Shown here: in pieces, positions 1 through 64,000 of the stretch | How the letters are laid out: each line of letters opens with the position of its first letter | Numbering within the stretch: position 1 is the first letter of the stretch | Source of the DNA: Ostreococcus lucimarinus | Taxonomy: Eukaryota | Strand: one strand, 5' to 3' | NCBI GenBank assembly: GCA_000092065.1 | Contig: CP000594.1 | Length of the DNA stretch: 64,000 nucleotides | Position numbers and translations under genes: made by a program | The notes under the pieces: model-generated | Told to the model about the DNA's origin: nothing | The model's input: the letters and a program-made list of their open reading frames with translations, nothing else | Database searches by the model: none

Positions 1-2144
1 ATAGCAATTACCGCTGGATCCCCATTCGGTACTTCTCCCGTAAATAGCACCGAAGGCACGTGTGAATTCGTTACCGACGTCGCGACGAGATTCGGCGGGT
101 CGTAATACATGTAATTTGCCATTCCGCCGACCCATATAGAGTTTTCAAAAAACGTCGCGAGCGCGCTGCGATCGTCCGGATAACCCTCAAAACTGATACT
201 GACGGCCGATATGTACGTACCGGTCGCCGCGAACGCACTGTACGACGGCGCATCGCATTCGATCGTTGTCGAATTCACCAGTTTGGCTGGCACATACACG
301 GGCGAACCGTCGTTCAAAAATCGGCACGCCACGCGGTGCGACAGAGTGTCGTCCGGGGCCCAGGAAGAGTCGTATGGAAACCCAACACCACGAATCGTGA
401 GCGTTGTCCCACCCGCCTTGGGTCCTCTTGAAGGGGAAATATCATCGATTTCTGTCACGGAGAAGCTTTGGTACGAGATTTCTGCGTCCGAAACATTGTA
501 CGTCCCTGTGAACAACGCACCCATGCTTGGGATCGTCGTCATCGCACCGATCGGTCTTGTCGACGCCGTCGACCCTTGAACTTCCATGCACGCCGATCCG
601 ACGCAGTTGGCATCCGGGAATACTTTGACTTTTACTATGCGCGTCGGAGCATTCACGTCTGACGCGTCCTGGCTCGTGAGGACGTACAGCGTCCCTCCAC
701 TCGCACCCCCATCGCTCACTGTCTCGATGGCGAGCGCATCCCTAACTAAACTACCACTCGTTCCTAACTTGACGTGTTCTATCGCCGAGCTCGTGTTGTT
801 GAATGATTTTCTAACCCGGTATACGCACGAGATGCGACTGACGCACGTTGCGCCGCACATCGCGCCGTTGTAAGGCGCACTCGATGTCGCGACGTAAGCA
901 TAATCTCCCATCACTCCGAGCGCGGTAAACGCGGTATACCTTCCGAGATAGCTCGACGAAAGCAAAGAATGACCTTCGCACGCCGCGTCGATGGCGGTGG
1001 CGTCTTTAAAGTACAGCTCCCCATCCGCCGCGATTACGCTCTCGCTCGAGTACGGATTCAGGCGAACAATCGCGGGATAATCTTGCGCCGAACTAGCCTT
1101 CGCGCGACCTGCGAGAAACATATCGACGCCACCACCAGTTGTGCCGACCGTGACCGCCTCGGTGAACTTACCTGCGTCTCGTCTGTTGTGGCACGCCTCG
1201 CACGCCGCGCGCAGCGTCGGCAACGATATATCCTTCGCGCTCGGCGCTGCGTCGATACCGCTCGAATACACCAGCACGCGACCAAGCGCGCTCACCGCTG
1301 TGGGTGTTACTTTTAAAATCAAATCATCGTCCGTGCCCATGGCCGCAACGTCGACGATGTATCCATCCGTGGTTTTCTCGTGACGATTTCTAATCGTCCC
1401 GCCGCCCGACGCCAAATCTGACCACACGACGTAACCGTATTCAACTGGCTGCCCCGCCCTTCGCACCCACGCGTTTGCGATGGCGTATATCACATCACTC
1501 GTCGCGCTCGCGACGACGATCGGTCCGCGCATGGCTATCGTCGACCACCCGTCGCTCGTCGCCGCGTCGCCGCGCGGATGCCCGCACGACCCCTTCCATC
1601 CGTTTGGCACAGGATCATCCACGTCGAGCACGATCGTCCCATTCGCCTGCGGCCGCGCGGGCCAACGCGTGGGTTCATTCGCGTTCCACGCCCGCGCGCT
1701 CGCATCGCCCAACCGCGCGTAATGATCCACGCACAGCGCGTCTCGCCCGCCCATCGCGACGACTTCTCGCGTCCCCGCCGCGCGCGCCGTCGCGCACGTC
1801 ACCTCCCGCGGCGCCGCCCCGACCCCCGTCGCCATCACCGGCGCCATCGCCGCGTACCACGTCTCCCGCACCGTCCTTCCATCGACCTCGACGACGCGCT
1901 CGAACGTCTCCACCGCGTCTCTCGCCGCGCCGCAGTCGACGCCGTCCCGGTCCGCGCGGCAGCGACACGTCTCATCGATCTCGCACGTCCCGTACGACCG
2001 CTGCGCCAGGCACTCGCGCGGGCAAAAGCTATACGCGTACCCTTCGCGCGCGCTCGCGCCCAGTGATCCGCACAGCAGCGCCAGCGCGCGCGTCACCGCG
2101 CGCGTTCGTCGCGCCGCGTGTGTCGGTTGCGCGCGCGACGACAT
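1..2144 (-). CDS. Partial CDS, N-terminal ~714 aa. Secreted protein with signal peptide, one EGF-like Cys-rich module and several IPT/TIG domains; continues beyond window start.
   Basis: Manual minus-strand translation has no stops from 2144 down to 1. ATG at 2144..2142 gives MSSRAQPTHAARRTRAVTRALALLCGSLGASAREG (signal-peptide-like), then CPRECLAQRSYGTCEIDETCRCRADRDGVDCG (EGF-like). Repeated IPT/TIG-like segments follow, e.g. ISPSRGPKAGGTTLTIRGVGF and VACRFLNDGSPVYVPAKLVNSTTIECDAPS. Absent from the ORF track because it runs off the window edge. Confidence 0.6.
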   Translation of the reverse strand, partial: MSSRAQPTHAARRTRAVTRALALLCGSLGASAREGYAYSFCPRECLAQRSYGTCEIDETCRCRADRDGVDCGAARDAVETFERVVEVDGRTVRETWYAAMAPVMATGVGAAPREVTCATARAAGTREVVAMGGRDALCVDHYARLGDASARAWNANEPTRWPARPQANGTIVLDVDDPVPNGWKGSCGHPRGDAATSDGWSTIAMRGPIVVASATSDVIYAIANAWVRRAGQPVEYGYVVWSDLASGGGTIRNRHEKTTDGYIVDVAAMGTDDDLILKVTPTAVSALGRVLVYSSGIDAAPSAKDISLPTLRAACEACHNRRDAGKFTEAVTVGTTGGGVDMFLAGRAKASSAQDYPAIVRLNPYSSESVIAADGELYFKDATAIDAACEGHSLLSSSYLGRYTAFTALGVMGDYAYVATSSAPYNGAMCGATCVSRISCVYRVRKSFNNTSSAIEHVKLGTSGSLVRDALAIETVSDGGASGGTLYVLTSQDASDVNAPTRIVKVKVFPDANCVGSACMEVQGSTASTRPIGAMTTIPSMGALFTGTYNVSDAEISYQSFSVTEIDDISPSRGPKAGGTTLTIRGVGFPYDSSWAPDDTLSHRVACRFLNDGSPVYVPAKLVNSTTIECDAPSYSAFAATGTYISAVSISFEGYPDDRSALATFFENSIWVGGMANYMYYDPPNLVATSVTNSHVPSVLFTGEVPNGDPAVIA

Positions 2145-2542
2145 CGGCGTCTTCGTCGCGCGTTCGCGTCGTCTTCAGCGCATCGCACTCGATGTCCGCG
2201 CGTCGGGCGATGCGCGACGGTGCGTTTTATCCGCGCGTCGCGTCGCGTCGCGTCGTCGCGTCGCGCGCGCGTCGCGGTTCGGCGTCGCGCGTCATTCCCC
2301 CGCGGCTCAGTCTCGTTCGGCTCTTGGATACAACACGGAACGTGCGCGCACATCGAATCGTCGCGCTTGACCGGCGCGCGGGAGACGCGCGCGCGGCGAG
2401 AGCGCGACGCCGCGCGCGCGATCGCGGTCGATCGTGATTCGAACCGCGCGCGACGGCGCGCGGGAGCGAACGCGGACGTCGACGCGCGGGCGCGAAGGCG
2501 CGCGCGTCGGGAGACGCGAGACGTCTCTTCGTATCCCTCGCG

Positions 2543-3850
2543 ATGATGCGAATCGTCGTCGTCGTCGTCGTCGTCGCGAGCGCGGCGCGCGTCGAGCGCG
2601 CGCGCGCGTCGACGATCGTGGACGCGTCGAGCGACGTCAGAACGGGCGGTTTCGCGGAGGTGCGCGGTCGGGCGCTTCGCGGGACGAGCGACGCGGAGGC
2701 GTGTCGAGCGCGCGCGTGGGCGACGGGCGCGGACGCGCCGGGCGGCGCGTCGACGGCGGAGGCGACGTGTGCGGCGATCAGTGCGACGTCGGCGACGCGA
2801 TGCGAGGCGGCGATGGCGTCGTTGAAGTGTCGGCTCGCGCGGGCTGGCGCGCGCGCCCGCGCCGAGGCGTGTGACCTCGCGAGCGCGGACGATTGCGAAC
2901 GGTGCGTCCTGCGCGCGCTCGGACGAGGCGCGAGAGGACGCGGAAACATGAACGACAACGATTGGGACGACGCGGTGGAAGACGAGGCCGCTTTTGAGAG
3001 TGACCGCGCGATTACGCTGGACCGCGCGGTGGAGTTTTCAATGTACGTCGACGAAACGCACGCCATCGACAGCGATTGCAAGTTTTTGGTCTCCATGTTC
3101 AGAGCCGAGATGGCATCGCGGGTCGTAGAGTCATTCTCCACGCTGCTCGCAGAGGCGCAGCGCGAGGCCAAGGCGAGGGCGGAAGAAATCACCATCGCGC
3201 TCGCGGAAATTGACGAAGCGGCTCGCAGAAACGCTCGCGACGTCGAGCAAGCGGCGATGGCGCTCGACAAAGTACGCCGCGACCAGCTCGAGTTCGCGAC
3301 GCGGTTTGAAACGTTTGCGGCAAACTTGAACGCCGCGCTGGACCGCGTGGAGCGCGCGTCGCGCGGCGCGCTGCGCGCCGCTCGATTCGCCGCCGAGCTC
3401 GCGAAGCGCTGCGCGGGAATCGTTTCCGAAACCTTCGCGTCGTTGGTTTCGGTTGAGATGATTTTCGTGCGCTTCATCGTCATCGCGTTCGGAACCACGC
3501 GCCCGGCTTTACGGCGTTGCTGCTTTACGGCGTTACTCGTGGAGTGGATGTTACGCGCCGCGCCGCGAACGGCGGCGACGACGCCCTCCAATCGTCTTCG
3601 CCTCGGTCTCCTCTGCGCGTTCGCGCCCAGGATCTGGACGTACGCGAAAGAGCAACTACATCGCTCGCGACGCGACGACGCCGAGACGGGTCGCGTCGAC
3701 GTCGGCGCGAAACCGCGATCCGGTCGTCGCGCGCGAGGCGTCCCCGCGGCGCGAATCGAACCGTCGCCTCGAGTCCCCGAGCCGACGATCGCATCGCCGC
3801 GTCGCGCCAGCGCGCGCCTTCGCGCGACGAAGACGACAAAAATAATTTAA
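2543..3850 (+). CDS. Hypothetical protein; alternative start ATG 2948 (MNDNDWDD...). The central part has ordinary protein composition; both ends are low-complexity.
   Basis: ORF 2543..3850. Region 2948-3480 encodes a non-repetitive sequence (FSMYVDETHAIDSDCKFLVSMFRAEMASRVVESFSTLLAEAQREAK...). The antisense ORF 2227..3591 is Ser/Ala low-complexity. The N-terminus contains a (GTC)8 microsatellite. Confidence 0.3.
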   Translation: MMRIVVVVVVVASAARVERARASTIVDASSDVRTGGFAEVRGRALRGTSDAEACRARAWATGADAPGGASTAEATCAAISATSATRCEAAMASLKCRLARAGARARAEACDLASADDCERCVLRALGRGARGRGNMNDNDWDDAVEDEAAFESDRAITLDRAVEFSMYVDETHAIDSDCKFLVSMFRAEMASRVVESFSTLLAEAQREAKARAEEITIALAEIDEAARRNARDVEQAAMALDKVRRDQLEFATRFETFAANLNAALDRVERASRGALRAARFAAELAKRCAGIVSETFASLVSVEMIFVRFIVIAFGTTRPALRRCCFTALLVEWMLRAAPRTAATTPSNRLRLGLLCAFAPRIWTYAKEQLHRSRRDDAETGRVDVGAKPRSGRRARGVPAARIEPSPRVPEPTIASPRRASARLRATKTTKII

Positions 3851-3873
3851 CGCTCCGCACACGCCGCCTCGAG

Positions 3874-4902
3874 ATGAGCCCGAAGATCACCGAACTCTGT
3901 TCGTACCCGGTCAAGAGCTGCGCCGGAGTTTCCCTGGACGCCTGCGCGCTGACGTCCACGGGATTAGCGTTCGATCGGCTGTTTTGCGTCGTCAACGCTG
4001 TCGATGGAAAGTTCATCAGCCAACGCTCGCACCCGCGTTTATCCCTCGTCGCGTGCGCGATAGAGCCACCGGACGCGTTCACCGATCGCACCGTGCGCCA
4101 GTTCGCGCTGACGTGCGAGACGTCGAGCATGGCGACGAAATTGCGCGTGGAGGTGGATTTGGACGACGCGAGCGGGACGGCGACGTCGGCGACGAACGTG
4201 GAGTGTTGGGAGTGGCGCGGGAAAGCGGCGAAATGCGGCGACGAAGCCGGGCGATGGTTCAGTGAGTTTTTGAATCAAACACCGGACGGCGATGGGGCGG
4301 CGTACGAGCTCGTGCGATGGATGGGAAAGGGAGGCGCGCCGAGCGCGCCGCAAGACGCCGACGATTTAGACGTCGACGACGACGTCACGCGTTTAACGTC
4401 AGAGAATTACGGTTCGCGTCGCGCGACGACCACCCTGAGCGATGGATATCCGATGTTACTCGTCAACGCCGCCTCCGTGCGCGCGATGCACGAACTCGTG
4501 CGCGAGGAAACTGAAAAATCCAACGCCGCGCCCGTCGTCGTCGACAATCGACGCTTTCGCGGCAACGTCGTCGTGGACGACGCCAAAGCCTACGCCGAAG
4601 ACACGTGGTCCGTGATCGCCCTCGGCGCGCGCGAAGTCCAAGCCGAGTTATGCAAGCCGTGTTCGCGATGTTCGATTCCCCTCGTCGATCCGGACGTCGG
4701 TTCTCCCGCGCTCGGCGCGCCTCTGGCGCGCGCGCTCAGTCGCGCGCGCTCCGGCGCCGCGTTACGAACCGCCAATCGTCTCTGGCGCCAGTCCCCGTTT
4801 TTCGGTTGGAATTTACTCGTCCCTTCGACGCAGGACGCCACCGTCGTGTTGCGCGTCGGCGACGACGTGCGCGTGTTGGAGACCCGTCCCGCGTTCCCCT
4901 AG
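3874..4902 (+). CDS. MOSC-domain protein (mARC-like molybdenum cofactor sulfurase C-terminal domain with N-terminal beta-barrel).
   Basis: ATG 3874. MSPKITELCSYPVKSCAGVSL... aligns with mARC IYPVKSC. The C-terminal CSRCSIPLVDPDVG matches the MOSC motif CSRC..TVDPDTG. Confidence 0.8.
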   Translation: MSPKITELCSYPVKSCAGVSLDACALTSTGLAFDRLFCVVNAVDGKFISQRSHPRLSLVACAIEPPDAFTDRTVRQFALTCETSSMATKLRVEVDLDDASGTATSATNVECWEWRGKAAKCGDEAGRWFSEFLNQTPDGDGAAYELVRWMGKGGAPSAPQDADDLDVDDDVTRLTSENYGSRRATTTLSDGYPMLLVNAASVRAMHELVREETEKSNAAPVVVDNRRFRGNVVVDDAKAYAEDTWSVIALGAREVQAELCKPCSRCSIPLVDPDVGSPALGAPLARALSRARSGAALRTANRLWRQSPFFGWNLLVPSTQDATVVLRVGDDVRVLETRPAFP

Positions 4903-5031
4903 CGCGTCGCCGTCCCGCCTTCCATCTTTCATACGACACATATTATAGCGTATAAATCCCCATCAATCTATTCCCGCCGCGGTCGACGCATTCCAGAACC
5001 CTCGCGCGCGCGCCGCATTCCGCGTCGCTCG

Positions 5032-6354
5032 ATGTCCGCGCCCGCGTGTTCCGCGTCGCTCGCGCGCGCGTCGCGCGTTTCGACGCGCGCGCCGCGCCGT
5101 CGCGCGCGTTTCGACGCGTCGCGACGCGCGCCGACGCCGCGCGGACGCGCCGACGCCGTTCGAACGATGGCGGCGGACTCGAAGCACCTGCAGCGCGTTC
5201 TCGTCACCTCGCGCGACGGGCTGACGAGAGAGCTCGACGAAGACGTCGACAGCGTCGTCATCGACTGCGACGGCGTCGTCTGGAACGGCGACGCGCTGAT
5301 ACCGGGGGCGAAAGCGGCGATAGAGGCGCTGCGGGCGAAGAAGAAGAGGGTCTTTTTCGCGACGAATAACTCGACCAAGTCGCGAGCGCACTACGCGGCG
5401 AAATTCGCGTCGCTGGGTGTGGACGTGTCGAAATATGAGATATACACGTCGGCGTACGCGGCGGCGATGTACCTGAAACAGCGAAGGTTCGATGAGATCG
5501 AGGACGGGGACGACGCGGAGCCGCGCGGGGAACACGGAGAACGAGTCGGAGACGCGCGACAGAAAAAGGTGTACGTGATCGGTGAGAGAGGCGTGATGGA
5601 GGAGATGGAGGAGGCGGGGATTGATGTTGAGGCGGGGGTGTACGACAGCGTGCGGTGCACGGGGAGAGATTGGGAGGAGATGGAGGAGTGGTTGGATCCG
5701 GAGAACGACGTCGGGGCGGTGGTGGTTGGGAGCGATTCCGCGTTTACGTTTGCGAAATTGGCGTACGCGTCGCTGCAGATACAGCGCGGGGCGCTGTTCA
5801 TCGCCACGAATCCCGATGCGGGGGATAAGATTGGTCGAGCGCTGTATCCAGGGGCGGGCGCGATCGTGAACGCGGTCGCGACGGCGTGCGGCGAGCAGCC
5901 GGAAATTTATTGCGGCAAGCCGAGCTCGTTCATGTTGGATTTGCTCTGCGAGCACACCAACATCGACATGTCCCGCACGCTCGTCGTCGGCGATAGAATA
6001 GACACCGACATTGCGTTCGGCAAGGCGGGTAAAGCCGGGCTCACCGCCCTCGTGTTCACCGGCGTCACCGACTCTGAACAGCTCAGAGAAAAGTGTCTGC
6101 TCGCCGACGCCGACGAATCGCTCGCCGACGCGCTCCCCGATCGCGCCATCGGCTCCCTCGCCGAGCTCGTCGGGCTGACGTTCGATCCCGACGAAGTCTG
6201 CGACAGCGTCAGCGACGTCGACACCGACGTTAACATCGACGAAGACGACATGCTTCGCGCGTTCCCCGTGAGCGACGCGCCGTTGCCCGAGTGGTCGCAA
6301 TACGACGACGACGACGATCAATTCGATCAAACGCAGTACGCGCCGGCGTCGTAA
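5032..6354 (+). CDS. PGP: Phosphoglycolate phosphatase (HAD-superfamily PGP/4-nitrophenylphosphatase type), with a likely plastid transit peptide and an acidic C-terminal tail.
   Basis: ATG 5032; alternative ATG 5167 (MAADSK). VVIDCDGVVWNG..., FFATNNSTKSR and LVVGDRIDTDIAFG are HAD motifs I-III of PGPase. Confidence 0.85.
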   Translation: MSAPACSASLARASRVSTRAPRRRARFDASRRAPTPRGRADAVRTMAADSKHLQRVLVTSRDGLTRELDEDVDSVVIDCDGVVWNGDALIPGAKAAIEALRAKKKRVFFATNNSTKSRAHYAAKFASLGVDVSKYEIYTSAYAAAMYLKQRRFDEIEDGDDAEPRGEHGERVGDARQKKVYVIGERGVMEEMEEAGIDVEAGVYDSVRCTGRDWEEMEEWLDPENDVGAVVVGSDSAFTFAKLAYASLQIQRGALFIATNPDAGDKIGRALYPGAGAIVNAVATACGEQPEIYCGKPSSFMLDLLCEHTNIDMSRTLVVGDRIDTDIAFGKAGKAGLTALVFTGVTDSEQLREKCLLADADESLADALPDRAIGSLAELVGLTFDPDEVCDSVSDVDTDVNIDEDDMLRAFPVSDAPLPEWSQYDDDDDQFDQTQYAPAS

Positions 6355-6537
6355 TTCATCACTATATTTTAATCTGTAGTCTGACGAAAGTTTTCGAAAT
6401 CATTCGCCTCGCCTCGCCCGAGCGCGCCTCGCCCGACCGCGCGGTTTGGGGGGGACTAAAAGTCGGTTAGACTTTACTACGCGTGGTGAAAATGAATCGT
6501 CGTGACCGCACATCTCGGCGCATCGCGCGCGCGCGCG

Positions 6538-9500
6538 ATGGATCTCGCGAAAACGATCCCAAAATGTCTCAACGACGCGCAAATCTCGTTGACGACGCAC
6601 AAGCGCGGCGCCAAGACGCTGTGCGCGGTGCGAAACGAAGACCCAGAGACGTTTTTACCGACGTTTTGTAACGCAATCTTGCCGGTTTTGCTCGAGTACA
6701 AGGTACGCTTGGACGCCGCGGCGACGCGCACGCGCGCGGACGATACGGTGTCGTCGTTCGTTGGATGTGGACGATCAGAGACGGCGGGAAACGCGCGTGT
6801 GAGATGCGAATGCGATGGAACGATGACGCCGGGACGCGGCGAGCGCGCGAGACGGGACGACGACTGACCGAACGCGGCGAACGCTCGAACGAGACGCAGC
6901 GAGACGTGTGCACCGAACGTGTCGTACGATTTATCGTCACCTTTTGCGCGTGGCGCGAGGAAGGAATGGAGGAAGACGCGGATGAGTTCAACGAGGCGTT
7001 TTTGGGATTTTTGCTCAACTTGCACGGAGCGAAGGACAAGGCGGTGCGATTCCGCGCGTGTCAAATCATCGCGGGTGTGCTGAATGGACTCGGTGCCGAC
7101 GCTGAGGTGAGCGATGAGTTGTATGAACGCATGACGGACGTGATGCTGGAGCGGATTCGGGATAAGATGCCGCCGGTGCGGGCGCAGGCGGCGCGAGCGC
7201 TGAGTCGTTTGCAAGACGGAGGGGAGACGCAAGATTTCTCGCAGGATGACATCACGCAAGCGTTCGTGGAGTTGCTCGGAAGCGAAAAGAACAAAGAGGT
7301 GCGAAAGGCGATTTTGGGCTCGCTCGCGATCTCTGATTACACGATTCCGTGCGTTGTAGAACGCACGCGGGACGTGGCGGAGGACGTTCGTCGCATCGCA
7401 TTTTTGGCGCTCACGTCCAAGGTGCCCGTCGAGTCGGTGTCTATCGCGCATCGTGCCTTGGTTTTGCGTCGAGGTTTGAATGATCGCGCACCCATGGTTC
7501 GAAGCGCGAGCGTCGAGATGCTCAAGCGATGGCTCGAAGCATTCCAGGGCGACGTCGTGAAATTCCTCACCGCGCTCGACGTCGAGTCCAACGAATCCGA
7601 AGCCGAGCTCGCGCTCAAGGAACTCATCACCATCGGTCGCATCAAGCCTATGGACGTGTGCAAAGACGTCGAGCTGGTGTCGAAAGGTTTGAAACGCGAC
7701 ATCGACGTCGACGGTCTCATGACGCCCGAAGAAGGGTTGTACTGGCGCGTCGTTTTGCAACATTTGGCCGAAGCCTCCGCCGTCAAGGGCGCAAATTCGG
7801 CGCAGTCGGTCGGTCAAGCGCGGGAAATCGCCGTCGCCGAAGTCGGTGAGATGATCGAAGCTATGGAATCGGCGTTACCGCCGACGGCGATGGATTTGCT
7901 GAGCATCGTGAGCTCGCACGCGAAGAGCGCGGAAGGGAAATTCGCGGCGAGACAACTCCTACCTCTTCTCAAATGCGTCGATCTGAACGACGGTGCGATT
8001 CGACGAGGCGCCATCAACTTGGTCGCTGAGCAGCTTCACGTCAAACCCGTGGTGAATTCGCACGGATCGTCGTACGCGTGCGGGGGTGATGGCAAGTGGG
8101 AGAGCGCGCTCGTCGAAATTGCTCGTCTCGTCGCCAACGATTCCACCGAATTCGCCGGTCTCGTTTTGGACGCCGCAGATTCTCTTCAAATGTCTGGTAC
8201 TGCCGAATCGCTCACGCAGGCGTTGTACATCGCGGGTTCTTTGCTCGAGCGCACGTCGAAGCGTTTACCATCCGTCGCCGCCGAAGCCGTGATGGACTCT
8301 TTGATCAAGCCCGCGGTGACGCACTCCACCACGGCGGTTCGCCGGGAATCGATGCGCGTGCTGGGTCTCTTACTCGCTTCTCAAGGCGTCATCAACCCTG
8401 ACGCGGTGGTGATTCTGCGAACGGCCTTAAGTGCCGATGCCGCGCCCGTTCGATGCATGGCGGCTCGCGCGCTCGGCGACGCAGCGCTTCTTCATGGTCC
8501 CGCGGCGCTGGACAAATATCGCGTCCTCGTCGATCCGGAGGATGAAGACGTCACTGAATCCGCATTCAACGCGAGTCTTCCTCTCGAGATTGCACTCATG
8601 AAGTGCCTCGATGAAGAAGGAAAACCATTTGTGTTCAAAGCGAACGCGTATGATTTGGAAGACGTAGATGTTGAAGACGTGGATGCCACCAAGGCCGCCG
8701 CGGCGGTGGAGGCGGAGGAAAGCGTCGGCACCGTCGCCGCGGAGTCGCTCTGCAAAATCATCCTTCGTCGCGGTGAAGGCGCGTTTGAAGCCGCTGCGGC
8801 GGTTGTCTCGCGATTGCTTGGCAGCTACTTTGCGGCGGATGCGCAGCGAAGACCGCGTCTCGCACAATGCTTGGCCGTCTTCTTCCCGGCGCTCGCAAGC
8901 GGGCCGGAGGATCGTCGACGCTTGCTCGCGGATTGCGCCCTGCCGGCTTTGCGCGCCGCGGCTAAGATCAAGGGCTTGTCGCGCGTCGCCGCCCTTCTCG
9001 TGCAACTTCTCACCGCGTCCGAAGAACCGACGGCGGGCGGCGCCGAACTCGCCCTCGCGTTGGCGAACGAATCTCTGGCGTTAAGCACGAAGCAAACGCC
9101 ATCTGGCGCGCAAGCACCGCTCGCCAAGGCGTACACCAACGCCATCGCTCGCGTGTTATCTGTCGTTCCAGTGAAATCCACGCGAGACGAAGTCGACGTC
9201 GCTGAAAAGGTCGAGCTGAACGACACGTTAACCAAGGCTTGGCACGCCGCCGTGCTCGCGGCGGAGCGAACAAAGGAAAAGTCTGCGGCCAAGGATTTGG
9301 CGATGGCGGCAGAACGTCTTCGCTCGAATTGCCTTGCGACACAAAAGACGGTGGCGCCCGAAACCGAAGGTAGCGAAGGAATCGCCGTTCCAGCGGATGA
9401 CGACGACTTATCGACGCAGATGAACGACGACGTTCGCGCCGCCGTGATGGAGTACGCAGAGGAGCTCGCCAACGGCGCTGACGTACCGTTTTGCGGTTCT

Positions 9501-9683
9501 AAAGTGAAAGCCGCCAAGGTGAAAGCCGCGCCCGCGGTGCCGACGCGCGAGTCTCGTTCGCGCGCGAGCAAAACTGCGGCGGCGGATAAGCTGAAAGACG
9601 ACGACTTGAAGAAGCCGCTTCCGAAAGTCACGCCCGAACGCAAGTCTCGTTCTCGACGAGGCGCGCTGCAAGAAACAAACTGA
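6538..9683 (+). CDS. CND3: Condensin complex subunit 3 (CND3/CAP-G), HEAT repeats. Two exons: 6538..6702 and 6900..9683. Intron 6703..6899 (GTACGC...ACTGAC...CAG).
   Basis: Exon 1 MDLAKTIPKCLNDAQISLTTHKRGAKTLCAV...LLEYK and exon 2 RDVCTERVVRFIVTFCAW...AVRFRACQIIAGVLNGL...MPPVRAQAARALSRLQD align with the NCAPG N-terminus. Donor GTACGC follows AAG at 6700-6702; acceptor CAG ends at 6899, in frame. Confidence 0.8.
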
Positions 9684-9728
9684 CGCGAAACATCGATGTG
9701 ATATTAAATAAACTCCTAACCACACTAC

Positions 9729-10643
9729 TCAGTTCTTCTTCTGGCCACGCCTCAGCTTCATCAGCACGACCGGCGCGGAGACTTTAACGCGAATATCCAA
9801 CTGATCGAGATCGTGCCCTCCCTCGACTAACCCCCACTCCTCGATCTGCGCCTCCTCCTCGACGCGCGCCGCCGCGATGGCTTCATCCACCGTCAGCCCT
9901 CCTCGAAGCGTCTTCAAACTTATCAACAACGACTTCGTCGCCGCGCTCAGCGCGAACGCGCACGTCAGCTCCCACGGGCACATCGCGTGCAACCGCCGCC
10001 GCAGCACCTCCACCGTCTTCTCGCTCGTTCCCGGTCCAAAGATCGAATCCGACGTCTCCACCGGTCCGAACTCTCGCTCCGCCCACGCCACGATCGGATC
10101 GTGCGCCTTCGCCTGCCTCGCCGCCGTCGCCTCGTCCGGGCTTCGCACCCGCGTCGCGTCCGTGCCAAAGTATTTCAGCAGCGTCTCCACGTGCACCCGT
10201 CGCGTCTCCGCGTCTCCCATGTGATCGATCGCCGTCGCGCTCAGCGACGTCAGCGGCATCGTAAACGGCGCGATGCGTTCGCCCTGCGCGTCCCACTCCG
10301 CCGCGACCGCGCGCGCCAATCCCTCCGTCGCGAACGCGTACTCGTTTCGCTTCGGCGTTCGCAGCGCGCGCGCGTCGAGCTCGACGCGCCACGTCCCGTC
10401 GCGCGCGTCGCGTTCGCGCGCGTCGACGCGCTCGTAAAACCTCGGCGCCGTGCCGTCGGCGCCCATCGTCATCGCGACGCGCTCGGACGACGCCTCGCCG
10501 CGCGTGCGCCCGACGCGCTTCGCCGCCTCGGCGCGCGCGCGCAGCGACGCGCTGCGCGCGTCGCTCGCGTCGACGGGCGCTCGCGACGACGCCGCGCGTC
10601 TCAGCGCCGCTCGGACGCGATCGAGCGCGCGACGCGCGCGCAT
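9729..10643 (-). CDS. ATP12: ATP synthase mitochondrial F1 complex assembly factor 2 (ATP12/ATPAF2).
   Basis: ATG at 10643. RFYERVD....PFTMPLTSLSATAIDHMG...LTCAFALSAATKSLLISL is a typical ATP12 family sequence. Confidence 0.85.
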   Translation of the reverse strand: MRARRALDRVRAALRRAASSRAPVDASDARSASLRARAEAAKRVGRTRGEASSERVAMTMGADGTAPRFYERVDARERDARDGTWRVELDARALRTPKRNEYAFATEGLARAVAAEWDAQGERIAPFTMPLTSLSATAIDHMGDAETRRVHVETLLKYFGTDATRVRSPDEATAARQAKAHDPIVAWAEREFGPVETSDSIFGPGTSEKTVEVLRRRLHAMCPWELTCAFALSAATKSLLISLKTLRGGLTVDEAIAAARVEEEAQIEEWGLVEGGHDLDQLDIRVKVSAPVVLMKLRRGQKKN

Positions 10644-10703
10644 GGCGTCGCGATGTGCCGTCGCGATGCGCGCCGGCGCGCGCGGGCGTCACTCATTCGC
10701 GAC

Positions 10704-12413
10704 ATGTCGAGCGACGACGCGTTCGAGGACGCGTTGGACGACGCGCGCGACGACGCAGACGACGCCTCGAGCGACGACGCGCGATCGGACGCGTTCGAGG
10801 ACGCGCTCGGCGCGCACGCGGCGCGATTTCCGTTGCACCGCGCGGCGTTCGAGAACGACGTCGACGCGGTGCGAGCGCTGCTGGCGCGCGACGACGTCGA
10901 CGCGAACGCGCGCGACGACGCCGGGCACTGCGCGTTGCACGTCGCGGCGCTGAGGCGCGCGGTGGGGGCGACGCGGGCGCTGGCGGCGAGCGCGCGGGTG
11001 GCGACGGAGGCGCGAGACGCGAGGGGCTGGACGGCGACGCGGTTGGCGACGGATCGAAGGGCGCGCGCGTGCGTCAGAGCGCTCGTGGAGGCGAACAGAG
11101 CGAGAGAAAAGAGGTTGGCGCGAGAGATTCGACCGGAGATGGCGCGGGCGGTGGAGGGCGTGGGGGATTTTGAGACGCGCGCGGCGTGGCGGTTCGGTTC
11201 GCGAGTGTTGGCGCCTTTGATTAAGATGGTGGCGCCCAGAGACGCGTACGCGGTGACGTGCGTGGGGAAAAAGCTGAGAATCGACGGCGAGTTGAGAGGG
11301 ATCGATTCCGAGGCGTTGGTGCGGTCGATGATGCCGAAATGGCGACGAGGGAAGTTTAGCTTGATTTACGACGGCGACGCGGGCGAACGCGCGGCGCTTT
11401 GGTTCGTCGATCACGAATCGCGAGAGGTGGTGAACGCGATGGAAAAACCCACGAGACGGGACGGCGATGATGCCGACGCGGCGTCGACGAGCGATGCGCC
11501 GCCGCTCACGGAGGAGGAGATGATTGACGCGATCACGGACGCGTTGCTCGCCGAGGGTGCGGCGAAGAAGAAGGTGCGAACGGAGGGTTTCAAATTCGCA
11601 CCGGTGAAAGGATGGATCGCGGGAAAAGCCAGCGCGTGGATTGGAGGACGCAAGGCGGAAATTTGGGAGGCGACAGCGAAGCTGGCGCGCGAGACTGTGG
11701 CGCCGGGAGGGGGATTTAAACTCGACGGTTCGTTTGAGGAGTACGTGGAGAGCGCGAACGACGCGCGAGAAAACGTCGTCACGCGCGCACCTTTGGGCGA
11801 GTCTTCGAAAGATAAATCCGGGTTAAACATCGATGATAGTAAGGACATGCCACAGCGTCTTCGTAAGATGTCGGCGCGATGTTGGCTCGTGCGCGACTTC
11901 CCTTTAAAGGCGAGTCAGGCGTCGCAGATTTTGGACGTCTTGGAGCGTGCGAATAAAAACGCCGCGCACGTGAACCGCGTGGTGAAGTATTGGTGCTCAA
12001 ACCACGAAAACATGTTTCCGGTGAAGATCCAAGTCCCGCTTATGCTCACGATTTACGCCCAAGTGCAATTTAAAGATTTCAAAGCGCTCGACAAGCGCGC
12101 TCGGGAAGCCAAGTTGCGAGACGGCTTCTTCGAAATTCCGTCGGATTATCGCGTGAAATCTGTGGATGAGATGCTCGCTGAAGTGGAAGAGCGCGCAAAT
12201 CGTGACATGGAACGCATCGAGGCGCTGGATGAGTCGCTGGACGTCGATAACGAGACGGAAGAAATTCGACAGTTGCGCGTCGAACTAGAACGCCTGGCGA
12301 AAAACACGTCGGGCGAAGACGAAGGCGACGATGAATACGAGTTTGACGACGACGACGACGACGAAGACGAAGACGACGAAAACTTAGATGCCGATAGAAT
12401 GAATGTACGCTAG
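10704..12413 (+). CDS. Ankyrin repeat domain 13 (ANKRD13)-like protein: N-terminal ankyrin repeats, GPCR-chaperone domain, acidic C-terminal tail.
   Basis: ATG 10704. FPLHRAAFENDVDAVRALLAR...GHCALHVAAL (ankyrin). CWLVRDFPLKASQASQILDVLERANKNAAHVNRV...FPVKIQVPLMLTIYAQVQF matches the ANKRD13 conserved core (FPLSL...FPVKIEIPLFHV). The upstream part of ORF 9987.. is antisense to ATP12. Confidence 0.8.
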   Translation: MSSDDAFEDALDDARDDADDASSDDARSDAFEDALGAHAARFPLHRAAFENDVDAVRALLARDDVDANARDDAGHCALHVAALRRAVGATRALAASARVATEARDARGWTATRLATDRRARACVRALVEANRAREKRLAREIRPEMARAVEGVGDFETRAAWRFGSRVLAPLIKMVAPRDAYAVTCVGKKLRIDGELRGIDSEALVRSMMPKWRRGKFSLIYDGDAGERAALWFVDHESREVVNAMEKPTRRDGDDADAASTSDAPPLTEEEMIDAITDALLAEGAAKKKVRTEGFKFAPVKGWIAGKASAWIGGRKAEIWEATAKLARETVAPGGGFKLDGSFEEYVESANDARENVVTRAPLGESSKDKSGLNIDDSKDMPQRLRKMSARCWLVRDFPLKASQASQILDVLERANKNAAHVNRVVKYWCSNHENMFPVKIQVPLMLTIYAQVQFKDFKALDKRAREAKLRDGFFEIPSDYRVKSVDEMLAEVEERANRDMERIEALDESLDVDNETEEIRQLRVELERLAKNTSGEDEGDDEYEFDDDDDDEDEDDENLDADRMNVR

Positions 12414-12457
12414 AACTGTATAATTACACCTTACAACACGAGACGCATCACATCACG

Positions 12458-13159
12458 CTACCCGTTCGCGGCTTTGACGAGTTTCGCCTCGCCGTACGAT
12501 CCGTCAAAGTATCTCTCCAACAGAATGGCCGCGCTCGCCGAATCCAGCGCCCCGTTCTCGTTCGACCCCCCACTCGTCGCGATGCGTTCCGACGCTTCCT
12601 TACTCGTCCTAGACTCGTCGTACGTGTACACCACCAAAGCCTTCGTCTCGGCGTTCGTCGAACGCGCGCACGCGTCCGCCACCTCTCCCGCGAATCGAGC
12701 GCACACCGCGTGCATTTGCACCGCCCCTCTCCCGCGTCCGCGACGATCTTTCGCCGCCCTCCCCGGTGGCACCGGAATTCCAACCACGATTCTATCGCAG
12801 CATTCCTCCAGCGCGACGTCTAAGATGGCTCTGACCGTGCTCGTCGTCGTCGCCGTCCCGCTGTGCGTCAGCGTTCGCAGCGGCCGCGGCGCCGCGCCAC
12901 CGTTCGACACCGCCAGACCGACCCTGCGCGCGCCGTAATCCACCCCGAGCGCGATGACATCACCGCGCGCGCGTCTCGCCGCGCGTAACTCATCCTCGAG
13001 CGACGACGACGACGTTTGCGCGTCCGTGAAGGGCGCGCGGCGTTGAGAAAACCACGACGGGGACATCGCGCGCGCGACGCCTCTGTCGACGCCGTGGCGA
13101 CGCGCGCGCGACGAGGACGACGGTACGAGCGCGCGCGAGCCGTTCGCCGCGCGAAACAT
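12458..13159 (-). CDS. YqgF/RuvC-like (RNase H fold) putative pre-16S rRNA nuclease / Holliday-junction resolvase-like protein, probably organelle-targeted.
   Basis: ATG at 13159. LGVDYGARRVGLAVSN is the YqgF signature (G.D.G.+R.G.A.SD). Size and composition are consistent. Confidence 0.75.
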   Translation of the reverse strand: MFRAANGSRALVPSSSSRARRHGVDRGVARAMSPSWFSQRRAPFTDAQTSSSSLEDELRAARRARGDVIALGVDYGARRVGLAVSNGGAAPRPLRTLTHSGTATTTSTVRAILDVALEECCDRIVVGIPVPPGRAAKDRRGRGRGAVQMHAVCARFAGEVADACARSTNAETKALVVYTYDESRTSKEASERIATSGGSNENGALDSASAAILLERYFDGSYGEAKLVKAANG

Positions 13160-13309
13160 GGTTCGCGCGGTGATGCGCGGCGCGCGGGCGAGTGGCGCGT
13201 CGAGCGGCGGCGGCGAGAGGAATCGAGTGGAAGCGTACGCTCGCGACGAACGACCGCGGTGAATGAGGTGTGCTATTGAAATGAATAGAATCTAATGGCG
13301 CGGCGACGC

Positions 13310-15106
13310 TCACGCGCTGGAGGCGAAGAGTTGCGAAAACACGCGCTCTGCCCACGCCGGAATTTCCACGTCGTTTGCCTGCGTAAAGTTCACGAGCGGT
13401 TCCTGGACGTGATAACGAATCTTTCGACCCTTGCTCGCCTTGCGATCGACGTTTTTGCGACGTTTGATTTGTTTGGAGACGACGGAAGGTCCACCGGCGA
13501 CGCCGGCGTCGTTGCCGCTCTCGAGGAACTCTTTGAGGAGTTGCTCGTAAAAGTCGACGTCGTCGTAAAGCTCCGACTCGCGAGCCTCACCTTCGTCCAA
13601 GCCATCGACGTTGACGGTTTCGGCTTTGTTCTCGTCGTCATCGTCGGCTTCTTCGCTCCGCACGGCGGCGCGTCGCTCACCGACGCGAATCGGCGCGCTG
13701 CGCTTCGGCGGCTGCGACTTTTCAATCAAACGCGCGGGCGCGCGCATGGTGGACGATACTTGCTGAGAGATGGACTGGTTGAACGCCTTCAGACCGCCGC
13801 CCGCGCCTCCGCCGACCGCTTTACCCACGGAGACGGCGGATTTTCTGTACCATCGATCGCACGTCGAGTCGCGGTAGTTTGCGAACGCTCTGTATCCGGC
13901 GTCGTGCTTCGTCCACGCGTCGTCCAAGTCGTCGTCCACACCAATCACCGTAGCGTCCGCGCCGAGATTTGAGGTCGAGGCTATGTCGGCTATGTTCGCC
14001 ATCAACGCAGTTTGAAGCGCAGAGAGCGTTCGCATGGTCTTCCGTGCGACTTTGGATAACGTCTCGAACGATTCGCGCGTCTCGGGCGACGCGCGTTTCA
14101 GTCCTCGGCACGCCAACGCCGTCGGTAACTTGGCGGCTCCGGTCATGACTTTCTGCAAACGAATTCTCGCGTGTAGCGCACGCTCCCAAACCGTTCGTTG
14201 CGCGCGAACCGCCTTACCTTTCGAGACGTGCTGCGCCTTGGTGTCGACGAGCTTCTTCGTTTGTTCCTCCTCCTCGCGAAACGCTTGAAGCTCTCGAGCG
14301 AGATCTGCGTCGCCTTCCGTGGCGGCGCCCAACAAATCTCTCGCCCGCGCGCCCTGCGCGTCGAACTCATCGCTCTGATCCTCGTCGTCCTCGTCCTCGT
14401 CGTCCTCGTCGCCGCCGTTCCTTCGTCCGGATCCCGTCGCCGCGGCGTCTTCGTCGTACCCTTCGTACGCGTCGTCGTCCTCATCCGCGTACGGATCCTC
14501 ATCGCTCGCGTCCCCATCCTCCTCCGCACTTTCCTCGTCGTCGTCCCCGTCGTCCCCGTCGTCGTCGTCGCTCTCGTCCTCATCCGTCTCGCGCGCCGCC
14601 TCCGGTTCGTCCCGCGCGAAGTCCCGCCTCGACGCGCTTCGTCCCGCGTACTCCTCCCCCTCCATCTCGATCGGTCCTCGCATCCGCAACCGTCCGTCGT
14701 TCCCCCCCCCCGCGCGCACCGCGCGCTTTCCTCGCTCCCTCCCTCGCCTCGCCGCGCGTCCGCTCTCGCGATCGTCGCTCGAATCGTCGCCGAACCCGTC
14801 GCCCGCGTCGCGTCCCGCGTCGTCGTCCCACCCATCCTCGCTCCCGCTCTCGTCCTCGTCCAGCGCGCCCTCGATCGCGCGCAGCGCCTCGAACGCGCGT
14901 TTGCGCGCCTCTACCCCGCCCTCTGGCTCGAGCGCGCGCGCGCGCGCGTCGTCGTCGTCGTCGTCGCGCGTCGTCGCGCCGCCGCCGGCGTCCCCACCGC
15001 GCGTCGTCGCGCCGCGCGCGATCGCGTCCAGCCGCGCCATCGCGTCCGCGCGCGAGGGCGTGGACGAGGGCGACGCTTTCGCGCGTCTCCGCGGCGTCGC
15101 GCCCAT
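13310..15106 (-). CDS. AATF: AATF/Che-1/Bfr2 family nucleolar protein (AATF domain plus TRAUB domain), very acidic N-terminal half.
   Basis: ATG at 15106 (MGATPRR). The ORF-track start 15190 is a GTG. WERALHARIRLQK..., the C-terminal YDDVDFYEQLLKEFLE and PAWAERVFSQLF match AATF-Che1 and TRAUB domains. Confidence 0.8.
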   Translation of the reverse strand: MGATPRRRAKASPSSTPSRADAMARLDAIARGATTRGGDAGGGATTRDDDDDDARARALEPEGGVEARKRAFEALRAIEGALDEDESGSEDGWDDDAGRDAGDGFGDDSSDDRESGRAARRGRERGKRAVRAGGGNDGRLRMRGPIEMEGEEYAGRSASRRDFARDEPEAARETDEDESDDDDGDDGDDDEESAEEDGDASDEDPYADEDDDAYEGYDEDAAATGSGRRNGGDEDDEDEDDEDQSDEFDAQGARARDLLGAATEGDADLARELQAFREEEEQTKKLVDTKAQHVSKGKAVRAQRTVWERALHARIRLQKVMTGAAKLPTALACRGLKRASPETRESFETLSKVARKTMRTLSALQTALMANIADIASTSNLGADATVIGVDDDLDDAWTKHDAGYRAFANYRDSTCDRWYRKSAVSVGKAVGGGAGGGLKAFNQSISQQVSSTMRAPARLIEKSQPPKRSAPIRVGERRAAVRSEEADDDDENKAETVNVDGLDEGEARESELYDDVDFYEQLLKEFLESGNDAGVAGGPSVVSKQIKRRKNVDRKASKGRKIRYHVQEPLVNFTQANDVEIPAWAERVFSQLFASSA

Positions 15107-15171
15107 GCCGGGCGTCGCGACGGCGCGTGACGCGCGATGGGGACGACGCCGACGGCGGACGCGCGTCGTGT

Positions 15172-15342
15172 ATAAAAACCCGTCTCGCACTGCGCACCAT
15201 ACGTGATATCAACAAAACCCGTCTCGCACTGCGCACCATACGACGCGAGCAGTGATATGAAAACCCGTCTCGCACTGCGCACCATACGACGCGCGCAGTG
15301 ATATCAACAAAACCCATCTCGCACTGCGCACCATACGACGCT
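15172..15342. repeat. Four tandem copies of a ~47-bp unit with core AAAACCCGTCTCGCACTGCGCACCATACG, preceded by TGTATAAAAAC, in the divergent AATF/psaD promoter.
   Basis: Copies start near 15175, 15215, 15258 and 15311. They read tgatatcaacaaaaccc(g/a)tctcgcactgcgcaccatacgacgcg(a/c)gcag, with few substitutions. Confidence 0.85.
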
Positions 15343-15462
15343 ACCGCGGCGTATCTCGCGCGCCGCGCGTATCGCGAGCGATCGCGCGCGGCCGACGCGG
15401 GCGCGGCACACGCGCGCGCCCGACGCCCGCGCCCCCGAACTTCGCGGACGCGACACACGACG

Positions 15463-16527
15463 ATGTTTGCCATCTCCAGCTCCGCGCTGACGCCGCGCGC
15501 GACGGTCGCGAACGCGACGCGCACGCGACGATCGACGACCGCGCGACGATCGACGGCGATCCGCGCCGAGGCGGAGGGCGCGAAGGCGGCGCCGGCGGCG
15601 CCGAAGGCGTGGACGGCGCCGAAGTTGAACCCGAACACGCCGTCGCCGATTTTCGGTGGTTCCACCGGCGGTCTGTTGAGAAAGGCGCAGGTGCGCGAGC
15701 GACGAGGGAGCGGCGAACGCGCGCGACGATCGAGGCGCGGGCGGGATACGCGACGAACCTAGGGGTGATGATTGGGGCGATTGGGGCGCCGGCGAACGGA
15801 GGGGGGGGGGCGAACGATGCGCGAACGATGCGTCGAGTTTCTTTGCGGCGCGGGCGCGCGGGCGATCGGGGGGGGGTCGAACGCGCGCGACGACGCGCGC
15901 GCAATCGCGCGATCGGGCGCGGTGGGATGGGAACGTTTGGCGCGAGGCGCGCGGGGGGGATTTCAAAGACGACGACGACGCGAGACTGACGGATGCGATG
16001 ATGCGTTTGACGCGTGTAGGTTGAGGAGTTCTACGTGCTGACGTGGGAAGCGAAGAAGGAAGCCATCTTCGAGATGCCGGTGCGTGGACGAGGCGAGCGC
16101 GAAGGCGCGCGCGCGCGAAGATATCGCGCGCTTTGAAACGACGCGACGACGAAGAGGCAAAGATTGGGGATGCGCGACGCGATCGTGGACGCGAAACAGC
16201 GACTGACGTGATGAAACGTGTATTTTGCATCCGCAGACCGGTGGTGCCGCGATCATGCGCAAGGGCCCGAACCTGTTGAAGCTCGCGCGCAAGGAGCAAT
16301 GCCTCGCGCTTTTGAACAACTTCCGCGCGAAGATGAAGCTCGACGGCTGCATCTACCGCGTGTTCCCGTCCGGTGAGGTGCAATACTTGCACCCGAAGGA
16401 TGGTGTGTACCCGGAGAAGGTGAACAAGGGTCGCGTCGGTGCCAACCAGAACATGCGATCGATCGGCAAGAACACCAACCCGGCGTCGATCAAGTTCCAA
16501 GGCAAGCTCGGCCCGTTCGAAGTTTAG
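15463..16527 (+). CDS. psaD: Photosystem I reaction centre subunit II (PsaD) precursor. Three exons: 15463..15690, 16014..16073, 16237..16527.
   Basis: Spliced product is MFAISSS...(transit peptide)...[15 protein letters not shown]|[20 protein letters not shown]|[25 protein letters not shown]...[18 protein letters not shown]...[10 protein letters not shown], near-identical to plant/algal PsaD. Introns are 15691..16013 (GTGCGC...GACTGAC...TAG) and 16074..16236 (GTGCGT...GACTGAC...CAG). Confidence 0.9.
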
Positions 16528-16977
16528 ACAGACGGCTCGCGCTCGCCGCGCACCGAGGGTTCGGTCGTCGTCGTCGAGTCGCCGCTCGAGTCAGATGTCC
16601 GTCGATGTGTTTCACTCTTCGCGATGCGAAGTCAACGCGAGATGGCGCTCGTTTGAATTATTAGAATTCTTCGACGTCCCTCGCGCTTTGCGTCGCGTCG
16701 AGCGCGCTTCGACGTTCGCGGCGTCTGATTTCTTCGCGCGGCGTCGCTCGACGCTTCGATCTCACCCTCTGCGCGCGATCGTGATGTAAATCACGCCTCC
16801 TAGCCAAACTAATTGCAGTAACACACAGATTTTCACTGTTCATCCGCGCGCGCGCGTTCGCCCGCCCGCGCGCGATCGCCGGTCGCCGGTCGAGATCTTC
16901 GCCGCGATGACGCTGGCTGCGCGCCGTGGAATGACGCACATCGTATTTTAGAGCCATTATATATGCAAGATACGTTT

Positions 16978-16988
16978 TTAGGGTTTAC
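16978..16988. promoter_or_regulatory. Telo-box-like interstitial telomeric motif TTTAGGGTTTA, followed by TATAAT, ~210 bp upstream of the CHL27 ATG.
   Basis: The sequence is acgtttttagggtttacctataatttcgcg at 16973-17002. It matches 1.5 units of the terminal TTTAGGG repeat. Confidence 0.3.
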
Positions 16989-17199
16989 CTATAATTTCGC
17001 GCGATCGGATCTTATCTGAGAAAATCTATACTGTTTGCGCATACGACGCGGACGCCCTCGGGACGACCCGCATCGGATAAGCGCCGACGATCGTCACAGC
17101 ACGCCTCGCGTTCGCCGCTCCGTCCGCTCGCGACGCCGTGACGAAAGCAGACGCACGTAACACTTTGCGCACGCACCACCGCACGCCTCGACGAGCGAC

Positions 17200-18426
17200 A
17201 TGCACGCGTTCACCATGCGCGCGAGCGCGATGAAGACGCCGGTGGCGAAGATGACGTCGAGATCGCGATCGGCGACGCGACGCCAAGGCGCCGTGGTCGT
17301 CCGCGCGGCCGCGGCGACGGACGCGGAGACTGGGATCAAGAAGATGCGCGAGGGTATCAAGGAGGCGGCGAACGAAAACTTGTTGACGCCGCGATTTTAC
17401 ACGACGGATTTCGACGAGATGGAGCGCCTGTTCAGCACGGAGATCAACCCGAACTTGGACGAGACGGAGATTAACGCCATCTTGAACGAGTTCCGCGAGG
17501 ATTTCAACCAGAAGCACTTCGTGCGCAACGATGAGTTCAAGGCGGCGGCGGATCAGATCAAGGGTGAGCCGCGCAGAATTTTCATCGAGTTTTTGGAGCG
17601 CTCGTGCACGGCGGAGTTTAGCGGGTTTTTGTTGTACAAGGAACTCGGCCGCAGATTGAAGAAGACGGCCCCGGCGGTGGCGGAGATCTTCACGTTGATG
17701 TCCCGCGACGAGGCGCGTCACGCTGGGTTCTTGAACAAGGCGATGAGCGATTTCAACTTGGCGCTCGACCTCGGGTTTTTGACCAAGAACCGCCAATACA
17801 CGTTTTTCCAGCCGAAGTTCATCATGTACGCCACGTACTTGAGCGAAAAGATTGGCTACTGGCGTTACATCTCCATCTACCGCCACTTGCAAGCGAATCC
17901 GGACGAGCAATTGTACCCGTTGTTCAAGTACTTTGAGAACTGGTGCCAAGACGAAAACCGTCACGGCGACTTCTTCTCGGCGATTTTGAAGGCGCGCCCG
18001 GAGTTGATCAACACCACCGAAGCGAAGCTCTGGTCTCGATTCTTCTGCTTGTCCGTGTACGTCACCATGTACTTGAACGATCACGGCCGCAGTGAGTTCT
18101 ACGAATCGCTCGGTTTGGACACGACGCAATTCAACATGCACGTCATTCACCAAACCAACAAGACGACGGCGACGATTTTCCCGCAAGTCATCGACACCTA
18201 CAACCCGGAGTTCAAGGCGCGTCTCGACAAGCTCGTCGGCGTGAACACCCAACTCCAAGCCATCGGTAAGGGTGAAGGTTCGGAAATCATGAAGAACTTG
18301 CAAAAGGCGCCGCTCATCGCCACCTTCGCGGGTGAGTTGATCGGTTTGTTGGCCATGGCTCCGGTCGACGCCGGTTCCATCGACTTGACCGGCGTTCCGG
18401 AATCCGACCCGTCCTTCATGTACTAA
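17200..18426 (+). CDS. CHL27: Mg-protoporphyrin IX monomethyl ester (oxidative) cyclase (CHL27/CRD1/AcsF), plastid precursor.
   Basis: ATG 17200. [14 protein letters not shown]...[17 protein letters not shown]...[16 protein letters not shown]...ENRHGDFF shows the di-iron carboxylate motifs of AcsF. Full-length single exon. Confidence 0.95.
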
Positions 18427-18828
18427 GCGACAGTCACAGACGGCGACGAGGAGGACACACCAGCAACCATTTTAGCGCAACACACATCCACAAAAACGTG
18501 ATTTTATCGTCACATCTTTTCAAGATTCTTAAAGTCTTCGGCGCCGTTCGCGCCGCCGGCGAACGATATCGCGAAACGAGCCAACACGCTTGGTATTTCC
18601 ACTTTATTGTATTGGCGCGTAGTCTCGCTTTATAATATTACACAAGATTCGAAATGTTTATCCTCCTCGCGCACTCGATCGCGTCGCGCGTTCGATTCCG
18701 CGCGTTCGACGTCCGCGCGTTCGACGTCTGCGCGCCGCGCCTCCCCGTCTCGTCCTCATTCCACCGCGCGTCCGCGCATCCGCGCGTCTGCGCGCCGCCC
18801 GCGTCCGCGCGCGCTCAACGAACGTACC

Positions 18829-20733
18829 ATGCGTCGTTTCATGCGCGACGCCTCGCGCTTAGAGCGCGACGCCAAGGCTGAGCACGATTTTTATCATTCA
18901 TTAATCAGTCAGTTGCAGACGGAATTGGAAGACGCGAAACACTCGAGCGAATTACTGCGCGCCGAGCTCGATCGCGCGCGCGAGGGACGGTCGCGAGACG
19001 TCGCATCTTCGTCCGCGACGACGCCGAGCGGCGACGCGACGAACGCGAGGGAGACGACGACGGTGGGGGTGGAAAGGGAGACGCGAGGGGAGGACGAGGC
19101 GACGCGAGACGCGAAAGCGGAGGAGACGGAGCGGGAATTGATCGCGTTGCGCGCGAAAGTCGCAGCGTTGAGCGCGCAAAGCGAAAAAAGTGAGAGTGAT
19201 GCGAATGATGACGCGGAACGCGCGCGGATGGTGGAGGAGTTGGATGAGATGCGAGAACACATGCGAACGGCGACGGCGAGCGCGCATCGAGCGAACGCCG
19301 AGGTGAACGCGGTGGCGCATCAAAATCGGACGTTGATGGAAAAAGAACGACGACGCGCGAACGCGGCAGAGGCGAGAATAAAAGAACTCATGGATCTCAT
19401 GGAACAGCAGGTAAATGGTGAGGACGCGGCGATGCGTAAGCGCGCGGAGGCGTTAGAGGAAGCGTTGACAACGTCGACGAGCGAAGTCGAGACGCTTCGC
19501 TCGGAGAACGAGGAACTAGAGGTGCGGTTGCGAGCCGTGATCGAGCGCTTGGATGCGATTGAGTCATCCGTGGATGTGAGTGAGTCATCCGCGCTCGCGG
19601 TGGTGGTGGAGGAGAAGGAACGCGCGATGATGGGTCGGGCGTACGCCGACGAAGCGGCGACTTCGCTTCGACGCTCGGCGCTCGAGGCGCGAGCGGCGGC
19701 GAACGCGTTTCGCGCTCGCCTGTACCCCGACGGTGATCCTGAAAGTGACGATGCGCGAATGTTGGTGATCGTACACGCCGTGCTCGAGGGACATCCGTTT
19801 GACGACGCGAGTCGCGACGTCACAAACGCCGTTCGAGCACGTCTGCGATCGCACGGGGAAGAACGACTGGTGATTCTCGTGAGCGAAAATCTGTGCGATT
19901 TGATTCCAGACGACGCCGTGAACGCGCCGATGAGCTTAGGCGCCAAAATCTCTCTGCGAGACGTCGAAAATACGACGAACCGACGACCCGCGACGTTGCG
20001 CATAACGTATGCGTTCGACGTGCGCGATTCGCAAACAGGCGATGTCGTCAAGGGCGACGAGCGAATGATCACCATTCCCGTCGGCGCCGCCGGGACTCCG
20101 CACGCGTTCGCCATGCAAAGCGTATGGCTCGAAGCCGCGTGCACCGGCATAGAAGACGCTCTCAAAGCGTCTTATTCGCGATTGAGAGACGCCGAAAGCA
20201 CGGCGAGCGCTGCCAAAGTACGCGCCATCGCGTTGCAAGGCGAAGCCGCGCGAATGCGTCACCATGGAGGCAGTTCGGCTCGAGCACAAGCTCTCGAGCG
20301 ACGAGAACTCGAGATTGAAAGGCGCGAGGCCCAACTCAACGCCGAGGTCGTGGAAATCGAAGGCATGGTTGCGCGCGCGCGGGAAGAAGCCGAAGCCATG
20401 CGCCGCGAGGCGAACCGCATCGTCGCCGACGCCTCGGCGAGTCTCCGCGTCAAGGATGACGAAATCGAACGCCTGCGCGCGCTACAATCGTCCGTCACTC
20501 GCGCGCAAAACCGGTCGAAATCTTGGCGTCGAGAGACCGCCGCCGCGCGTTTAACCGCCGCCGCCGACGACGACGCTTCCAACGCTCGAAGACTCGCCGC
20601 CGCCGGCAACCATCGCGCCGCGGCGTCCTCTTTAGAAAACGCCGAGCGTCGTCTCGCGAGAATCACCGCCGCGTGCGTCGCCAAATCTACCGCTCGAGCG
20701 TTGGCGCCCGTAGACAACGTAAACTTGATGTAA
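18829..20733 (+). CDS. Large coiled-coil protein (Glu/Arg/Ala-rich heptad regions), function unknown.
   Basis: ATG 18829 (MRRFMRDASRLERDAKAEHDFYHSLISQLQTELEDAK...). Long predicted coiled-coil stretches. Antisense ORFs on the minus strand are low-complexity. Confidence 0.5.
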   Translation: MRRFMRDASRLERDAKAEHDFYHSLISQLQTELEDAKHSSELLRAELDRAREGRSRDVASSSATTPSGDATNARETTTVGVERETRGEDEATRDAKAEETERELIALRAKVAALSAQSEKSESDANDDAERARMVEELDEMREHMRTATASAHRANAEVNAVAHQNRTLMEKERRRANAAEARIKELMDLMEQQVNGEDAAMRKRAEALEEALTTSTSEVETLRSENEELEVRLRAVIERLDAIESSVDVSESSALAVVVEEKERAMMGRAYADEAATSLRRSALEARAAANAFRARLYPDGDPESDDARMLVIVHAVLEGHPFDDASRDVTNAVRARLRSHGEERLVILVSENLCDLIPDDAVNAPMSLGAKISLRDVENTTNRRPATLRITYAFDVRDSQTGDVVKGDERMITIPVGAAGTPHAFAMQSVWLEAACTGIEDALKASYSRLRDAESTASAAKVRAIALQGEAARMRHHGGSSARAQALERRELEIERREAQLNAEVVEIEGMVARAREEAEAMRREANRIVADASASLRVKDDEIERLRALQSSVTRAQNRSKSWRRETAAARLTAAADDDASNARRLAAAGNHRAAASSLENAERRLARITAACVAKSTARALAPVDNVNLM

Positions 20734-20782
20734 ATCGACGTCCGCGCCTCGCCGCGCGTCACACCTCGCCGCGCCGCGCGGC

Positions 20783-21220
20783 ATGGACAAGTACTACCCC
20801 GACCCAGACGCGCCGCTCCGACCGCCGCCGCCGTCGCAGCCGACGCAGCCGCACGCCGGCGCCACCGTCGCGCACGGTGATCCCGCTCGAACGACCGTCG
20901 TCGTCTTACCGAGCGCGTACGCGCCGCAGACGCCGCAGCCGTCGGTGCCGAGTCAACAGATACCGACGGGTTTGCCGGTCGGTCAGGCGCGGCCGGCGTA
21001 CTTGGGAGCGACGCGAGGGCACGAGCGACAAATCGTGAGCTGCGAGCGATGCGGACACAGCGGTCCCGCGGACGTGGTCAAGGTCAGAGGGGCGGCGAGC
21101 TGCTTCGCGGCCATCGTGACGTTTGGGATATCCGCGTGCCTTTGCGGAGACGCGTTCTCGGATACGTATCACCACTGCGCGAATTGCTCGGCGGTGTTAG
21201 CGTTCGCGAAATTAGCGTAG
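20783..21220 (+). CDS. LITAF/SIMPLE-like zinc-ribbon membrane protein with Pro-rich N-terminus.
   Basis: ATG 20783. The N-terminus is PPPPSQPTQP...P-rich. The C-terminus is CERCGHSG...(hydrophobic AASCFAAIVTFGISACLC)...HHCANCSAVLAF, i.e. CxxC-hydrophobic-HxCxxC as in the LITAF domain. Confidence 0.65.
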   Translation: MDKYYPDPDAPLRPPPPSQPTQPHAGATVAHGDPARTTVVVLPSAYAPQTPQPSVPSQQIPTGLPVGQARPAYLGATRGHERQIVSCERCGHSGPADVVKVRGAASCFAAIVTFGISACLCGDAFSDTYHHCANCSAVLAFAKLA

Positions 21221-21288
21221 ACGATGCGATGCGTGGATGACGCGCGCGCGCGATGTAAATAATGTTCGATTCCTGTGTCGCCGCGGGA

Positions 21289-23049
21289 CTAAAATCCAAA
21301 GAAGGAGCCGAGCGTCGACGGGGGCGCGTTTTTCGCCTTGAGCGCCTCGTGCTCGAGCGCGAGCTCGCGAAGTTTGGTCTCGAGCGCGGTCTTCGCGGCG
21401 GTTTCCGTCTCCACGACGGATTCGAGGTCCTTGATCTTCTTCTTGAACGCGGCGGACGAGCCGGTGCCGAGTAGAGCGCCGAATAATCCCCCAGAGTCCT
21501 CGGCTTCGAGCTCGGCGAGCGCGGTCGAGAGCGACTCCACTTCTTTCTTCAGCTTCTCGTTTTGCGAGCGAAGTGTCGTCATCGATGCGTCTGTGGAGGC
21601 GGCGTGCTTCGCTTGAAGCGTCGTGTTTTGCGCCGTGACCTCCTCGATGAGTTTTTGATATTCGCTCTCGTTCTTCTCGTACGATTCCAACGCGGCTTTC
21701 AGCTCGGATTCCAAATCGCGCACGCGGGATTCCAAATTCTTTGCTCGAGTCTCGCTCTCGAGCGTCGAAGCCTCGGTCGATTTCGCCAACGCAGTCTTCA
21801 CGCGCTCGAGCTCGCTCGTGAGCGCGGCGACGCGCGCCGTCGATTCTCGCTCAGCCTTGGCCGAAGCCGCGAGCGCAGCGACGGTTTTCTCGAGTTCTCC
21901 TTCCAAACGCGCAATCGTCGTCACACGCGCTTCGTTTTCGGCGCTTACGCGCGCCATCTCGTCACGCAGCTCTTTATGGCTCTGCTCCAGTTCGTGCTCG
22001 CGCTCGTCAAAGCTCGTGTTTAACGCTTTCTCTTTCATCAGCACAGCAGCATTTTGCTCTCTCGCCGCAGCGGACATTTCCTTGGTCGCGATGTCGAGCG
22101 CGGCGGTGACTTCAGCGACGCGCACTTCGAGCTCCTTGATTCGTATCTTCGCTGTGCGCTCTGACGTCTTTGCATCGGTGAGTTCTTGCACCAAGTTGTG
22201 CTGAATCGTCGTCTGCTGTGCGATTTGCGACGATAAGGTGTTGCTCTGCGACGAGCGATGGGCGTCGAAATCCGCGCGCGCCTTGCTGAGCTGTGTCTTG
22301 AGCTCGTCAATCTCTGAAACGTGCGCAGCGACTTTGGCATCGAAATCGCGCTTAGCATCGCTCACCGCACGTTCGATCTGCGTCACGCGATCTATTTCGC
22401 TCGAGTTTGCCGCTTCCGCAAGTCGATGAGATTCCTCGCGCGCGACGCGCAACGCCTCGACGGCTTCATCGCGCGCCTTTCTCGCAGCGTCCAACTCTTC
22501 GCGCAAACGTAACGCGCTCTCTCGCGTATCCGCAAGATCTCTTTCGTACCGCGCCGTCATCGTCTGTCGAGATCGCACCAAGGCATCGTCGTTCCCCGCC
22601 GACGGACGCGGCTTCAACGGCGACGTCGACGCCGACGTTCCCGCCTCGCTCTCTTTACTCGCCCTCTCCAGCTTCTCCCTCAAATCATCCAACCGCTCGT
22701 TCAAATCCGTCGTCTCCTTTTTCAATCGCTCCGTCTTCGCCCTGTGCGTCGCCCGCTCCTCCTCCGCCCGTCGTCCGAACGCCTTCGTCGGCGACGGCGA
22801 CGCCGACCCTCGCGCCGACCGCGTCCCCAACGGTTCATACATCGCCCTTCGCGTCCGCTCGTGCGATCGTCCCGCGTCCCGCCGCCGCGTCAACTCTTCG
22901 CTAAGCAACCGTCGGCTCGCCATCACCTTGGCCCGCAGCGCCTCCGCGCGTCGCAACGCTTCGAGTCGTTCGTGCTCGAGCCACATCATCGAGTTTTGCG
23001 CAACATTCGTCGTTCGCGCGGCTCCGTGCGGCGCCGATTCGAGCGCCAT
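21289..23049 (-). CDS. Large coiled-coil protein, function unknown.
   Basis: ATG at 23049 (MALESAPHG...). Extended heptad-like segments (LESELKAALESYEKNESEYQKLIEEVTAQNTTLQAKH...). The sense-strand ORFs 21562.. and 21818.. are low-complexity antisense. Confidence 0.5.
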   Translation of the reverse strand: MALESAPHGAARTTNVAQNSMMWLEHERLEALRRAEALRAKVMASRRLLSEELTRRRDAGRSHERTRRAMYEPLGTRSARGSASPSPTKAFGRRAEEERATHRAKTERLKKETTDLNERLDDLREKLERASKESEAGTSASTSPLKPRPSAGNDDALVRSRQTMTARYERDLADTRESALRLREELDAARKARDEAVEALRVAREESHRLAEAANSSEIDRVTQIERAVSDAKRDFDAKVAAHVSEIDELKTQLSKARADFDAHRSSQSNTLSSQIAQQTTIQHNLVQELTDAKTSERTAKIRIKELEVRVAEVTAALDIATKEMSAAAREQNAAVLMKEKALNTSFDEREHELEQSHKELRDEMARVSAENEARVTTIARLEGELEKTVAALAASAKAERESTARVAALTSELERVKTALAKSTEASTLESETRAKNLESRVRDLESELKAALESYEKNESEYQKLIEEVTAQNTTLQAKHAASTDASMTTLRSQNEKLKKEVESLSTALAELEAEDSGGLFGALLGTGSSAAFKKKIKDLESVVETETAAKTALETKLRELALEHEALKAKNAPPSTLGSFFGF

Positions 23050-23285
23050 CGCGTCGCGCGCGCGCGCGCGCTTCGCGACTGTGTCGCGTGAAGCGCACGC
23101 GGCGTTCGAGGTGCGCTCGAGCGCTCGGCGCGAGCGAACGCGGGCGAATGTGACGCCGTCGGAATTAAGTTCCCCCGTCGGTTGGGAAACAAATCGACGT
23201 TTTGGGATCGAGCCGACAAAAATAGCAACGCGCCACTCGGCGACGCGCGCGCGGGCGATCGACGACGCGAAGAGCGCGAGAAACG

Positions 23286-24035
23286 ATGAGAAACGCGGCG
23301 ACGGATTTAAACGCGTCGCGGGCGAAGGCGACGACGCAACCGCGACGCGTGCGAACGCGGTTTCGACAAAAGTACGACGCCGGGGAGATACCGGCGCGCG
23401 TGGCGCACGGAACCGGCGCGAACGCGATCGCGTGGCGCGTCGATCCGAGCGCGCTCGACGCGAGCGCGTACTTGCCGTTGTTTATCGATGGGTTAAAGGA
23501 GACGAAGCATCCGTATCGCTTGCTCGCGGTGCGAGGCGGGATCGAGTTGACGCGCGCGTGCGGCGAACGCGCGTTGCTCGACGCCTTGCCACGGTCAGTC
23601 TTGCCGATGAAAGAAGCGCTCGGAACGGGCGACATGGCCGTGACCGCCGTCGCGCTCGAGCTCTTGCGAGAGTTCGTCAAGGTATCGCCGTCGATCGGTG
23701 AGGCTTTGGTACCGTATTACAGAAATCTGCTCCCGGCGTTGAACGCGTTGAAAGACGTCTCCGACGTCTACGTCTCTCTCGTCAACTTAACCGACTGTCG
23801 CTCCTGGCGCGAGCCTCACCGTCGTTCCCGCGTCACCGACGACGCCTCGGACGTCGCCGACGACGTCGACCGCTTTCCCTCGCGCGAAATCGTCGGCTGC
23901 GGCCGCTCCAAGCGCAACATCGGCTCTCTCGTTCGCGCCACTCTTCGCGCGCTCGAGCGTCGCGGCGGCGCCGACGCTCTGGTGAACATCAAGTACCAAA
24001 TTCCCACGTATCAGAGCTGCGTTCGCTGCGAGTGA
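23286..24035 (+). CDS. PACRG: Parkin co-regulated gene protein homolog (PACRG), axonemal/flagellar.
   Basis: ATG 23286. FRQKYDAGEIPARVAHGTGANAIAWRVDPSALDASAYLPLFIDGLKETKHPYRLLAVRGG...EALVPYYRNLLPALNALK...ALVNIKYQIPTYQSCV closely matches human/Chlamydomonas PACRG. Confidence 0.85.
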   Translation: MRNAATDLNASRAKATTQPRRVRTRFRQKYDAGEIPARVAHGTGANAIAWRVDPSALDASAYLPLFIDGLKETKHPYRLLAVRGGIELTRACGERALLDALPRSVLPMKEALGTGDMAVTAVALELLREFVKVSPSIGEALVPYYRNLLPALNALKDVSDVYVSLVNLTDCRSWREPHRRSRVTDDASDVADDVDRFPSREIVGCGRSKRNIGSLVRATLRALERRGGADALVNIKYQIPTYQSCVRCE

Positions 24036-24218
24036 GCGTCGACCGGGCGTCGCTCGACGCGCGCGGTCCGCCGTCGCGCGCTTACAAAATGCAAGACTGT
24101 ATACAACACGGCCAATCATCCGAACCTTTAAGCCCCCTTTAACGAGAATCGCGACGATATCGACACTTCGCGCCTCGCGCTTCGCGCCTCACGCGCGCGC
24201 GCGCGTCGATCGGTGACG

Positions 24219-25247
24219 ATGCACCTCTCTCGCCCGCTCTTCGCGTCTCACGGCGCGCGCGTCGCTCGACGCGCTGAAAATCGCGGGAATGCGATCGCCG
24301 GACGCGCGCGCCCCGTCAGCACGCCGGCGGCGAACGAAACCGCGCGCGCGCGACGCGCGGCGGTCACGCGCGCGCTCAGGGACGCGGAGACGAACGCGGG
24401 AGTGCGCGATCGACGACCGGGGCTGGTGGTGATCGAAGAAGACGGAAGGATGCGCGAACGCGTGGAGGACGCGGCGAGGCGGTTGGCGCGGGAGGCGAAC
24501 GCGGTGGACGAGCACGTGCTGAACGAGGAACTCGCGGAGCGGAGAATCGCGTGTGCGGTGGAGCAGGATGACTTTGAGTCGGCGCAAAATTTAGTGGAGG
24601 AAAGGAAGCGGAAGGAACAGGAGCTGTCGCCGTCGACGGCGTTAGCGGTGGCGCTGGCGAGACGACTGCGGGAGCCGAACGCGGAGGACACGGAGGTGAT
24701 TTGCGCAGACGTCGTGCAGTTGGGTGATCGAAGGCTTGTGCCGGCGCTTTTGCGCGCGCTTTGCGTGGTGAGTGATGAACACGAGAGCGCGGCGCAAGCG
24801 ATTGAACACGCGCTTTGGATGTTGTGGCAAAAGTCTGGTAATAGTCATTACGACGCGAGGTTATTAGACGGCATTCGAGCGATGAGCATCGTGCCCGACG
24901 GGTTGCCCATGGCGCGGGATATCTTTTCAGAGATCATGGAAGCGAAGCCTGACTTCGCGGAGGCGCATAATAAACGCGCGACGGCGTTGTACTTGATGCA
25001 GCTGTACGACTTGAGCATTAAAGATTGCGACAACGTACTCAAGCTCAACCCCCAACACTTTGGCGCGCACTCGGGGAAAGGGTTGTGCTATCTCGCCTTA
25101 CATCAATATCAAAATGCCCTCGACAGTTTCGAGGCGGCGTTGAGAATCAACCCGAGGATGGTGCACGTTCGCCGGTATCGCGAATCACTCAAAACCATGA
25201 TTGATCGGGTTGAGAGTAAGCGTTTACAAGGCGGCGACTCCCCGTAG
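24219..25247 (+). CDS. TPR-repeat protein, function unknown.
   Basis: ATG 24219; the ORF-track start 24213 is a GTG. The C-terminal third has canonical TPR helices (AEAHNKRATALYLMQLYDLSIKDCDNVLKLNPQHFGAHSGKGLCYLALHQYQNALDSFEAALRINP). Confidence 0.55.
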   Translation: MHLSRPLFASHGARVARRAENRGNAIAGRARPVSTPAANETARARRAAVTRALRDAETNAGVRDRRPGLVVIEEDGRMRERVEDAARRLAREANAVDEHVLNEELAERRIACAVEQDDFESAQNLVEERKRKEQELSPSTALAVALARRLREPNAEDTEVICADVVQLGDRRLVPALLRALCVVSDEHESAAQAIEHALWMLWQKSGNSHYDARLLDGIRAMSIVPDGLPMARDIFSEIMEAKPDFAEAHNKRATALYLMQLYDLSIKDCDNVLKLNPQHFGAHSGKGLCYLALHQYQNALDSFEAALRINPRMVHVRRYRESLKTMIDRVESKRLQGGDSP

Positions 25248-25377
25248 GGTGCGACCGAAATTGATTCTTTCATTCCGATATTCTTCTTCCGAGCATGACA
25301 CGACGATACGACGACACAATAATGTACGATACCCAATTACAATAAACGAGATTTTGTATACGACATATATCTGTACT

Positions 25378-27909
25378 TTACGAAAATTCGCCGCGAGCTC
25401 TGAGCGCGGCGTACACTCGCGCTCGCGCCGCGCGGAGGGGTTCCATCTCCGCCGCAAATCGAGCGCTGTACGCGCGCTTATCTTCGCTAGATGTCGAATC
25501 ATCGCGCATGTACTCCGCGCGCGCACTCTGAAGCTCGCTTATCTTTGTCTCGATCGCGTCGTATGCTTCAGACGACGCCGTCTCACCGTCGCGCAAGGAC
25601 AAGTCTACGTACGTCGCCGAGCGTCGGCTCGGATCGTACACTTGTCCAGGAGCCTCGCCCAGGGTCAACGCTTTATAAATCGGTTTGTCTCCCGCGGAGG
25701 CACCGAGATATGTGCCGTGAACGCCAGTCCAACTCGGTGCGACCTCGCTCGTGTTTTCCTTTTCGTCCCACCAAGTCTTGACGTCTCGCGACGTGTAGAC
25801 GCCGCCGAGCGAACGGTTCGCCGTTTGATCAACGTCGACTTCATTATGTTCGGTCTGCTCCACTTCGTCGTCCTCGTCATCATCGCTGTCATCATGTGTA
25901 CTCCGTGCAACGCGCCAGACGCTCACTCGACCGCCTTCGTCACCGATGACGACCATCCACGGTGACGCGGCGGTCAGGCGCTCGCCCGATCGAAGCGAGA
26001 TCGGCGTTGGACTCCACGCCACGTGCGTCACCGCGCCGTCGCCGCTCGCGCGCCAACTGGATGTTGCTTCTAATGTATCGCTATCGTGTACGCGCAAAAA
26101 ACCATCCCGTGTGACGACAGCGACGAGGCCACCCATCGGAGAATGCGCCACTTTGACCACGGCGCCCGAGCGCACGACGTCTACGCCTCGCATCGTCGCG
26201 ATGACGCCTGAATGATCGCTGTTTTCCAAGAGAGGTTTCCCAGCCCCGCTCGGGGACGCTCGAATGGACCACACACGCAACACACCGTCATCGCAACCCG
26301 TCACGGCGACGTTACGCGAACCAGGATGAGGATGCCAGGAGAAGGACGAGATTCGGCTCGAGTGTGCGTCGTACCACTTACACAAGCGTCCGCTCACGGA
26401 GCTCCACACGAGAAGTCTGTTCAGAGATCTCGACGCGCCTTTCAACGCGGACATTGCCGTCGACGTGACGACGAGACGACCGCAGGAGAGGTAGTTCACG
26501 TCGATGATGGCGCCTGATTTCCAGCGAAGCGTGTGCAGGCACTCGCCCGCCGTCTCCGTCGCTTCTGCGACGAGATCCCACACTCGTCCATCGCCATCGA
26601 GAGAGCCGCTGGTGAGCTGCGCGCGACCACGCGTTGGATGAAACGCTAAACACGTTATCTCGCGTTTATGCGCGTTCAGTCCGGCAGGGATGACCAGCTC
26701 TAGCGTGGCGTGCGCGACGTCCCAGACGCAAATCGAGCCGTCACTCGCGCCCGCGGCAACGAACTCACCGGTACGATCAAAGTCGATCGCGGTCACGTTG
26801 ACAGACTGAGAGAATCCAACAAGTGCGTTTGTCGACGCCACTGACGCGCTTGGGGCGCCTCGTTCGGTTAAATTAAATGTCCAAATACTCACGAAACCGT
26901 TCACGCCGGCGACGACGAGCTCGCCGTCGCCTTCTGGCGACCATTTCAACTCACTCACCGCGTGAGGTAACTTTGTCGAGTACAAGCACTCACCTTGAGG
27001 AACGCTAAATAACTTCAAGTTGTTATCCTCACCGATTGTGGCGACGTACGCGTTCGTCGTTTCCGCGCCGCCGCGCTCAATATTCGTCGAAGAAGGCTTC
27101 ATCGCCAGACCGATAACGGGACCTCGATGCGCTTGCATGGACGCTACTCTGTCTTCGCGAAGCATCTTCGCCTCCACCCGCGCCAAACCCCCTATCAAAA
27201 CGCTTGAGAACTCTTCGTCGTCATCGCTTGAGGTCGCTCGATCGACGCATTCGCGATAAAGCTCGGCGGCGCGGGACCACGCGCCGAGCGCCTCGAGCGC
27301 GCGTCCCTTCAAAATCCAAGGAGGAAACCACAGAGCGCGAACGCCGATGGCGCGATCGGCATCATCACACGCTTCTCGCCAGCGATCGAGTTTGGCGTAC
27401 GCCATCCCTCGAGCGTGGTACAACTCGGCGTATTCCGCCGTTCCGTCCACTTTCGCGTACGCCGCCGCCGCCGTGTAACATTCAATCGCCTTCTCATACT
27501 CCCCAGCCTCGTACCGCGCGTCACCGATCGCCTTCAAATCTCCACCCATCGTGATCGAAGCGCCGTCTTCGCCTTGGCGTATCTCCAACGCGACCTCGAC
27601 CTCGACCTCGTCTCTTCGGCGCGCGTCTCGCTCGCGCGTCTCGTCTCCCCTCGTCCCCGACCCGAATGCCGCGGTCCCCATCGTCGCCAACGCCGCGCGT
27701 TCGCGCTCAAACTTTGTCGTTATCGTTTCGTACGCGCGCTGTATCGCGCGGAACGCCTCGACGTCGCCCCCGGGCTTATCCGGGTGGTGCGCTCGTGCGA
27801 GCGTTTTATACGCAGCCTTCACATCGCGTTCGGACGCGCCTACGTCGAGACGGAGCGCGCTGAACGCGCTCGCGAGCGCTCGGCGCGCGCGTCGACGATT
27901 GTCCGACAT
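25378..27909 (-). CDS. DnaJ (J-domain)-TPR-WD40 multi-domain protein.
   Basis: ATG at 27909; the track start 27912 is a GTG. N-terminal J-domain (DVKAAYKTLARAHHPDKPGGDVEAFRAIQRAYETI), then TPR-like segment (AIGDARYEAGEYEKAIECYTAAAAYAKV...) and multiple WD40 blades (GSLDGDGRVWDL, DGSICVWDV, DGVLRVWSI...). Confidence 0.7.
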   Translation of the reverse strand: MSDNRRRARRALASAFSALRLDVGASERDVKAAYKTLARAHHPDKPGGDVEAFRAIQRAYETITTKFERERAALATMGTAAFGSGTRGDETRERDARRRDEVEVEVALEIRQGEDGASITMGGDLKAIGDARYEAGEYEKAIECYTAAAAYAKVDGTAEYAELYHARGMAYAKLDRWREACDDADRAIGVRALWFPPWILKGRALEALGAWSRAAELYRECVDRATSSDDDEEFSSVLIGGLARVEAKMLREDRVASMQAHRGPVIGLAMKPSSTNIERGGAETTNAYVATIGEDNNLKLFSVPQGECLYSTKLPHAVSELKWSPEGDGELVVAGVNGFVSIWTFNLTERGAPSASVASTNALVGFSQSVNVTAIDFDRTGEFVAAGASDGSICVWDVAHATLELVIPAGLNAHKREITCLAFHPTRGRAQLTSGSLDGDGRVWDLVAEATETAGECLHTLRWKSGAIIDVNYLSCGRLVVTSTAMSALKGASRSLNRLLVWSSVSGRLCKWYDAHSSRISSFSWHPHPGSRNVAVTGCDDGVLRVWSIRASPSGAGKPLLENSDHSGVIATMRGVDVVRSGAVVKVAHSPMGGLVAVVTRDGFLRVHDSDTLEATSSWRASGDGAVTHVAWSPTPISLRSGERLTAASPWMVVIGDEGGRVSVWRVARSTHDDSDDDEDDEVEQTEHNEVDVDQTANRSLGGVYTSRDVKTWWDEKENTSEVAPSWTGVHGTYLGASAGDKPIYKALTLGEAPGQVYDPSRRSATYVDLSLRDGETASSEAYDAIETKISELQSARAEYMRDDSTSSEDKRAYSARFAAEMEPLRAARARVYAALRARGEFS

Positions 27910-28187
27910 CACGCGCGCGACCGGTCGCCTTCGCGCGCGCCGAGGGCGTCGTGGTGTGCTCGGCGTGCTCGATGAAAAAAAGCGTTTCTGCCAGACGGAC
28001 GTTTTTTGAGCTCGAGACTCGGGGAGTGAATAAAAATGGAATTAGGGTCGATTTGTGTTATTAAAAGCGAGTCGAGTCGGTCGTCGAGAGTTTCCGTGGA
28101 GTTTCGTTCCATCGTCTTCCGTGATCGCGGTTTTCGCGAGATGAAGAAGTGCGTGGACGAGTGACGAGCGAGCTGGCGTTCGCGCGA

Positions 28188-29204
28188 CTAGCGCATGAAC
28201 GTCGCCGCCATGTCGTAGCCCAGAACAGCGTTCATGAAAGCTCGGTGATCCGGGACGAAGTTCGTCATCTTACGGTTATCGACGAAGTTTCTGAACGCCT
28301 CCATGACTTTGTCCGGAGCGCTGCCGTAGACGTCCTGGACGGCGCGCCACGCGTTATCGCTCGGAGCGACGGCGAGCACGGCGCTGCGCATCTTAGCCAT
28401 GGTGACGTTGTCCGCCTCCTTGTGCACAACCTTCTTCGGAACCGCCTTCGAGGACGGACCACCGAACGGTCGCGCCTTGCCCGGCGACAGTTGAGCGCTC
28501 TTTTCCTTCTTCTTGTCCTCCTTGAGTTGCGCGGCGGCGATCTTGGTGGCTTCCCACGCGCGCTTCTCGTCGAGCAAACGCTGACGCTTGGCTTCACGAG
28601 CGGCGAGGGCGATGGCCTTTTGTTCAGCTTTGTACGCATCACGCTTGATGGCGTACGCCTGCGCTTCCTTCTCCGCCATGTCGTCGTACTTTTTGCGTTG
28701 CTGCGGCGTGCAAGCCTTCCACGCCGCGCCGAGCTGCGCGGCTTGATCGCGGAAAGACACGGCGTCGGGCGTGTTCGCCTTCGGTCTGAACGTCTTGTCG
28801 CGATATTCTTGCGCCCAAATGATGTAACTCGAACGGTTCTTGCGCGGGGCGTTCTTGTCCTTTTTGCGACGCTTGCGGTTACCATCCTTGTCGAATCGCA
28901 ACGGCGGCTCCTCCTTCTCATCCGGAAGCGGCACGTAGTTCTGCATCTCGCGGTAGTATCGCGCCTTATCCTCGTCGGAAACGCGTTGACACTCATCTCG
29001 CTCGCTCTGCGTCACCGTCTTCCACTTCCCCGCGAGCTCCTTGGTCACGTCCGTGACGCTCCACGACGGATTCTTCTTTTGCGTCGCGTCTCTGTGCTTG
29101 TTCAAAAACACCAAATACGCCGACATCGCCCGCTTCGGCTTGTCCTTGTCCCGACGTTTCTTTCGCGGTTTCTTTTCCAACGTCTGCATCCCGACCGTCA
29201 CCAT
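28188..29204 (-). CDS. HMG-box protein with two HMG boxes and Lys/Glu-rich linker regions.
   Basis: ATG at 29204. Box 1 is KPKRAMSAYLVFLNKHRDATQKKNP..., box 2 is PRKNRSSYIIWAQEYRDKTFRPK...AAQLGAAWKACTPQQRKKYDDMAEKE. Strongly basic/acidic low-complexity elsewhere. Confidence 0.8.
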   Translation of the reverse strand: MVTVGMQTLEKKPRKKRRDKDKPKRAMSAYLVFLNKHRDATQKKNPSWSVTDVTKELAGKWKTVTQSERDECQRVSDEDKARYYREMQNYVPLPDEKEEPPLRFDKDGNRKRRKKDKNAPRKNRSSYIIWAQEYRDKTFRPKANTPDAVSFRDQAAQLGAAWKACTPQQRKKYDDMAEKEAQAYAIKRDAYKAEQKAIALAAREAKRQRLLDEKRAWEATKIAAAQLKEDKKKEKSAQLSPGKARPFGGPSSKAVPKKVVHKEADNVTMAKMRSAVLAVAPSDNAWRAVQDVYGSAPDKVMEAFRNFVDNRKMTNFVPDHRAFMNAVLGYDMAATFMR

Positions 29205-29699
29205 CGTTCGCGTTCGTTCGCGCGCGTCTGCGTTCCCCTGCGCGCGTCGCGCGCGTCTTCGTCAGTCCCTCGCGCTTCAAAAAACCGTTTCAAACCGACA
29301 TTCGTCCGTTGGCGCCCGCACCGATCCTCTCTCGCGCGCGACGCCGCGCGACGCCGCGACGCCCGTCGTCGCGCGTCCGCGCGTCCACCGTCGTCGTCCT
29401 CGTCCTCGTCGCCCTCGTCGTCGTCGTCGCGCGCCGTCGTCCCGCGCGTCGTCGTCGTCGTCGTCGTCGCCCCGTCGTCGTCGCGATTCGCGCCCGTCGG
29501 CGTCGCGATTCGCGTCGTCGCCGATCGTCGTCGCGATTCGCGTCGTCGTCGTCGTCGCGCGCGACGCCCCGCGTCGCCCGCGACGCCGAAGCGCGTCTCG
29601 AGCGTCGTCGCGAACGCACCGTAGTTAACGCCCCTCGCGCCGCGGTGTGCGCCCGCGCGCGCGTCGCGCAGGCGCGATCGCGCCTAGGTCGAACCGCGG

Positions 29700-29835
29700 C
29701 TCGACAGCGCGAAAAAACGCGTACTCTGCGCGATCGACGGGGCGATCGATCGATCGCGCGATCGACGCGCGATCGACGGACCGTCGATCGATCGACGGGG
29801 GCGATCGACGGGTCATCGATCGATCGACAACGCCA
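29700..29835. promoter_or_regulatory. Array of about a dozen CGATCGA(C) / TCGATCGA palindromic motifs in the divergent promoter between the HMG-box gene (ATG 29204, minus) and MBF1 (ATG 29911, plus).
   Basis: The sequence is gcgatcgacggggcgatcgatcgatcgcgcgatcgacgcgcgatcgacggaccgtcgatcgatcgacgggggcgatcgacgggtcatcgatcgatcgacaacgccagcgatcgacccattcgatcgaacg. Confidence 0.35.
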
Positions 29836-29910
29836 GCGATCGACCCATTCGATCGAACGCGCGCGACGAGCGGCGCGTCGCGGCACTTCGCGACGACGAC
29901 GACGACGACG

Positions 29911-30618
29911 ATGTCGCATCAGGATTGGAAGGAGATCACGATCGGGAAACGGGCGACGAGCGGGACGTCGGGGACGAGCGCGAGGGCGATGAAGGACCCG
30001 AAGGCGGTCGCCGCGGTGCGCGAACGACGCGAACGCGCGAACGACGCGCGAATGAATGCGTGCGCGCGCGAATGAATGAATGAGTGCGCGAACGAACGGA
30101 CGGACGACGCGCGACGCGCGCGATGGACGACGCGGTAAAACGGGAAAACATCGCGCGCGAAAAGGCGGGAGACTGACGACGCGGCGAACGGGGCGCGCAC
30201 GACGCAGGCGTTGCGCGCGGGCGTCGCGGTGGACACGGTGAGAAAGGGTAAGCGGACGCGCGCGAAGACGACGCGACGCGAAAACGACGCGACGCGAGCG
30301 CGAAAGCGAGAAAAGATCGACTGACGGTGTCGCGCGCGCGTCGTAGACTCGGGGGCGGGACGAAACGCGCTGAAACTCGAACTCGACGATGAAAACTTGA
30401 CGCACAAGACGGTGAGCGCCGACGTGAAGAAGGCCATCTTGCAGGGACGGTTGGCGAAGAAGCTCACGCAGGCGCAGTTGGCGCAACAGATCAACGAAAA
30501 GCCGCAAATCGTGCAAGAGTATGAATCCGGCAAGGCGATTCCGAATCAGCAAATTCTGGGCAAGCTCGAGCGCATTCTCGGCGTGAAGCTTCGAGGCAAG
30601 GGCGTGGGGAAAAAGTAG
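29911..30618 (+). CDS. MBF1: Multiprotein bridging factor 1 (MBF1), HTH transcriptional coactivator. Three exons: 29911..30015, 30208..30247, 30347..30618.
   Basis: Spliced product is MSHQDWKEITIGKRATSGTSGTSARAMKDPKAVAA|ALRAGVAVDTVRK|DSGAGRNALKLELDDENLTHKTVSADVKKAILQGRLAKKLTQAQLAQQINEKPQIVQEYESGKAIPNQQILGKLERILGVKLRGK..., matching MBF1 throughout. Introns are GTGCGC...GACTGAC...CAG and GTAAGC...GACTGAC...TAG; phases are consistent. Confidence 0.85.
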
Positions 30619-30968
30619 TCGACCGTCGCGCGCGACGAGCGCGACTCGAATCGCCATCATCGCCACGCGGTAAAGTAGCAGACTCATCGCGTTCCGCGCT
30701 ATTTTGTCAATCCAATCGAGGCATCACCTCACGTCGCGTCGCGTCGCGCTCGTCGTTCGCGCGTCGTCGTCGACGCCGCGTCCGTCCCGCGCGGGGCGCC
30801 GCGCCCGCACTTCGCGACGCCGTCGAGCGCGCGCGAGAACGACGCCGCCGACGCCATCGCGGCGCGCGCGGCCGATCCATCGCACGCTTCTCCTCCGCGC
30901 CGAGTCGCGCCGCGCCCGAACGAGAAGGCGACGCGTCGCACGACGACTCGACTGGACTCGATCCGAGA

Positions 30969-31184
30969 ATGCGAGTGAAACCGCACGCGCACGCGTTCGA
31001 TCGCGCGTTCTACGCCAAACTCGCGGGCGTGTCGTTCGTCATCGGCGCGGCGTTCGAAGCCTTCATGTTGAAGACGGATTTTTACGCCAAAGTCGTGCAC
31101 ATCGAAGCCGAGCGCAGATTCCTCGCCGAGCAAAGGCGCGAAGGCGAGGGCTCGCGCGACGTCGGGTCGCGGTCCGCGTCGTGA
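30969..31184 (+). CDS. Small (71 aa) hypothetical protein with one predicted transmembrane helix; possibly a conserved micro-protein.
   Basis: ATG 30969. MRVKPHAHAFDRAFYAKLAGVSFVIGAAFEAFMLKTDFYAKVVHIEAERRFLAEQRREGEG. Non-low-complexity composition and amphipathic/TM segment. No family recognised from memory. Confidence 0.3.
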   Translation: MRVKPHAHAFDRAFYAKLAGVSFVIGAAFEAFMLKTDFYAKVVHIEAERRFLAEQRREGEGSRDVGSRSAS

Positions 31185-31358
31185 ACTATATCTCTATCTC
31201 TAGTGCTAGCCTAAGCTTTAGAAGCGCGCGTTGTGTACTTTAGTTGTACGTCTAGTCGTCTCAAAGGCGTCGAGCGTCTCGGTCGAGCGTCTCGGTCGAG
31301 CGTCGCGTCTCGGTCGAGCGTCGCGTCGCGGACGTCGAACGCGTTCGTCGATTCTCGC

Positions 31359-32168
31359 TCACTCGGGTCCTAAATCCATGTCCGAGCACACGCGCTTGGG
31401 CGCGCGTCCACCGACCGCGAGCTCGCGCTCGAATTCTCGAGTGAGACCGACGACGTTCGCCCGCGCCTCGGCGACGTGCTCGACGCGGCGTTTACGACTC
31501 TCCGTCGCCGAAGCGAACGCCATCGACGAAAACGCGTCGACGCGCCGCGCGTCGTCCCCGCGTCCCGACGCCGTCGTCTCCGCGCGCATCGCCGCCGACC
31601 CCATCGCCTCTCGCGCGCACTCCACGAACTCATCGAACAAACTCGGCCACGCCTCGTTTTCGTCGTACCATCGCAAATCGCCGCCGAGCGCTCGCGCGCG
31701 TCTCACGAATTGATACGCCTGCGACCACGCGTCCGCGGTGATCACCGTCACATCGCGTCGATCGCGCACGTACGACACGAACGCATCCACCACATCGTTC
31801 GCGTTCGCGCGCGCGCCTCCCTCGCCGTCGTCCATCGCGTCTCGCGTCGTCGCGTCTCGCTCCCGCGCGAACGTCTCCCGCCAACACGCCGTCGCCGCCT
31901 CCCTCGAGCAATGTCTCGCCCCTCGCTCGCGCATCACGGCGTAACAAAACTCATACCTCGCCTCCGCGTCGTCGTCGCCCGTTTCCACGCACTCGACGCA
32001 TCGCGCGACGCGTTCGTCGATCGTCGGCGCTCGCATCGCGAAATCCGTCCCGTCGCTCACCCATCTCGCGGCGTCCCGGCGCCGCGAGTCGCGCGGGGAC
32101 GTCGACGCGCGCGGCGCGCGCGCGAGCATCGTCGCGTACGCGCGATAGTCGGACCGCGCGGACGCCAT
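31359..32168 (-). CDS. DCN1-like protein (defective in cullin neddylation), PONY/DCUN1 domain only.
   Basis: ATG at 32168. WSQAYQFVRRARALGGDLRWYDENEAWPSLFDEFVECAREAM matches the PONY motif YDEEGAWPVLIDDFVEF. Confidence 0.7.
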   Translation of the reverse strand: MASARSDYRAYATMLARAPRASTSPRDSRRRDAARWVSDGTDFAMRAPTIDERVARCVECVETGDDDAEARYEFCYAVMRERGARHCSREAATACWRETFARERDATTRDAMDDGEGGARANANDVVDAFVSYVRDRRDVTVITADAWSQAYQFVRRARALGGDLRWYDENEAWPSLFDEFVECAREAMGSAAMRAETTASGRGDDARRVDAFSSMAFASATESRKRRVEHVAEARANVVGLTREFERELAVGGRAPKRVCSDMDLGPE

Positions 32169-33204
32169 GCGTCATTCGTCGCCGACGAATGACGCACGGC
32201 GAATGACGAACGACGCGCGGCACTCGTCGACGCTCGCGCGCGCGATGACGCGCGAGGACCGCGCCGAGCGCGGTGGTGCGTCGAGCGGCGACCGCGCGAC
32301 GCGACGCGACGCGACGACGGCGCAGCGGCTGACGTTTCTCGCCATGGCGCCGGTGTTCGCGCTGTCGTTTCAACTCTCGATCTTCGCGTCGACCGACGGC
32401 GCGCGCGTCGATCGACGCGCGCGACGATCGCCCGGATTCGAGTGGGGCAAGTTCATGACGCGGAGCGTCGCGAACGCGCGGTTCAAGCTCGCGCCCGGGA
32501 GCGGGACGCTGGCGAGGGAGAAGCGAAGGACGGTGTGGTTGTGCAACCATCGCGCGTGGAGCGACTTCTTCCTGGACATTTATCTCACCGAAGGACGCGC
32601 GTTCACGATGAGCCGAATGCTCGTCGCGTACGCGTTTCCGCTGTTCATGGTGCCGGCGATGGTGTGCGGGGTGGTGTTCGGATTTAAACGCGACGCGGGG
32701 GATAAGGAGAAATTAAACGCCGCGCTCGACGCGCACTTTGACGCCTTCGGCGGCGAATTCGCGGGCATGGTGTGTTACCCGGAAGGCACGCGAAACGTGA
32801 GAGAAAACTCGATGCCGTTGAAGCGTGGGATGCTGAGGTACGCGCACTCGCGGAAGATGGCGGTGCAGTGCGTGTGCACGGCGAGGAAAGAGCGGGTGTT
32901 TAGTTCGCATTTGACGTGCGCCGAGCGCGGGTTGGCGTTGCCGGTGTATTTCGCCGAGGTCATTCACGCCGAGGATTACCCAGATTTCGAGGACTTTTAC
33001 AACGAGATTCGCTCGAGATGGGACAACGCGTGGAGCGCGGCGAACGGGGTGAGCGCGGCGGAGGCGGAATCGCTTCCGGATTACACGCCTCGAGAGCACG
33101 TCGTTCGGTGCACGCCTCGTCACGACGCCGTCATCGTGTCGAGCGCTCTGCTCACCGTCCTCGGCGTCGCCTTGACTTGGCGCGCGTGTTCGAAATTGTT
33201 GTAG
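32167..33204 (+). CDS. PlsC-family acyltransferase (lysophospholipid/glycerol-3-phosphate acyltransferase-like). The real start is possibly the downstream ATG 32344.
   Basis: HxxxxD box NHRAWSDF and the YPEGTR motif are present. N- and C-terminal hydrophobic segments. First ATG 32167 overlaps the DCN1-like ATG as CATG, so a later start (MAPVFALSF, 32344) is plausible. Confidence 0.75.
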   Translation: MRHSSPTNDARRMTNDARHSSTLARAMTREDRAERGGASSGDRATRRDATTAQRLTFLAMAPVFALSFQLSIFASTDGARVDRRARRSPGFEWGKFMTRSVANARFKLAPGSGTLAREKRRTVWLCNHRAWSDFFLDIYLTEGRAFTMSRMLVAYAFPLFMVPAMVCGVVFGFKRDAGDKEKLNAALDAHFDAFGGEFAGMVCYPEGTRNVRENSMPLKRGMLRYAHSRKMAVQCVCTARKERVFSSHLTCAERGLALPVYFAEVIHAEDYPDFEDFYNEIRSRWDNAWSAANGVSAAEAESLPDYTPREHVVRCTPRHDAVIVSSALLTVLGVALTWRACSKLL

Positions 33205-33363
33205 CGCAGCGCGTCGCCTCGCGCGCTCGCGCCGTCGTCGCTCGCGCGTAGCGGTTTTCATCGTCAAAGTCTCGTCGCGCCGCGTTCCAACCGCCGCGTT
33301 CGCCCGCGCGCGCCGCACTCGCCCGCGCGCGCACCGACGTCCTCGTCGTCGCGCGCGAGCGTC

Positions 33364-34122
33364 ATGACGACAACGACGGACGACGCGTTCGTCTCTAAAA
33401 CCACGCAAGAGCTGTTGAACGCGCGCGAGGCGATGGAGATTGAAATGCAAGCCATCGCGAGTCGACTCACCGCGCCGAACGCGCCGGGCCTGCGCGGCGC
33501 TCTGACCGATGCCGATGGGTTCCCGATCGCTGGATGCGATTTATACGCCGTTCGCGCCGATCGAGGGCGGTACGACGGTGCGTGAGAAGACGCGCCGCGT
33601 CGACGCGCGCGCGCGCGGCGAAACGCGACGACGATTCGACTGACGTTTACGCGCGTGCGGACTCGCTGAACGATAGTGCTTCGGAACGATTATAAACGAA
33701 TCATGACCGAGTTGGAATCTCGCGTGATTCGGGGAATGCAAGGAGACGGGGAGGTGATGAAGGGCGTCGGGGCGCCGACGCCGACGCCGACGCCGACGGA
33801 GGACGCGGCGCCGACGGAGAACGACGTCGGAAGGGCGTTCATGGTGATCGATGAAATCATGGACGGATGTCCCGGGGAAGTCGATGGACTGCGCGTGGGT
33901 GATCGCGTGTGCGCCGTAGGAAACGTGACGTGGGGATTCGAGGACCCGAGCGCGTCTCCGCCGGCGGAGGTGTTGCGAAACGCCACGCAGACGTTTGCGG
34001 ATAATGAGAATTCTGTCGTTCGGGTCGTGGTGTTGCGTCGAGGTGAGCGCGTAGCAGTAGAAGTGACTCCGCGCGCGTGGTCGGGTCGAGGTTTAGTCGG
34101 ATGTCACATGCGTTCGGTGTGA
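33364..34122 (+). CDS. PSMD9: 26S proteasome non-ATPase regulatory subunit 9 (PSMD9/Nas2) with PDZ domain. Two exons: 33364..33577 and 33677..34122.
   Basis: Exon 1 ends ...GFPIAGCDLYAVRADRGRYD (compare PSMD9 VDLYQVRTARHNI). The intron is GTGCGTGAG...CGACTGAC...GATAG. Exon 2 gives ...VLRNDYKRIMTELE...GLRVGDRVCAVGNV...VVVLRRGERVAVEVTPRAWSGRGLVGCHM, matching the PSMD9 C-terminus ([25 protein letters not shown]). The ORF-track start 33676 is a GTG. Confidence 0.8.
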
Positions 34123-34152
34123 CAGGTAGTGTACACGCCGAATGAAATTGAA

Positions 34153-35490
34153 TTAATAACCACGTTTGCGCTGCATCCGCAAGTGTTCTTTACGTTCCTC
34201 GGGAGTCATTTCGCGCAAATCCTTCTTTTTCTTTTTCTTCTTTTCGGTCGAATCCGTTGTTCCTTCTTTCTTCTTCTTCTTCGTCTTTTGCATCGTCACG
34301 TCGTCTTCGTCCCACGTCCCCGCGTTCAAGCCCGTCCCCGCATCATTTTTCAATAAAGCTTTGAACGCCGCGCTACCGCATGGCCCTTTGCGTTTCAAAT
34401 CCTTGTTCTCGAACACGCCTATCAATCCCGTGCGCTTTGTTGGATCCTTCTCCTCTTCGTGCGTCGCCACTGCGCCGTCGCCATCTAATACTTTTCCTTT
34501 GTTCTTTGCCACGAAGAGTTCCACAAAGCTACGTTCGCTTTCACCGCCGCCGCCGTCGTCATCCTTTTCACCGTCTCGTCCCTTCACGCTATCCTTTACT
34601 TTCTTCCTCTTCTTCGATTTTTCTTCCGGATCGATATCGTCGAGCTCATCGTCGCTCGTCGCGTCCGCTCGTTCCGGCGGTCGCCCTCGCGCGTCTCGAG
34701 GCTTCCTGCCGTCTAGTAATTTCAACCCGGGGCACATGCGCGTGATCTTCTCCGCGTACTCTGGATCGTTTGCGATCGGGCACCCACGCAGTGTCAACTG
34801 TTCCAGACGATTGAGCTCGCGCAGCGCGCTCAAATCGCCCCAATCCGAAATCTTATTGTACCCGACGTCTAATATCCGCAAATTCGGCGTCTTCGCCACG
34901 CACGGCGGAATCGTCTTCAACTCGTTGTGCGCCACGCGCAACTCTCTTAACCCCCTGGATGACTGCAACGCATCTATTCCGAGCTTGGACAGGGCGTTTT
35001 TCGACAGATTCACCTTGCGAAGCGCCGGACTTTCGCTCAACGCGTCGCCGACGTCCCGCAGCTCGCACTCGGCGCACGCCAACGTGTTCAATTCCTTCAA
35101 CCCACGCACGTGATCGATATCTCGCAGACCGCACTCTTTCGCGATAAGAGCCGCCAGTGCGTGCATGTTTTCTACCCCGCGCAGCGTGCGCAAGCCGTCG
35201 TTTCCGCTCACATTCAGCGTGCGAATCCGAGGACAGTTTTGTCCCAGCGCCGCCAAGGCGTCCGACTTTAACACGTTATTCGCGCACGAGAACCACGTCA
35301 GCGACGTCGATCGCACGCCCGACAAGTCGCTCAACGCATTTTCGCTCACGTCGAGCTTTTTAATCGCCCCGGAAGTCGTTTCCGCGCGCGCCAGGACGTC
35401 GTCTTCGACGGCGTTCAGGGAGCAAGCTTTGAGCGCGCACGCGTCGCCGATGGTTCGCGCGCTCGCGAGCTCGGGCGTGAGCGTCTTCAT
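34153..35490 (-). CDS. Leucine-rich repeat (SDS22-like LRR) protein with Lys/Glu-rich C-terminal tail.
   Basis: ATG at 35490. Repeated LxxLxLxxNxL units (LRKVNLSKNALSKL, LRELRVAHNELKTIP, LRILDVGYNKISDW, LEQLTLRGCPIAN). The antisense ORF 34166..35113 is Ser/Phe low-complexity. Confidence 0.7.
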   Translation of the reverse strand: MKTLTPELASARTIGDACALKACSLNAVEDDVLARAETTSGAIKKLDVSENALSDLSGVRSTSLTWFSCANNVLKSDALAALGQNCPRIRTLNVSGNDGLRTLRGVENMHALAALIAKECGLRDIDHVRGLKELNTLACAECELRDVGDALSESPALRKVNLSKNALSKLGIDALQSSRGLRELRVAHNELKTIPPCVAKTPNLRILDVGYNKISDWGDLSALRELNRLEQLTLRGCPIANDPEYAEKITRMCPGLKLLDGRKPRDARGRPPERADATSDDELDDIDPEEKSKKRKKVKDSVKGRDGEKDDDGGGGESERSFVELFVAKNKGKVLDGDGAVATHEEEKDPTKRTGLIGVFENKDLKRKGPCGSAAFKALLKNDAGTGLNAGTWDEDDVTMQKTKKKKKEGTTDSTEKKKKKKKDLREMTPEERKEHLRMQRKRGY

Positions 35491-35675
35491 GTCGAGAAGA
35501 CGCCAAATGCGCTCGCGTCGAGCGTTCGCCGCGAGCGCTTCGCGTTTCGAGGCGCGTGGGACACTGAGGATTGGCGTCGCCGCGCTCGCGGTGGTTTACA
35601 CTTCGCCTACTGTTCGTACATGTTGAATCGTTTTCGTTTCGTCTGGAGTCGTTTGGTGGACTCGAACACAATTTT

Positions 35676-36608
35676 CTATGACCCCATCGCGTCTGCGTCC
35701 TCGTCATCGCTCTCGTCGTCGTCGCTATCGACGACGAGCGGGTGTCGAAGCGTGTCGGCTTCTTCGGCGCGCGCGCTCGCGTCGCCGTCCTCATCCGCGA
35801 AAGAAGCCGCGCGAGCGCGCTTCGGTGGTAACTTTCGAAGAACGTATAGCACCAACGCGCTCGGTAAGATCTCCACCGCGACGTAATACGCTACGTTCAT
35901 CGTTTTTGACGCGTACACATCGACGGCGTATTTCGCCTCTCCCCCCGTCGCGAGGAACAAAACCACACAGCGCACCGCGAACGCGGTGACGCACACCGCG
36001 GTGACGCTCCCGATTTCGCGTATTTTCTTCGCCCGCGTCGTCAGGCCTTCTGGAAACTCTCGAAGCATGACGTACAACTTTGAGCCGTAAAACGCGAATG
36101 CGAGCGCGACGCTCGCGCTCGCAAACGCCAGCGTCCCCGAAGACGCTCGCTCGAGCGCATCACCGCGCCACTTTTCCTTCCCAAACGCCATCAAAGACCA
36201 AATCCCAAGTTCGGTCGCGTACGCGACTACGTTGACTGCGTAAAACGTCGTCCGCGCGCGTCTCGTCCTCGCCGCTTCGCCGCGCGCCGCGTGATAGATG
36301 TCGCTCCAGAACAACACCAATCCAGCGTACGTGGACAAAAAAACCAAACCCGGGCCATCGTTCACGATTGCGTTGATGGTGTGCGTCTTTTCGATCGCGC
36401 TTCGACCGAAGAACGCGCACGCGCGCGCGGTAGAGGTGAAAAGATTCGCCAGGTGAAACATCTGTTGCGTGGTGAAGAAACCGACGTGTTTCGGCGTGCG
36501 TCGTGCGATTCTGTACACCTGCACGACGCAAGTCAACGCAATGAGTCCATAGAGCGACGCGAGGACGTCGTACGCGTCCGGGATCGACGCCGCGGTGGTC
36601 GTCGACAT
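35676..36608 (-). CDS. THH1/TOM1/TOM3-family (DUF1084) seven-transmembrane protein with acidic C-terminal tail.
   Basis: ATG at 36608. Seven hydrophobic segments. FLSTYAGLVLFWSDIYHAARG resembles the TOM1-family motif (LVLFWAEIYYQAR). Confidence 0.65.
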   Translation of the reverse strand: MSTTTAASIPDAYDVLASLYGLIALTCVVQVYRIARRTPKHVGFFTTQQMFHLANLFTSTARACAFFGRSAIEKTHTINAIVNDGPGLVFLSTYAGLVLFWSDIYHAARGEAARTRRARTTFYAVNVVAYATELGIWSLMAFGKEKWRGDALERASSGTLAFASASVALAFAFYGSKLYVMLREFPEGLTTRAKKIREIGSVTAVCVTAFAVRCVVLFLATGGEAKYAVDVYASKTMNVAYYVAVEILPSALVLYVLRKLPPKRARAASFADEDGDASARAEEADTLRHPLVVDSDDDESDDEDADAMGS

Positions 36609-36864
36609 GACGGTGTCCTTTTGACTCCGAAAATCTCGGAGGGCGACTGTGCGGCGCGGCGCGCTTCGCGAGCGCGAACCAAACGGTGATTGATATTGTG
36701 ATTCATGATTAACAACTCAACAAAGACATTTTAAACTCTAGAAACAAAAGTTGGACGATAATAGTGTCACGTGTGATGACGCCGATACGAGCGTCGCTAA
36801 GAGCAATGGTGGACCGCGAAGATGTCGCGTCGCCTAGGAAGAACATACGGGGATATCACAAACA

Positions 36865-38214
36865 TCAGTCGCTTCCGCCGGTCATGCCAGCCAAATTGAG
36901 CGAGCTTGGCTCTTGACCGAACGGAATCCAGCAACAGATGTTGTTGCGGTGGGCGATGCTTTCAGCGCCGGCGTAACCGACTATTTCGTAGAATTCATCC
37001 GCTGACTTGCCGATGAAGGTTTCGATTTCCTCCGACGAGTAGTTGGTGATAGCGCGGCCAAGATCGCGCTCGTCGCCAGTTTCGGAATCGATAGTCAAGA
37101 TTCTCACGCCGTCTTCCGCGACAAAGTCGCCGCGGCAGGCGACGATGCCCGTAGAGAAGAGCGACTTATTGGTTTCCATGGCGCGCGCCGCGTTGGCGTT
37201 GACGACCAAGTCGCCCGAAGGCGGAAGCAACAAGATCCAGCGCTTTCGCCCGCGCAGAGGCCGAGGCATGGCGAGGAAGAGCGTGCCGACCGACTTCTGG
37301 TGTAAAATGATATCCGAAAGGTCCGGCAACGCGTTGGCGTGCATGACGACGGTGTTGCATCCGCTCGCTGCGGCGAGACGCGCGGCGGAGAGCTTGGTCG
37401 CCATCCCGCCCGTGCCCAAACCACTCGCCCCGGCGTCGTCGGTGGAGACTTCCAAATCGTCGATATTTTCAACCACAGAGATTCTCGTCGCGTCCGGGTT
37501 CGTGTTCGGGTTCGCGGTGTATAAACCATCGACGTCGGTGAGCAAGAACAAGTAATCGGCGTCGACGAGCGCCGCCACGTGCGCGCTCAGCGTATCGTTG
37601 TCCCCAAACTTCGTGTGCTGCACCGCCACCGTATCGTTTTCATTCACGATTGGAATAATATCTTGCGCCAGCAACGACCGAAACGTGCTCTGCGCGTTCA
37701 TATACTGTTGCCTATCCATGATGTTATCGAGCGAGATGAGCACCTGCGCCACGGGCTGCCCGACGCTTTGAAAAAAATCATCATACATTCGCATGAGGCG
37801 CACCATCCCGACCGCCGCCATAGCTTGTTTTCCCGCTAAATCCTGCGGTTTCTTCTTATTCAGCACCTGACATCCCACGCCGACGGCCCCGCTCGTGACC
37901 ACCACGCACCGCATCCCTCGTCGCTGCAGCTCGCAGCACGTCTCCGCGAGCATCCCGAAATTCGACAGGTGCAGGTGTCCGCTCGTCCCCCCTTTCAGCA
38001 GCGACGACGTCCCGACTTTCACCACCACGATCGGCGCTTGATTCGCGCCCGCGGGCGAGTTCGGTCGCGGCACCATGCCGCCGCCATCGAGCGCGATCGC
38101 GTCGAGGTCGCGTCGAACGGCGTCGCCGTGCGCGTCGCTGGGCGCGCGGAGTTCGCGTCGCGCGCGCAGATCGACCGCGGCGTCGTTTCCATTCTCACTG
38201 CGTTCGAACGGCAT
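36865..38214 (-). CDS. proB: Glutamate 5-kinase (ProB) with C-terminal PUA domain; stand-alone bacterial type with an N-terminal extension.
   Basis: ATG at 38214; alternative ATG at 38076. IVVKVGTSSL, VVVTSGAVGVG, ENDTVAV..FGDNDTLSA and the PUA-like C-terminus (RGRKRWILLLPPSGDLVVNANAARAM...) are present. Confidence 0.85.
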   Translation of the reverse strand: MPFERSENGNDAAVDLRARRELRAPSDAHGDAVRRDLDAIALDGGGMVPRPNSPAGANQAPIVVVKVGTSSLLKGGTSGHLHLSNFGMLAETCCELQRRGMRCVVVTSGAVGVGCQVLNKKKPQDLAGKQAMAAVGMVRLMRMYDDFFQSVGQPVAQVLISLDNIMDRQQYMNAQSTFRSLLAQDIIPIVNENDTVAVQHTKFGDNDTLSAHVAALVDADYLFLLTDVDGLYTANPNTNPDATRISVVENIDDLEVSTDDAGASGLGTGGMATKLSAARLAAASGCNTVVMHANALPDLSDIILHQKSVGTLFLAMPRPLRGRKRWILLLPPSGDLVVNANAARAMETNKSLFSTGIVACRGDFVAEDGVRILTIDSETGDERDLGRAITNYSSEEIETFIGKSADEFYEIVGYAGAESIAHRNNICCWIPFGQEPSSLNLAGMTGGSD

Positions 38215-38333
38215 CGCGAGACGACCGCGACGTCGCGCGACGCGACGCGATTTGACGTCGTGCCAAGTCTATCGCGGAACGGGCGCTCGAGCGGTCAACT
38301 GGGAGACTGGGGAGACTGGGCGAAACCACACGA

Positions 38334-39743
38334 CTAGGCGTCTAAGGCGGCTAAGAGCTCTTTCAAGGCGTCGGCGTGGAGGGGAATGGAGAGTAAATCT
38401 CGACCGTCGTGACCGCGCTTGCTGCGGACGAGCTCGTGGTCGGTGAACTCGGTGAGGTGCGCGCGCAGGGTGACTTCGGAGGAGACGAGAAATTGCTCGC
38501 GACAGGCGGCGTAAAAGACGTCGAGAGGACGGCCTTGGGAGTCTTCGTTTTCGAGCTGGTGCTCGGCGAGAAGGCGGAAAATGGCGCGCCCGTTCGGCGT
38601 GAGCGAACGCAAGACGTTGGCGGCGCCTCTGACGTGACGCTCTTCGCCCTTGGACGCGAGGAGTTGCGGAAGATTCGCCGTCTCGAGCGCGTACGGCGCA
38701 AACGTCGCCGCCTCTTGCCACACCCAATTGAAACGCGCCGCTTCGCGTTTGCTCCAGAGCAACGGTGCGTTGATGTGGTCGATGCTTGCTATGAGGTGCA
38801 CGCGATCCATGGACGCAAGCTCGCCAAGAAGCGCCTGCGCCTCGCTCGTGCGCAACTGCGGACCGTCGATGTTGTGCAAGACGATGTAAAGACGCCTGGG
38901 TTCGCACGTCGGTGATCCGCGCGTCGCACTTTGAATCTGCGCGAGAAGCACTTCAGTGGGCGCATTCGCGCCTACTTCGGTGCTTTCATCCGACAGCGCC
39001 GCCGCCGCCGCGGCGACGACTTGCTTAGGCGTGAGCGAAGGGAAGAAACCGTTGACGACGATGACGCCGCCGTCGAGAAAGTATCGCCTCTCGAAATCCT
39101 CCATCAACGCCTTCTTAGACCCGAAACCGTACAGCAAAACGTTGAAACCAGCGCTTAAGAGCTGAAACCACCTTCTGTGTTGCTTCTCGTGCTGCGTTTT
39201 GATGGCGCTACGCTCGTTCACGTGCCCCACCGGAAGGTGTCCGAGCAGCGTGCGCACCACCTCCTCGTCCGCCAGGTCCAACATCCCGAGCATGTTCACC
39301 TTGGCTGAATGTTGATACCCGTGCCCTTTACTCGCGATATATCCTATGCCCTTATTTTCTTGTCTCTTTCGTCGCTTCCGCTTCCCATCGCCGTCTTTGT
39401 CGTCCTCCTCGTCGCTTCCGTTTCCGCGTCGCGCGCCTTCGCGTTCAAATTCCTCCATCTTACTTTTCGCGTGTTCGATCGCCAGCGCCAGCGATTCGTC
39501 CCGGCTCGCGAGTTCGCTCTCTCGAGCATCCTTCGACGTCGTCGCTCGCGCGTTCGCTCGCGCGTTCACCGCGTTTACCTTCGCGTCGGCGCGTTTTTCT
39601 TCATCCAATCTTTGCAAGTACTCCAACGATTTCGGTACGTGTCCTCGAATTCTTCGTCCGACGCCGCGCGCCAGTCGCGCACCGCGCGTCTTCGTCGCGA
39701 ACGACGGCGCCGCGGTCGTCGACGCGCGTTTTTTCGGCGGCAT
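38334..39743 (-). CDS. ORC2: Origin recognition complex subunit 2 (ORC2).
   Basis: ATG at 39743 (MPPKKRASTT). The ORF-track start 39884 is a GTG. FNVLLYGFGSKKALMEDF is the ORC2 signature; C-terminal conservation (LYIVLHNIDGPQLR...NWVWQEAATF). Confidence 0.8.
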   Translation of the reverse strand: MPPKKRASTTAAPSFATKTRGARLARGVGRRIRGHVPKSLEYLQRLDEEKRADAKVNAVNARANARATTSKDARESELASRDESLALAIEHAKSKMEEFEREGARRGNGSDEEDDKDGDGKRKRRKRQENKGIGYIASKGHGYQHSAKVNMLGMLDLADEEVVRTLLGHLPVGHVNERSAIKTQHEKQHRRWFQLLSAGFNVLLYGFGSKKALMEDFERRYFLDGGVIVVNGFFPSLTPKQVVAAAAAALSDESTEVGANAPTEVLLAQIQSATRGSPTCEPRRLYIVLHNIDGPQLRTSEAQALLGELASMDRVHLIASIDHINAPLLWSKREAARFNWVWQEAATFAPYALETANLPQLLASKGEERHVRGAANVLRSLTPNGRAIFRLLAEHQLENEDSQGRPLDVFYAACREQFLVSSEVTLRAHLTEFTDHELVRSKRGHDGRDLLSIPLHADALKELLAALDA

Positions 39744-39866
39744 CGCGACGCGCGCCGTCGTGTCCCGATCGTTCAGCGTGTCCCGGCGTGGATAAAGCGT
39801 TGCGTCGCACAACGCCGCGCGCCGACGCGTCGACGCGCCGTTACGCGTCGTTTCCGCTCGCACGCG

Positions 39867-40991
39867 ATGCGCGCGATACCGCACCGCGCCTCGACGGTCG
39901 CGTCGCGCGATCGAAGCGCTTCACGACGACGCGCGGAGCGCGTTTCGACGACGCGACGTCATCGGGGCGTCGCCATCGCGCGCGCGGTGGCGCCTACGTA
40001 CGAAAAGGTGTTCGACGAGCGCACGGGACAGGACGTGGATGTGCTTTCGCAAAGCGTCGAACGCGTCGAGTTGGGACAAGGCGTGACGTGGGCGTATCGT
40101 CGAGGCGTCGCGGCGCCGAAGGAGGGGGCGACGGCGCGCGAGACGCCGGTGGTGTTCGCGCACGGACTGGGCTCGCGTGCGTATGGATTTCGAGCGATGT
40201 CTCGCGAGTTGCAAGAGAATGGATTTGAGACGTACGCGGTAGACGTCACGGGACACGGAGATTCGAGTAAGCCAGCGGTGGGGAAAGGGTTGGCGGCGTA
40301 CGACGCCGCGGCGACGGGGGCGGCGATGGAGGCGTTTTTGGAAAAAATTGGGTTGGCGAATGATCGCGTGGACTTGATCTTGCACGGATTCGTGATACCG
40401 CAACACTTGTTACTGCTCGTCGCGCGCCGACCTGAATTGTTTCGTCGGGTGGTGATCTTAAACTCGCCGTTGGCGCCGTCGCACGCGTACCCGCCGCAGA
40501 TGGCGACGTATACGAGACCGTTCGGCATGGGCAAGGGCGCACCGTTCGACGCGGCCGGATATTTGTATAACGGAAACGAGTTTGCGTTACCGGGCGATGT
40601 TTTGGCCGAGTACGAAAAGCCGTACGTTGGCGCAGAGGCTGAAGCGGCTCGCGCGGCGGCGGAGGCGTACGTCACCAAGTCGAGCGACTTGAAAAAGCTC
40701 AACGCCGAAGTGAAGAACGCCTTGAGCGCGCGCGGGTTGCCTAAGATTCGCGTCGTCTGGGGGACCGCAGATCGCTACCTCGACGACGCACCGATTTACG
40801 ATTGGTGCGCGGACATTCGCGCGTCCTTTTCCGCCATGCGTAAAGTCGGGCACTGCCCGCACGAAGACTTCGCCGCCGAAGCCGCCGCGCGCTGCCAAGA
40901 GTTCTTCCTCGCGGATTTGCGCGCGAGCGCCAAGGCGGCACTCAACTCTGTGCGCGTCGGCAAAATTACCACTGACGATGGTCAAGGGTAA
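39867..40991 (+). CDS. Alpha/beta-hydrolase fold protein (haloalkane dehalogenase / epoxide hydrolase-like).
   Basis: ATG 39867, in frame inside the longer ORF 39309... PVVFAHGLGSRAYGFRAM...DVTGHGDSSKP...LILHGF (nucleophile elbow region)...GHCPHED (catalytic His region). Confidence 0.7.
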   Translation: MRAIPHRASTVASRDRSASRRRAERVSTTRRHRGVAIARAVAPTYEKVFDERTGQDVDVLSQSVERVELGQGVTWAYRRGVAAPKEGATARETPVVFAHGLGSRAYGFRAMSRELQENGFETYAVDVTGHGDSSKPAVGKGLAAYDAAATGAAMEAFLEKIGLANDRVDLILHGFVIPQHLLLLVARRPELFRRVVILNSPLAPSHAYPPQMATYTRPFGMGKGAPFDAAGYLYNGNEFALPGDVLAEYEKPYVGAEAEAARAAAEAYVTKSSDLKKLNAEVKNALSARGLPKIRVVWGTADRYLDDAPIYDWCADIRASFSAMRKVGHCPHEDFAAEAAARCQEFFLADLRASAKAALNSVRVGKITTDDGQG

Positions 40992-41139
40992 AGTGCGAAG
41001 TGGTTTCGCTAGAATTCGTCTTTGTAATCATTCAAAAATTCCGATTCATTCCTTCAGCGAGAGCGACGACGGAGAGTTTGTGTAATGTGTTTTTCTTTTT
41101 TCTCTAACAATTGAATTACGTATTGTGTTTGTACTGTGA

Positions 41140-43650
41140 TTAATCTCCGCGAATGCGACCCCAGAGCGCGGCGAGAATCGGAATCAAGCCGACGCTGCCG
41201 AGAGACATGCGTTGATTCGTCGTCGCTCGGACGGAGATTTTCCCCGTGCCGCGCGAGTTGATGTTGAAACTACTGGTGACTTGCGTGTCCTTGCCGACTT
41301 GGATAGAACTCATACCATTGCACCCGAGGGCGAGGTCGCCGCGCCAGTTCATGAAACTCGCGCTGAGCGTGGATGAGTTCGGGTTCGACGGGTCCTCGCT
41401 GTGACGGATAATCGTCTCGAGGTTACCTGCGTACGCAACATCCTTTTGCGCCGTGACAGCGCCCGTGCTAACGACAACCTTCATTCCAGGACGAGCCTTG
41501 AATCGGTTCTCGATCTTTGTACCGAGAGCCACCACACCACCGACAAAAGAGGCGGAAAGACCACCGATGATCTTGTCGACGGCGCAAAACTTCCACCTCG
41601 TCTCCCCTCGCGCCGTGTACACCAAATCCTTGCCCACGGTTTGAATGTCGACGCCCGTCGTCGAAATCAGAGTTCGCGAGTGCGGGACAGACATTTCACC
41701 TTCAAAACCGAAGTTGCTGTCCTTTTTGTCCTTGGAAATTTGCGCTTGAACCACACCTGGGACTTGGTCCTTGAGAACAAACTGATGTTCGACGGAGAAG
41801 CCCTCCACGCCAGTCTCGTGATCCCAGCCGTGCGCGTCCACGATCGGTCGGCACGACCACTGTTGGTTCGACTCAAGTTGCCGGTAATGGTGACCTTGCG
41901 TGTCGCCATCGAAAGACAAGGGCAATTGAGGATCGGGCGCCGGAATGGAGACTTGCTTTGGCGTCGGCGTCGGCTCCATCTGATCCGCGGGAATGTCGTA
42001 CGGGGACGGCTCGCCAGAGATGATTTCGTTCTCCAAATCTTCGAATCCATCGTCTTCATACTCCACCAAACGACGAGGCTTTCGAGTGGTGATGAGTGAA
42101 GATAACAAGAACGGAAGCGGGGGCACCTTTTGTTGCCCCGGCATGCCACCCGCGCGCGCCGCCTTGGCAGCCTTTTGTTGGTCGGCGGCCAAGTTCAACA
42201 ACGTATTCGCCTCCGTGAGGATCTTGGACGCGAAGCACAACAACAACAACTGCGGCTTCCAAACTTGTCCGTTCGGAAGCACTCGCTCGCCCGCACGGTT
42301 GGTGCGGCAAAGCGGGTGGTTCTCCGCGAGCGCCACTGGGTTCATGAGACGCATGTCGCCCGCGGCTTGGCGAATCGTTTGCTGCACGATGTGCGAACGC
42401 TGAGCGACGTACATTTCGTAAGAAATCGGCTGGCCATTTGCGCCATCCGGCGGCGCGGCGGCGGCGTGCGTCAAGACGACGATGGCGTTGAACCAAATCG
42501 CTTGGCCAAAGGTGTTCGTGATTTGCTTCAACAACGGCAAATCCGCCGCGTCCGATCGCGACGGAATGTCGAGACGATCGAAGTAAAGCACGATGTCGGG
42601 CTTGTGTTGCTTGGTAAACTTCTTCGCATCGTTCATGATGGTGGAGTTGTAACGAATGTCCGTCGCAGACGCTTGCAAACCAGGCGTATCGATGAGTCGA
42701 AGCGTCATGCCGTGAATCTTCTTCTCAATCAGTTGCACCTTCTTCGTCGCGTCCTCATCGTCCGTACCAGACGGCGCCGAACCTTCGCCCAACAGAGAGT
42801 TGATCACCGCGGACTTACCCACGCCACTCTTACCCAAAAGCAAGATGGTGCACGTAAAATCCAAATCCGCGTCGGAGCCCTCTTTCTCGGCTTGCTCGGC
42901 GAGCGCCACGGCGCGATCAAAGGACGAATTGGACGGATCTTTCTGCGTCCCTTTCCCAGCCTTGAGCTGTTCTGCGAGTTCCAGACGGTAGATCACCTGC
43001 GCCACCACCGTATTTCTCGGGCTTTGTTCCAATCTCGAAGCCAAGCGCAAGAGCTTGATGCGAAGCATTTGCAGCTCGTACGTCCTCGTCGCATCTTCGT
43101 CGCTCGGATCTGGCTTCACTAACGGCTCCACGGGCGCCGATTTCGGTTTCACCGCCGCCAATGCGCTCCCAGCCGCCTCTCGTACGGTGCTCGCGAACGA
43201 CTTGGCCAACATGGGCGCCGCCGTACCAGCGGCCCGGAACTTCGCCCCGGCGTCGACGCCCGCCGTCTCGCCTCCATCACCGCCCGCGACCTCTGTCTCT
43301 TCTTCGTAGTCCGACCCATCGTTCAATTCGTTTTCATTGTCTTTCCCCTCGTCGCTCGCGTACGCGTCCGCGTCGTTCGTCATCCCTTCCTTCGTTTCCG
43401 TTCGCTCGACCTCGAAACCCTCGGCTCGCGTCTCCGCGCCTCGCTCGAGTTCCTCGCTCTCGGCTTCCTCCTCGTCCTCGCTCGACCGCGCGAACGAGTG
43501 ATCGCTCGATTCGTCGTACTCGATCGACTCCTCGCTCGTCTCGTCGTCGTACGATTCGAACGAACTCTCGTCGAACGAGGCTTCGTCTCGACTGTCGTAC
43601 GCGTACGCTTCGCTGTCGCTGCTCGCGTAGTCGTCCTCGCTCGTGGACAT
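41140..43650 (-). CDS. TOC159: TOC159-family chloroplast outer-envelope preprotein receptor GTPase: acidic N-domain, AIG1/Toc34-type G-domain, C-terminal membrane domain.
   Basis: ATG at 43650. ILLLGKSGVGKSAVINSLLGE...LIDTPGL...DIVLYFDRLD..., then a long C-terminal M-domain. The acidic DE-rich N-terminus is short compared with land-plant Toc159. Confidence 0.85.
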   Translation of the reverse strand: MSTSEDDYASSDSEAYAYDSRDEASFDESSFESYDDETSEESIEYDESSDHSFARSSEDEEEAESEELERGAETRAEGFEVERTETKEGMTNDADAYASDEGKDNENELNDGSDYEEETEVAGGDGGETAGVDAGAKFRAAGTAAPMLAKSFASTVREAAGSALAAVKPKSAPVEPLVKPDPSDEDATRTYELQMLRIKLLRLASRLEQSPRNTVVAQVIYRLELAEQLKAGKGTQKDPSNSSFDRAVALAEQAEKEGSDADLDFTCTILLLGKSGVGKSAVINSLLGEGSAPSGTDDEDATKKVQLIEKKIHGMTLRLIDTPGLQASATDIRYNSTIMNDAKKFTKQHKPDIVLYFDRLDIPSRSDAADLPLLKQITNTFGQAIWFNAIVVLTHAAAAPPDGANGQPISYEMYVAQRSHIVQQTIRQAAGDMRLMNPVALAENHPLCRTNRAGERVLPNGQVWKPQLLLLCFASKILTEANTLLNLAADQQKAAKAARAGGMPGQQKVPPLPFLLSSLITTRKPRRLVEYEDDGFEDLENEIISGEPSPYDIPADQMEPTPTPKQVSIPAPDPQLPLSFDGDTQGHHYRQLESNQQWSCRPIVDAHGWDHETGVEGFSVEHQFVLKDQVPGVVQAQISKDKKDSNFGFEGEMSVPHSRTLISTTGVDIQTVGKDLVYTARGETRWKFCAVDKIIGGLSASFVGGVVALGTKIENRFKARPGMKVVVSTGAVTAQKDVAYAGNLETIIRHSEDPSNPNSSTLSASFMNWRGDLALGCNGMSSIQVGKDTQVTSSFNINSRGTGKISVRATTNQRMSLGSVGLIPILAALWGRIRGD

Positions 43651-43979
43651 AAACGGCGACGACGGCGATGCGCGAGGGCGTAGCGCTCGTTCGCGACTCG
43701 CGCGCGCGTTCGGGGCTCGCGAAACTGGCGCGCCGCGGAATGGCGGCGAAATGGTCAGCGATCCCCCGCGCGCGAGGGTTTGGTCAGCGCCTGCGCCGCA
43801 CGATAGGTTGAATTACAAAACTGACGGCGCCCGCACGAAGGTGCTGCGAATGCATGCGTCATAATGTTGACTTATTGAGACAAGAGAAGGCGCGGCGCAG
43901 ATGGTGCGTGAGCGCGCGCGCGCGATGGTGCGCGTGTTCGGTCCTGGTATTAAGGAGGCCCGGGCGCCCGCGGAGGAAA

Positions 43980-45494
43980 TTACGAGACGACGCAGCACCC
44001 CGGTTGGGCGTCGGGCTCGTTGGCGTACTTATCCACCATGGGTTCTAATTCAGCGATGATTTCCAAGAAACTCGGACGCTTTTTCACCAAAGGATCCCAC
44101 ATGCGAGCGACGAGGGCGGCGAGCTCGGGGGGCATGTAACCCTCACGAATGGGCGGCCGCAGGTTCTCCAGGCTCGCCGCCCTGCACGCGTCGACGGGAT
44201 TTCGACCGGCGAATGGTTGTTGGAAACTGAAGAGCTGGTAGTAAATCATCGATGCCGCGTACACGTCTACGGCTGGACCGTAGAACTCGTGGCGGAAAAC
44301 TTCTGGGGCCATGTATCGGTACGATCCGGTCTCGCCCGTCATGTTAAACGCTTGCGACATTTCTTGCGGAAGCTTGTTGCGCACCGACAACGTCTTGGAG
44401 AGGCCGAAATCACCAATCTTGAGCGTTCTATTCGCGGTCAACATCAAGTTTCCCGGCTTCAAATCACGATGAATCACGGGAAGAGGCGAGCGACCGTGAA
44501 GGTACGCCATTCCTCTCGCGCAATCGAGCGCCATCTTCGTCGATAGCTTCAGCGGAAAGATTTCGTCGTTTCTGAAGAGCGTCTCCAAGCTTCCACCCGA
44601 CATGTATTCGCTCACTATGGAAGTCAACCCGTCGTCGGAGACGGTGGTGCCCAGAAATTGCACGATGTGCGGATGATGCAGCTGCTGCATTATCTTCAGT
44701 TCCAATCTAAATTCCGCCTGCGCGACTTCGTCCGCGTTGAGGTGCTTGTGCAACTGCTTCAAGCACACGCGCGTGCCTCGCCACAAGCCGCTGTACACGA
44801 CACCGAACGCGCCGGCGCCGATTTCCGCGACGTTTGAGAACTCACCATCGGGAATTTCCCACGCCATCGTATCCGCCGGGAGCTGCGTATGGAACACCCC
44901 GGAAAGATGCGACTCCTCCAGCGGCACAAACGTGCCACTGACCCTGTCTTTGATCTTGGCGCCGTTCTTCGCGAGCATCTTCACCAAGTCGCTGTGATTA
45001 CCGTAGACCGCGCTTTCTAACGGCGTCGACCCCCATCTATCGACTGGATTGATCGTCACTCCAGATTTTACTAACCAGTCCGCCACCGCAAACGACCCCT
45101 CGCTCGCCGCGACGTGCAACGGCGTCCGATTGTCGTAGTCGCTGAAATTCTCGCTCGTAATCGTCTTCTTCGACCGCTCTAAAACTCGTTTCAAACGTTT
45201 CAAATTCCCCGTGGACGAGCAAAACAACAATTCACTGGTCAAGTGTCTCTCGGTGTACTGTAAAAACTTCGCCGTCCCGGGTTTATTCGTCGCGTCGTCC
45301 CCGCTCGTGGCGTCTCCGTCGCTGTGCCTTCCGAGCGAGCTGTCGTTGGTCAAGTCCTCGGTGCTGTCAAACTCACTCATATCGACCCGATACGGCGCCC
45401 GGATCCCCGGCGACGCGCCGACGGGTAACGCATCGTTCGCCATGCGCTGTCCACTGTCGCTGTCGAGGCTTTTACGCGGGCTCGCGGGCGCCAT
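43980..45494 (-). CDS. Ankyrin-repeat protein kinase (TKL/ILK-like serine/threonine kinase).
   Basis: ATG at 45494. Ankyrin repeats (TPLHVAASEGSFAVADWLVKSGVTINPVDRWGSTPLESAVYGNHSDLVKMLAKNGA), then kinase subdomains GAGAFGVVY...VCLKQL...HRDLKPGNLML...IGDFGLS...YMAPE. Confidence 0.85.
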   Translation of the reverse strand: MAPASPRKSLDSDSGQRMANDALPVGASPGIRAPYRVDMSEFDSTEDLTNDSSLGRHSDGDATSGDDATNKPGTAKFLQYTERHLTSELLFCSSTGNLKRLKRVLERSKKTITSENFSDYDNRTPLHVAASEGSFAVADWLVKSGVTINPVDRWGSTPLESAVYGNHSDLVKMLAKNGAKIKDRVSGTFVPLEESHLSGVFHTQLPADTMAWEIPDGEFSNVAEIGAGAFGVVYSGLWRGTRVCLKQLHKHLNADEVAQAEFRLELKIMQQLHHPHIVQFLGTTVSDDGLTSIVSEYMSGGSLETLFRNDEIFPLKLSTKMALDCARGMAYLHGRSPLPVIHRDLKPGNLMLTANRTLKIGDFGLSKTLSVRNKLPQEMSQAFNMTGETGSYRYMAPEVFRHEFYGPAVDVYAASMIYYQLFSFQQPFAGRNPVDACRAASLENLRPPIREGYMPPELAALVARMWDPLVKKRPSFLEIIAELEPMVDKYANEPDAQPGCCVVS

Positions 45495-45982
45495 TATTTC
45501 TTGCCGCCGTTATTTTAGGCTAGGTCTGCGAATGCCGCGACGACGACGACGACGACGGCGGCGCGACGCGCGCGCGCGCGATGCGGCGAGCGACGCCGCG
45601 GACGATGCGCGCGCGCGCGTTCGCGCGACCTCACGCGGTTCGACGCGCGGTGGCGTTCGTGAGAGCGCGACCGAGGGCGTCGACCACGCGGCGGCGGACG
45701 ACGAATGCGGTTCGACGCGGGACGGCGCGCGGTCGGAGATTTCCAGACTGCGGGCGCGATCGACGCGCGCGAACGCGCCTCGCGGAGGGAGATGCCGCGG
45801 ACGCGAGCGCGCTTCGAAAGACGAAAGACGAAATATGAAAGCGAGAAGTCTAGGGAAATCGTGTATTTAATCGAAGAATCAGAATGCGTCGAGAAGATGA
45901 GCGGACGAGAAGGGCGCGGCGCGGCGGGCGCCGAGTCAAAGTCGAAGCGCTCGAGCGGGACCTAGTGCGCGGTTGCCGGCGA

Positions 45983-48706
45983 TCACGCCAGCTTTTCCCC
46001 GCAAAACATGTAGTGCGTCGGGCGATAAGGCGTGTACGGCACGCGCCCTTCCTCTTCGGCGTAGTACACGGTCTTGTAGTCCTCGTTCGACAACAACCAC
46101 TTGCGGTGTTCTTTGTTGAAGAAGACGCCGTCCATGGCGAACCACCACTTATATAATCGCTGATCCCAGGATCGCTCTCTACCCTCGCGAGTGACGAAAT
46201 CAATCAACGCTAGGTTACCACCAGGGGCGACCAAATCACTCATGGTCTTCAACGCCTTCTTCCAATCGGGAATCATCGTCAAGCAGTACGAGCACGTCAC
46301 CAAATCCGCTTGCTTGGGCAACTTCTTCTTCACCGCGGCGCTGTTGATGTCACCCTCCACGAAGACCACTTGAGGCGCGAGACCGAGCTCCATCACGCGT
46401 TCGCGCGCCATTTCAAGTAGGGCGTCAGATAAATCGCACAAGTACACCTTGGTGTTGCACTTTCTCACGTGACCGACGACGAACTCAACGTCGCGCGCCG
46501 TGCCGCAGCCGACAGAAATCCAAGTCTTCGGTTCTTTCGCCCACGGAATGACGTGGCGCATGAACAAATCACGAGCGGGTAACAACGCCTCGCGGAAACC
46601 GTCGTAGTTCTTGCCCTGTTTCTTGTAGAACTCGCGCACATCCTTCACTTTGCTCAAGCCTTGCTTTGCCATCGCCAACATAACCGAGACATCCGCCCCG
46701 AACGAGTTCGTGAACGTGCGACCGCTGCCCTTTTGCACGATCATCTCCGGATTATAGTTTTTCGGCGTAGGCGCGATAAACTGCGTGAGATACCAGCCAA
46801 CGCGATCGTAATCTGGTACTAGAGTTCCATCGAGATGCGCGAGCACCGGAGAGTGCACGCAATCGGCGAACGAACGCCAAAAGATGCGACCCTTTTCCTT
46901 ATCCATGTTCGCCACCACCTTTGAAATGTTCTCCGCAATCATCTCCGCCGGCATCCAGTCCATGGAATCGAGCAGCGAAGCGATGGTGATCGAGCCCGGG
47001 CCTTCGCGAACGGCGGCATCAGCCCAGGTACCGTGGAAGAGGTCGACGCGGTCGACTCTCTTCTTCAGGTTGGTAAAGTTCTTCTTCTCCAAGTAGCGCG
47101 GGCAGCAATCGGGAGCGAATTCACCGACGATGTAGCCGTAGTAGAAGTAGTTATTAGGCTTCCACACACGCACCTTGAGGACTTCCACCAAGCGATCGGC
47201 GAACACCTCCGGGTTGCGGCTCAACAAGTTGAGTTGCTCGAGAGGCACGCCGCCTAGCGGCGCGATCCAACTCCACAAGAACGTCATCGAGCACAACTTC
47301 AACGTCAACCAGAAAAAGATGCCGCCCGGACTATCTTCAAACTGTTCGCGGTTCATCACGCGTCTGCGCATGCCCGACAGGCGCAGCGGAAAGCACAAAA
47401 TTTTCGCCATCAGACCAGACGTGCCGGCGTACATGAAGTTGTCTCGGAACAAGTTGTGATTGTCATCCCAAAACTCAGCGGTTTCGGGCTTGAGCAGCGG
47501 GCGTAACTTGGACTCGTAGACAGATGTGAACACTTTGTAGTTCGAGCGACCCCAAATGTCGAAGAACTGCTCCCAGTTCAACGCACGAATGCACGCCAGC
47601 TTGAGCTCGAGGGTGTGCAACTGCGCGGCGTTCATGTCGACGGCGATGATCTTCTTCGGACCTTGGCACAGGTAGTCCAGAACGTTGCAGCCAGCGGAAG
47701 AGATCGTCAGAACCACGTCTTGGTCGTTCATGTGCATCACCTTGTGATCGACCGCGGGATCTTCCCAAGAAATATTGTAGATGATTTTCTTGCGGCCGAT
47801 GGACGTCATGATGAAGTTTTGCGTGTACACATCGTGCACAACGACGCCAAAACGATACATAAAGATCAAGAGAATGGTCGCGTGCATGACAATAATTGGG
47901 ACCGACGGCGGCTGAGTGTACTTGGTGTAAACCAAGTCGTACGCCGCGTAGGCGTGCGCCATCGTGTTCGCCGCCAACATCATCGCGAAGAGCACGAGCT
48001 TCCCCTTGAAAGGCATGCGCTTACGACCGTGCGAACGCATCAAGTATCCACGAACCCAACGCTGGAACTCTTTTACGTGCAGCATTAACAGACTGAGGCC
48101 GACGGTGAACACAAGAGTAGAGAACTGCGCCGCCTTGTAAATCAACACCGTGTGGAACACGATGCGGGTGAGAAAGTACAAGACGCCAAACAGCAAGCTC
48201 GGTCGCTGCTTGTTTTGCACTTCGTGGAACGCCAACAACATGATCGGCAGCTCTTCCACGAGCGCAATGGCAAACAAGGACGTGAGACCGTCGTGAATCA
48301 AGTATGCGCACACCGCGATGTACAAAAAGTGGTGCGTCCAGCCGTCGTCGTACGTCAGCAAGTTTTCGTAGTGCATGCTGCCGAGAAACAAGTCCATGAT
48401 GCAGTAACCGATGAAGAATATAGCGGCGTATCGCGACAAATCCGTTTCGTTGTCAATCGTCGCCGTGAACCCGTCGTGGCAGACGTGGTAAAACAAGTAC
48501 AACCCGACGAAGGATGTGACAAAGGACGAGTACAGCGTCAAGTACCACGAGTGATCGGGAAGCTTTAAGAAGCGCAAAAAGTAGTACACGAACGCGCACG
48601 CGATCATGTTCGACCCTAAGAGTATCATATCATTACCAGAAAATCGCACGTTCTCCGCCAAGAACTGCGCCATCTGCGCCGACGCCGTCGCGATTTGAGC
48701 CACCAT
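45983..48706 (-). CDS. BTA1: Betaine lipid (DGTS) synthase BTA1-like: BtaA-like (DUF3419) domain plus C-terminal SAM-methyltransferase (BtaB-like) domain, preceded by a ~330-aa N-terminal polytopic membrane domain.
   Basis: ATG at 48706. The N-terminus has multiple hydrophobic helices with a HH motif (DDGWTHHFLYIAVCAYLIHDG). IYNISWEDPAVDHKVMHMNDQDVVLTISSAGCNVLDY is the BtaA/DUF3419 hallmark. The C-terminus VGCGTARDVEF...LVTCSYCLTMIP is a class-I methyltransferase fold. Confidence 0.8.
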   Translation of the reverse strand: MVAQIATASAQMAQFLAENVRFSGNDMILLGSNMIACAFVYYFLRFLKLPDHSWYLTLYSSFVTSFVGLYLFYHVCHDGFTATIDNETDLSRYAAIFFIGYCIMDLFLGSMHYENLLTYDDGWTHHFLYIAVCAYLIHDGLTSLFAIALVEELPIMLLAFHEVQNKQRPSLLFGVLYFLTRIVFHTVLIYKAAQFSTLVFTVGLSLLMLHVKEFQRWVRGYLMRSHGRKRMPFKGKLVLFAMMLAANTMAHAYAAYDLVYTKYTQPPSVPIIVMHATILLIFMYRFGVVVHDVYTQNFIMTSIGRKKIIYNISWEDPAVDHKVMHMNDQDVVLTISSAGCNVLDYLCQGPKKIIAVDMNAAQLHTLELKLACIRALNWEQFFDIWGRSNYKVFTSVYESKLRPLLKPETAEFWDDNHNLFRDNFMYAGTSGLMAKILCFPLRLSGMRRRVMNREQFEDSPGGIFFWLTLKLCSMTFLWSWIAPLGGVPLEQLNLLSRNPEVFADRLVEVLKVRVWKPNNYFYYGYIVGEFAPDCCPRYLEKKNFTNLKKRVDRVDLFHGTWADAAVREGPGSITIASLLDSMDWMPAEMIAENISKVVANMDKEKGRIFWRSFADCVHSPVLAHLDGTLVPDYDRVGWYLTQFIAPTPKNYNPEMIVQKGSGRTFTNSFGADVSVMLAMAKQGLSKVKDVREFYKKQGKNYDGFREALLPARDLFMRHVIPWAKEPKTWISVGCGTARDVEFVVGHVRKCNTKVYLCDLSDALLEMARERVMELGLAPQVVFVEGDINSAAVKKKLPKQADLVTCSYCLTMIPDWKKALKTMSDLVAPGGNLALIDFVTREGRERSWDQRLYKWWFAMDGVFFNKEHRKWLLSNEDYKTVYYAEEEGRVPYTPYRPTHYMFCGEKLA

Positions 48707-49349
48707 GTCGAGCGTCTCCTTCGTCTCCTACGAGCGCGTCAAAAATCACCACACGTCAGTCGATGCGCCATGATCAACGCCTTCCTCGCTGGCAGATCCA
48801 TCATTCTATGCGTTCACATCGCAGCCATCGCTCGCTCGTTCGCCACGATGGAATTTCCCTCGCATCCTCGCCCGCGCGTTCGCGAGATCGCCCGTCACTA
48901 TCCACAAGCGCCTCGCCGCGAGCCGTCCCGGTCCCCGCCGCGCCCGTTCGCGTCCATTCGCGCGTCCGAGTCCACTCGAGCGTTTCGAGCGCGCGTCTTT
49001 CGCGCGTTTCCCCGACGCGCGCGCGCGCGCGTCCACCGTGGACGCCGCACCGCGCGCGAACGCGTCGCATATTCCATCGGCGCGAACTTTTCGACGGCGA
49101 CCGATCGTCGTCGTCGTCGCGCGCGCGTCGTCGCGTCGCGTCGCATCGCTCGACGCACCGATGACTCGAACGCGTGCGCCCCGACGCGTCCGCACGACCG
49201 AGCGTCGTCGACTGCGGTGACGTCGCGCGTCTCGAAAGATGTGTTCGATGACGCGCACGAACCGGCCGCGCGTCGCCCGCTGTTTGATTATTTGGTTTTC
49301 GCGGCCGCGCGAGAAGGACGAGGCGACTACATACTCTTACAAATGCGCG

Positions 49350-49973
49350 CTAAAACGACGACGAAGGCGCGTCCCAAGCGGTGGTGGTGACGACCGTCCA
49401 TCCCGCGCGCGCGGGCGCGCACGCGCGGCGAACGAGCGAGGCCAAGTCTTCGGCGACGCGCGCGGCGGCGCGCTTGGGCGGCGGGCGCGCGAACTCTCGC
49501 GAGACGACGCTCGAGCGTTCGGTGGAAGCCGCGTCGACGGCGACGCGCACGAACACTCTCGGGACGCTTCCAGCGTATGATTCCGCCCACGCCGCGTTCG
49601 TGCTCACGTCGCGGACGCAGAGCGCGAAATCTCGCAGGCACTCGAGCGAGGCGCCGGGCGGCGCGCGGGCGGCGGCGTCCACGGCGGCGTCGAGCTTGTC
49701 TTTCAGACCGTCGCACAGACAGCATCCGGGCTTGGTGTACACCACGATGGTGTTCGCGGCGACGTCATCGTGCGCGCCGTCGTCCTCGTCGTCGTCGCGT
49801 GCGAATCCGTCGTCCGCGCGCGCGCGCGTCGTCGGTCGGCGCGTGGACATTCGCACGTGCACTCGAACCGTCGCGCTCGGACGCGCTCGAGACGCTCGAG
49901 ACGCGCGAGATGCGCGAGACGTCGACGCGTCGAGCGTGCGGGACGCCGCGACGTCGACTCGGGCGAGGGACAT
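49350..49973 (-). CDS. Glutaredoxin-like (DUF836 / Grx2-family thioredoxin-fold) protein with Ser/Arg-rich putative transit peptide.
   Basis: Candidate ATGs at 49973 and 49850. VVYTKPGCCLCDGLKDKL is the DUF836 CxxC motif. The track start 50135 is upstream low-complexity. Confidence 0.55.
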   Translation of the reverse strand: MSLARVDVAASRTLDASTSRASRASRASRARPSATVRVHVRMSTRRPTTRARADDGFARDDDEDDGAHDDVAANTIVVYTKPGCCLCDGLKDKLDAAVDAAARAPPGASLECLRDFALCVRDVSTNAAWAESYAGSVPRVFVRVAVDAASTERSSVVSREFARPPPKRAAARVAEDLASLVRRACAPARAGWTVVTTTAWDAPSSSF

Positions 49974-50202
49974 CGCGAGTCGAACGACGCGGCGTCGCGA
50001 AGTGTCGTACGCGCCGCGCGGCGGTTGGCGAGCGCGGGCGTCGCCGGCGGCGTTCTGCGACGGACGCGACGGGCGGGATTCGCGATGTGGGTGCGATTCA
50101 CGATGTGTATCAACATAACATACACGTACGCCCACATCGCAAGGTGGTGAGTGGATGGCTAAGAAATCCTAAGAGATTGTGAACGAGCGCGAGCTCGCTC
50201 GT

Positions 50203-51063
50203 TTACTTCTTCGCGCCCTTCTTCTTCGCCGCTCGCGCCTTAATCTCACGGAGCGCCGCATCACGCGCCGCGGCGCGCACTTCCGGCTTTTCGTTACGCT
50301 TCTTCGCGAGCACCTGTGAAGTTGCGGTGATGATCACCACTCGTCAGTCTCTCGTTCGCGTCGGTTCGCCTCGCGATTTGAAACCCTCGCCGCGCGACGC
50401 GTCGCGTTCGTCGATGCATCCATCGATCGCGACGGCCGCCCTGACCGTGCGTCGACGACCGCATCGCCTTGCCTCGCGCTCGACTCCACCCATAGTCATC
50501 GCGCGCCGTCCATTCGACGTCTCTCCGCGCGCGTCGCTCGTCGTCGACGCACCTCCAAGGAAGCCCCAACCAAAGATCGCGTGAACGCGCTCTTGTTCAC
50601 CCGTCGCTTCTTCGTGCGAGTGCTAGCTTCGATGTCCTGCGTCGCGAAAACGAAATAATATCCAGTCAATCATCGACGTCACTCGATCGCGCGATCATCG
50701 CCGCGCGCGTCGGTCGTCGCGAACGACGATCGTTCGCCGAAGCCCTAACGACGATCGCCGATGGCTGGTGCGCGCGCTCGCACGCCGCGCGCGCGTTCTC
50801 CCGCGCCTCGCGCGCGCGCGAGCGAGAGAGGTGAAATATTCGACATCGATCCCTCGTCGCGTCGTCCTCCTCACCTTCTTGTGCGCCTTGCGGTACGTCG
50901 TCGTCCACGCCAACTTGGCGGGTTTCTTCTTTTGCGCGTGCATCTTCTTCGACTTGCCGTTCAGGAACAGGAACGTCGTGGAGTCGATCTTCGTCAGGCG
51001 CGTGCCGTGGCCGGGGTAGACGCGCAGCCCGCTGAACGCGCACTTCTCGGTCTTGAGCACCAT
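50203..51063 (-). CDS. RPL24: 60S ribosomal protein L24 (eL24). Three exons on the minus strand: 50875..51063, 50553..50636, 50203..50313.
   Basis: Spliced product is MVLKTEKCAFSGLRVYPGHGTRLTKIDSTTFLFLNGKSKKMHAQKKKPAKLAWTTTYRKAHKK|DIEASTRTKKRRVNKSAFTRSLVGASLE|VLAKKRNEKPEVRAAARDAALREIKARAAKKKGAKK. Donors are GTGAGG and GTGCGT; acceptors are GACGCAG and TTCACAG. Confidence 0.85.
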
Positions 51064-51284
51064 GACGTCGGCGGTTCGCTCGCGTCGCGGAGAGACGGTC
51101 TGGCGACGACGCGCGGGGCGTCCGTCGAGCGGTCACGTGCGCGCCTCGGGACGGGGTTTTGTGGTCCGTGTGACGCGCGACTGGTCGACCGGTCGAGTCT
51201 CGCGCCGACCGACGGTTCGTCACCGTCCGTCGCGCGTCGTCGTCGCGCGCGCGCTCGACGTCGAATCGCGCGGGCGAGGCGCGA

Positions 51285-53723
51285 ATGCGAGCGATCGCTC
51301 GAATGGTGCTCGCGGTGGCCGGTGCGGTGATCCTGGCGCGTCGCGCGAACGCGCCGAAGGGGCGAAGATTGTCGCGGACGAGGACGAAGACGCGCGGCGA
51401 ACGCGCGGCGGCGACGAAGGAAAGCGGCGACGGGGGGGGCGAGCGAGGGCGAGACGACGACGTGAACGATGCGGAGGACGCGAACGCGCGGCGCGCGTAC
51501 GCGGACGACGCGAACGCGCCGGAGAAACCTCGAGCGAGGCGCGAGACGCGTCTCGTAAAGTTTGGCGTCGTCGAGGGCGAGAACCGCGGCGAGGACGCGA
51601 TGGATCCAGCGCGGACGATAGAGGACGATTTGTTTTGGTTGCGAGACGACGAACGGAAGAGCGATGAGATTTTAAAGCACTTGGAGCGGGAAAATGCGTA
51701 CACGGAAGCGCACACTGAACATCTGAAAAAATTGGAGACGAAGATTTACGAAGAAATCATCGCGACGATTGAAGAGACGGATGTGGACGTGCGCTTCGCG
51801 TGGGGCGATCGTCACGAGTATTGGGTCAAGACGCAAAAGGGCAAGGCGTATCCGATCATTTATCGATGCGAGCGCGCGAATGGAAAGCACGTGGAGAAGG
51901 TTTTGGACGTCAACGAGGTCGCCGCCGAGATGAAGTATTGCTCGCTCGGCGGGTTCAAGCCGTCGCCCACGCACGACGTGTTAGCGTATGCCATCGACGC
52001 CACGGGGTTCGAAACGTACACGGTTCGGTTCAAGGACTTGAATACGAATGAGCTCTTGGACGACGTCCTCGAGGGATGCGCGGGCGGCGTGAGCTGGGGA
52101 GGCGGCGTCAATCGCGAGGTGTATTACTCGACGATGGACGACGCTCATCGCCCGGACAAGGTGTGGCGCCACACCATGGGAACGCCGCAATCGAGCGACG
52201 TGTGCGTGCTCGAAGAGCCTGACGAGTTGTTTAACGTCGGGTTCTCGCGAACGTCGAGCGGACGATACATGATGCTCGAGTCTGAATCCACGGAAGAAAA
52301 CGAGTGTTATGTCATCGATTTGGACGCCGCGGACGCGGCGCCGGATGTGCGTCTTGTGCAAAAGCGATCGCCACTCCATCGGTACTACTTGGAACATCGA
52401 GGCGATACGTTTTACGTGCTGACGAACAAGGACGAGAAGATAAATTTCGAGCTCTTGATGACGCCCGTCGACGCCTTAGGGCAAGACAACTGGGTGCCAG
52501 TCGTCGACGGCGCCGGCGCGCCGGTGTTCGCGTACGACGATAAACGCACGCTCGAAAGTTTCTTCGCCTGTAAGAACCACCTCGTCATCGATGGTCGCGA
52601 AAACGGCTTCAGCGCGATGTGGGTCGTGCGTCTGAGCGAGGAAAGCGGCGAGGTGGTCGACTGGCACAAGACGGAGTGGCCGAGCGAAAACGCCCTCGTG
52701 TACCCAAGCGTCGCCGGTGAGACGCTTCGATGTGTCGGCGCCAATCAAGTGTGGGACACAAACGAGATTTACGTGTCGTATTCCTCGCTCAATCAGCCGC
52801 GCACAGTGTACAAGTACGACATGAACACCAAGTCAAAGAAGGAGATGAAAAAGACTCCGGTGAAGGGCTTCGATACGAGTAAGTATACAACGATGCGACT
52901 CGAAGTCACCGCGCGCGACGGCGTCAAGGTTCCGGTGTCCATCGCGTTTAAAACGAATTTGCGAGCGCACCGAGGACCACTGTTGTTGGAGGGTTACGGC
53001 TCTTACGGTATAAGCAACGATCCGGCTTTCATGCGCACGGCGGTGCCGCTTATGGACCGCGGCGTTACCATCGCTATAGCGCACATTCGTGGTGGTGGAG
53101 AGATGGGACGCGAGTGGTACGAGAAGCAAGGCAAGTACTTCACTAAGCTCAACACGTTTCATGATTTCATCGACGTCGCCGAACATTTAGTGAGCACGGG
53201 GTGGACACAACCGAGCAAACTCGCGATTAGCGGTCGGAGCGCCGGCGGTTTGCTCATGGGGGCCACGCTCAACATGCGGCCGGACTTATTCCGATGCGTC
53301 GTTGCGGGCGTTCCGTTTGTGGACGTCATGGTGTCCATGTGCGATCCCTCGATTCCCTTGACCACGGGCGAGTGGCTGGAGTGGGGTAATCCGAACGTCG
53401 AGAAATATTTCGATTACATGATGAAGTACGCGCCTATGGAAAACATACGACCCATGGAGGTTGCCCCGGATGTGCTCATCACCGCGGGATTGTACGATCC
53501 GCGCGTCGCGTATTGGGAATCCGCCAAGTACGCCGCTCGTTTGCGCGATGCCGTCAAAAATGGTGCGCGCGTGTTGCTCAAGACAGATCTCAGCGCCGGT
53601 CACTTCAGCGCGAGCGACAGATATCAGCACTTCAAGCAAACCGCGTTCGAGCACGCGTTTACGCTCGAATGCCTCGGGCTCGCCGGTAAGAACGTCGCCC
53701 CGAAATGGATCTCATCAAAGTAG
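51285..53723 (+). CDS. Oligopeptidase B (protease II, prolyl-oligopeptidase family S9A) with N-terminal extension (possible targeting peptide).
   Basis: ATG 51285; the conserved core starts near MDPARTIEDDLFWLRDDER (51600). The C-terminal catalytic domain has GRSAGGLLMG (Ser nucleophile GxSxGG), ...DPRV...GHF. Confidence 0.85.
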   Translation: MRAIARMVLAVAGAVILARRANAPKGRRLSRTRTKTRGERAAATKESGDGGGERGRDDDVNDAEDANARRAYADDANAPEKPRARRETRLVKFGVVEGENRGEDAMDPARTIEDDLFWLRDDERKSDEILKHLERENAYTEAHTEHLKKLETKIYEEIIATIEETDVDVRFAWGDRHEYWVKTQKGKAYPIIYRCERANGKHVEKVLDVNEVAAEMKYCSLGGFKPSPTHDVLAYAIDATGFETYTVRFKDLNTNELLDDVLEGCAGGVSWGGGVNREVYYSTMDDAHRPDKVWRHTMGTPQSSDVCVLEEPDELFNVGFSRTSSGRYMMLESESTEENECYVIDLDAADAAPDVRLVQKRSPLHRYYLEHRGDTFYVLTNKDEKINFELLMTPVDALGQDNWVPVVDGAGAPVFAYDDKRTLESFFACKNHLVIDGRENGFSAMWVVRLSEESGEVVDWHKTEWPSENALVYPSVAGETLRCVGANQVWDTNEIYVSYSSLNQPRTVYKYDMNTKSKKEMKKTPVKGFDTSKYTTMRLEVTARDGVKVPVSIAFKTNLRAHRGPLLLEGYGSYGISNDPAFMRTAVPLMDRGVTIAIAHIRGGGEMGREWYEKQGKYFTKLNTFHDFIDVAEHLVSTGWTQPSKLAISGRSAGGLLMGATLNMRPDLFRCVVAGVPFVDVMVSMCDPSIPLTTGEWLEWGNPNVEKYFDYMMKYAPMENIRPMEVAPDVLITAGLYDPRVAYWESAKYAARLRDAVKNGARVLLKTDLSAGHFSASDRYQHFKQTAFEHAFTLECLGLAGKNVAPKWISSK

Positions 53724-53785
53724 GCCTATGTCATCGAATTGATTTATAACGCTATGTGTGCTATCGCGGCGCTCGCGCGTTCTCG

Positions 53786-54214
53786 TCAACCGCCGCCGAA
53801 CCAACCTCGTCCGCGTCTCTCCTTCTCACGCTTTCGCGCATCTTCCAACCACTGCGGTGTGTGATACAAAAACGGGTCGCGCGGTTCGTCCCCGACTTCG
53901 CTTCGCATGCACTTGACGAACAACGACCACGCCGGCGGCGTCGTCAGTAGAGGATTGCCCTCAAACAACGATTGCACCACGTCCTCGAGCCTATCGTTGC
54001 AACGATGTTGACGCGCGCGTTTGGTGGTCGCATACAACTCAATGCCGCCGCGATAACCGTGCGACGCTCGAGCCTTAGCACCGTCGTCTTCGGCGCTCGA
54101 ACTCGCGGCGAACGCGAATCGAGACGATCGTCGCGGCTGCGACTCCGACGACGACGCGTCGTGCGCGGACGACGCGCGCTCGACGTCGATCACGCGCGCG
54201 CCAACGCTCGCCAT
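53786..54214 (-). CDS. Hypothetical 142-aa protein.
   Basis: ATG at 54214. Ordinary composition in the C-terminal half (LFEGNPLLTTPPAWSLFVKCMRSEVGDEPRDPFLYHTPQWLEDARKREK). No family recognised. Confidence 0.4.
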   Translation of the reverse strand: MASVGARVIDVERASSAHDASSSESQPRRSSRFAFAASSSAEDDGAKARASHGYRGGIELYATTKRARQHRCNDRLEDVVQSLFEGNPLLTTPPAWSLFVKCMRSEVGDEPRDPFLYHTPQWLEDARKREKERRGRGWFGGG

Positions 54215-54602
54215 CGCGCGATGTGTGACACCGCCGCGCGCTCGAATCGTTCGGATGCGCTCGGGAGTGAAGTGAAGACGAGCGCTCCGCGGCGGCTCGA
54301 GCGAGCCGCCGTCGCGTCGACTCGGTCGAGCACGCGCGAGCTTAGAAGAATCGCAAATGTAATTTAAACACGCTACATACGTCCTACGCTCGCTTGACGA
54401 TCGTCAGAAAGACGAAAGCGTCGAGGGAAGTGTCTGAGGCGTTCCGCGCCGGAAATCGTCGCGCTCGCGCGATTTATTGGCTGCGCGAGAAGAAGAGAAC
54501 GACGCTCGTCAGTCAAAAGTGGTCGGGATTTCGCGCGTTCACGTTCGCATTAACGCGCATGCCGTTTGCATCGCGCGCGCTCGAGGGAATGTGAATGTGT
54601 AC

Positions 54603-55308
54603 TTACCAAGAAGCCTCGTACGCGGCCGCATCCATCATCGAGTCAGTCTCAGACGGATTGCTCATCTTCACCTTCATGAGCCAGCCATCCGCAAAGGAGG
54701 ATTCGTTAACCATGCCCGGGGTGTCGTTCAAGTTTTCGTTCACTTCGATGACTTCACCAGAGATCGGGGAGTACACGTCGGAAGCCGCCTTAACAGACTC
54801 GACGACGCCGAAGGACGACTTCGCCTCAACCTTGGAGCCAACTTCCGGAAGTTCGACGTACACGATGTCACCCAATTCAGCCTGTCGTCGAATGCGTTGC
54901 GCGAATGCGTCAGTTTACGAATGCGCATCGATTTATTGTCCCGTGCGTCGCGTTCGCGCGACGTCACGAGCGCGCGCGCGAGTGTTCGTTCGCCCGAGTT
55001 CGCCGCGATCGAGGCCCCCGTCGTCGTCTCACCTGCGCGTGATCGGTGATGCCGACCGTCGCGATATCACCTTCGACCTTGGTCCATTCGTGCGAAGGCA
55101 TGTACTTCAAACCTTCAATCACTGTTCGCGCGACGCACGAGGCGCGCTCGTCAGTCATCGCGTCCACGGTCCCGTCTCCTCGCCTCGCCTTGGCGCGCGT
55201 CGCGCAAGGGGCCCATCCAAACATTCTATCCACACCGCGTCCCGCCCGTGGCGTCGTTTCGCGCGCGCGTCCGCGCTCGTGCGTCTCGCGCGACGTCATC
55301 GGTGCCAC
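54603..55308 (-). CDS. GCVH: Glycine cleavage system H protein (GCVH), mitochondrial precursor. Two exons on the minus strand: 55032..55308 (start uncertain; ATG candidates at 55224 and 55158) and 54603..54881.
   Basis: Exon 1 is ...[30 protein letters not shown]. The intron is GTGAGACGACG...CGACGACAG. Exon 2 is [72 protein letters not shown] with the lipoyl-lysine motif ESVKA. The ORF-track starts (55308, 54875) are non-ATG. Confidence 0.85.
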
Positions 55309-55838
55309 GAGCGCCGAGTTCGACCTTCATCGCGGTTCACACGCGCGCCCGAGCGTTCGATCGCGCGTCGGATGACGTTCGGACGTCCGCGCGCGGGCCA
55401 TCGCATCACATCGTCGTCGTCGCACCGGTGGAGTACGCGCGCGCGCCGACCGCGGTCACGCACATGGGCGCAAACGCGGTGGTTTGCTTCGTCCATCTCA
55501 AGAGCGCCGATCGCGCCGACATCGCGCAAAGTTCGTTCGTCGACGTGTGCGGACGACGCGCGCGACGACGCGACGGACGATCGCGCGCGTCGGCGCGTCG
55601 CGGGTGTGTGTTTTTATACACAGATGAAAACATCACACACGGGCTTAAATGGGCGTCGAATGCGGCACCGATCCGTCGTCCCGAAAGACGACGCCCACCG
55701 CACCACACGGACGGCGAAACTGCGAAATCGCGACGACGACGACGACGGCGACGCGGGCGGGATTTCGACGCGCGCGGGCGACGGCGATCGCGAAGACGCC
55801 GCGTCGACGCGTCGCGACGCCCGCGTCGATCGATCGCG

Positions 55839-57319
55839 ATGTCGACCGCGAGCGGCTCGACGTTCGCGCGCGCGTCGGACGCGATTCGACGCTCCGCGGG
55901 GGCGCTCGCGAGCGCGAGCGCGACGACGAGCGCGAGCGCGGACGCGGACGCGGCGGTGAAGGCGACGCCGCGCGTGGTCGTGGACTTCGCGGGGCAACTG
56001 CTCGGGTTCTTCGCGTTCACGTGGGAAGGCGCGTGTTGGGCGCTCGTGTGCGCGCTCGTCGTGGGGAACTACCTGGCGAGGAAGTGGCGCCGAAAGATGC
56101 GAAAGACGCTGGCGAGCGCGGAGATGAAACACTCGCTCGATTCACAGTTCACGACGGTGGAACACGGGGCGATGGAGTGGATCAATCACTTCTTGAGACA
56201 TTTGTGGAGCTCCACCGCGGGGACGTACGCAGACGCGCAAGCCGCGGACGTCTTGCGAGGAATCATCGAAGGTTTGGGATCGTCTAAGCCGAATTTCGTC
56301 AAGGAGGTGACGCTTACGGATCTCACCTTGGGCTCGACGCCACCAAAGATTCAGTTGTACACGGTGCGATACAACCCGACGCTCGATTACTTGCAGTTTG
56401 AGTTCAACGTCGACTGGTTCGCCGACGCGGCGCACGGACGGTTGATGACGAAGATCAAACTCGCCGCGGCGCTGCCGTCGCTGCGCGTGCCGATTCACCT
56501 GACCGATTTCGGCTTGCGTGGACGCGTGTTGATGGGCTTCCGGCTCACTAAACGCGTGCCCGGCGTCTCGGGCGTAGACGTCTCGTTTCGCGGCGCGCCG
56601 AAAGTCGACGTGTCGGTTCGCCCGGTGGGATTGCCCGTGGCCGATATCCCGGGCTTGTATCAATGGATCATGGGAAAGCTAGAAGAGGTGATTTGCAAAA
56701 AGTTTCTCGAGCCCAGACGTTTGTACATTGACGTCGAGGGGAAGTTTCTGCGAAAGATGGCGAGCGCCGATTTCCTCGGTCCGGGCGGTACTTTGGTGTG
56801 TCGAATCGTGTCTGTGAAGGGTATGCCGAAGAACACGGGCTCGGGGTACCCTTGGGTCGAAGTGTCGTTCAACGGAATTCGTCGTAAGACGTGCACGAGA
56901 CCCGTAGCGAAGGTGATGGAGTACGGCGGAGCTATGGCGTTTCCTTTGCCCGCGGACACGAATTGGAAATCCACAGAGGATAGCACGATGAACGTGGGCA
57001 CGGTGCGCGTGCGCATCATGGACAGAGCCGCCGTCGGTACAGACGTGTTCGTCGTCGGTGAAGCAGTGTTTGGGGCGCACAGACGATCCGACACCGGGAC
57101 GCATCACGCGTCGCTTTCTCTTGGCTCGCACGCGGCCAAGTCTAAGTACGGCGTCAGCGGAAAGGTGTCCACGATAGCGCAAATAGAATGGGAAGTTCTC
57201 CCTCCAATCGAGCGATGGAACCCACTGAAACCTGCGGTGGTTGAGTCTCGTTCGTCGGCGCCGCTCAAGCAGCAAGACGACGCGTCTGAGGACGAGGACG
57301 ACGACGACGATGAAGAATA

Positions 57320-57354
<35 letters not shown>

Positions 57355-58397
57355 TGGATACTGCCGACGTTTTCAGCGAAAGAAGCGCGATGAGCTCTGG
57401 TCACGGTGCGTTATCACCTGCATCGCGACAAAACAGCCTTGGGACGGCGAAGTCAGACGACGAGGACGCGTTAGGATCCGCCGCAGAGCACATTTTCCAA
57501 CTCGCGAAATTGAGAACGCTTCTCCAAAGCGAAAGGGATCATTCGCAGAGCGTCATAGAGAAGCTCAAAAGCGAATTGGCGATGGTCAAAGATACGGTCA
57601 TGCTCGAACGCGAGCGACGCGCGCAAGAGTTGAAGCGTGCGCTCCTTGAAGGAGTGAAATTCTTCTGTCATACAAAAAACTCCAAAGCGGCGTTGAAGGC
57701 GGACGAGACGTATTACTTGCGTTACCACGGTTACAAACAAATATTCACGCTTCACAAGAAGCACGGGGTGAAATCCAAGCCCGTACACACCCTGAACATC
57801 GCGCACGTCGCGTTCGCCGCCGTAGGCACGAAGCACTTCACCATGGGCGTCACTCGAGAGCAGGATGCAAAGGAAACTACCAAGGCGAAGAGCGCCAGGG
57901 CGCAAGAAATTCATTCGCTGTCGGCGAGCAAATGTTTAACCATAGTCTTTTCCACGGAACAAGAGTTGAAAGCTGAGGCTGCGTCCATTCGCGAGGCGAA
58001 AGAACTCACGAAAAAGGTGAAATGCGCGACCGGCGAGGCCGAGGAGGCCGAGCCCGTCGTAGACGAGCCAGCCGCGTTTGCGTCGCCGGCGGGACTGGCA
58101 GGCACGGGATTGGTGGGGTTAGACTTGGAAATTCCTCTCAAAGGCAATGGGAGAAGCGCCAGGGAGTGGGTCGACGGTATCAACGCTCTGAAGCAAGTGT
58201 ACACGGCGACGGAATATCCTGAATTGAAGTACCTCGAAAACGTTAGACAGAAGAGCTTGAAGAAAAGCGCGGACGAAAATCGAGACATGCACAAGAACGG
58301 ACCGCCGGCGGTGTCGCCCGAGAAAAGTAAGCGTACGAGCGAAGTCGTGGCGGAGATCAAACGCACGCCGACTTCGTTCGCCTCCGTGGACGAATAG
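55839..58397 (+). CDS. SMP-domain lipid-transfer-like protein (extended-synaptotagmin/tricalbin-like): N-terminal TM anchor, SMP domain, C2-like domain, acidic linker, coiled coil and a C-terminal PH-like region.
   Basis: ATG 55839, in frame within the longer ORF 55248... The TM is FAFTWEGACWALVCALVVGNYL. The SMP-like region is WINHFLRHLWSS...PKIQLYTVRYNPTLDYLQFEFNVDWFAD...LPVADIPGLYQWIMGKLEEVICKKF. C2-like: GGTLVCRIVSVKGMP. Acidic (DEDED) tract at 57290-57360. Confidence 0.65.
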
Positions 58398-58738
58398 ACG
58401 AGGTACTCGGCGTCCATCGACCTGTAGCCTTCCCTTGTAATCGACGAATGGACGGGTTTGCCTCTCTCGGGGTTTTTGTCTGAAGTGTCCATGAAATCTT
58501 ACTAGTTTAGTGGGATGGGACGTGTCTGAAATTTTTAGTGGGATGAATCAGACCGACCCGCTCTCGCGCGCGCGCGCGCCTAGGGTTGTGCGTACTACAT
58601 CTTCACGCGCACTCGCTATCGTGACGAACGTATCGCCCTCGACGTCACCACAGAAAGTGTAACACCGAACGTGGGAATCGTATTGTGGCGCGATGATCGT
58701 TTTGTTATATTCTTCATTGCCACTAGAGCGCGCATACT

Positions 58739-59794
58739 TCAATCAACGTGGTAGCGCTGTCGCGCGTTCTGGTGGGCGTAGTTGCCATACGCCGCGCGTT
58801 GCCCGATTCGAGCGCGGCGTCTATCTTCCGCTTCGTCAAGACGAGCGAGTGCTGGACCGGCGTATTTAACGAGAGCGAACGTGCCGCCCGCGGCCCCGCC
58901 GTACAAGAGCGCGAGAACACTCGCGACGACGCTCACGGCCGAAACCAACGCGACGAGGAAGAACGCCACGCCGGACCAAATCGACGTGCTAAATGAAGAT
59001 ATGAGCCCTGGCAACGCAAATGCGTAGGAGAATATCGCGCTGAGCATTCCCATCGTGAAATTGCTCACGGCGATAAACGCCCATCGCAACAGGAACGATA
59101 TCGTCGATTCGTCGCTCTTACCGCGGAGCATCAAATGTAACCCGTCCCAAAAAGTCGAGCGCGTCGCGAACACTTTCCCACGCTCGTAGCTTCGCTTAAA
59201 CAGTGCCTTCGCGTCGCCCACGCCTAGCTCGGACCACAGACCAAGCTCAGAACGAGCTTCGCGCATCGCGGCGTCCCGTTTCCGCTCCTCGACTCGTAAC
59301 GCTCGAGCGGCGTCTCTCTGACGTTTCTTCGCTTGCTCGATTCGCGAACGCTGACTGGGCGTCGCCGTAAACCGCCACCCAAACGGTGTCACCGCCCTCA
59401 ACTCGCGCTCTGCGTCGTAATACGACGACGATACCCGTCTTAACGCTTCGCCGATTTCTTCGTCGACGCGTCGCAAAGCGTCGTCGTAACGCCGCTGCAT
59501 CGTCGGCGTTATCTCCACCGGCGCGCGCGCGTAAAACGCCACGTATATTCCCAGGCAGTACAACATCAACGTCCCAGTCGTCTTGGGCGTTTTCATCGGC
59601 TTCCACCGTCCCAGAGCGCGCACGAGAGCCCCCGCCGTGGATGTTTTCTGCCGACTCGATGTTGTTCGCGTCTCCACGATCGCGCGCGTCGTCGCATCTC
59701 TCTCGCGCGCATCCATAGCGGGCGTGGGTGTCGTATTCTCCGTGAGTCCGTCAGCGTTCATCGCGCGTCGCGCACTGAGCAAATCTCCAGCCAT
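58739..59794 (-). CDS. Hypothetical membrane protein (several C-terminal TM helices), function unknown.
   Basis: ATG at 59794; the track start 59797 is a GTG. Hydrophobic segments LMLYCLGIYVAFY and FIAVSNFTMGMLSAIFSYAFALPGLISSFSTSIWSGVAFFLVALVSAVSVVASVLALLYGG. Confidence 0.5.
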   Translation of the reverse strand: MAGDLLSARRAMNADGLTENTTPTPAMDARERDATTRAIVETRTTSSRQKTSTAGALVRALGRWKPMKTPKTTGTLMLYCLGIYVAFYARAPVEITPTMQRRYDDALRRVDEEIGEALRRVSSSYYDAERELRAVTPFGWRFTATPSQRSRIEQAKKRQRDAARALRVEERKRDAAMREARSELGLWSELGVGDAKALFKRSYERGKVFATRSTFWDGLHLMLRGKSDESTISFLLRWAFIAVSNFTMGMLSAIFSYAFALPGLISSFSTSIWSGVAFFLVALVSAVSVVASVLALLYGGAAGGTFALVKYAGPALARLDEAEDRRRARIGQRAAYGNYAHQNARQRYHVD

Positions 59795-59828
59795 CACTCG
59801 TCACTGCGCGACGGTCCGACGGCCAGGC

Positions 59829-60428
59829 ATGGACGCCGAGACGGTGACGAGCGCACTGCGCGCGGCGTCGAAAGTAGGTTCTGCCGCAGTGGTCATCATC
59901 GAGGTGTGCGACGCGAGCGACGATCCGTCGTCATCGACGTTCGTGTTTCAACGGAAAACGGCTGGATATCCCGCGGCACACTTCGTCGGTTCGCTGTGTT
60001 TATTTGGCGGCAACGCTGAAAAAGAAGACGCGACGGCGCGCGCGACGTTGGAGAGGGAGCTCGCAGAGGAGCTTCCGGACGCGTTCGTAAGCGTCGTCAT
60101 GGCTAACGCGCGCGCGCACGGGCGGTACCTCGTTGCGGACGCGAAAGGCGCGTACGCTTTCATCGCGTGCGCGTTCGCGGCGAGGATACGCGCGACCAAC
60201 GTCGACGTCGACGCGCTAGTCACGGATGAAGGCGAATTAGCGGTATTAAGTGTCAGTCAGTGTGGTTGTGAGTCGTTCGCGTGGTCGTACGATCGCGTCT
60301 TCCGGGACTATCTCGTTCTTCGCGATGGCCCGCACGACGTCGTTGAGGATGCACAAGGCGAACGGCGCGATGAAGCCGTCAAAATATCCGACGACGCGGA
60401 CGTCGGCGAATGGGCGGTACTCGTGTGA
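59829..60428 (+). CDS. Hypothetical protein, possibly a divergent Nudix-fold hydrolase.
   Basis: ATG 59829 (MDAETVTSALRAAS...). Degenerate Nudix-box-like segment GGNAEKEDATARATLERELAEELP, compared with GX5EX7REUXEEXGU. Low certainty. Confidence 0.35.
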   Translation: MDAETVTSALRAASKVGSAAVVIIEVCDASDDPSSSTFVFQRKTAGYPAAHFVGSLCLFGGNAEKEDATARATLERELAEELPDAFVSVVMANARAHGRYLVADAKGAYAFIACAFAARIRATNVDVDALVTDEGELAVLSVSQCGCESFAWSYDRVFRDYLVLRDGPHDVVEDAQGERRDEAVKISDDADVGEWAVLV

Positions 60429-60489
60429 ATGATACTGTAGAATTAGCAACGGTAAATTATATTATTTCAACTTGTAGAAGGATGGCTGT

Positions 60490-60561
60490 ATTTATTGAGT
60501 TTCACGGTATCATTTATTGAGTTTCACGGTATCATATTTATTGAGTTTCACAGTATCATTC
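60490..60561. repeat. Three tandem copies of a ~24-bp AT-rich unit (TTTATTGAGTTTCACGGTATCAT) in the convergent 3' region between the Nudix-like gene and the P2X gene.
   Basis: The sequence is ggctgtatttattgagtttcacggtatcatttattgagtttcacggtatcatatttattgagtttcacagtatcattcgtt. Confidence 0.8.
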
Positions 60562-62356
60562 GTTACCGTCTTCGTCGTTAAAGTACTCGCGCATCTTTTT
60601 CACGAGCGCTTGCTCTTCTTTGTCCATCCTGATGATCTTCCTCAGCATGTCGTTGTCCATCGGACCTTCAGTGGTCAACTCGACCCATTCTTCCAAATCG
60701 ATTTTCACGTTCTTGAGTTGACTGTAAGACATTCGCGGCAAACCCTTGGCGTAGCGCTCTTGCGCGTGGCGATCGGCGGTGAGCATGATGTATTTGGACA
60801 TTTGTCTGCACTCGTCAAGCGTGAGACGACGCGATTTGAACTTGTCCGCGTCGAAATTTTCCGATCCCCTTTCGGCGACAGACATTCCGTCGACGCTGTG
60901 GAACGCCTCGACGAGGAGTTCGTAGATTTCTTCAATGTCCAAACCGTCGCCGCTACGCTTGGTGTCCGCGGCGCGGAAGGAGTTCACCGCCATCGCGCCT
61001 TGGATGGCGTACTTTGCGGCTTCGCGTTCAAAGCTCGCGGGCTCCAACATGTGGTTGGAGTAGACGAGTGAACGCGTACCGAGTCCGTACATCGCGACGA
61101 TATCGCAAATCGAGCCCGCGACCTTCAACAGCACGAGACCAGAAACGAGGACGTTGATCAAATACACGTAGTTCACCGAACCAATGATTCCGCTCGTGGT
61201 GACGTCGATGAAAACGCCGTAAGCGTACATGTTGATAAATGTCCCTGTCGGTTTCCCATCGTCCAGGTCGATGGGATCGTCGAGGTCGGTAATCGTCGAT
61301 CGGTACTGGATGCGCTGGCCCTTGGACGTCCAATCGATAGAAGGCTCGATTTCGAGCACGGCATACGGACTATCGCCGTCGGAGATGTCGTCCGAAGCGC
61401 TCGCGGTGTGCAGGTTGTAGTTGTAGTACTGAAGCTTCGCGTTGATGCGCATACCAGCGAGACGGGCCATGGGGGTCACGCTCGCGCTGCCGCCCTTGCC
61501 GTAAAACACGGATGGGTCTCTGCCGGCGAACGCCACTTGATCTTTGTACGTCTTATCGAGGTCGATGTTGGCGACGTCGAGAATATCCTTCAGCTTGAGA
61601 GAGATGTACTGACCGGCTGGGATAATTTTCAAATTCGTCGAAGATCCGGGTCGGCGCACGTACGTCTTCGGATTCGCGGCATTCGCGAGACCTGAGAGCG
61701 TGTCAAACTCATGAGAAATCCCGATGCTCGAGTGCTCGGCGCCGATGGTCAACCAATCGGTTACGCTCTCATAATAGCAAACGCCGTTCGATCCAGCCAC
61801 GCTCACGGGGTCCACATTGCCCGCACCGTTCGTAAAACCGCCATAAGCCACGCAGTTACCAGAGGGTTTCAGGGAGCGATGAGTAATCGTCTCGGTCACG
61901 TGCGTCGTGATGAACATACCTCCCGCCGGTTCTTTCGAGATGATTTCATCCGGCGTCAAGTAACCGCACTTGACGTTGTCGTACACCCAAGCAGTGTCAT
62001 AGTTGAACGCGTACGACGAATTCAGCGTCGCAGACGCAGCGCTTGCGCACGGCAGCACCGGGTACGTCTTCCCGTCGGTGTACGTCTTGGTCGTCGCCGC
62101 GGTGGCGGCGGCGGCGTCCACCTGCGCGGTGTAAAAGTCGTCGTTCCCGTTCCCCCAGTTCGTCACTCGACCGATCGGGACTTCGGTCCGCAGGTACGTC
62201 TTCCCGCGTACCAGAGCATAGACGACGTAAAACACGATGACGGCTTGCAGCGCGACGTTCAGAAGCGCCAGTCTCCAATCTATGATCTTCACGAACTTGG
62301 ACGTCTTGTAGCCCATCTTGCGCGACAGCGCGGTGGCGAGCGTGACCCACCCCATG
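60556..62356 (-). CDS. P2X: P2X receptor-like ATP-gated cation channel (two TM helices and a large Cys-containing ectodomain) with a ~230-aa C-terminal cytoplasmic extension.
   Basis: ATG at 62356 (MGWVTLATALSRKMGYKTSKFVKIIDWRLALLNVALQAVIVFYVVYALV). The YxTxK pre-TM1 motif and TM1 are present. The ectodomain has conserved Cys/Gly-rich segments. The second TM is VNYVYLINVLVSGLVLLKVAGSICDIV. An acidic tail follows. The upstream part of ORF 60556..62751 is a non-ATG extension. Confidence 0.7.
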
Positions 62357-62472
62357 ACTCGCTGACGGCGAACGCGAAGTGACGCGTCCAAGTTGGATGT
62401 TTGCTTGATTCCCCTCGAACGCCGGATATCGCCGCAAAGGTCGTCGCGTCGGTCGGTCGGCGGCGGCGCGAC

Positions 62473-63381
62473 ATGACGGTCACCGCGGAAAAGACATCGA
62501 ACGACTTCTTCGCCATGGTGGACGCGTTCAGGATGGATGCGGGGCGAGCGGTGAAGGTGACGGGAAAAGTCGTTGAGTTTGACGATGACGCGGCTGACGC
62601 GGCGACGGAATGCTTTCGCGGTGACGAAGACATCGAGGACACGTTCGAGACGACGTACGACGCACTTCGGGTGTGGCGAGCGCAGAACGCATCGACCTCG
62701 GATGTCGACGCGTTTCACGCGTTCATGGTTTCGCTGCGACAGCGTCCGCAAGCTCGATGGCAGTGCCTCGTCGCCGCGCTCATGAGCGTGCAGTGTTTGG
62801 ACAAAGTGGCGCTGCGAGCGTTCGAAACGTTGCGAGATTCTACGCTAGACAGAGAAGTGACGCTAGAGGCGATCGCGGCGATGTCGACGCGCGAGCTCGA
62901 GCAACATCTGTCGACGTTAAACTTGTTCCGCGTCAAGGCGAAGTATATTCGAGCGTGCGCAGACGTCATTCGGCACAAGTTTCGAGGCGAAGTACCTCGC
63001 ACAGTGGGAGCACTCAAGACGTTGCCTGGTGTAGGGGACAAACTCGCGCACTTAGTCGCGTCAGTTTCGTACGGCGGCGACGAAGACGGCTTCGCGGGAA
63101 TCGTCGTTGACACGCACGTAAAACGCGTAGCGAAGAGACTCGGTTGGGCGCAAGCGGGCGACGATGTGGAAAGTGTGCGCATGTCGGTGCAGGCGCGCGT
63201 CAAGAGAGAGGAATGGGAAGCCGCGACGCTCGGATTGATAGCGCTTGGACAACGATTTTGCCACGCGAAAGCGCCGGCGTGCGCGGCGTGTCCAGTGAAC
63301 GCGTCGTGTCCGAGCGCGCCGCGGACCTACATCGACGCGCGCATCGACGAGTGCTTCAAAGACGGCGAATATAGCGACTAG
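62473..63381 (+). CDS. NTH1: Endonuclease III homolog (NTH1; HhH-GPD base-excision DNA glycosylase with [4Fe-4S] cluster loop).
   Basis: ATG 62473. LPGVGDKLAHLV...GIVVDTHVKRVAKRLGW (HhH-GPD with catalytic Lys/Asp). The C-terminus is CHAKAPACAACPVNASC (Cys-X6-Cys-X2-Cys-X5-Cys FeS motif). Confidence 0.85.
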   Translation: MTVTAEKTSNDFFAMVDAFRMDAGRAVKVTGKVVEFDDDAADAATECFRGDEDIEDTFETTYDALRVWRAQNASTSDVDAFHAFMVSLRQRPQARWQCLVAALMSVQCLDKVALRAFETLRDSTLDREVTLEAIAAMSTRELEQHLSTLNLFRVKAKYIRACADVIRHKFRGEVPRTVGALKTLPGVGDKLAHLVASVSYGGDEDGFAGIVVDTHVKRVAKRLGWAQAGDDVESVRMSVQARVKREEWEAATLGLIALGQRFCHAKAPACAACPVNASCPSAPRTYIDARIDECFKDGEYSD

Positions 63382-63814
63382 CAACGATAGGAAACAGAGC
63401 GACGAATATAACAAAACGATCATCGCGCCACAATACGATTCCCCACGCGCCGCCGTCGTCGGCCCCGGTCTCCCAGCGCGCCGTCGTCGCCTCCCCAAAC
63501 CGCACCTATCGAGATGTCGATCACCTATCGAGATGTCGATCAAACGAAAGTCGCACGGGCAGTCGCGGAGAACGATGACGATGAAATGTAGCGCCACGCC
63601 AACGATGAATATCTCATGTATCTATATTCTGTTTGCGGTGCCGTGCTGGTCGATGAGTGATGGCCGCAGGGTGTCGTGAAGGTGCACAGGAAGGATGCGA
63701 ATGCTAGTGACTTTTCGGGTTTAGTACGACCCAGAGAACCTAGGGTGAGGTGTAATAAGTATTAGCTAGCCGGTCGGTTACGGCACTTCTCCCGAAGCGC
63801 CTCCCTCCCTCATG

Positions 63815-64000
63815 CTTAGGGTTTAGGGTTTAGGGTTTAGGGTTTAGGGTTTAGGGTTTAGGGTTTAGGGTTTAGGGTTTAGGGTTTAGGGTTTAGGGTT
63901 TAGGGTTTAGGGTTTAGGGTTTAGGGTTTAGGGTTTAGGGTTTAGGGTTTAGGGTTTAGGGTTTAGGGTTTAGGGTTTAGGGTTTAGGGTTTAGGGTTTA
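63815..64000 (+). repeat. Telomere: about 26 perfect (TTTAGGG)n repeats, G-strand 5'->3' toward the window end, running to the edge.
   Basis: The sequence is catgcttagggtttagggtttaggg... and continues to 64000, preceded by the C-rich ctccctccct. It is the plant/green-algal telomere repeat type. Confidence 0.95.

Follow-up and report, generated by a model that had tools for sequence, protein, structure and literature searches.

Among the described systems closest to the protein considered here are plexins, MET and the semaphorins, with which it shares an N-terminal seven-bladed propeller of ~470 aa directly before an IPT/TIG domain, in what would likewise be a membrane-anchored receptor. Outside that group, the TgrB1 and TgrC1 proteins of Dictyostelium are IPT/TIG surface proteins for cell-cell recognition. 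Ostreococcus-type cells, from which the present sequence comes, lack a cell wall, have very compact genomes and rank with the smallest eukaryotes that live freely. In the window, that is, the whole 64,000-nucleotide stretch of DNA that was analyzed, positions 1..2144 on the minus strand carry the first 714 of the 3,461 codons of a gene, which leaves the window at position 1; this part encodes the N-terminal fifth of the 3,461-residue protein. We propose, at a probability of about 65%, that it represents the N-terminal head of a giant multi-pass surface receptor or adhesin of a green picoalga, whose mechanism would be as outlined below.

Translation of the minus strand from 2144 to 1 gave 714 codons with zero stops, in agreement with the preliminary description, which had reported an uninterrupted frame of >700 codons from an ATG at 2144. 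The ATG occupies 2142-2144, and a stop in the same frame precedes it by 11 codons (2175-2177). The GC content at third codon positions was 0.70, higher than at first (0.58) and second positions (0.56). When the frame was aligned with the 95%-identical contig of a sister strain (L001), 53 of the 88 differences fell at third codon positions, and the overall dN/dS was 0.22, a sign of purifying selection; the propeller alone gave 0.21 and the TIG part 0.25. A metagenome scan further recovered four same-species contigs (L007-L010) with 99-100% amino acid identity. In three of them (L007, L008 and L009), this ATG likewise starts an ORF that runs unbroken for 3,461 codons, at 99.4% amino acid identity, confirming that the frame continues beyond the window edge. 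Together with the Pfam TIG match described below, the dN/dS value and these near-identical copies bear out the earlier view of a real gene truncated by the window.

The program-made ORF list contained nothing longer than 320 aa across 1-2144. ORFs running off the source sequence were left unlisted, which is why the gene was missing; its "unannotated" status is therefore an artefact of listing and not biology. Two listed ORFs overlap the gene, namely 1475-2437 (+; 320 aa) and 1578-2066 (+; 162 aa). The translation of the former is an Arg/Ser/Pro-rich low-complexity sequence, as expected of off-frame readings in ~61% GC DNA. Long spurious ORFs do occur in GC-rich genomes, and these two are apparent examples, so one may ask whether the minus-strand frame is itself a chance opening or a pseudogene, all the more as the L001 copy carries frameshifts. 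In L001, the gene is split into 801 + 50 + 2568 aa by several 1-nt indels relative to the window. However, three assemblies of the same strain group as L001 (P0181, P0183 and P0184) continue through those sites without leaving the window's frame, and the sequence at the breaks (GGTRGFKITA..., GDYxxxFxGxDCT) is conserved in distant homologues, so the L001 frameshifts are assembly noise. Introns or a pseudogene as the cause of the breaks were rejected on the same read-through and on the intact ORF in the window species. The Pfam TIG match, the third-position bias, the dN/dS of 0.22, the intact 3,461-codon ORF on three contigs and the read-through in P0181 and P0183 all stand against a chance frame or a pseudogene, and we give that explanation practically no credence. 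The minus-strand frame is a real coding gene.

Upstream of the start codon lies a GC-rich intergenic region of ~400 bp (2145..2542), presumed to hold a bidirectional promoter and the 5'UTR; on its other side is a divergent 435-aa gene at 2543-3850 on the plus strand. Compared with L001, this region shows many small indels, as expected of non-coding DNA, and the orthologs of the 435-aa neighbor hold the same position in L001 and in the more distant locus L003. The window also encodes TOC159, a BTA1-like DUF3419 plus methyltransferase gene and a P2X-receptor-like ORF, which, together with the green-algal loci of the relatives, agrees with the picoalgal setting that had been assumed for the sequence.

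The protein begins with a signal-peptide-like N-terminus (aa 1-32; 2049..2144, minus strand), in which a basic n-region is followed by the hydrophobic stretch ALALLCGSLGASA and an A-S-A site before R33. Hydropathy of the h-region was moderate, with a peak of 1.7; accordingly, aa 1-32 are called signal-peptide-like on hydropathy. The N-terminus was kept in frame in P0181, P0183, P0184 and P0188, and in the homologues P0004, P0018 and P0010 the EGF cysteines likewise come straight after a hydrophobic N-terminus, in line with the signal-like start originally proposed. An EGF-like module follows at aa 41-71 (1932..2024, minus strand), as judged from its six-Cys pattern and from homologues. Its Cys residues are at 41, 45, 54, 60, 62 and 71, giving the spacing C-x3-C-x8-C-x5-C-x-C-x8-C, and aa 60-71, CRCRADRDGVDC, fit the signature C-x-C-x5-G-x2-C, which we take to be the PROSITE EGF_1 pattern. 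All six Cys residues are conserved in the sister strain; the homologues P0004 and P0018 have the canonical CxCxxG[WF]xGxxC at the same position, and one family member matched Pfam EGF_Teneurin (E 1.2e-4). The Pfam EGF models, in contrast, did not match the window protein even at E<=10. Thus, the EGF-like module of the preliminary description stands on its Cys pattern and its homologues, but not on a Pfam match of the window protein itself.

The dominant feature in the window, missed in the preliminary description, is a seven-bladed beta-propeller of ~470 aa at aa ~95-562 (459..1862, minus strand). In the AF2 model, seven four-stranded blades of aa ~95-562 superpose on solved propellers. Model quality was modest, with a mean pLDDT of 59 and values below 50 over aa 1-200; the first blade and aa 72-200 are predicted at low confidence. 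This segment, then, is a propeller and not part of a TIG array. Propeller-type Pfam and NCBIfam HMMs, including WD40, gave no match in the family members scanned, and sequence searches of Pfam, NCBIfam and PDB returned nothing for the propeller or for the membrane domain; the propeller belongs to no known sequence family.

The propeller is followed by IPT/TIG domain 1 (aa 563-655; 180..458, minus strand). Pfam PF01833 matched aa 566-636 with 38.8 bits, above the gathering score of 20.9 (E 9.3e-10), as the preliminary description had led one to expect; the domain forms a seven-strand sandwich in the AF2 model and was found by Pfam in seven of seven family members and in the same-species full-length protein. 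The first ~32 residues of a TIG-like domain 2 (aa 683-714; 3..98, minus strand) come next and are cut by the window edge; this domain continues as ...AVIAIDGGPFVDGVLKCRFG...TCPLCP in the same-species sequence P0180 and in L007-L010. It was recognized by profile-profile comparison, in which the family profiles of TIG1 and TIG2 aligned with 95% probability (hhalign, E 4e-8), and was not detected by Pfam, even in the full-length protein. Neither profile found a further copy in aa 560-2620 of the full-length protein. The motif C.F...A...T.+.C..P, on which repeats had been recognized earlier, occurs once, at aa 607-633. The whole 3,461-aa protein therefore has two TIG domains, with one plus a fraction in the window; of the "at least three" repeats first counted, one is found by Pfam, a second by profile-profile comparison, and no third exists.

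The order of propeller and IPT domain raises the possibility that the protein genuinely belongs to the semaphorin/plexin/MET superfamily (Sema propeller, PSI and IPT), here in a green alga. Propeller proteins with Ig or IPT domains indeed ranked first in Foldseek, namely plexins A and C, MET and the N-terminus of the dynein gamma heavy chain, and the top PDB matches were the ectodomains of plexin A1, A2, A4 and C1 and of MET (E 1e-8 to 1e-6). Weak phmmer matches to plexin-A4 and MET were also obtained at the propeller/IPT junction (E 0.03-0.1), and ~470 aa is large for seven blades and Sema-like. However, the Sema HMM PF01403 did not match the window protein at E<=10 or seven family members at E<=0.1, and Pfam detected no PSI between the propeller and the first IPT in the family members scanned. 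The junction with TIG1 contains only Cys 514 and Cys 519, followed by the strands of the last blades. The layout is therefore Sema-like, whereas the two tests that would define a Sema/plexin protein failed, and we regard true membership as very improbable.

Beyond the window, the same-species ORF revealed how this head is carried. A stalk of ~11-12 divergent tandem units of ~135 aa extends over aa ~830-2385 (~1,550 aa). The units became apparent through profile self-comparison, where matches off the diagonal, spaced by ~115-145, 263 and 398, had E-values of 1e-8 to 1e-14, whereas self-BLAST of the full protein detected no repeats. Judging from their sequence patterns, the repeats are possibly Ig-like. 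Ahead of the membrane domain lies a Cys-rich region, which has 19 Cys from aa 2369 to 2610 and includes a sub-threshold Pfam match to Ephrin_rec_like at aa 2433-2464; this match and TIG1 were the only Pfam results for the full-length protein. The membrane domain (aa ~2617-3022) has at least six strong hydrophobic helices, seen as clustered 19-mers with hydropathy peaks of 1.8-2.3. Its hydrophobic segments form a cluster of three, followed by a ~110-aa loop and about six more, and the protein ends in a helix-prone charged tail of ~440 aa rich in E, R, K and A. By its hydropathy profile, the full chain is predicted to be a giant multi-pass membrane protein, probably with its N-terminal ~2,600 residues outside the cell.

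These features bear on the reading first given to the locus, that of a secreted, soluble adhesion protein built of an EGF module and three or more IPT/TIG repeats. Although the signal-like N-terminus, the EGF-like Cys module and one TIG domain fit such a protein, there are only two TIGs in the whole chain, the part in the window is mostly propeller, and a multi-pass hydrophobic domain follows at aa 2617-3022. The extracellular placement given in that reading is kept, but a soluble, secreted EGF/TIG protein seems highly unlikely. The same topology could instead belong to a receptor-channel following the logic of polycystin-1 and PKD-REJ proteins, in which a ligand or mechanical load on the stalk would gate ion flux. 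The repeat ectodomain, the hydrophobic segments and the helix-prone charged tail are analogous, and the membrane domain is 40-60% identical to that of the ortholog P0010. However, a Pfam search at E<=10 with the membrane domains of two orthologs found no PKD, REJ, GPS, PLAT, PKD_channel or Ion_trans match, no PDB sequence was matched, and the helix count is a lower bound from hydropathy. A channel function is accordingly unlikely, and a giant cell-surface receptor or adhesin remains the most likely function of the protein.

Relatives were sought exhaustively with HMMER among 1.84 billion representatives. There were 145 matches; about eight clusters contained the propeller (P0003/P0004, P0008, P0012, P0017, P0018, P0046 and P0096), and the remainder matched TIG only. 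A further search seeded with P0004 added P0189-P0197. P0002, P0005 and P0021, considered as paralogs of 64-69% identity, were set aside as the same gene, read from assemblies with bisulfite-like C->T conversion. All family matches came from ENA, JGI or Logan assemblies, with "hypothetical protein" as the sole label, and relatives were found only in green-picoalgal environmental assemblies. Their loci are green-algal, with starch synthase III with CBM53, PsbQ and CbiX as neighbors and a GC content of 53%-62%. P0004, P0017, P0018 and P0192 contain the EGF module, propeller, TIG1, TIG2, stalk, Cys-rich region and membrane domain. The loci L002 and L004 have the same overall architecture, with the membrane domain included in L002, and the whole layout, down to the membrane domain, recurs in other green-algal loci at 25-52% identity. 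The loci of P0004, P0192 and P0018 have a different gene neighborhood (CbiX, zf-DNL and starch synthase III), and these members may therefore be orthologs after rearrangement or paralogs. In the literature on TIG domains, plexin and fibrocystin in Ostreococcus, Micromonas and Bathycoccus, no account of the protein was found.

One relative, P0010, is a protein of 2,956 aa that a related species encodes at locus L003. The genes of this locus run ATP12, Cnd3, x, Hydrolase, MOSC, x, the giant-protein gene, MOZART1, PGM, an order identical to that of the window and of L001. Identity between P0010 and the giant protein is ~52% from the stalk through the membrane domain to the tail, with 40-60% in the membrane domain. 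P0010 keeps the signal peptide plus EGF (window aa 3-71) and TIG1 (aa 569-704), which lie only 40 nt apart, and the propeller segment of ~497 codons between them is absent, with no trace elsewhere in the 28.9-kb locus. Because more distant members have the propeller, its loss in the P0010 lineage would be the simplest reading. Since this ortholog does without a propeller, the head is not essential to the role of the rest of the protein, and its clean loss from a syntenic ortholog argues that it is a modular, dispensable specificity element.

Such a pattern might also be expected of a determinant in an arms race, with the propeller as the variable specificity module of a prasinovirus attachment target or of a gamete- or mate-recognition adhesin. 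The propeller is precisely absent from P0010/L003 while all other parts are kept; the head diverges faster than the stalk and membrane parts, being 25-29% identical to P0004-type members, compared with ~52% for the stalk and membrane parts of P0010; and a naked cell exposes its surface proteins directly. Between close strains, however, the head shows a dN/dS of 0.21, which is purifying, not diversifying, and this selection argues against rapid diversification. In addition, the gene is embedded in ordinary ~61% GC DNA, and a scan of viral contigs found no relative of the protein. An arms-race determinant is therefore unlikely. A broader and rather doubtful proposal is that the protein belongs to an undescribed Mamiellophyceae-type family of giant receptors, as its founding example, with two domain families unknown to Pfam, namely a propeller head of Sema size and a multi-pass membrane module. 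In such a family, a swappable propeller head, kept or precisely deleted at syntenic loci, would set the interaction with prasinoviruses, bacteria or mates.

For the preferred reading, a giant surface receptor or adhesin, we envisage the following course. The protein would be inserted co-translationally, leaving ~2,600 residues outside the cell, and the long repeat stalk would carry the EGF-propeller head well away from the naked surface of the cell. There, the head could bind a partner outside the cell, for example a second cell, a particle or a glycan. Binding might then be relayed to the cytoplasmic tail and the multi-pass domain in the membrane, or these might serve as an anchor; the logic would be that of receptors that bear a propeller on an Ig stalk, as plexin/MET and integrin alpha do. 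Spending >10 kb on one surface protein in a compact genome implies an important extracellular interaction. The family is nameless in every source found and nearly invisible to Pfam apart from one TIG, and its propeller is cleanly present or absent at syntenic loci; it is therefore a tractable candidate for the molecule by which viruses attach to marine picophytoplankton, or by which these cells recognize one another or sense particles.

As an uncharacterised hypothetical protein, it joins familiar extracellular modules in an unusual combination with two domains that have no sequence family, and its likeness to other known systems is partial. Integrin alpha also carries a propeller head on an Ig-like stalk, and the alpha5beta1 headpiece was the Foldseek match of rank 23; unlike integrin alpha, the picoalgal protein gives no FG-GAP or integrin Pfam signal, has a far longer stalk, is predicted to be multi-pass and has no known partner subunit. 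Fibrocystin/PKHD1 and polycystin-1, both of them ciliary, share a giant TIG/Ig-like ectodomain, a membrane anchor and a cytoplasmic helix-prone tail, and polycystin-1 shares the multi-pass C-terminal domain as well. In contrast to both, the picoalgal protein has two TIGs and, by Pfam, no G8, PbH1, PKD, REJ, GPS, PLAT or PKD_channel domain; the resemblance is one of gross layout only. The picoalgal lineage is presumed non-flagellate. The Tgr proteins of Dictyostelium, by description single-pass, much smaller and devoid of a propeller, share the IPT/TIG surface build. Among these systems, plexin and MET gave the best Foldseek matches in PDB, and the present protein indicates that a receptor layout of propeller followed by IPT also occurs beyond animals and their kin, through either convergence or deep homology.

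In L001, a 339-kb contig of a sister strain (ENA ERZ10646592 contig_17996), the counterpart of the giant membrane-protein gene that enters the window (minus strand, 2144 to 1) is split into three calls by 1-nt indels that cluster at 9828-12600. The sibling assemblies (P0181, P0183, P0184, and P0185) are broken at other sites. The L001 indels look like the product of an error-prone long-read assembly and not of pseudogenisation.

Three further homologue entries, P0002, P0005, and P0021, all come from one 6,954-nt Logan contig and match window-gene residues 359-490, 610-713, and 171-227 with 64-69% of positions identical. The substitutions are almost all A to V, T to I or M, P to L or S, H to Y, and R to C, the types produced by C-to-T conversion in DNA. 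Judged by this pattern, the contig was apparently assembled from bisulfite-converted reads of this or a very close organism, and such entries make homologues seem more numerous in protein databases than they are.

The propeller-bearing homologues P0192, P0018, and P0004 (loci L002, L004, and L006) share a conserved neighbourhood of CbiX, zf-DNL, and starch synthase III with CBM53, which differs from the surroundings of the window gene. Either paralogous lineages or rearrangement between genera may account for the two synteny groups. The propeller of the window gene carries an RGD tripeptide in a loop (HPRGDAAT; minus strand, 1566-1574, residues 191-193). The equivalent segment of the homologues is HPRAxGxxD/N; therefore, the RGD arose via a lineage-specific four-residue deletion, and it is probably incidental.

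The divergently transcribed 435-aa neighbour (2543-3850, plus strand) showed no Pfam match. It is 34% identical to its syntenic counterpart in L003, whereas a nearby HAD-type hydrolase reaches 62%; by sequence comparison, this neighbour is evolving fast.

In an 844-aa ORF (25378-27912, minus strand), a DnaJ domain at the N-terminus occurs together with a TPR and a WD40 propeller; this architecture is uncommon and co-chaperone-like. The window's origin in a green alga is confirmed by two minus-strand genes. One (41140-43650) encodes a TOC159-type chloroplast import GTPase (TOC159_MAD, E 4e-90); the product of the other (45983-48706; DUF3419 plus methyltransferase) is BTA1-like and probably a betaine-lipid synthase. 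For a 731-aa ORF (60556-62751, minus strand), the Pfam match to P2X_receptor (E 8e-8) is short and covers only profile positions 2-53. The ORF could encode a putative ATP-gated channel homologue, which, if true, would be unusual in a green-lineage organism.

Follow-up and report, generated by a model that had tools for sequence, protein, structure and literature searches.

The promoter shared by the divergent AATF and psaD genes of Ostreococcus lucimarinus contains a lineage-specific minisatellite whose copy number varies among natural haplotypes. In the 64-kb stretch of the reference genome analysed here (the window), the array consists of four head-to-tail copies of the 29-mer AAAACCCGTCTCGCACTGCGCACCATACG on the plus strand, and it has the structural features of a promoter VNTR, namely tandem units, an upstream position and polymorphism in the population. 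A regulatory role for the array is plausible, and a neutral minisatellite is nearly as likely as a promoter VNTR that multiplies a putative binding-site module.

The array and its units

The 29-mer had no further copy on either strand of the window and no match across 100 dinucleotide-preserving shuffles. The initial annotation of this DNA, made from the letters alone, had pointed to a non-random array in the upstream region common to the divergent AATF and psaD genes, and the four copies, set against none in the shuffled sequences, bear this out. The four near-identical copies that it described are all present (Table 1), but the interval of about 45-50 bp that it gave holds for only part of the array, as the start-to-start spacings are 39, 46 and 49 nt and the first is shorter. 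TRF described the array with a period of 46, 2.9 copies, 89% matches and a score of 236, which made it the top-scoring complex tandem repeat of the window, the telomere excepted.

The anatomy of the unit was defined from an alignment of 20 internal units, 14 of them distinct. Box A, AAAA[C/A]CCGTCTCGCACTGCGCACCATAC, is 28 nt long and has one variable column. It is followed by a CpG-rich linker, GACGCG[A/C]GC[A/G/C], which carries substitutions and has been lost in part or entirely from some units, and then by box B, GTGATAT[C/G], which is retained in most units despite indels on its flanks. An optional AAC after box B forms the end of the unit, and across haplotypes the unit lengths are 38, 39, 41, 46 and 49 nt.

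Table 1. Features of the AATF/psaD intergenic region and its flanking genes, in window coordinates
Feature	Position	Strand	Remarks
AATF/Che-1 (TRAUB) coding region	13310..15106	-	Divergent from psaD; ATG 68 nt from the first repeat copy
TATA-like element TGTATAAAAAC	15169..15179	+	Overlaps the first copy
Whole array	15175..15337	+	Four units in the reference; 2-4 in environmental haplotypes
Copy 1 of the 29-mer	15175..15203	+	0 mismatches; box A is the first 28 nt, AAAACCCGTCTCGCACTGCGCACCATAC
Box B GTGATATC after copy 1	15203..15210	+	Linker deleted in this unit; AAC at 15211-15213
Copy 2 of the 29-mer (box A)	15214..15242	+	0 mismatches
Variable CpG-rich linker ACGCGAGCA and box B GTGATATG	15243..15259	+	Linker 15243-15251; box B 15252-15259
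Copy 3 of the 29-mer (box A)	15260..15288	+	0 mismatches
Variable linker ACGCGCGCA, box B GTGATATC and optional AAC	15289..15308	+	Linker 15289-15297; box B 15298-15305; AAC 15306-15308
Copy 4 of the 29-mer	15309..15337	+	Closest to psaD; one mismatch, G>A at position 8
GC-rich proximal psaD promoter	15338..15416	+	GCGTATC twice and GCGATCGCGCGCGG; conserved in six other Ostreococcus lineages
psaD 5' UTR as in assembled transcripts	15417..15462	+	Tips of four contigs
psaD exons	15463-15690, 16020-16079, 16237-16527	+	GT-AG introns; spliced model

Flanking genes

The minus-strand ORF with its ATG at 15106 contains AATF-Che1 and TRAUB domains (Pfam), and the plus-strand ATG at 15463 is the start of psaD (Pfam), whose spliced product was 100% identical to PsaD of O. 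lucimarinus CCE9901. The next gene after psaD is CHL27 (17200-18426), which encodes the Mg-protoporphyrin monomethyl ester cyclase of chlorophyll synthesis. The exact AATF protein had no database record, and its homologues gave no transcript-like contig from O. lucimarinus. An additional minus-strand ORF (14911..15285) crosses the repeats and encodes a repeated YGAQCETGF. This ORF is spurious, as the initial annotation had held, because the unit lengths break the reading frame between haplotypes.

Transcript start and core promoter of psaD

Six spliced psaD transcript contigs, drawn from different public assemblies, samples and library types, were available for locating the transcript start, and all six lacked the repeat sequence. 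The 5' tips of four of them map to 15417-15420. This places them 43-46 nt before the psaD ATG and about 80 nt past the last repeat copy, and in two of the four the tip runs straight into Nextera or TruSeq adapter sequence; the remaining two contigs had chimeric or very short 5' ends. The tips are ends of short-read assemblies beside a block of 86% GC (15375-15424) rather than CAGE data, and loss of cDNA or of coverage in this block could shorten the apparent 5' ends. For the L018-like lineage, one psaD transcript contig was found, whose leader measures 129 nt and starts from the 3' border of the low-GC island described below. Because of this leader and of the risk of truncation in the GC-rich block, the true psaD start may be anywhere in 15338-15420. 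The array is upstream of the start for any position within that range, and a start near 15418 would put it at about -243 to -81. The idea of a repeat positioned in the 5' UTR, which the initial annotation had offered as an alternative to a cis-element, finds no support in these contigs.

We also weighed a wider form of that idea, in which the units act as core-promoter modules duplicated in tandem or are transcribed as a 5'-UTR repeat. In that case every unit would have its own weak TATA-like box, GATATCAACAAAA, with transcription beginning about 35 nt further on near CATACGAC; psaD transcripts would originate inside the array or where its last unit ends, and some 5' UTRs would contain repeats. 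The start of the L018-like contig at the island edge, in ...GTACGACGACGCG, is consistent with such an arrangement, as are the CATACGACGC in which the O. lucimarinus island ends and the 86%-GC block, which could create false 5' tips at -45. Against it stand the six contigs without the repeat, four of which end within a 4-nt window, and the upstream ATG (GATATG) that only some of the units create, unlike what would be seen in a constrained leader. The metagenome scan reported below likewise gave no short transcript-like contig with the core. A role of CATACGAC as an initiator, prompted by the start in the L018 clade, was retained only as an option of low probability since its position is inconsistent relative to the gene starts in the window; elsewhere it occurs within coding sequence or ahead of a TATA box, as at 4930, where TATAAAT follows it. 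Taken together, we consider this arrangement quite unlikely.

A TATA-like element was correctly reported by the initial annotation, but neither conservation nor a role as the TATA box of psaD can be attached to it. TGTATAAAAAC lies about 245 bp upstream of the inferred 5' end of the psaD mRNA, as against an expected 25-35 bp, and the A at 15174 that makes TATAAAA is a G in 10 of 10 other haplotypes covering the site (TATGAAA; read TGTATG), so that the TATA-like A is peculiar to the reference strain. The same junction would gain a different meaning if the array served AATF, either as its upstream element or as a spacer that insulates the divergent promoters from one another, with TGTAT(A/G)AAAAC on the minus strand acting as an AATF proximal element. 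The short distance of the first copy from the AATF ATG and the presence of TTTTTATACA about 65 nt upstream of that ATG on the minus strand of the reference are in favour of such a role, and so is the longer and more AT-rich island of the two lineages in which AATF is not beside psaD. The restriction of the TATA-like A to the reference strain counts against it, however, and each unit bears on the minus strand an ATG (CGTATGG) that would burden an AATF leader. With no AATF transcript among the homologues examined, we regard a function of the array for AATF as very unlikely.

Copy number and structure in wild haplotypes

Eleven further haplotypes were obtained from contigs with an identical CHL27 protein and from contigs recovered by the 20-mer scan, which gave 12, drawn from independent samples, with the window. 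Among the arrays with both flanks, copy number, as read from short-read assemblies of which several break at the array and one (L019) is chimeric there, was four in the window and L006, three in L002, L003, L019, L021 and L024, and two in L001, L004 and L005. Two contigs end inside the array, with at least three copies in L020 and at least two in L023. All of the haplotypes (12/12) had two copies or more, and the existence of two-copy alleles means that four copies are not required.

The haplotypes recombine a set of common blocks, namely box A, the variable CpG-rich linker, box B and the optional AAC, and some of the resulting units create the upstream ATG mentioned above while others do not. 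In L001 and in L006/L020, inserts of about 80-100 nt lie between copies and speak against a strict spacing requirement; the L006 structure, including its 98-nt insertion, recurs in L020 from another sample. For haplotype L024, one spacer is a copy of the left flank, which supports replication slippage or unequal exchange as the source of the variation.

Sequence constraint within the unit

Positions 9-25 of box A were invariant in all 34 copies. No degenerate copy with up to 6 mismatches in 28 nt was found elsewhere in 362 kb of retrieved Ostreococcus DNA, and the invariance is therefore not an artefact of how the copies were collected. Homogenisation of the copies is not rapid either, since position-specific variants persist across haplotypes, with six haplotypes carrying AAAAACC in their first copy and two carrying CCCATC in their last; the G>A variant of copy 4 was also found in L024. 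With gap columns counted as variable, 1 of 25 columns varied in the core compared with 18 of 24 in the rest (Fisher p=2e-7), while substitutions alone gave 2/36 for the boxes and 3/10 for the linker (p=0.06). Segregating sites amounted to 5/67 and 10/127 in the flanking promoter DNA and to 3/228 in psaD exon 1. The evidence for selective constraint on boxes A and B is thus suggestive, not decisive, and the linker, being (CG)n-like and slippage-prone, may simply mutate more and is possibly hypermutable.

Other Ostreococcus lineages and the low-GC island

Orthologous loci were compared in O. tauri (L009) and in the environmental lineages L015-17, L018, L025 and L026, plus L027/28. The four environmental lineages L015-17, L018, L025 and L026 share the synteny AATF-psaD-CHL27 or RuvX-psaD-CHL27, and L027/28 shared AATF-psaD only; L018 and L025 are the two in which AATF does not adjoin psaD and the island is longer and more AT-rich. 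The repeat unit had no significant local similarity to the psaD upstream regions of the six lineages (p=0.18-0.99, dinucleotide shuffles), whereas the 125 nt between the array and the ATG, which served as a positive control, were similar in 6/6 (p<=0.04), with an alignment score of 64 for the O. tauri proximal promoter against a null maximum of 53. Homology of the unit to the psaD upstream regions of L015, L018, L025, L026 and L027 was accordingly rejected. None of the 6-7-mers of box A or B recurred across the orthologous promoters, and no tandem array was present upstream of psaD in the five environmental lineages.

The array forms a GC trough of 50-58% GC between flanks of 78-88% GC. A trough located 130-330 nt upstream of the psaD ATG was found in 7/7 lineages, and its sequence is unrelated from one lineage to another. 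The O. lucimarinus trough is made entirely of units and extends over about 75 nt in two-copy and about 165 nt in four-copy alleles.

O. tauri has a direct repeat of its own between AATF and psaD (2 x 80 nt with 113-nt spacing, L009 9684-9876) and, in the bidirectional intergenic region that comes next, another of 2 x 67 nt. This is a hint that mutation in these genomes repeatedly yields local duplications within promoter islands. The O. tauri psaD repeat is like the array in its position, in the conserved synteny and in being a local duplication inside a low-GC island. Unlike the array, it was seen as two copies in one genome, and these are 33 nt of unique sequence apart rather than head-to-tail. 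The two sequences are unrelated: homology of the unit to the 80-nt repeat was rejected, as local alignment gave p=0.33-0.44, the level of a chance resemblance. By eye, the unit and the 80-nt repeat have in common GTGAT...CACTGCG and ATACGTGAT, and GAAAACGAATCGTGCACC occurs once in O. tauri.

Distribution of the core and search for shared motifs

A 20-nt core pattern, CCRTCTCGCACTGCGCACCA, was scanned through a public metagenome collection and matched six contigs. Five of the six align to the AATF/psaD locus at 97-99.7% identity, and the sixth (L022) is an unrelated, high-GC, bacterial-looking sequence. Between one and a few matches to a 20-mer would arise by chance in a collection of this size, by a rough estimate. 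With about five contigs of the psaD locus in the collection, the O. lucimarinus genome should be sampled several-fold, and no near-exact copy is found beside another O. lucimarinus gene. A generic repeat dispersed through the genome, which the initial annotation had named as the finding that would speak against its own reading, is not what the scan revealed, and a dispersed repeat or transposable element was rejected for the same reason, the core being found at the psaD locus alone plus one contig at chance level. The viral collection (IMG/VR) had no match to the 20-mer core, and a viral origin was likewise rejected.

The link to light regulation and to other photosynthesis genes that had been suggested for the array could not be upheld, as the metagenome scan gave no other exact copy of the core and neither the CHL27 promoter nor the psaD promoters of the six other lineages had a relative of the unit. 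More generally, no relative of the unit was detected in the CHL27 promoter or in other intergenic regions of the window, which holds no further core photosynthesis genes for a shared-motif test. An exact 11-mer, CATACGACGCG, at 17040 was considered as an element shared with the CHL27 promoter and was rejected; box A scores no higher there than in other intergenic regions, and the 11-mer is not conserved in the CHL27 promoters of O. tauri and L015. The CHL27 promoter carries telomere-like elements and the classical GATAAGAT, which is conserved between O. lucimarinus and O. tauri. A telo-box reading of AAAACCC was also set aside, because the telomere here is TTTAGGG and the unit has AAACCCG, not AAACCCT. 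The initial description of the array as a multimerised cis-element nevertheless remains reasonable, with the qualification that the element is shared neither in near-exact form with other genes nor with the orthologous promoters. A literature search revealed no paper on this repeat or on psaD promoter motifs of Ostreococcus.

The repeats could also, in principle, be a structured non-coding RNA, a small peptide ORF or a fragment of a transposon. The minus-strand ORF that crosses them is one reason for considering this, and the ability of CACTGCGC in box A to pair with GCGCAGTG in the linker of some units is another. The pairing is broken in many units, however (GCGGTG, GCCGTG, ACCGGTG), no Rfam family matched the array even at E<=10, and the predicted folding was unexceptional (z=-2.0 for the plus and -0.8 for the minus strand); a structured RNA was rejected on the last two grounds. 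Unit lengths that do not preserve the frame, together with the lack of any other copy in the metagenome scan or in the 362 kb of Ostreococcus DNA, leave these possibilities barely credible.

Origin and possible function of the array

Our preferred explanation, which we hold tentatively and would place a little short of probable, combines an array that changes by slippage or unequal exchange with boxes A and B as candidate binding sites, the copy number of which tunes transcription. The array would have arisen, and would still grow and shrink, through slippage at replication or unequal exchange among the copies of box A. The two boxes would be putative protein-binding sites and the array a multimerised upstream activating module. 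Copy number would then set both the number of sites and the length, 75-165 bp, of a presumably nucleosome-poor island between the two divergent core promoters, and the predicted effect would be a tuning of the output of psaD, and possibly of AATF, rather than an on/off switch. A stronger version, in which the array is an expression rheostat and the segregating 2-, 3- and 4-copy alleles quantitatively set psaD transcription and possibly PSI stoichiometry, seems to us unlikely.

The most serious competitor is a neutral or nearly neutral minisatellite, a young product of slippage in a permissive, fast-evolving island, whose boxes would simply reflect recent duplication. Exchange would use the boxes as homology, and any low-GC stretch of similar length would serve the promoters equally well. 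This possibility, which we judge a substantial one if somewhat doubtful, fits the absence of the unit from six related lineages whose psaD promoters otherwise align, the unrelated island sequence in each lineage and the extreme structural polymorphism, with insertions of 80-100 nt. The density of segregating sites in the core is not clearly under that of the flanks, the mutability of CpG and (CG)n can explain the variation of the linker, and the local duplications of O. tauri in two intergenic regions within 21 kb suggest a general mutational tendency. Less easily accommodated are the invariance of positions 9-25 in 34 copies that are old enough to have diverged elsewhere, the lack of any haplotype below two copies, and the persistence of box B in most units while the sequence around it gained and lost bases.

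Comparison with known systems

Human examples of promoter VNTRs are MAOA-uVNTR, the INS VNTR and MNS16A, and the yeast promoter tandem repeats of Vinces et al. 2009 reportedly modulate expression. The psaD array resembles promoter VNTRs in having head-to-tail copies of a unit of tens of bp, in lying a few hundred bp upstream of the transcript, in varying in copy number among individuals in nature and in carrying candidate binding sites in each unit. Variation in the copy number of promoter tandem repeats is known to modify expression (PMC4857002), a statement that is also made, citing the yeast study, in PMC3887541, and there is general evidence that promoter repeats and VNTRs modulate expression (PMC4857002, PMC3516485, PMC5438627). 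Unlike in those VNTRs, an effect of the psaD array on expression is putative. O. lucimarinus is a picoeukaryote whose intergenic regions measure about 350 bp, which makes the array the greater part of a promoter shared by two divergent genes. The unit, at 50-58% GC, is not AT-rich or nucleosome-excluding like the yeast repeats, although by the standards of this genome it forms a GC trough.

Multimerised enhancers and UAS elements, such as the SV40 72-bp repeats and the duplicated enhancer modules of plant and viral promoters, offer a second comparison. Here too a module with conserved boxes is duplicated in tandem upstream of a very highly expressed gene and always occurs in at least two copies. 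The psaD module differs from them in being common neither to other genes nor to sister species.

Among the light and circadian elements of plants and green algae, the I-box GATAAG, the ACGT cores of the G-box and Z-box and the evening element AAAATATCT are relevant. Box B contains GATAT, and copy 1 of the reference has a Z-box-like ATACGTGAT that also occurs in the O. tauri repeat. Unlike these elements, the psaD array has no complete canonical motif, and ACGTG is present in a single unit of the reference haplotype only. For the evening element, function has been shown in the TOC1 promoter of O. tauri (cited in PMC2850359).

If copy number tunes psaD, the array would give a core photosynthesis gene of one of the most abundant oceanic picoeukaryotes a simple cis-regulatory polymorphism that segregates naturally. 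The alleles could in that case be genotyped directly in metagenomes and compared with expression in metatranscriptomes, and the unit would offer a ready-made modular element for promoter engineering in Ostreococcus. Should the alleles act as a quantitative rheostat, they might allow rapid adaptation of wild picoalgae to light or iron regimes, and tandem duplication would here have rebuilt a promoter island de novo beside a conserved core promoter. If the array is neutral, it would show the rapid turnover of the upstream island in a compact bidirectional promoter whose proximal 125 nt are conserved. The array also has practical side effects, as it breaks short-read assemblies and misleads prokaryote-style gene callers into extending the AATF ORF.

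Effects of the array on gene calls and assembly

In the automated, prokaryote-style gene calls made on six metagenome contigs carrying environmental haplotypes of the locus (L001-L006), the AATF products ranged from 508 to 753 aa in length, and the representative of the AATF cluster (P0255) was 629 aa long, compared with the 598 aa obtained by starting at the 15106 ATG. In some cases the called AATF reading frame overran the real start codon and continued into or through the repeat array between AATF and psaD, and the array therefore adds to the mis-annotated N-termini. The array is also a break point in short-read assembly: four metagenome contigs (L019, L020, L021, and L023) ended inside it or directly adjoining it, and one of these, L019, was a chimera in which window positions 5571-14443 were fused to an inverted 15854-15214 segment.

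The GC content of the DNA flanking the array (window 15375-15424 and flanks) was extreme, reaching 88%, and this DNA contained long runs of (CG)n. Tracts of this kind are prone to Z-DNA formation and slippage, and those flanking the array may bias cDNA and sequencing coverage close to the psaD start.

Variation within and around the array

In two independent haplotypes, L006 (7893-8007) and L020 (at the contig start), repeat copies 1 and 2 were separated by an AT-rich insertion of 98 nt with a direct GACCGGT at its flanks; 'empty' alleles without the insertion read ...CATACCGGTGATATC. The insertion could be a trace left by a small mobile element or by a repair event. At the same place L001 carried a different filler of ~80 nt.

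Local duplications may be common in the intergenic islands of Ostreococcus. The AATF-psaD intergenic region of O. tauri (L009 9684-9876) held a direct repeat of 2 x 80 nt, 95% identical with a 113-nt spacing, and the neighbouring region downstream of RuvX (L009 6387-6535) held a repeat of 2 x 67 nt, 94% identical. In two environmental Ostreococcus lineages (L018 2804-4081; L025 2627-3854) AATF was absent from between RuvX and psaD, and the intergenic island was much longer and more AT-rich, with GC down to 18-24%.

An exact match to the 20-nt core of the array unit was also found on L022 (3410-3480), a contig of high GC content that is unrelated and apparently bacterial. The match comes shortly after a stop codon, and a second ACTGCGCACCA follows it at 21 nt; given the size of the collection, we judged this match to be due to chance.

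The CHL27 promoter

The promoter of CHL27, the chlorophyll-synthesis gene that follows psaD, had an AT-rich island of its own (window 16935-17052) containing a telomere-like TTTTTAGGGTTTA, TATAAT and, on the minus strand, an I-box-like GATAAGAT (CAGATAAGATCC). Upstream of CHL27 there was likewise GATAAGAT(TT) in O. tauri (L009 11610-11650) and GATAAG in the environmental lineage L015. The I-box-like motif looks like a genuine conserved element of light or circadian type, in contrast to the psaD array.

The chromosome end

At its end (63816-64000) the window consists of the telomere repeat TTTAGGG (unit listed by TRF as TTAGGGT), present as 26 perfect copies, which places the psaD locus ~48.6 kb from a chromosome end. 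A further complex tandem repeat, ATTTATTGAGTTTCACGGTATC (period 22-24, ~3 copies), was subtelomeric at 60489-60560, in a short gap between two features and extending into the first bases of the second.

Features on either side of the subtelomeric ATTTATTGAGTTTCACGGTATC repeat
Feature	Window position	Strand
Unannotated ORF	59829-60428	+
Gene with weak P2X-receptor match	60556-62355	-

Follow-up and report, generated by a model that had tools for sequence, protein, structure and literature searches.

The analysis of a 64,000-nucleotide stretch of Ostreococcus lucimarinus DNA (the window) revealed the complete coding sequence of a predicted three-part betaine-lipid synthase at 45983..48706 on the minus strand, in which a TLC-like membrane domain is followed by a BtaA-like and a BtaB-like domain. 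Judged from its sequence, the product of 907 aa belongs to the marine type-A betaine-lipid synthases (BtaA-like before BtaB-like) and would reside in the ER membrane, with predicted DGTS/DGTA-forming activity. According to the structural model, its extra membrane part has the fold and the signature of an acyltransferase family; this part is absent from a validated DGTS synthase of another alga. That the sequence represents a single three-domain gene with a TLC-fold N-terminal domain can be stated with high confidence. It is likely that the first ~230 residues form a divergent barrel of the TLC superfamily, i.e. the fold of ceramide synthases, TLCD and CLN8, followed by two linker transmembrane (TM) helices, and that this barrel is a working module of a type-A synthase.

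DGTS synthesis takes two SAM-dependent steps: BtaA adds the aminocarboxypropyl group of SAM to diacylglycerol, and BtaB then methylates the product three times to give DGTS. Both parts were recognized by Pfam in the order given by the original prediction: the BtaA-like domain (DUF3419, PF11899) at aa 306-615 (46862..47791, minus strand) with an E value of 1.8e-75, and the BtaB-like class-I SAM methyltransferase at aa ~719-875 (46082..46552, minus strand) with E values of 1e-12 to 6e-15. The motifs quoted previously were located at aa 309-320 (IYNISWEDPAVD), 333-345 (LTISSAGCNVLDY) and 732-739 (VGCGTARD, with GCGTARD at 733-739). Between both domains lies a conserved region (aa 616-718; 46553..46861, minus strand), and YN-SWEDP, SxG-N-LDY and D357 were invariant in 31 orthologs. 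The protein thereby combines a BtaA-like domain and a BtaB-like SAM N-methyltransferase domain with homology to an enzyme experimentally found to make DGTS. The ortholog of O. tauri was detected as a protein under phosphorus deprivation, when betaine lipids rise (PMC7407893).

The closest experimentally supported relative considered was the type-A enzyme MgBTA1 of Microchloropsis (Nannochloropsis/Microchloropsis BTA1 Naga_100016g36), which was identified by both published primers. It has the same domain order (BtaA-like, then BtaB-like), shares the YN-SWEDP and GxGTARD motifs and aligns over ~630 residues, from the last TM helix to the C-terminus, with 34% identity (E 1e-98). However, the alignment starts only at aa 271, as the N-terminal part of MgBTA1 is short and contains a single TM helix, whereas the window protein carries ~270 residues more, comprising TM1, a six-helix TLC-like barrel and TM8. 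Type-B BTA1 proteins (Chlamydomonas, Chlorella, fungi) and bacterial BtaA and BtaB share both chemistries, with about 28-33% identity of type-B BTA1 and bacterial BtaA to the BtaA part, but have the reversed domain order or separate proteins and no TLC-like domain; this domain was also absent from the bacterial BtaA/BtaB fusions examined. The view that known BTA1 enzymes are two-domain proteins and that the window protein is three-part was supported against MgBTA1, the type-B and the bacterial forms. Since the validated Microchloropsis enzyme lacks it, the TLC-like domain is not needed for DGTS synthesis. BTA1 phylogenies in the literature already contain the Mamiellales orthologs (PMC10685587, PMC8752610). 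Our literature search found no description of a TLC-like domain in BTA1, with an earlier mention possible in Murakami 2018 or a 2025 betaine-lipid review in Prog Lipid Res, and a third homolog search with the full-length alignment added no further named taxa. In the two-box 'BtaA-BtaB' schemes published so far, a third of the protein is missing.

The N-terminal aa 1-304 constitute a polytopic membrane domain. Hydropathy analysis gave about 7 segments over threshold, and AlphaFold2 predicted an amphipathic helix at the N-terminus, followed by nine long helices that lie between aa 24 and 303, so that TM helices were found by both approaches. The original prediction of an extra N-terminal domain of ~330 aa with ~7-8 hydrophobic helices was correct in its presence and its polytopic character, while the length is nearer to 304 aa and, because of the nine long helices and the amphipathic helix in the model, the helix number was slightly under-counted. 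In the model, the amphipathic helix (aa 2-19) and TM1 (aa 24-46) occupy aa 1-51 (48554..48706, minus strand) with a predicted lumenal N-terminus, followed by the six-helix TLC-like core, TM2 to TM7, at aa 52-223 (48038..48553, minus strand), which is modelled as a TLC barrel. A Lys/Arg-rich cytosolic loop (aa 224-232), TM8 (aa 233-262) and TM9 with a helix extension (aa 269-304) complete the domain (47795..48037, minus strand); TM8 and TM9 connect the barrel to the BtaA-like domain, and only the part from TM9 onward is shared with MgBTA1. An IQ-motif match at aa 214-226 was below threshold, sits in the basic juxtamembrane stretch and was dismissed.

For the window copy, aa 1-305 gave no Pfam match, the TLC model PF03798 included; among 32 orthologous N-domains, four matched this model (best E 5.1e-06). 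Foldseek against the PDB returned nothing significant and did not rank CerS, profiles of the N-domain and of the standalone family described below retrieved only chance matches to WRB and a V-ATPase subunit from the PDB and no CerS, and a word-indexed search with the N-domain alone found only fragments of the same fusion. The link to the TLC superfamily comes from a family of standalone TLC-like proteins, which matches aa 23-227 (nt 48026-48640) with an hhalign probability of 100% (E 2.4e-51) and of which two members (P0142 and P0144) pass the gathering score of the Pfam TLC model. Together with the modelled TLC barrel, this link supports the TLC/ceramide-synthase-like appearance noticed before. 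The standalone proteins (~220-350 aa; e.g. Polychytrium XP_052970733 and Phlyctochytrium KAJ3103223) share the invariant D, HH, E, P, R, H, H and W, but are not fused to BtaA/BtaB, lack TM8-TM9 and vary at E151. All family members are annotated as 'hypothetical', and no BtaA/BtaB genes were found nearby in their gene neighborhoods. The analysis also ties more than 800 standalone proteins of eukaryotes, uncharacterized and matching the profile with E <= 1e-10, to the TLC acyltransferase superfamily.

Within this superfamily, the N-domain has only 10-14% identity to ceramide synthases (human CerS6, yeast Lac1/Lag1; PF03798), with no significant sequence or profile match. It has no Hox-like domain, EE stands in place of the acidic pair of the Lag1p motif (D..D in HDxxD), and it is fused to SAM-dependent domains. 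There are no grounds to expect a sphingoid-base substrate. As no CerS profile match was found in the PDB (hhalign against CerS E 0.38) and EE replaces the HDxxD pair, a ceramide synthase proper (Lag1/CerS) was rejected, and by sequence the N-domain is TLC barrel-like rather than a ceramide synthase. TLCD1/TLCD2 and CLN8 are small TLC barrels with HH and Glu; their likeness to the N-domain is by the published signature, not by alignment. The spacing from HH to Glu is 27-28 residues in TLCD1 and 26-27 in the N-domain. Acyl-CoA-dependent acylation has been proposed or shown for TLCD1 (lyso-PE) and CLN8 (glycerophosphoglycerol), which are the favored functional analogy, although these proteins are standalone and the N-domain is fused.

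The TLC-family signature consists of His-His on core TM3 juxtaposed to Glu/Asp on core TM4 (PMC11838393). We counted conservation in 57 fused copies, from green algae, haptophytes, stramenopiles, rhizarians and an ichthyosporean, and in 99 standalone copies. At the helix level of the model, the signature is present as HH on the third and E151/E152 on the fourth core helix (55-57 of 57 fused copies), which also verified the HH motif reported originally, located here at H125-H126 (TM4, core TM3; 48329..48334, minus strand). Residues were mapped onto CerS6 from a statistically insignificant hhalign result (E 0.38) with a two-sequence CerS profile, so that the following equivalences are a colinearity hint only: H125-H126 are candidate equivalents of CerS6 H211/H212, E152 of the pair E151-E152 (TM5, core TM4; 48251..48256, minus strand) of CerS6 D239 and, by the published signature, of TLCD1 E145, and R181 (TM6; R181...H185, 48152..48166, minus strand) of CerS6 R275, while H210 (TM7; 48077..48079, minus strand) lies on the helix shared with CerS6 N315. 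D105 (TM3, core TM2; 48392..48394, minus strand) was conserved in 57/57 fused and 98/99 standalone copies, R181 in 57/57 and 99/99, and H210 in 57/57 and 92/99. In total, seven buried polar or charged residues (D105, H125/H126, E152, R181, H185, H210) were retained in 55-57 of the 57 fused copies and occupy matching positions in the 99 standalone relatives. E151 is invariant in the fused form only and variable in the standalone relatives.

In the mechanism that we propose, the protein would cross the membrane nine times, with its N-terminus on the lumenal side; both SAM-dependent domains would face the cytosol and dock where the barrel opens on that side. BtaA would transfer the aminocarboxypropyl group to diacylglycerol and BtaB would trimethylate the product to DGTS, while the TLC-like module may act as an acyl-CoA-dependent ping-pong O-acyltransferase with a His acyl-enzyme, as in CerS6, TLCD1 and CLN8. 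A lyso- or deacylated betaine-lipid intermediate would be the acyl acceptor, and its acylation would couple head-group synthesis to acyl remodelling. N-acylation of the free amine of the BtaA product in ceramide-synthase style was discarded, as it would compete with the fused methyltransferase. The TLC-like domain is most likely active in handling acyl-CoA or lipids, in a way coupled to synthesis of the head group. We lean towards a ligand-binding or catalytic function of its own, and acyl transfer as this function is suggested tentatively.

The main alternative is a degenerate TLC barrel that has lost catalysis and only serves to hold the enzyme in the ER membrane, perhaps also leading diacylglycerol out of the bilayer towards the BtaA site. 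In its favor, the BtaA/BtaB chemistry needs no third catalytic domain, which bacterial fusions and MgBTA1 lack; conservation is lower in the TLC core (33%) than in BtaA (52%) or BtaB (54%), and this core evolves faster than both SAM domains; H125 as the proposed nucleophile equivalent is replaced in 2/57 fused copies; and some TLC proteins (TRAMs) are not known as enzymes. However, MgBTA1 is anchored by one TM helix, and because one helix suffices there, the TLC-like module probably does more than anchor the enzyme passively; the seven buried residues and their counterparts in the standalone proteins are hard to explain by a passive role. A pure anchor or substrate funnel is regarded as rather unlikely. 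The built-in acyl-lipid-handling or anchor domain that had been envisaged for a three-part architecture is supported as an interpretation.

A further alternative is that the TLC-like domain converts DGTS to DGTA, or finishes this conversion, by head-group rearrangement or the accompanying reacylation, making the fusion a DGTA synthase. Haptophytes, pelagophytes and dictyochophytes, which carry the fusion, are DGTA/DGCC producers, which speaks for this idea, whereas chlorarachniophytes, which also carry it, are reported as DGTS producers, which speaks against it. This taxon correlation is based on few data points, and our literature search found no paper joining Bigelowiella with DGTS or DGTA with a TLC domain. 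In favor, the DGTS-only Microchloropsis has no TLC-like domain, the converting enzyme is not known (PMC10685587), the classical model combines decarboxylation/recarboxylation of the head group with deacylation/reacylation (PMC6383925), and O. tauri, with DGTA reported as sole betaine lipid, has an ortholog of the window gene as its sole reported BTA1-like protein (PMC7407893). On the other hand, TLC-family chemistry is acyl transfer and not carbon-skeleton rearrangement, and Cryptococcus makes DGTA with a type-B Bta1 without a fused TLC domain. PtBTA1 from the DGTA-assigned diatom Phaeodactylum gave a lipid called DGTS in tobacco, a result tempered by the fact that DGTS and DGTA are isobaric and hard to distinguish (PMC5063337); the primer-derived termini of PtBTA1 (MIASLKS.../...GEEKKTD) were not found among the collected proteins. 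A fusion acting as DGTA synthase is regarded as quite improbable, and it is unlikely that the TLC-like domain is the missing DGTS-to-DGTA enzyme or the reacylating half of that system.

Concerning gene integrity, the ORF has an ATG start, 907 codons plus stop and no interruption, an in-frame extension upstream is impossible, and GC3 is uniform across all three parts (0.68-0.82). The identical protein is one called gene in 910 blocks of the public assembly collection, on contigs of up to 220 kb with unchanged neighbors. Transcript-derived orthologs from many algae have the identical three-part architecture, complete single-ORF transcripts are present in four other lineages, the junction DVYTxxFIMxAI-x4-IIYNISWEDP belongs to the most strongly conserved parts of the ortholog alignment, and AlphaFold modelled the full-length protein with confidence (pTM 0.80). 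The membrane domain, the BtaA/DUF3419-like domain and the methyltransferase stand in one ORF; the mis-join considered earlier is contradicted, and 45983-48706 is a genuine single gene. Read-through of a TLC-like membrane protein gene into an adjacent two-domain BTA1 gene is effectively refuted and extremely improbable, as the splitting of some orthologs by gene callers into an upstream ORF and a ~640-700-aa protein is explained by frameshifts, by an intron that was probably retained, or by contig ends. For the short form L003 (P0070), no N-domain match was found in the 278 nt upstream.

In phosphorus-starved marine phytoplankton, betaine lipids take the place of phospholipids and contain a large share of the long-chain omega-3 fatty acids. 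For the acylation and deacylation that make them acyl-editing hubs, we know of no enzyme. The fused TLC-like domain is found in the synthase of Mamiellophyceae, haptophytes, pelagophytes, dictyochophytes, chlorarachniophytes and an ichthyosporean, and is absent from the DGTS-only eustigmatophyte enzyme. With its predicted ceramide-synthase fold and intact acyltransferase-type signature, it is a concrete candidate for the betaine-lipid steps lacking an enzyme. If it served in DGTA formation, the fusion would be a self-contained DGTA synthase and would explain DGTA without detectable DGTS in Ostreococcus; in a milder version, it would be the first identified lyso-betaine-lipid acyltransferase, the long-sought enzyme of acyl editing in betaine lipids.

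On the minus strand of the window, positions 45983..48706 form a single unbroken ORF of 907 aa, which starts with ATG, has an in-frame stop codon directly on its 5′ side, and shows an even GC3 along the entire CDS (0.68-0.82). This agrees with the original prediction, and all motifs quoted there were found, the HH pair being residues 125-126. Pfam searches identified a DUF3419 (BtaA-type) domain at aa 306-615 (E 1.8e-75) and, with several models, a class-I SAM methyltransferase domain at aa ~719-875 (E 1e-12 to 6e-15), thereby bearing out the BtaA- and BtaB-like assignments; searches of the protein against NCBIfam gave only a generic UbiE-like methyltransferase similarity far under the cut-offs. 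For aa 1-305, no Pfam match was obtained. Hydropathy analysis detected ~7 segments above threshold, all within aa 26-291. A polytopic N-terminal domain is indeed present, but it comprises 304 residues instead of the ~330 proposed, and its predicted structure contains nine long helices instead of 7-8.

A mis-join of two genes, considered earlier as an alternative, was rejected, since gene calls, orthologs, transcripts and the structural model all speak for one gene. A public assembly collection contains the identical 907-aa protein in 910 blocks, called as one gene; the contigs reach 220 kb, and the neighbors are those seen in the window. Searching with the whole protein yielded 81 homologs, of which ~55 have a length of 880-1070 aa and cover 94-100% of the query. 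Named homologs came from Cymbomonas and from Bathycoccus prasinos; others were found in the chlorarachniophytes Bigelowiella, Norrisiella, and Amorphochlora, the dictyochophytes Dictyocha and Pseudopedinella, Chrysophaeum, the pelagophyte Chrysoreinhardia, and Emiliania huxleyi. Since a complete TLC-BtaA-BtaB protein of 953 aa (P0132) is also present in Chromosphaera perkinsii, a non-photosynthetic ichthyosporean and thus an animal relative, the three-part architecture is not confined to algae. Several homologs are complete ORFs in MMETSP transcriptomes, so that in these lineages the three parts are translated from a single mRNA. Apparent two-domain eukaryotic homologs are artefacts in the checkable cases (L001, L002, L004, and P0048); at L003, the 278 nt upstream gave no N-domain match. 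At locus L001, N-domain sequence lies upstream, split over frames, and locus L004 begins within the N-domain, while the 632-aa protein P0048 clusters with a 916-aa member. At L002 (nt 159-1211), the N-domain is in the same frame, broken by one TGA, due to which the gene caller reported a truncated 700-aa protein (P0068). This TGA falls within a ~50-aa non-conserved insert of the loop C-terminal to the TLC core; the contig is from a metatranscriptome, and the insert is probably a retained intron. The full-length AlphaFold2 model reached a pLDDT of 87.0 and a pTM of 0.80, and in the protein the last membrane helix (269-304) is joined to the BtaA-like domain via ~12 residues holding an invariant YN-SWEDP. 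In a simple neighbor-joining tree without support values, all 57 of 57 fused N-domains formed an exclusive clade against 97 standalone relatives, which fits a single ancient fusion.

With respect to the surroundings of the gene, the upstream neighbor on the same strand (49350-50135, minus strand) encodes a glutaredoxin-like protein (PF05768) containing CCLCDG, and the downstream neighbor (43980-45494, minus strand) a 504-aa protein in which ankyrin repeats precede a Ser/Thr/Tyr-type protein kinase domain. Synteny with the BTA1-like gene is kept on metagenome contigs for both, for the glutaredoxin-like gene on contigs of up to 220 kb. Because GC content rises to 0.68-0.73 at 45500-46000, 49000-50000, and 51000-51500, compared to ~0.55 in the BTA1 CDS, these stretches contain many overlapping Arg-rich ORFs on both strands, which are almost certainly spurious.

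To place the N-domain, its profile was searched exhaustively against 1.84 billion representatives, with 1084 proteins reaching E <= 1e-3, 805 of them E <= 1e-10. Non-fused matches are mostly standalone proteins of ~220-350 aa covering profile positions ~20-237; the named ones are from chytrid fungi and every one is annotated as hypothetical. Two of ten sampled standalone proteins (P0142, P0144) scored above the curated threshold of Pfam TLC (PF03798) over nearly the full model, 4 of 32 fused N-domains matched this model (best E 5.1e-06), and two orthologs carry a precomputed PF03798 match. Profile-profile comparison of fused and standalone copies gave a probability of 100% (E 2.4e-51, window residues 23-227), and the window N-domain alone matched the standalone profile with E 3e-49. 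The initial guess of a TLC-like domain is supported, and we place the N-domain in the TLC superfamily as a divergent member whose catalytic signature is putatively intact. Chytrids also carry the TLC-like domain in other fusions (P0167, Phlyctochytrium KAJ3103223, 751 aa; P0169, Chytridiales, 777 aa), for example placed after a DUF4436 domain, and hence more than one kind of multidomain protein has taken up the TLC-like barrel. In Polychytrium (L014, nt 10001-14227), a standalone TLC-like gene adjoins a DHHC palmitoyltransferase gene, maybe by coincidence.

The superfamily signature pairs a His-His on helix three of the six-helix core with a juxtaposed Glu/Asp on helix four, and TLCD1 H117/H118 and E145 are equivalent to CerS6 H211/H212 and D239 (PMC11838393). 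CerS6 works by a ping-pong reaction with an acyl-imidazole intermediate at His211, and it also requires His212; its Asp239/Asp242 are located on TM5, Arg275 after TM6, and Asn315 on TM7, and the N315H mutant remains active (PMC11919693). In the window protein, H125/H126 are located on TM4, the third core helix, E151/E152 on TM5, R181 and H185 on TM6, and H210 on TM7, with an HH-to-Glu spacing of 26-27 residues (to E152) versus 27-28 in TLCD1. An alignment of 32 diverse fused N-domains showed W54, T57, D105, H126, E151, P154, R181, H185, and H210 to be invariant inside hydrophobic helices, and H125 and E152 to be conserved at 90% or more. Counted over 57 fused and 99 standalone copies, respectively, H126 and R181 were present in all, D105 in 57 and 98, H125 in 55 and 99, E152 in 55 and 98, P154 in 57 and 94, H185 in 57 and 87, and H210 in 57 and 92, whereas E151 is invariant in the fused copies alone (57/57 versus 29/99). 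CerS6 and Lac1 sequences for comparison were taken from a PDB search; a CerS2-like sequence served as bait only. Local hhalign of the N-domain with CerS6/Lac1 was insignificant (E 0.38), yet colinear, pairing H125/H126 with H211/H212, E151/E152 with H238/D239, and R181 with R275, so that the residue mapping onto CerS6 is suggestive only. Sequence membership was also tested for a ceramide synthase identity of the domain, which was rejected. One-dimensional topology analysis placed both Lys/Arg-rich loops, 164-170 and 224-232, on the same side and the conserved polar residues in the middle-to-cytosolic half of the predicted barrel. The predicted topology has nine TM passes, with the N-terminus in the lumen and the BtaA/BtaB domains in the cytosol, in agreement with CerS, where acyl-CoA enters from the cytoplasm (PMC11919693).

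According to Riekhof et al. (2005), as cited in PMC10685587, SAM donates a 3-amino-3-carboxypropyl group, which BtaA places on the sn-3 hydroxyl of diacylglycerol, and BtaB methylates the product three times, yielding DGTS. For MgBTA1 of Microchloropsis gaditana (Naga_100016g36), DGTS production has been shown in both tobacco and Arabidopsis (bioRxiv 10.1101/2024.07.11.603045). Its published forward cloning primer matched two metagenome contigs exactly, and the gene on one of them (L008) ends with GKSKAQ, as the reverse primer demands. The BtaA-like domain of MgBTA1 begins ~70 residues into the ORF after a single hydrophobic helix, and profile searches of both contigs in six frames with filters off, including 4 kb upstream on L008, detected no TLC-like domain. 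The window protein aligns with MgBTA1 (BLASTP, 34% identity, E 1e-98) only from residue 271, i.e., TM9. The domain is likewise absent from bacterial BtaA-BtaB fusions, and the published description of type-B enzymes has only BtaB+BtaA (PMC8752610). Residues ~1-270 thus represent an extra part peculiar to this sub-type, and DGTS synthesis does not depend on the N-domain. On a bacterial contig (L005, nt 4922-8208, with P0078), a BtaA-BtaB fusion is directly preceded by two GT4 glycosyltransferase ORFs and followed by a metallophosphatase, which looks like a phosphate-starvation lipid-remodelling cluster.

We favor the N-domain being a working TLC-type module, which would, in the most specific reading, act as an acyl-CoA-dependent ping-pong O-acyltransferase on a lyso- or deacylated betaine-lipid intermediate. 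To our knowledge, no lyso-betaine-lipid acyltransferase has been identified. This function is favored because O-acylation of glycerol-based substrates is established or proposed for TLC proteins (CLN8, glycerophosphoglycerol, bioRxiv 10.64898/2025.12.18.695077; TLCD1, proposed for lyso-PE, PMC11838393), betaine lipids are seen as hubs of acyl editing (PMC9892843), and deacylation and reacylation form part of the classical model of DGTS-to-DGTA conversion (PMC6383925). A direct role in DGTA formation is attractive, as the DGTA-forming enzyme is unknown (PMC10685587), O. tauri was reported with DGTA only (PMC7407893), and the DGTS-only Microchloropsis has no such domain. It is weakened by TLC chemistry being acyl transfer and by Cryptococcus, which makes DGTA via a type-B Bta1 with no fused TLC domain (PMC6383925). 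In addition, PtBTA1 of Phaeodactylum, which may or may not carry the TLC-like domain, gave a lipid called DGTS in tobacco (bioRxiv 10.1101/2024.07.11.603045), a soft point also because DGTS and DGTA, being isobaric, are difficult to tell apart (PMC5063337). A passive anchor or DAG funnel is argued against by the conservation pattern of the polar residues and by the one helix sufficient in MgBTA1.

The BTA1 gene family is already known: Mamiellales 'BTA1' appears in published phylogenies as two-box BtaA-BtaB proteins (PMC10685587, PMC8752610), and proteomics under P deprivation has picked up the O. tauri ortholog, ostta15g02860 (PMC7407893). For the N-terminal TLC-like domain, we found no discussion in the searchable literature. 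Automated annotation has recognized it in places, as in UniRef, where a fragment of the Emiliania ortholog bears the name 'TLC domain-containing protein', and in the precomputed PF03798 matches. The surprise of the fused architecture is moderate; with it, two open questions of algal lipid biology, DGTA formation and the acyl editing of betaine lipids, become directly testable.

Follow-up and report, generated by a model that had tools for sequence, protein, structure and literature searches.

P2X receptors are regarded as a hallmark of ionotropic ATP signalling, and the prasinophyte P2X is routinely cited for its antiquity in the green lineage. Fountain et al. (2008; PMC2397467) described four P2X-like ORFs in O. 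tauri and pointed to O. lucimarinus sequences resembling them. The characterised O. tauri receptor, OtP2X (387 aa, chromosome 7, CAL54489), is ATP-gated with an EC50 of ~250 µM and keeps the equivalents of Lys69 and Lys308 (PMC2397467). The Dictyostelium receptors P2XA-E are ATP-gated, intracellular and found at the contractile vacuole; they are thought to act on the organelle membrane, so that the 'ectodomain' is luminal (Fountain et al.; Fountain, 2013, review). In zfP2X4, the ATP phosphates are coordinated by K70, K72, N296, R298 and K316 (K67, K69, N293, R295 and K313 in hP2X4). These residues are essential for ATP binding in canonical receptors, where single substitutions among them lower ATP potency and rP2X2 K69C is generally ATP-insensitive (PMC4460280).

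A P2X-like gene of Ostreococcus lucimarinus (GenBank assembly GCA_000092065.1, contig CP000594.1) was analysed within a stretch of 64,000 nt, referred to here as the window. Its product was assigned to a large branch of the P2X superfamily and was not considered an ordinary ATP receptor, because the ATP-binding residues are absent and the tail resembles a calcium sensor. The gene is a complete, intronless CDS on the minus strand (60556..62355; 599 codons plus a TGA stop at 60556-60558), and translation gave an uninterrupted ORF of 599 aa from the ATG at 62355. The initial annotation had given its limits as 60556-62356; the stop end was retained, and the start was corrected to 62355, the frame from 62356 being full of stops. 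M1 at 62355 is supported by the conservation of residues 1-13 in orthologs, and the same 599-aa gene, encoding an identical protein, was called on an independent assembly (Logan contig).

Telomere repeats, (TTTAGGG)n, occupy 63816..64000 on the plus strand up to the window end (period 7, 26.4 copies, 100% matches), and the start codon lies 1.46 kb from them, in agreement with the ~1.5 kb first reported. One gene, HhH-GPD (62473-63381), is placed between this start codon and the telomere. It is divergently transcribed from the P2X-like gene across an intergenic region of 117 bp by coordinates (62356..62472), which presumably serves both genes as a promoter. No second P2X-like gene was found within the 64,000-nt window. 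The gene was not identified with OtP2X; it is orthologous instead to a 592-aa O. tauri paralog on chromosome 15, which is syntenic, annotated 'P2X purinoreceptor' and, as here, second in line from a TTTAGGG telomere. The position is also conserved in other relatives. Glutamate 5-kinase shows 76% identity to its O. tauri counterpart and 83-85% to further clusters, as expected of an Ostreococcus-like alga distinct from O. tauri. A convergent NUDIX-like neighbour was considered as a functional tie to nucleotides and rejected: the locus is eukaryotic, the Pfam match does not reach the cut-off and the O. tauri locus has no such neighbour.

Superfamily membership, proposed in the initial annotation, was borne out by HMM, profile and predicted fold. 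The suggested search with PF00864 gave a significant match (E=5e-8, 32.8 bits against a gathering cut-off of 27), mainly proximal to TM1 with its best stretch at aa 15-65, and 27 of 28 relatives also matched Pfam P2X. A phmmer search of the single protein against PDB sequences returned weak TM-proximal matches alone (E ~2e-3), and profiles and fold comparison were therefore needed. The family profile matched hP2X4 at E 6.6e-8. Global alignment with P2X by hhalign reached a probability of 99.1% (E 1.6e-17); in default local mode, the pre-TM2/TM2 segment only was aligned. An AF2 model (pLDDT 70.9; ectodomain mostly 75-89) was compared with the PDB by Foldseek, and the best 50 matches were all P2X receptors (E down to 1.9e-15, probability 1.0, ~430-480 columns). 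With a TM helix on either side of a large ectodomain that has the P2X body fold, the modelled architecture is that of the P2X superfamily.

All features of the protein given below are encoded on the minus strand. The YxTxK motif reported before TM1 was found in the cytosolic N-terminus as Y16-K-T18-S-K20 in MGYKTSKF (62296..62310), aligned with hP2X4 Y15-D-T-P-R19. Across the family, its positions hold Y or F in 93/115, T in 71/121 and K or R in 109/123 sequences. The two membrane helices described earlier were recovered by hydropathy at ~29-51 and ~394-425 and in the AF2 model at 27-51 and 396-424. TM1 (62203..62271) is a hydropathy peak that aligned to TM1 of P2X4, P2X2 and P2X7. TM2, the presumed pore helix (61081..61176), gave the best-scoring alignment to P2X4 and contains S405-G406 (hP2X4 S341-G342, the hinge), K411 and D418 (hP2X4 D354, rP2X2 D349). 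It is preceded by a conserved strand, Y377-A-Y379-G380, in which Y379-G380 corresponds to hP2X4 Y315-G316. Between the helices lies an extracellular or luminal domain with the P2X body fold (aa 52-393; 61177..62202; Foldseek, hhalign global and column counts), carrying a lineage-specific insertion at ~72-131.

A Cys-containing ectodomain of >300 aa had been claimed. Its length holds, at ~345 aa between the helices, and cysteines are present but number only four (C103, C130, C168 and C193), all invariant or nearly so in the family. The initial annotation had made the P2X assignment depend on ten conserved ectodomain cysteines, and on that count the claim fails; at most two of the four align to canonical P2X cysteines (hhalign global). 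The count was not taken as decisive, because retention of these cysteines differs widely among the primitive P2X receptors that have been cloned: two are missing in functional OtP2X, and two in the Monosiga receptor (Fountain, 2013, review). The head-domain disulfide of vertebrate P2X4, C126-C149, may persist as C168-C193, judging from a low-confidence alignment.

ATP gating, as initially annotated, was not supported. The positions of hP2X4 K67, K69, N293, R295 and K313 are occupied by W67, N69, R348, Q350 and Y377, respectively. The best-mapped of the canonical lysines are K67, K69 and K313: W67 and N69 fell on K67 and K69, and Y377 on K313 beside the invariant Y379-G380, in three independent alignments, ungapped from TM1. 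Across 175 family members, these three positions hold W/Y/F, E/S/N and Y (W/Y/F at 67 in 121/135 relatives; Y at 377 in 127/161). Among the 175 relatives, the N293 position is mostly D/E and the R295 position mostly T/S, as mapped through low-confidence parts of the global profile alignment and AF2 strand order; R348 and Q350 stand at variable positions. Because global alignments from two query alignments disagree mid-ectodomain, the mapping of T186/K190 was graded weak and that of N293/R295 moderate. R298 of the O. lucimarinus protein is invariant (152/155 relatives), and position 378 is basic in 97/161 and Ala in O. lucimarinus. Judged from the sequences, R298 and a basic residue 378 could build a different anion site, with ATP or another nucleotide bound at a re-modelled site. 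On the basis of these residues, the protein is probably a P2X-fold channel subunit whose canonical site does not serve gating by ATP.

The tail after TM2 measures ~174 aa (426-599), and the ~230 aa initially annotated was an overestimate. The possible Ca2+-binding-like loop pointed to in it does belong to an EF-hand-type module, and the tail has the paired helix-loop-helix fold of an EF-hand domain. The cytosolic EF-hand pair (aa ~442-561; 60673..61032) is arranged as helix, loop 1, helix, linker, helix, long degenerate loop 2 (ending VKIDLEEW) and helix. It is followed by a long amphipathic C-terminal helix (aa ~568-596; 60568..60654; AF2 models) and an acidic end, NDEDGNE. EF loop 1, DTKRSGDGLDIEE (aa 464-476; 60928..60966), counts 13 residues, and Lys occupies its ligand position 3; it aligned with canonical 12-residue loops of relatives such as DSSGSGNLDIDE and DEDKNGSLDQGE. 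The O. lucimarinus protein has no loop that fits the canonical pattern of 12 residues (D-x-[DNS]-x-[DNS]-G-x-[ILV]-x-x-x-E), loop 1 having a one-residue insertion, and no Pfam EF-hand match was obtained for this protein itself. EF-hand_1 was matched by 16/28 relatives, and 50 (strict) or 84 (relaxed) canonical loops were counted among the 135 members having the region; loop 2 is degenerate throughout the family. A tail profile matched EF-hand chains in the PDB (best E 2.3e-6), and a Foldseek search with the tail gave nothing significant. Ca2+ binding by the O. lucimarinus protein is doubtful because of the loop 1 insertion, the Lys at position 3 and the missing Pfam match. The tail is kept in full-length relatives of 26-97% identity. 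A literature search for an EF-hand-bearing or ATP-site-lacking P2X family returned nothing relevant; its coverage was incomplete and an earlier description is possible. Within the literature searched, the fused EF-hand module thus appears as an architecture not described for P2X.

On this evidence, we consider it fairly likely that the gene encodes a P2X-fold channel subunit with an EF-hand module, and that something other than ATP binding at the canonical site opens the channel. A genuine ATP-gated P2X, binding ATP like OtP2X or Dictyostelium P2XA and fitted with an unusually long regulatory tail, would equally be expected to show the Pfam match above cut-off, the P2X fold and the retained YxTxK, TM2 hinge Gly and TM2 Asp. 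It would also fit the ATP gating of the paralogous O. tauri family member and the 'P2X purinoreceptor' label of the O. tauri ortholog, and the invariant R298 with other basic residues could serve a divergent phosphate site. We nevertheless hold it unlikely: all five phosphate-coordinating positions are changed, to aromatic, acidic or polar residues family-wide, single changes at these residues already cut ATP potency in canonical receptors (PMC4460280), and even OtP2X, functional though very divergent, keeps the key lysines. In another reading, the protein has the P2X fold but has lost ion conduction and acts as a sensor, scaffold or surface protein whose variable ectodomain would be the important part, for instance in contacts with viruses or other cells; this was judged less probable still. 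Close strains do differ mainly within two patches of the ectodomain (aa 72-122 and 162-189), with TM helices and tail almost invariant, the gene is subtelomeric, and the TM2 Asp is poorly conserved family-wide (36/159). Yet the substitutions are too few to prove diversifying selection (whole-gene dN/dS 0.32-0.76 in the strain comparison), and TM2 and the pre-TM2 strand are the parts best conserved relative to real channels, with G380 invariant, the hinge Gly in 98/159 and the SGL motif kept. The two-TM topology and YxTxK are likewise retained.

That the ORF is a decaying subtelomeric paralog or a mis-assembly without function is contradicted by the evidence and was given almost no credence. 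The telomere is close by, and the DNA is GC-rich with mechanical ORFs overlapping on both strands, but the frame is intact over 599 codons, the protein is identical on the independent assembly and the ortholog position is conserved in O. tauri and other relatives. Hundreds of metagenome copies were found, the cluster having 428 members, and a dN/dS of 0.32 against a 91%-identical relative indicates purifying selection. The family comprises 1,636 cluster representatives at E<=1e-3 and 717 at E<=1e-10; the branch spans picoplanktonic green algae and many other metagenome-derived sequences.

In the preferred reading, the gene product would assemble, presumably as a trimer as in every P2X receptor of solved structure, into a membrane channel of the P2X fold. 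Each subunit would run from a cytosolic YxTxK N-terminus through TM1 and the ~345-aa extracellular or luminal domain to a pore-lining TM2 with hinge Gly406 and Asp418, followed ~15 residues later by the cytosolic EF-hand pair and then the long C-terminal helix. In this branch, the pocket between subunits, the ATP site of canonical receptors, would be without its lysines and lined by aromatic, polar or acidic residues. Most probably, a cation channel is opened here by some stimulus different from ATP binding at the canonical site. The EF-hand module, placed beside TM2, may couple cytosolic Ca2+ to gating; in the O. lucimarinus copy, whose loop is degenerate, Ca2+ might be replaced by a partner protein or by a fixed conformation. 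By analogy with Dictyostelium P2XA-E, the channel could be placed in an organelle membrane with its ectodomain luminal.

More broadly, and with somewhat less assurance than an even chance would give, we propose a large, previously unrecognised class in marine picoalgae and many metagenome-only organisms: trimeric P2X-fold channels, each with a built-in EF-hand Ca2+ sensor, that make no use of ATP and respond to another extracellular or luminal ligand. If true, a Ca2+-regulated channel family would lie concealed beneath the annotation 'P2X purinoreceptor', a label that here covers a P2X fold without any ATP-phosphate ligand. Since the ATP-site-lacking family is large (the 717 representatives above), counts of 'P2X receptors' in algae and protists may overstate purinergic signalling. 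The family would also be a natural experiment in the re-use of the P2X scaffold with another ligand.

Compared with known systems, the O. lucimarinus protein shares with OtP2X the superfamily, the algal group, the two-TM topology and YxTxK. OtP2X has the Lys69 and Lys308 equivalents, whereas W and Y stand there in the O. lucimarinus protein, and it has Asn at the TM2 position of Asp418. It is also ~200 aa shorter and without a comparably long tail, its C terminus being reported with a YESWL motif only (PMC2397467). Vertebrate P2X4 (PDB 9bqh, 4dw1) was the best match in sequence and fold, with TM1, the pre-TM2 strand, the TM2 SG hinge and the Asp all aligned. Identity with it is ~15% over the fold, however, and K67, K69, N293, R295 and K313 are not conserved; the O. 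lucimarinus protein has four ectodomain cysteines against ten, a ~60-aa insertion after beta1 and a 174-aa EF-hand tail against ~30 aa. Among canonical P2X receptors, P2X7, also one of the Foldseek matches, alone extends its cytosolic C-terminus to a comparable length. That tail consists of a Cys-rich anchor and a 'ballast' domain binding GDP and zinc; compared with it by description, the EF-hand tail looks like an independent acquisition. Dictyostelium P2XA-E resemble the O. lucimarinus protein as protist P2X with poorly conserved ectodomains, and are presumably short-tailed receptors with the key lysines in place. In polycystin-2/TRPP2, with its C-terminal EF-hand, and in plant TPC1, a cytosolic EF-hand pair, through which Ca2+ adjusts gating, follows or interrupts the pore. 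The likeness to these channels is a functional analogy only, the pore folds being unrelated: tetrameric and 6-TM in polycystin-2/TRPP2 and TPC1, and 2-TM and presumably trimeric in the O. lucimarinus protein.

The P2X-like ORF lay on the minus strand without interruption, with its stop codon at 60556-60558. The initial annotation (60556-62356) had this end right and placed the start one base off, the frame from 62356 being full of stops and translation from 62355 giving a clean 599-aa protein that begins MGWVTLATALSRKMGYKTSKF. Translation probably begins at M1 (62355) because residues 1-13 are conserved in orthologs, and exactly the same 599-aa protein was called as a gene in an independent public assembly (Logan, SRR23274481). 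A mechanical ORF (60556-62751, minus strand; 731 aa from TTG) began 396 bp ahead of the true start codon and overlapped the HhH-GPD gene on the opposite strand; a G+C content of ~61% accounts for the many long ORFs that overlap here on both strands.

Hydropathy gave two hydrophobic segments (~29-51 and ~394-425) that fell on the AlphaFold model's two long helices and were separated by ~345 aa with four cysteines, as expected from the two transmembrane segments and Cys-containing ectodomain of >300 aa first proposed. The YxTxK motif annotated before TM1 was kept, as were the other channel-type features, namely the pre-TM2 strand, the S405-G406 hinge and D418 (equivalent to rP2X2 D349). Pfam search matched P2X_receptor (PF00864; E 5e-8, 32.8 bits with the cut-off at 27); the strongest portion of the match spanned only aa 15-65. 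A 28-member family profile found human P2X4 in the PDB (E 6.6e-8), and global hhalign comparison with a P2X4 alignment gave a probability of 99.1% (E 1.6e-17); the human P2X4 reference sequence was 100% identical to 9bqh_A. The AlphaFold model (mean pLDDT 70.9; ectodomain mostly 75-89) was searched with Foldseek against the PDB, and the top 50 matches were P2X receptors only, the best (E 1.9e-15, probability 1.0) aligned over ~430-480 columns. By these model and profile matches, a P2X fold is well supported.

The tail measured 174 aa after TM2 rather than ~230 aa, and belongs to the family because alignments to full-length relatives span 94-100% of the query. Pfam search of the window protein alone returned no EF-hand match; EF-hand_1 was matched at the homologous position in 16/28 relatives. 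A strict 12-residue canonical loop was present in 50 of the 135 members with this region and a relaxed loop in 84. The tail profile matched PDB EF-hand chains (radial spoke protein 7, 2.3e-6; calbindin, 6.6e-5; calmodulins, ~1e-2), and both AlphaFold models contained a short beta-bridge (L472-I552) typical of paired EF loops. The loop DTKRSGDGLDIEE, initially described as Ca2+-binding-like, was indeed homologous to canonical loops (e.g., DSSGSGNLDIDE and DEDKNGSLDQGE), and was one residue longer than canonical with Lys at ligand position 3; the second loop was degenerate in the whole family. From the loop sequences, Ca2+ binding is plausible for family tails and doubtful for the window copy.

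In zfP2X4, K70 and K72 from one subunit and N296, R298 and K316 from the adjacent subunit coordinate the phosphates of ATP (PMC4460280); the hP2X4 counterparts are K67, K69, N293, R295 and K313. Alignment was ungapped from TM1 through G70 by phmmer, hmmsearch and hhalign, placing W67 on K67 and N69 on K69; all three methods placed Y377 on K313, just ahead of the invariant Y379-G380 (equivalent to Y315-G316). The NFR strand was assigned with moderate confidence to S344-K-G346-Q-R348-I-Q350, from global alignment of a 62-member alignment and from how the four final strands of the modelled ectodomain follow one another. Residues were counted across 175 members aligned to the family HMM. At K67 (W67) the family had W 90, Y 18 and F 13 of 135, with Lys absent; at K69 (N69), E 38, S 28, N 12 and K 7; at N293 (R348), D 39, E 30 and K 19; at R295 (Q350), T 31 and S 22; at K313 (Y377), Y in 127/161 and K in 3; and at K190 (S214, a weaker mapping), E 45 and D 41. 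Judged by this mapping and these counts against the lysines kept in OtP2X, the canonical phosphate-binding site is absent from the window protein, and the description "ATP-gated" was not upheld. The ectodomain had only four cysteines where ten conserved ones were anticipated, each of the four invariant or nearly so across the family; with low confidence, global alignment pairs C168 and C193 with the head-domain pair C126 and C149, and puts C103 and C130 in a lineage-specific insertion.

A search of 5.8 billion proteins returned 73 relatives. Among them were a 97%-identical cluster of 428 members, many proteins at ~60% identity, a 592-aa O. tauri protein (53%) that carries the annotation "P2X purinoreceptor", and more distant relatives of 545-630 aa (26-35%). 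When 1.84 billion cluster representatives were searched exhaustively with the family HMM, 1,636 matched at E<=1e-3, of which 717 reached E<=1e-10 and 155 reached E<=1e-30. The best 150 all scored far above canonical P2X4 on the same family profile; by these scores the family forms a large, separate branch. A distant EF-hand-tailed member (P0069, 34% identical) lay on a 191-kb contig of 49% G+C among typical eukaryotic genes (actin, tubulin, RPC5) and was not subtelomeric, so the family reaches other picoeukaryote genomes with different base composition.

The protein is interpreted as a P2X-fold channel subunit, probably forming trimers, whose cytosolic EF-hand module begins ~15 residues beyond the pore helix. 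The best-supported prediction is a channel that would conduct cations, would not be opened by ATP at the canonical pocket and would have its gating modulated by the tail, by Ca2+ in relatives with canonical loops. R298 was invariant (152/155) and position 378 was basic in 97/161 members (Ala in the window protein), so this family may carry a different anion site; a true ATP receptor acting through a re-modelled site is nonetheless rather unlikely, the five mapped phosphate-binding positions being W67, N69, R348, Q350 and Y377. A non-conducting P2X-fold surface or sensor protein, which would share the fold, is improbable, and the channel-type features are retained. That the ORF is non-functional is scarcely credible and is contradicted by conservation; dN/dS was 0.32 against the 91%-identical relative, and changes against the 97% relative were too few for a verdict. 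The predicted channel can be tested directly by established assays. The gene itself is not new, since P2X-like ORFs in Ostreococcus have been on record since 2008 and the ortholog already bears the P2X purinoreceptor annotation; no description of the family-wide absence of ATP ligands, the fused EF-hand pair or the branch size was found in the literature searched.

The amino-acid substitutions and short indels that separate close strains (97% and 91% identity) were concentrated in two parts of the ectodomain, at aa 72-122 and 162-189 (window ~61789-62142). Both patches may be surfaces that are exposed and evolve fast, with changes too few for a positive-selection test. Divergence from the 91%-identical relative was mosaic: the tail (174 codons, 60559-61080) had no synonymous differences (dS = 0), and dS was 0.22 in the ectodomain and 0.39 in the N-terminus/TM1, which points to gene conversion or recombination among strains, or else to a metagenome contig that is chimeric.

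The window ended in 26 perfect TTAGGGT units from 63816, 1.46 kb from the P2X-like start codon, in agreement with the 1.5 kb first given. The last gene before the telomere, and the only one between the P2X-like gene and the repeats, encoded an HhH-GPD/endonuclease III-like DNA glycosylase (62473-63381, plus strand; Pfam E 5.8e-17) with a C-terminal Cys cluster; the two genes were divergent, with 117 bp (62356-62472) between start codons. At 63503-63542, in the subtelomeric non-coding stretch beyond the HhH-GPD gene, a 19-bp sequence (CACCTATCGAGATGTCGAT) was directly repeated without mismatch (2.1 copies). The convergent neighbor (59829-60428, plus strand; 199 aa) contained a Nudix-box-like motif, GGNAEKEDATARATLERELAEEL, and matched Pfam NUDIX below the cut-off (E 0.0013; 19.2 vs 21.1 bits); the corresponding genes flanking the P2X-like gene in the 97% relative had no recorded Pfam family, and nothing similar was seen at the O. 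tauri locus. The 127-bp gap between the convergent Nudix-like and P2X-like genes was filled by a ~24-bp unit (TATTTATTGAGTTTCACGGTATCA; 60489-60560) present three times in tandem; the copies ran into the P2X-like stop codon and may form a shared 3' end or terminator element.

The O. tauri counterpart lay at ~506-508 kb of the 511,330-bp contig CAID01000015.2, second from a TTTAGGG telomere (locus 500375-511330). The gene next to the telomere differed, being Peptidase_S9 in O. tauri and HhH-GPD in the window. Peptidase_S9 was common to the window, O. tauri and a further relative (L008), an SMP_MUG190-like gene to O. tauri and the 97% relative, GCV_H to O. tauri and L008, and a DUF3419-methyltransferase to the window and L008. 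These shared neighbors indicate that the window gene and the 592-aa O. tauri gene are orthologous and that the subtelomeric position is conserved. A TOC159 gene in the window marked the source as a plastid-bearing green alga. The window glutamate 5-kinase shared 76% identity with the O. tauri enzyme and 83-85% with metagenome clusters; the alga is Ostreococcus-like and distinct from O. tauri.

Four ORFs distantly related to P2X receptors have been reported in O. tauri, with similar ones in O. lucimarinus, and the cloned OtP2X (387 aa, CAL54489) is on O. tauri chromosome 7 (PMC2397467). Identity of the window protein with OtP2X was ruled out, its counterpart being a different gene on CAID01000015.2. 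Intact O. tauri cells gave no ATP response (Fountain et al., PMC2397467). The functional, very divergent OtP2X retains equivalents of Lys69 and Lys308 (PMC2397467), whereas the window protein lacks them, with W and Y at the K67 and K313 positions.

Follow-up and report, generated by a model that had tools for sequence, protein, structure and literature searches.

A structurally plastic Ostreococcus chromosome end with a short subtelomere and an inversion polymorphism bounded by a 43-nt inverted repeat

In yeasts, segments flanked by inverted repeats are found in two orientations, as in the flip/flop MAT switching of Ogataea, Komagataella and Ascoidea or the chrXIV polymorphism of Saccharomyces cerevisiae (PMC6692504, PMC9731477). 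In Ascoidea rubescens and K. phaffii, one of the repeat copies lies beside a telomere, and the orientation of the segment differs between strains (PMC6692504, PMC9731477). Site-specific switches, such as the bacterial invertons and the 2-micron FLP/FRT system, are bracketed by much shorter inverted repeats, and subtelomeric polymorphism and healing are described from the chromosome ends of yeasts, Plasmodium and plants. Here, we compare with these systems a chromosome end of the marine green picoalga Ostreococcus (Mamiellales).

The window, i.e., the whole stretch of 64 kb that was analysed, encodes TOC159, a condensin subunit, glutamate 5-kinase, prolyl oligopeptidase, genes of the ORC2 neighbourhood and other eukaryotic or plastid-related proteins. 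The best matches among named relatives are proteins of O. tauri, with an identity of 53% for NTH and 76% for glutamate 5-kinase, and a Bathycoccus peptidase that is 52% identical to that of the window. Given these O. tauri relatives and the alignment of the O. tauri scaffold KZ155793.1 to the window (65-76% nucleotide identity, same genes in synteny), we assign the window to the nuclear DNA of an Ostreococcus other than O. tauri. A sister species, used below for comparison, has ~90-94% nucleotide identity to the window. The right-hand end of the window is very probably the natural terminus of a nuclear chromosome, with a spacer of 434 bp, a structurally plastic end and an invertible last 4.7 kb. 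Its features, in window coordinates, are the following:

58673-58715, plus strand: inverted-repeat arm on the left, 23 bp past the stop codon of the 340-aa gene
58716-63400: block B, the invertible 4.7 kb, with four genes (340-aa, NUDIX-like, P2X-like and NTH)
58739-59761, minus strand: 340-aa gene, in block B
59829-60428, plus strand: NUDIX-like gene (weak Pfam NUDIX match)
60556-62355, minus strand: P2X-like ORF (Pfam P2X N-terminal, TM1 region, 32.8 bits; weak P2X4 match near TM2)
62401-63381, plus strand: NTH, an endonuclease III/NTH1 homologue and the last ORF (first ATG at 62473; Pfam HhH-GPD, 5.8e-17)
63382-63815: non-coding subtelomeric spacer, 434 bp, GC 0.55
63401-63443, minus strand: right arm of the inverted repeat, 43 nt, 19 bp after the NTH stop
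63444-63500, plus strand: C-rich tract, whose reverse complement matches the 191-bp repeat unit of the sister species (blastn-short, 16/16 and 15/16 nt)
63503-63542, plus strand: 19-bp tandem duplication, CACCTATCGAGATGTCGAT x 2.1 (TRF)
63533-63590, plus strand: indel-polymorphic segment of 54-58 bp
63635-63815, plus strand: telomere-adjacent 181 bp, holding the telomere-like 8-mer GGGTTTAG at 63717
63816-64000, plus strand: telomere array (TTTAGGG)n (TRF period 7, 26.4 copies, 100% matches, no indels)
Pre-telomere motif: CGCCTCCCT

Block B resembles the yeast flip/flop segments in being bracketed by an inverted repeat, in occurring in both orientations and in having its breakpoints inside the repeat. 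It differs from them in the length of the arms, 43 nt here versus ~2-4 kb in yeasts, and in the absence of mating-type genes (Pfam detected HhH-GPD, the P2X N-terminal region and a weak NUDIX). Moreover, clonal switching and telomeric silencing are features of the yeasts, and for block B the two orientations come from the window and from metagenome consensus contigs. In the size of its repeats, the locus is closer to the site-specific switches, in which short inverted repeats of tens of base pairs bracket a segment found in both orientations. However, unlike FLP/FRT and invertons, the 43-nt repeat has no obvious paired half-sites around a spacer, and no recombinase or invertase domain was found in block B or its neighbour (Pfam recovered only HhH-GPD, P2X N-terminal, a weak NUDIX and SMP). 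Since no recombinase is encoded nearby, membership among the site-specific inversion switches is not supported. We regard the locus as a chromosome end whose subtelomere is short and plastic and whose inversion polymorphism is bounded by an inverted repeat.

The two arms are complementary at 42 of 43 positions, with a perfect core of 40 nt (GGGAATCGTATTGTGGCGCGATGATCGTTTTGTTATATTC), and they are the only two copies of the 43-nt repeat within the window. The sequence also reads as carrying an internal direct sub-repeat, ATCGT(A/T)TTGT. Between the arms there are two divergent gene pairs, 340-aa (minus)/NUDIX-like (plus) and P2X-like (minus)/NTH (plus). We retrieved metagenome contigs with the proteins of NTH and of the 340-aa gene and with a repeat 30-mer. 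They come from different samples and from MEGAHIT (k119-141), SPAdes-style and JGI assemblies, and those named by k have a final k of 119-141, greater than the length of the repeat. With A for the proximal flank and T for the telomere-side spacer, the window has the order A-repeat-B-repeat-T (O1), and the opposite orientation is A-repeat-inverted B-repeat-T (O2). Block B was found in both forms in the metagenome contigs, at 97-99.9% identity, and the four possible junctions have identical breakpoints in 26 loci and the window (L020 and L024 in these counts are two pieces of one contig):

J1, A joined to the 340 side: 18 loci, window counted
J2, T joined to the NTH side: 17 loci, window counted
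J3, A joined to the NTH side: 7 loci
J4, T joined to the 340 side: 6 loci

Complete O2 contigs are L001, L002, L011 (which has its own telomere) and L021, and the complete O1 contigs include L004-L006, MDSW01090625.1 and L039-L048. Three mixed contigs (L003, L009 and L010) join junctions of both forms, which suggests that both orientations co-occur in single samples, a reading that applies to the sample and not to a clone. In marine metagenomes this species is very abundant, and its 340-aa protein is indexed, in exact form, in 590 blocks of the contig collection. Metagenome contigs are a population consensus, possibly chimeric, in which flipping within a single clone and a difference between strains are not separable. 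When the block B sequences were clustered, O1 and O2 did not separate, all pairs of these consensus and perhaps chimeric contigs being ~0.1-2.4% apart, a result that neither proves nor excludes recurrent inversion. Linkage between a spacer indel and the orientation was also considered as evidence and set aside: both spacer forms occur with both orientations, but chimeric paths are possible because the stretch from the repeat arm to the indel, arm included, measures ~132 bp, more than most of the k-mers used.

Two other explanations could account for finding both orientations. The first is that the 4.7-kb block has a single natural orientation, the other pair of junctions being an assembly artefact at the 43-nt inverted repeat. 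Inverted repeats do create branch nodes in de Bruijn graphs, multi-k assemblers begin below k=43, the mixed contigs cannot be single molecules of either pure orientation, and, by coordinate arithmetic, several long contigs end a few hundred bp from the left arm. Against this, both complete orientations were recovered repeatedly, by different assemblers and from different samples, with a final k (119-141) exceeding the repeat; O1 is represented by the window and at least 15 contigs, while L011 combines O2 with a telomere of its own. Besides, O2 matches an ancestral adjacency, that of NTH and an SMP-domain gene, in the sister species and O. tauri, both of which lack the repeat, and an artefact seems very unlikely. 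The mixed contigs and the co-occurrence in single samples would also be expected if each cell had two copies, that is, if the two orientations were paralogues generated by a large segmental duplication, with one copy inverted, rather than alleles. We find this scarcely credible: the proximal flank is common to both forms over at least 10 kb in the fetched loci (98.5-99.5% identity, in contigs of up to ~48-84 kb), and a duplication of tens of kb would be needed in a compact genome of ~13 Mb (the size of the O. tauri assembly). Furthermore, the window has a single copy, and one and the same T flank, beside a telomere, is joined to both forms.

Recombination between the 43-nt arms would be the most likely cause of this inversion polymorphism. 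A repeat of 43 nt is short for efficient homologous recombination in eukaryotes. The orientation determines which 3' gene end is nearest to the array, that of NTH in O1 (434 bp from its stop codon) and that of the 340-aa gene in O2 (~380 bp in L011). A more speculative idea, which we regard as improbable, is that block B works as a flip-flop switch, with the arms recombining recurrently within lineages and telomere-position silencing altering the expression of NTH/P2X versus 340-aa/NUDIX. Each inversion would then swap which of the two pairs sits a few hundred bp from the telomere. If true, the locus would represent, in an alga, a counterpart of the yeast flip/flop switches with unusually short repeats.

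Comparison with related genomes shows which of the two orientations came first. In the sister species and in O. tauri, NTH adjoins the SMP-domain gene, as it does in O2, and blastn-short found the 43-nt repeat in neither. In addition, the 191-bp subtelomeric repeat of the sister species abuts the 3' end of the 340-aa gene and has 15-16-nt matches to the C-rich tract of the window. Because of this adjacency and these matches, the O2 order (telomere-T-340...NTH-SMP) is the ancestral one, and the NTH-last order of the window is derived. The earlier note took NTH as the last gene, which is correct for the window, but the inverted orientation present in nature puts the 340-aa gene last.

The sister species has the order S1(28.7-36.7 kb)-P2X/NTH-inverted(58.4->39.8 kb)-NUDIX-G5K/ORC2-340-telomere, in which P2X/NTH have an internal position and the G5K/ORC2 segment separates the NUDIX-like gene from the 340-aa gene. 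Judging from gene order, at least two nested inversions would be needed between this arrangement and the O2 form of the window species. A comparison of contigs L012-L015 and L025-L030 with window 28.7-63.4 kb shows the terminal ~27 kb to be rearranged relative to the sister species. A comparison of L025-L027 with L028-L030 uncovered another difference. In some of these sister contigs, the 340-aa gene is 98.7-98.9% identical to that of the window (58737-59800) with neighbours at ~93-94%, and in the others the gene is ~91% identical. The pattern may mean that the terminal gene was exchanged, or underwent gene conversion, between the two species.

The array that closes the window is of the Arabidopsis type. 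The earlier note had described a perfect (TTTAGGG)n from about 63815 to the window end with its G-rich strand outward, and both points are borne out: TRF reports 26.4 perfect units at 63816-64000 on the plus strand, reaching the last base, with the G-rich strand 5'->3' toward the end and unique DNA on its 5' side. A search for the TTTAGGG 14-mer (up to one mismatch) gave 25 matches, all of them in 63815-63996, versus none expected from 100 shuffles, and this is the single perfect (TTTAGGG)n array in the 64-kb window. Outside it, the window-wide search located telomere-like 8-mers just at 16977-16987 and 63717. The former is an 11-nt exact stretch of the telomere unit (TTTAGGGTTTA) located just outside the ORFs 17026-18303 (minus) and 17200-18426 (plus), and it may be a telo-box-like promoter element.

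The POT1 protein of O. lucimarinus binds GGGTTTAGGGT (PMC2794166), which indicates that the Ostreococcus lineage uses TTTAGGG, and a telomere-to-telomere assembly of O. tauri exists (bioRxiv 10.64898/2026.07.10.737489). The window telomere is a standard Arabidopsis-type one in a lineage known for it, and in this respect it is already-known biology. Compared with the Arabidopsis-type telomeres of Viridiplantae, the array itself is no different, having the same repeat unit, orientation and position beside terminal genes. It would be made by telomerase, and its capping function can be presumed from what is established for such telomeres. Degenerate proximal units are common at the junction of land-plant telomeres. 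The window junction has none, and the border between unique DNA and the array is abrupt (...CCTCCCTCATGC|TTAGGGTTTAGGG).

Mirror-image CCCTAAA arrays stand at the start of four related contigs. L011 is a 47.9-kb MEGAHIT k141 contig with 97-99% identity to the window. A (CCCTAAA)n array opens it, 125 bp of different sequence come next, and then the reverse complement of window 63632-63401. In O. tauri, L017 (scaffold KZ155793.1) starts with ~21 CCCTAAA units placed 96 bp upstream of the NTH ATG. In the sister-species contigs L025 (166 kb) and L030, a distance of 0.6-2.9 kb separates such arrays from the 340-aa orthologue. Subtelomeres of less than 1 kb were found at three of the four related ends examined and for this reason look usual in the genus; the exception is L025, whose first called gene lies 1.2 kb from the telomere and whose 340-aa orthologue lies 2.9 kb from it. 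Four independent contigs, one conspecific, two of the sister species and one of O. tauri, terminate at this chromosome end in the repeat of the window, which makes a true terminus very likely. With these ends and the Ostreococcus genes of the window, the earlier description of a eukaryotic, plant-type chromosome end stands at the level of sequence.

Wild genomes of the same species differ in what lies beyond this point. The spacer is common to all conspecific contigs as far as window 63634, except for the polymorphic 63533-63590. Past the shared spacer, some ends reach a telomere after 128-181 bp, and in other genomes NTH is followed distally by 4.6 kb to ~9.6 kb of additional DNA with genes. 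The type to which L008, L048 and the window belong diverges from a second type (alpha) just after the degenerate motif CTGAAACTAGGGTTAGAAACTAGGG, and it is the former that meets the telomere in the window. Alpha (L039 and L041-L044, from five samples, with 99.5% identity over 2.7 kb) continues for at least 6.4 kb in the fetched locus, and its contig has ~3 kb more. A third type, beta (L040, three samples), branches upstream of the motif and continues for 4.6 kb with HSP20, MgtE, Myb and ABA4-like genes. L011 also branches upstream of the motif, reaching its telomere after 125 bp, as do L021 and L002, in which short interstitial telomere-like stretches are followed by other DNA. The alpha extension (L039 1-6400, L041 1-3800) has a GC content of 0.48-0.52, compared with 0.61 for the window, and among its ORFs are a polysaccharide pyruvyl transferase and several without a Pfam match. 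Presumably, it resembles the low-GC hypervariable outlier chromosomes of Mamiellales.

Joins made by the assembler at telomere-like motifs might account for part of the alpha and beta extensions, but the presence of alpha in five independent samples counts against this. The chromosome end is real but structurally plastic. Its history would include repeated breakage, telomere healing or capture, and recombination. As in the subtelomeric polymorphism and healing of yeasts, Plasmodium and plants, strains share a core and differ distally, and short interstitial telomere-like scars stand at the points of divergence. What sets this end apart is the tiny scale, hundreds of base pairs of spacer, and the lack in the window of multicopy subtelomeric gene families or long repeat arrays, while the sister species has the 191-bp tandem repeat.

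The spacer itself would be a patchwork of the NTH 3' flank, a repeat arm, a relic of a subtelomeric repeat unit, the 19-bp duplication and an indel-riddled tract. From the NTH stop to the array there are 434 bp, in good agreement with the subtelomere of ~440 bp proposed in the earlier note. The same note had reported a twofold 20-bp duplication at ~63503-63545, which is real, although TRF gives 19 bp x 2.1 at 63503-63542; all conspecific contigs keep it as far as 63532. It also regarded 63382-63814 as unique apart from that duplication and a C-rich tract. Both elements exist, but the segment holds in addition the inverted-repeat arm at 63401-63443, and apart from this arm we found no second copy of 63382-63815 within the window. 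No tRNA or credible Rfam family was detected in the last 6-9 kb. The proposed lack of a repetitive buffer is right as to size, a few hundred bp, but the C-rich tract shares its 15-16-nt matches with the subtelomeric repeat of the sister species, to whose unit it is probably homologous. In the sister species, the first ~600 bp of L027, L028 and L029 consist of this ~191-bp tandem repeat, most units carrying CCCTAAACCCTAAA and a GACGACGACGGCGCGGAGACACAAGGGGACGAC motif. As the repeat abuts the 3' end of the 340-aa orthologue, the sister species has a real subtelomeric satellite.

The indel-polymorphic segment is present in the window, L001, L002, L011, L021 and L048 and absent from L004-6, L008, L009, L020 and L039-L047. 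Farther out, the join 63634/63635 is a deletion junction, at which the window lacks ~430 bp of the L008-type contigs, including the degenerate telomere-like motif at which alpha diverges. The sequence ...GAAGTCTGCGGTGCCGTGCTGGTCGA(C/T)GAGTGATGGCC, with which the tails of L048 and L008 close, corresponds to window 63638-63672, and this match makes the window an L008-type subtelomere with an internal deletion of ~430 bp. Given these tails, the last 181 bp of the window no longer look private.

Because the window stops within the array, the latter might be an interstitial telomeric sequence with unique DNA going on past the window end. The alpha and beta contigs, conspecific with the window, do continue past this region in other strains, and short interstitial telomere-like motifs are present here, e.g., TTTAGGGTTTTGGTTTAGGGTTTAGGGTTTGAGAG in L021. 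However, all the interstitial motifs seen in the fetched contigs consist of at most ~3 degenerate units, compared with at least 26 perfect units in the window array. Moreover, both continuations branch upstream of the last 181 bp of the window without passing a long array, and the four related contigs end at this chromosome end in arrays of similar assembled length. We consider an interstitial array highly improbable. None of the contigs fetched via NTH, the 340-aa protein or the repeat 30-mer crosses the window junction at 63815. In all likelihood, going by the related ends, the array is the true chromosome terminus and the window stops inside it. A different question is whether this terminus is long-standing or a recent truncation healed by de novo telomere addition. 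Healing would fit the abrupt passage from unique DNA to perfect repeats without variant units, the ~430-bp deletion relative to L008-type contigs and the extra distal DNA of other strains. The same pattern appears at the NTH end of O. tauri, where the telomere of L017 stands at a point from which L016, L018 and L019 continue for at least 350 bp. Yet the last 175 bp of the window (63641-63815) continue a sequence also found in L008 and L048 and are not a private breakpoint. Recent healing is a possibility that we judge unlikely but not negligible, and it is compatible with a natural terminus, refining that explanation rather than replacing it. As for O. tauri, where L017 1-250 was compared with positions 1-460 of L016, L018 and L019, the DNA that continues in the latter three includes a small LZ3wCH-like ORF, and in the strain of L017 the end seems to have been truncated and then healed by the addition of a telomere.

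NTH, the gene closest to the array in the window, is the last gene, with its stop at 63381 as the earlier note had it, and its identity is confirmed by the HhH-GPD match and by matches (~1e-27) to the PDB structures of bacterial endonuclease III and human NTHL1. The translation has the motifs LPGVGDK, which is the helix-hairpin-helix with the catalytic Lys, and VDTHV, with the aspartate, and it reads as containing the iron-sulfur loop C-X6-C-X2-C-X5-C (CHAKAPACAACPVNASC). The neighbouring ORF at 60556-62355 would code for a divergent P2X-like protein. That NTH and P2X sit within 2 kb of the telomere is only partly true, because the P2X-like gene starts 1.46 kb from the array and its body reaches out to 3.26 kb, NTH being 434 bp away. 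The NUDIX-like and P2X-like genes converge, and between their 3' ends, at 60489-60560, a unit of 22-24 bp is repeated three times (TATTTATTGAGTTTCACGGTATCATT). This repeat appears to be length-polymorphic, since the contigs differ in the length of block B (4639 to 4854 bp) and BLAST alignments are interrupted at ~60503-60559.

The telomere fixes the window as an Ostreococcus chromosome end and is nothing new by itself. Block B, in turn, is a concrete, abundant and PCR-testable inversion polymorphism mediated, or at least bounded, by a 40-43-nt repeat. It adjoins a telomere, in a genome that is among the most compact of free-living eukaryotes, at a site where several alternative ends segregate in the ocean. 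If the block flips within clones, it would bear on the minimum repeat length for ectopic recombination in green algae and on whether closeness to a telomere regulates genes in picoalgae. If it does not, it is still of use, as a convenient natural marker of population structure in Ostreococcus and as a caution when reads are recruited to a reference at this locus.

Elsewhere in the window, a 46-bp tandem repeat at 15203-15341 (2.9 copies, 89% matches, TRF score 236) is the strongest besides the telomere among the matches listed. Two stretches, 2001-3000 and 10001-11000, have a GC content of 0.73-0.74, compared with the window mean of 0.61, and contain CG-rich low-complexity repeats.
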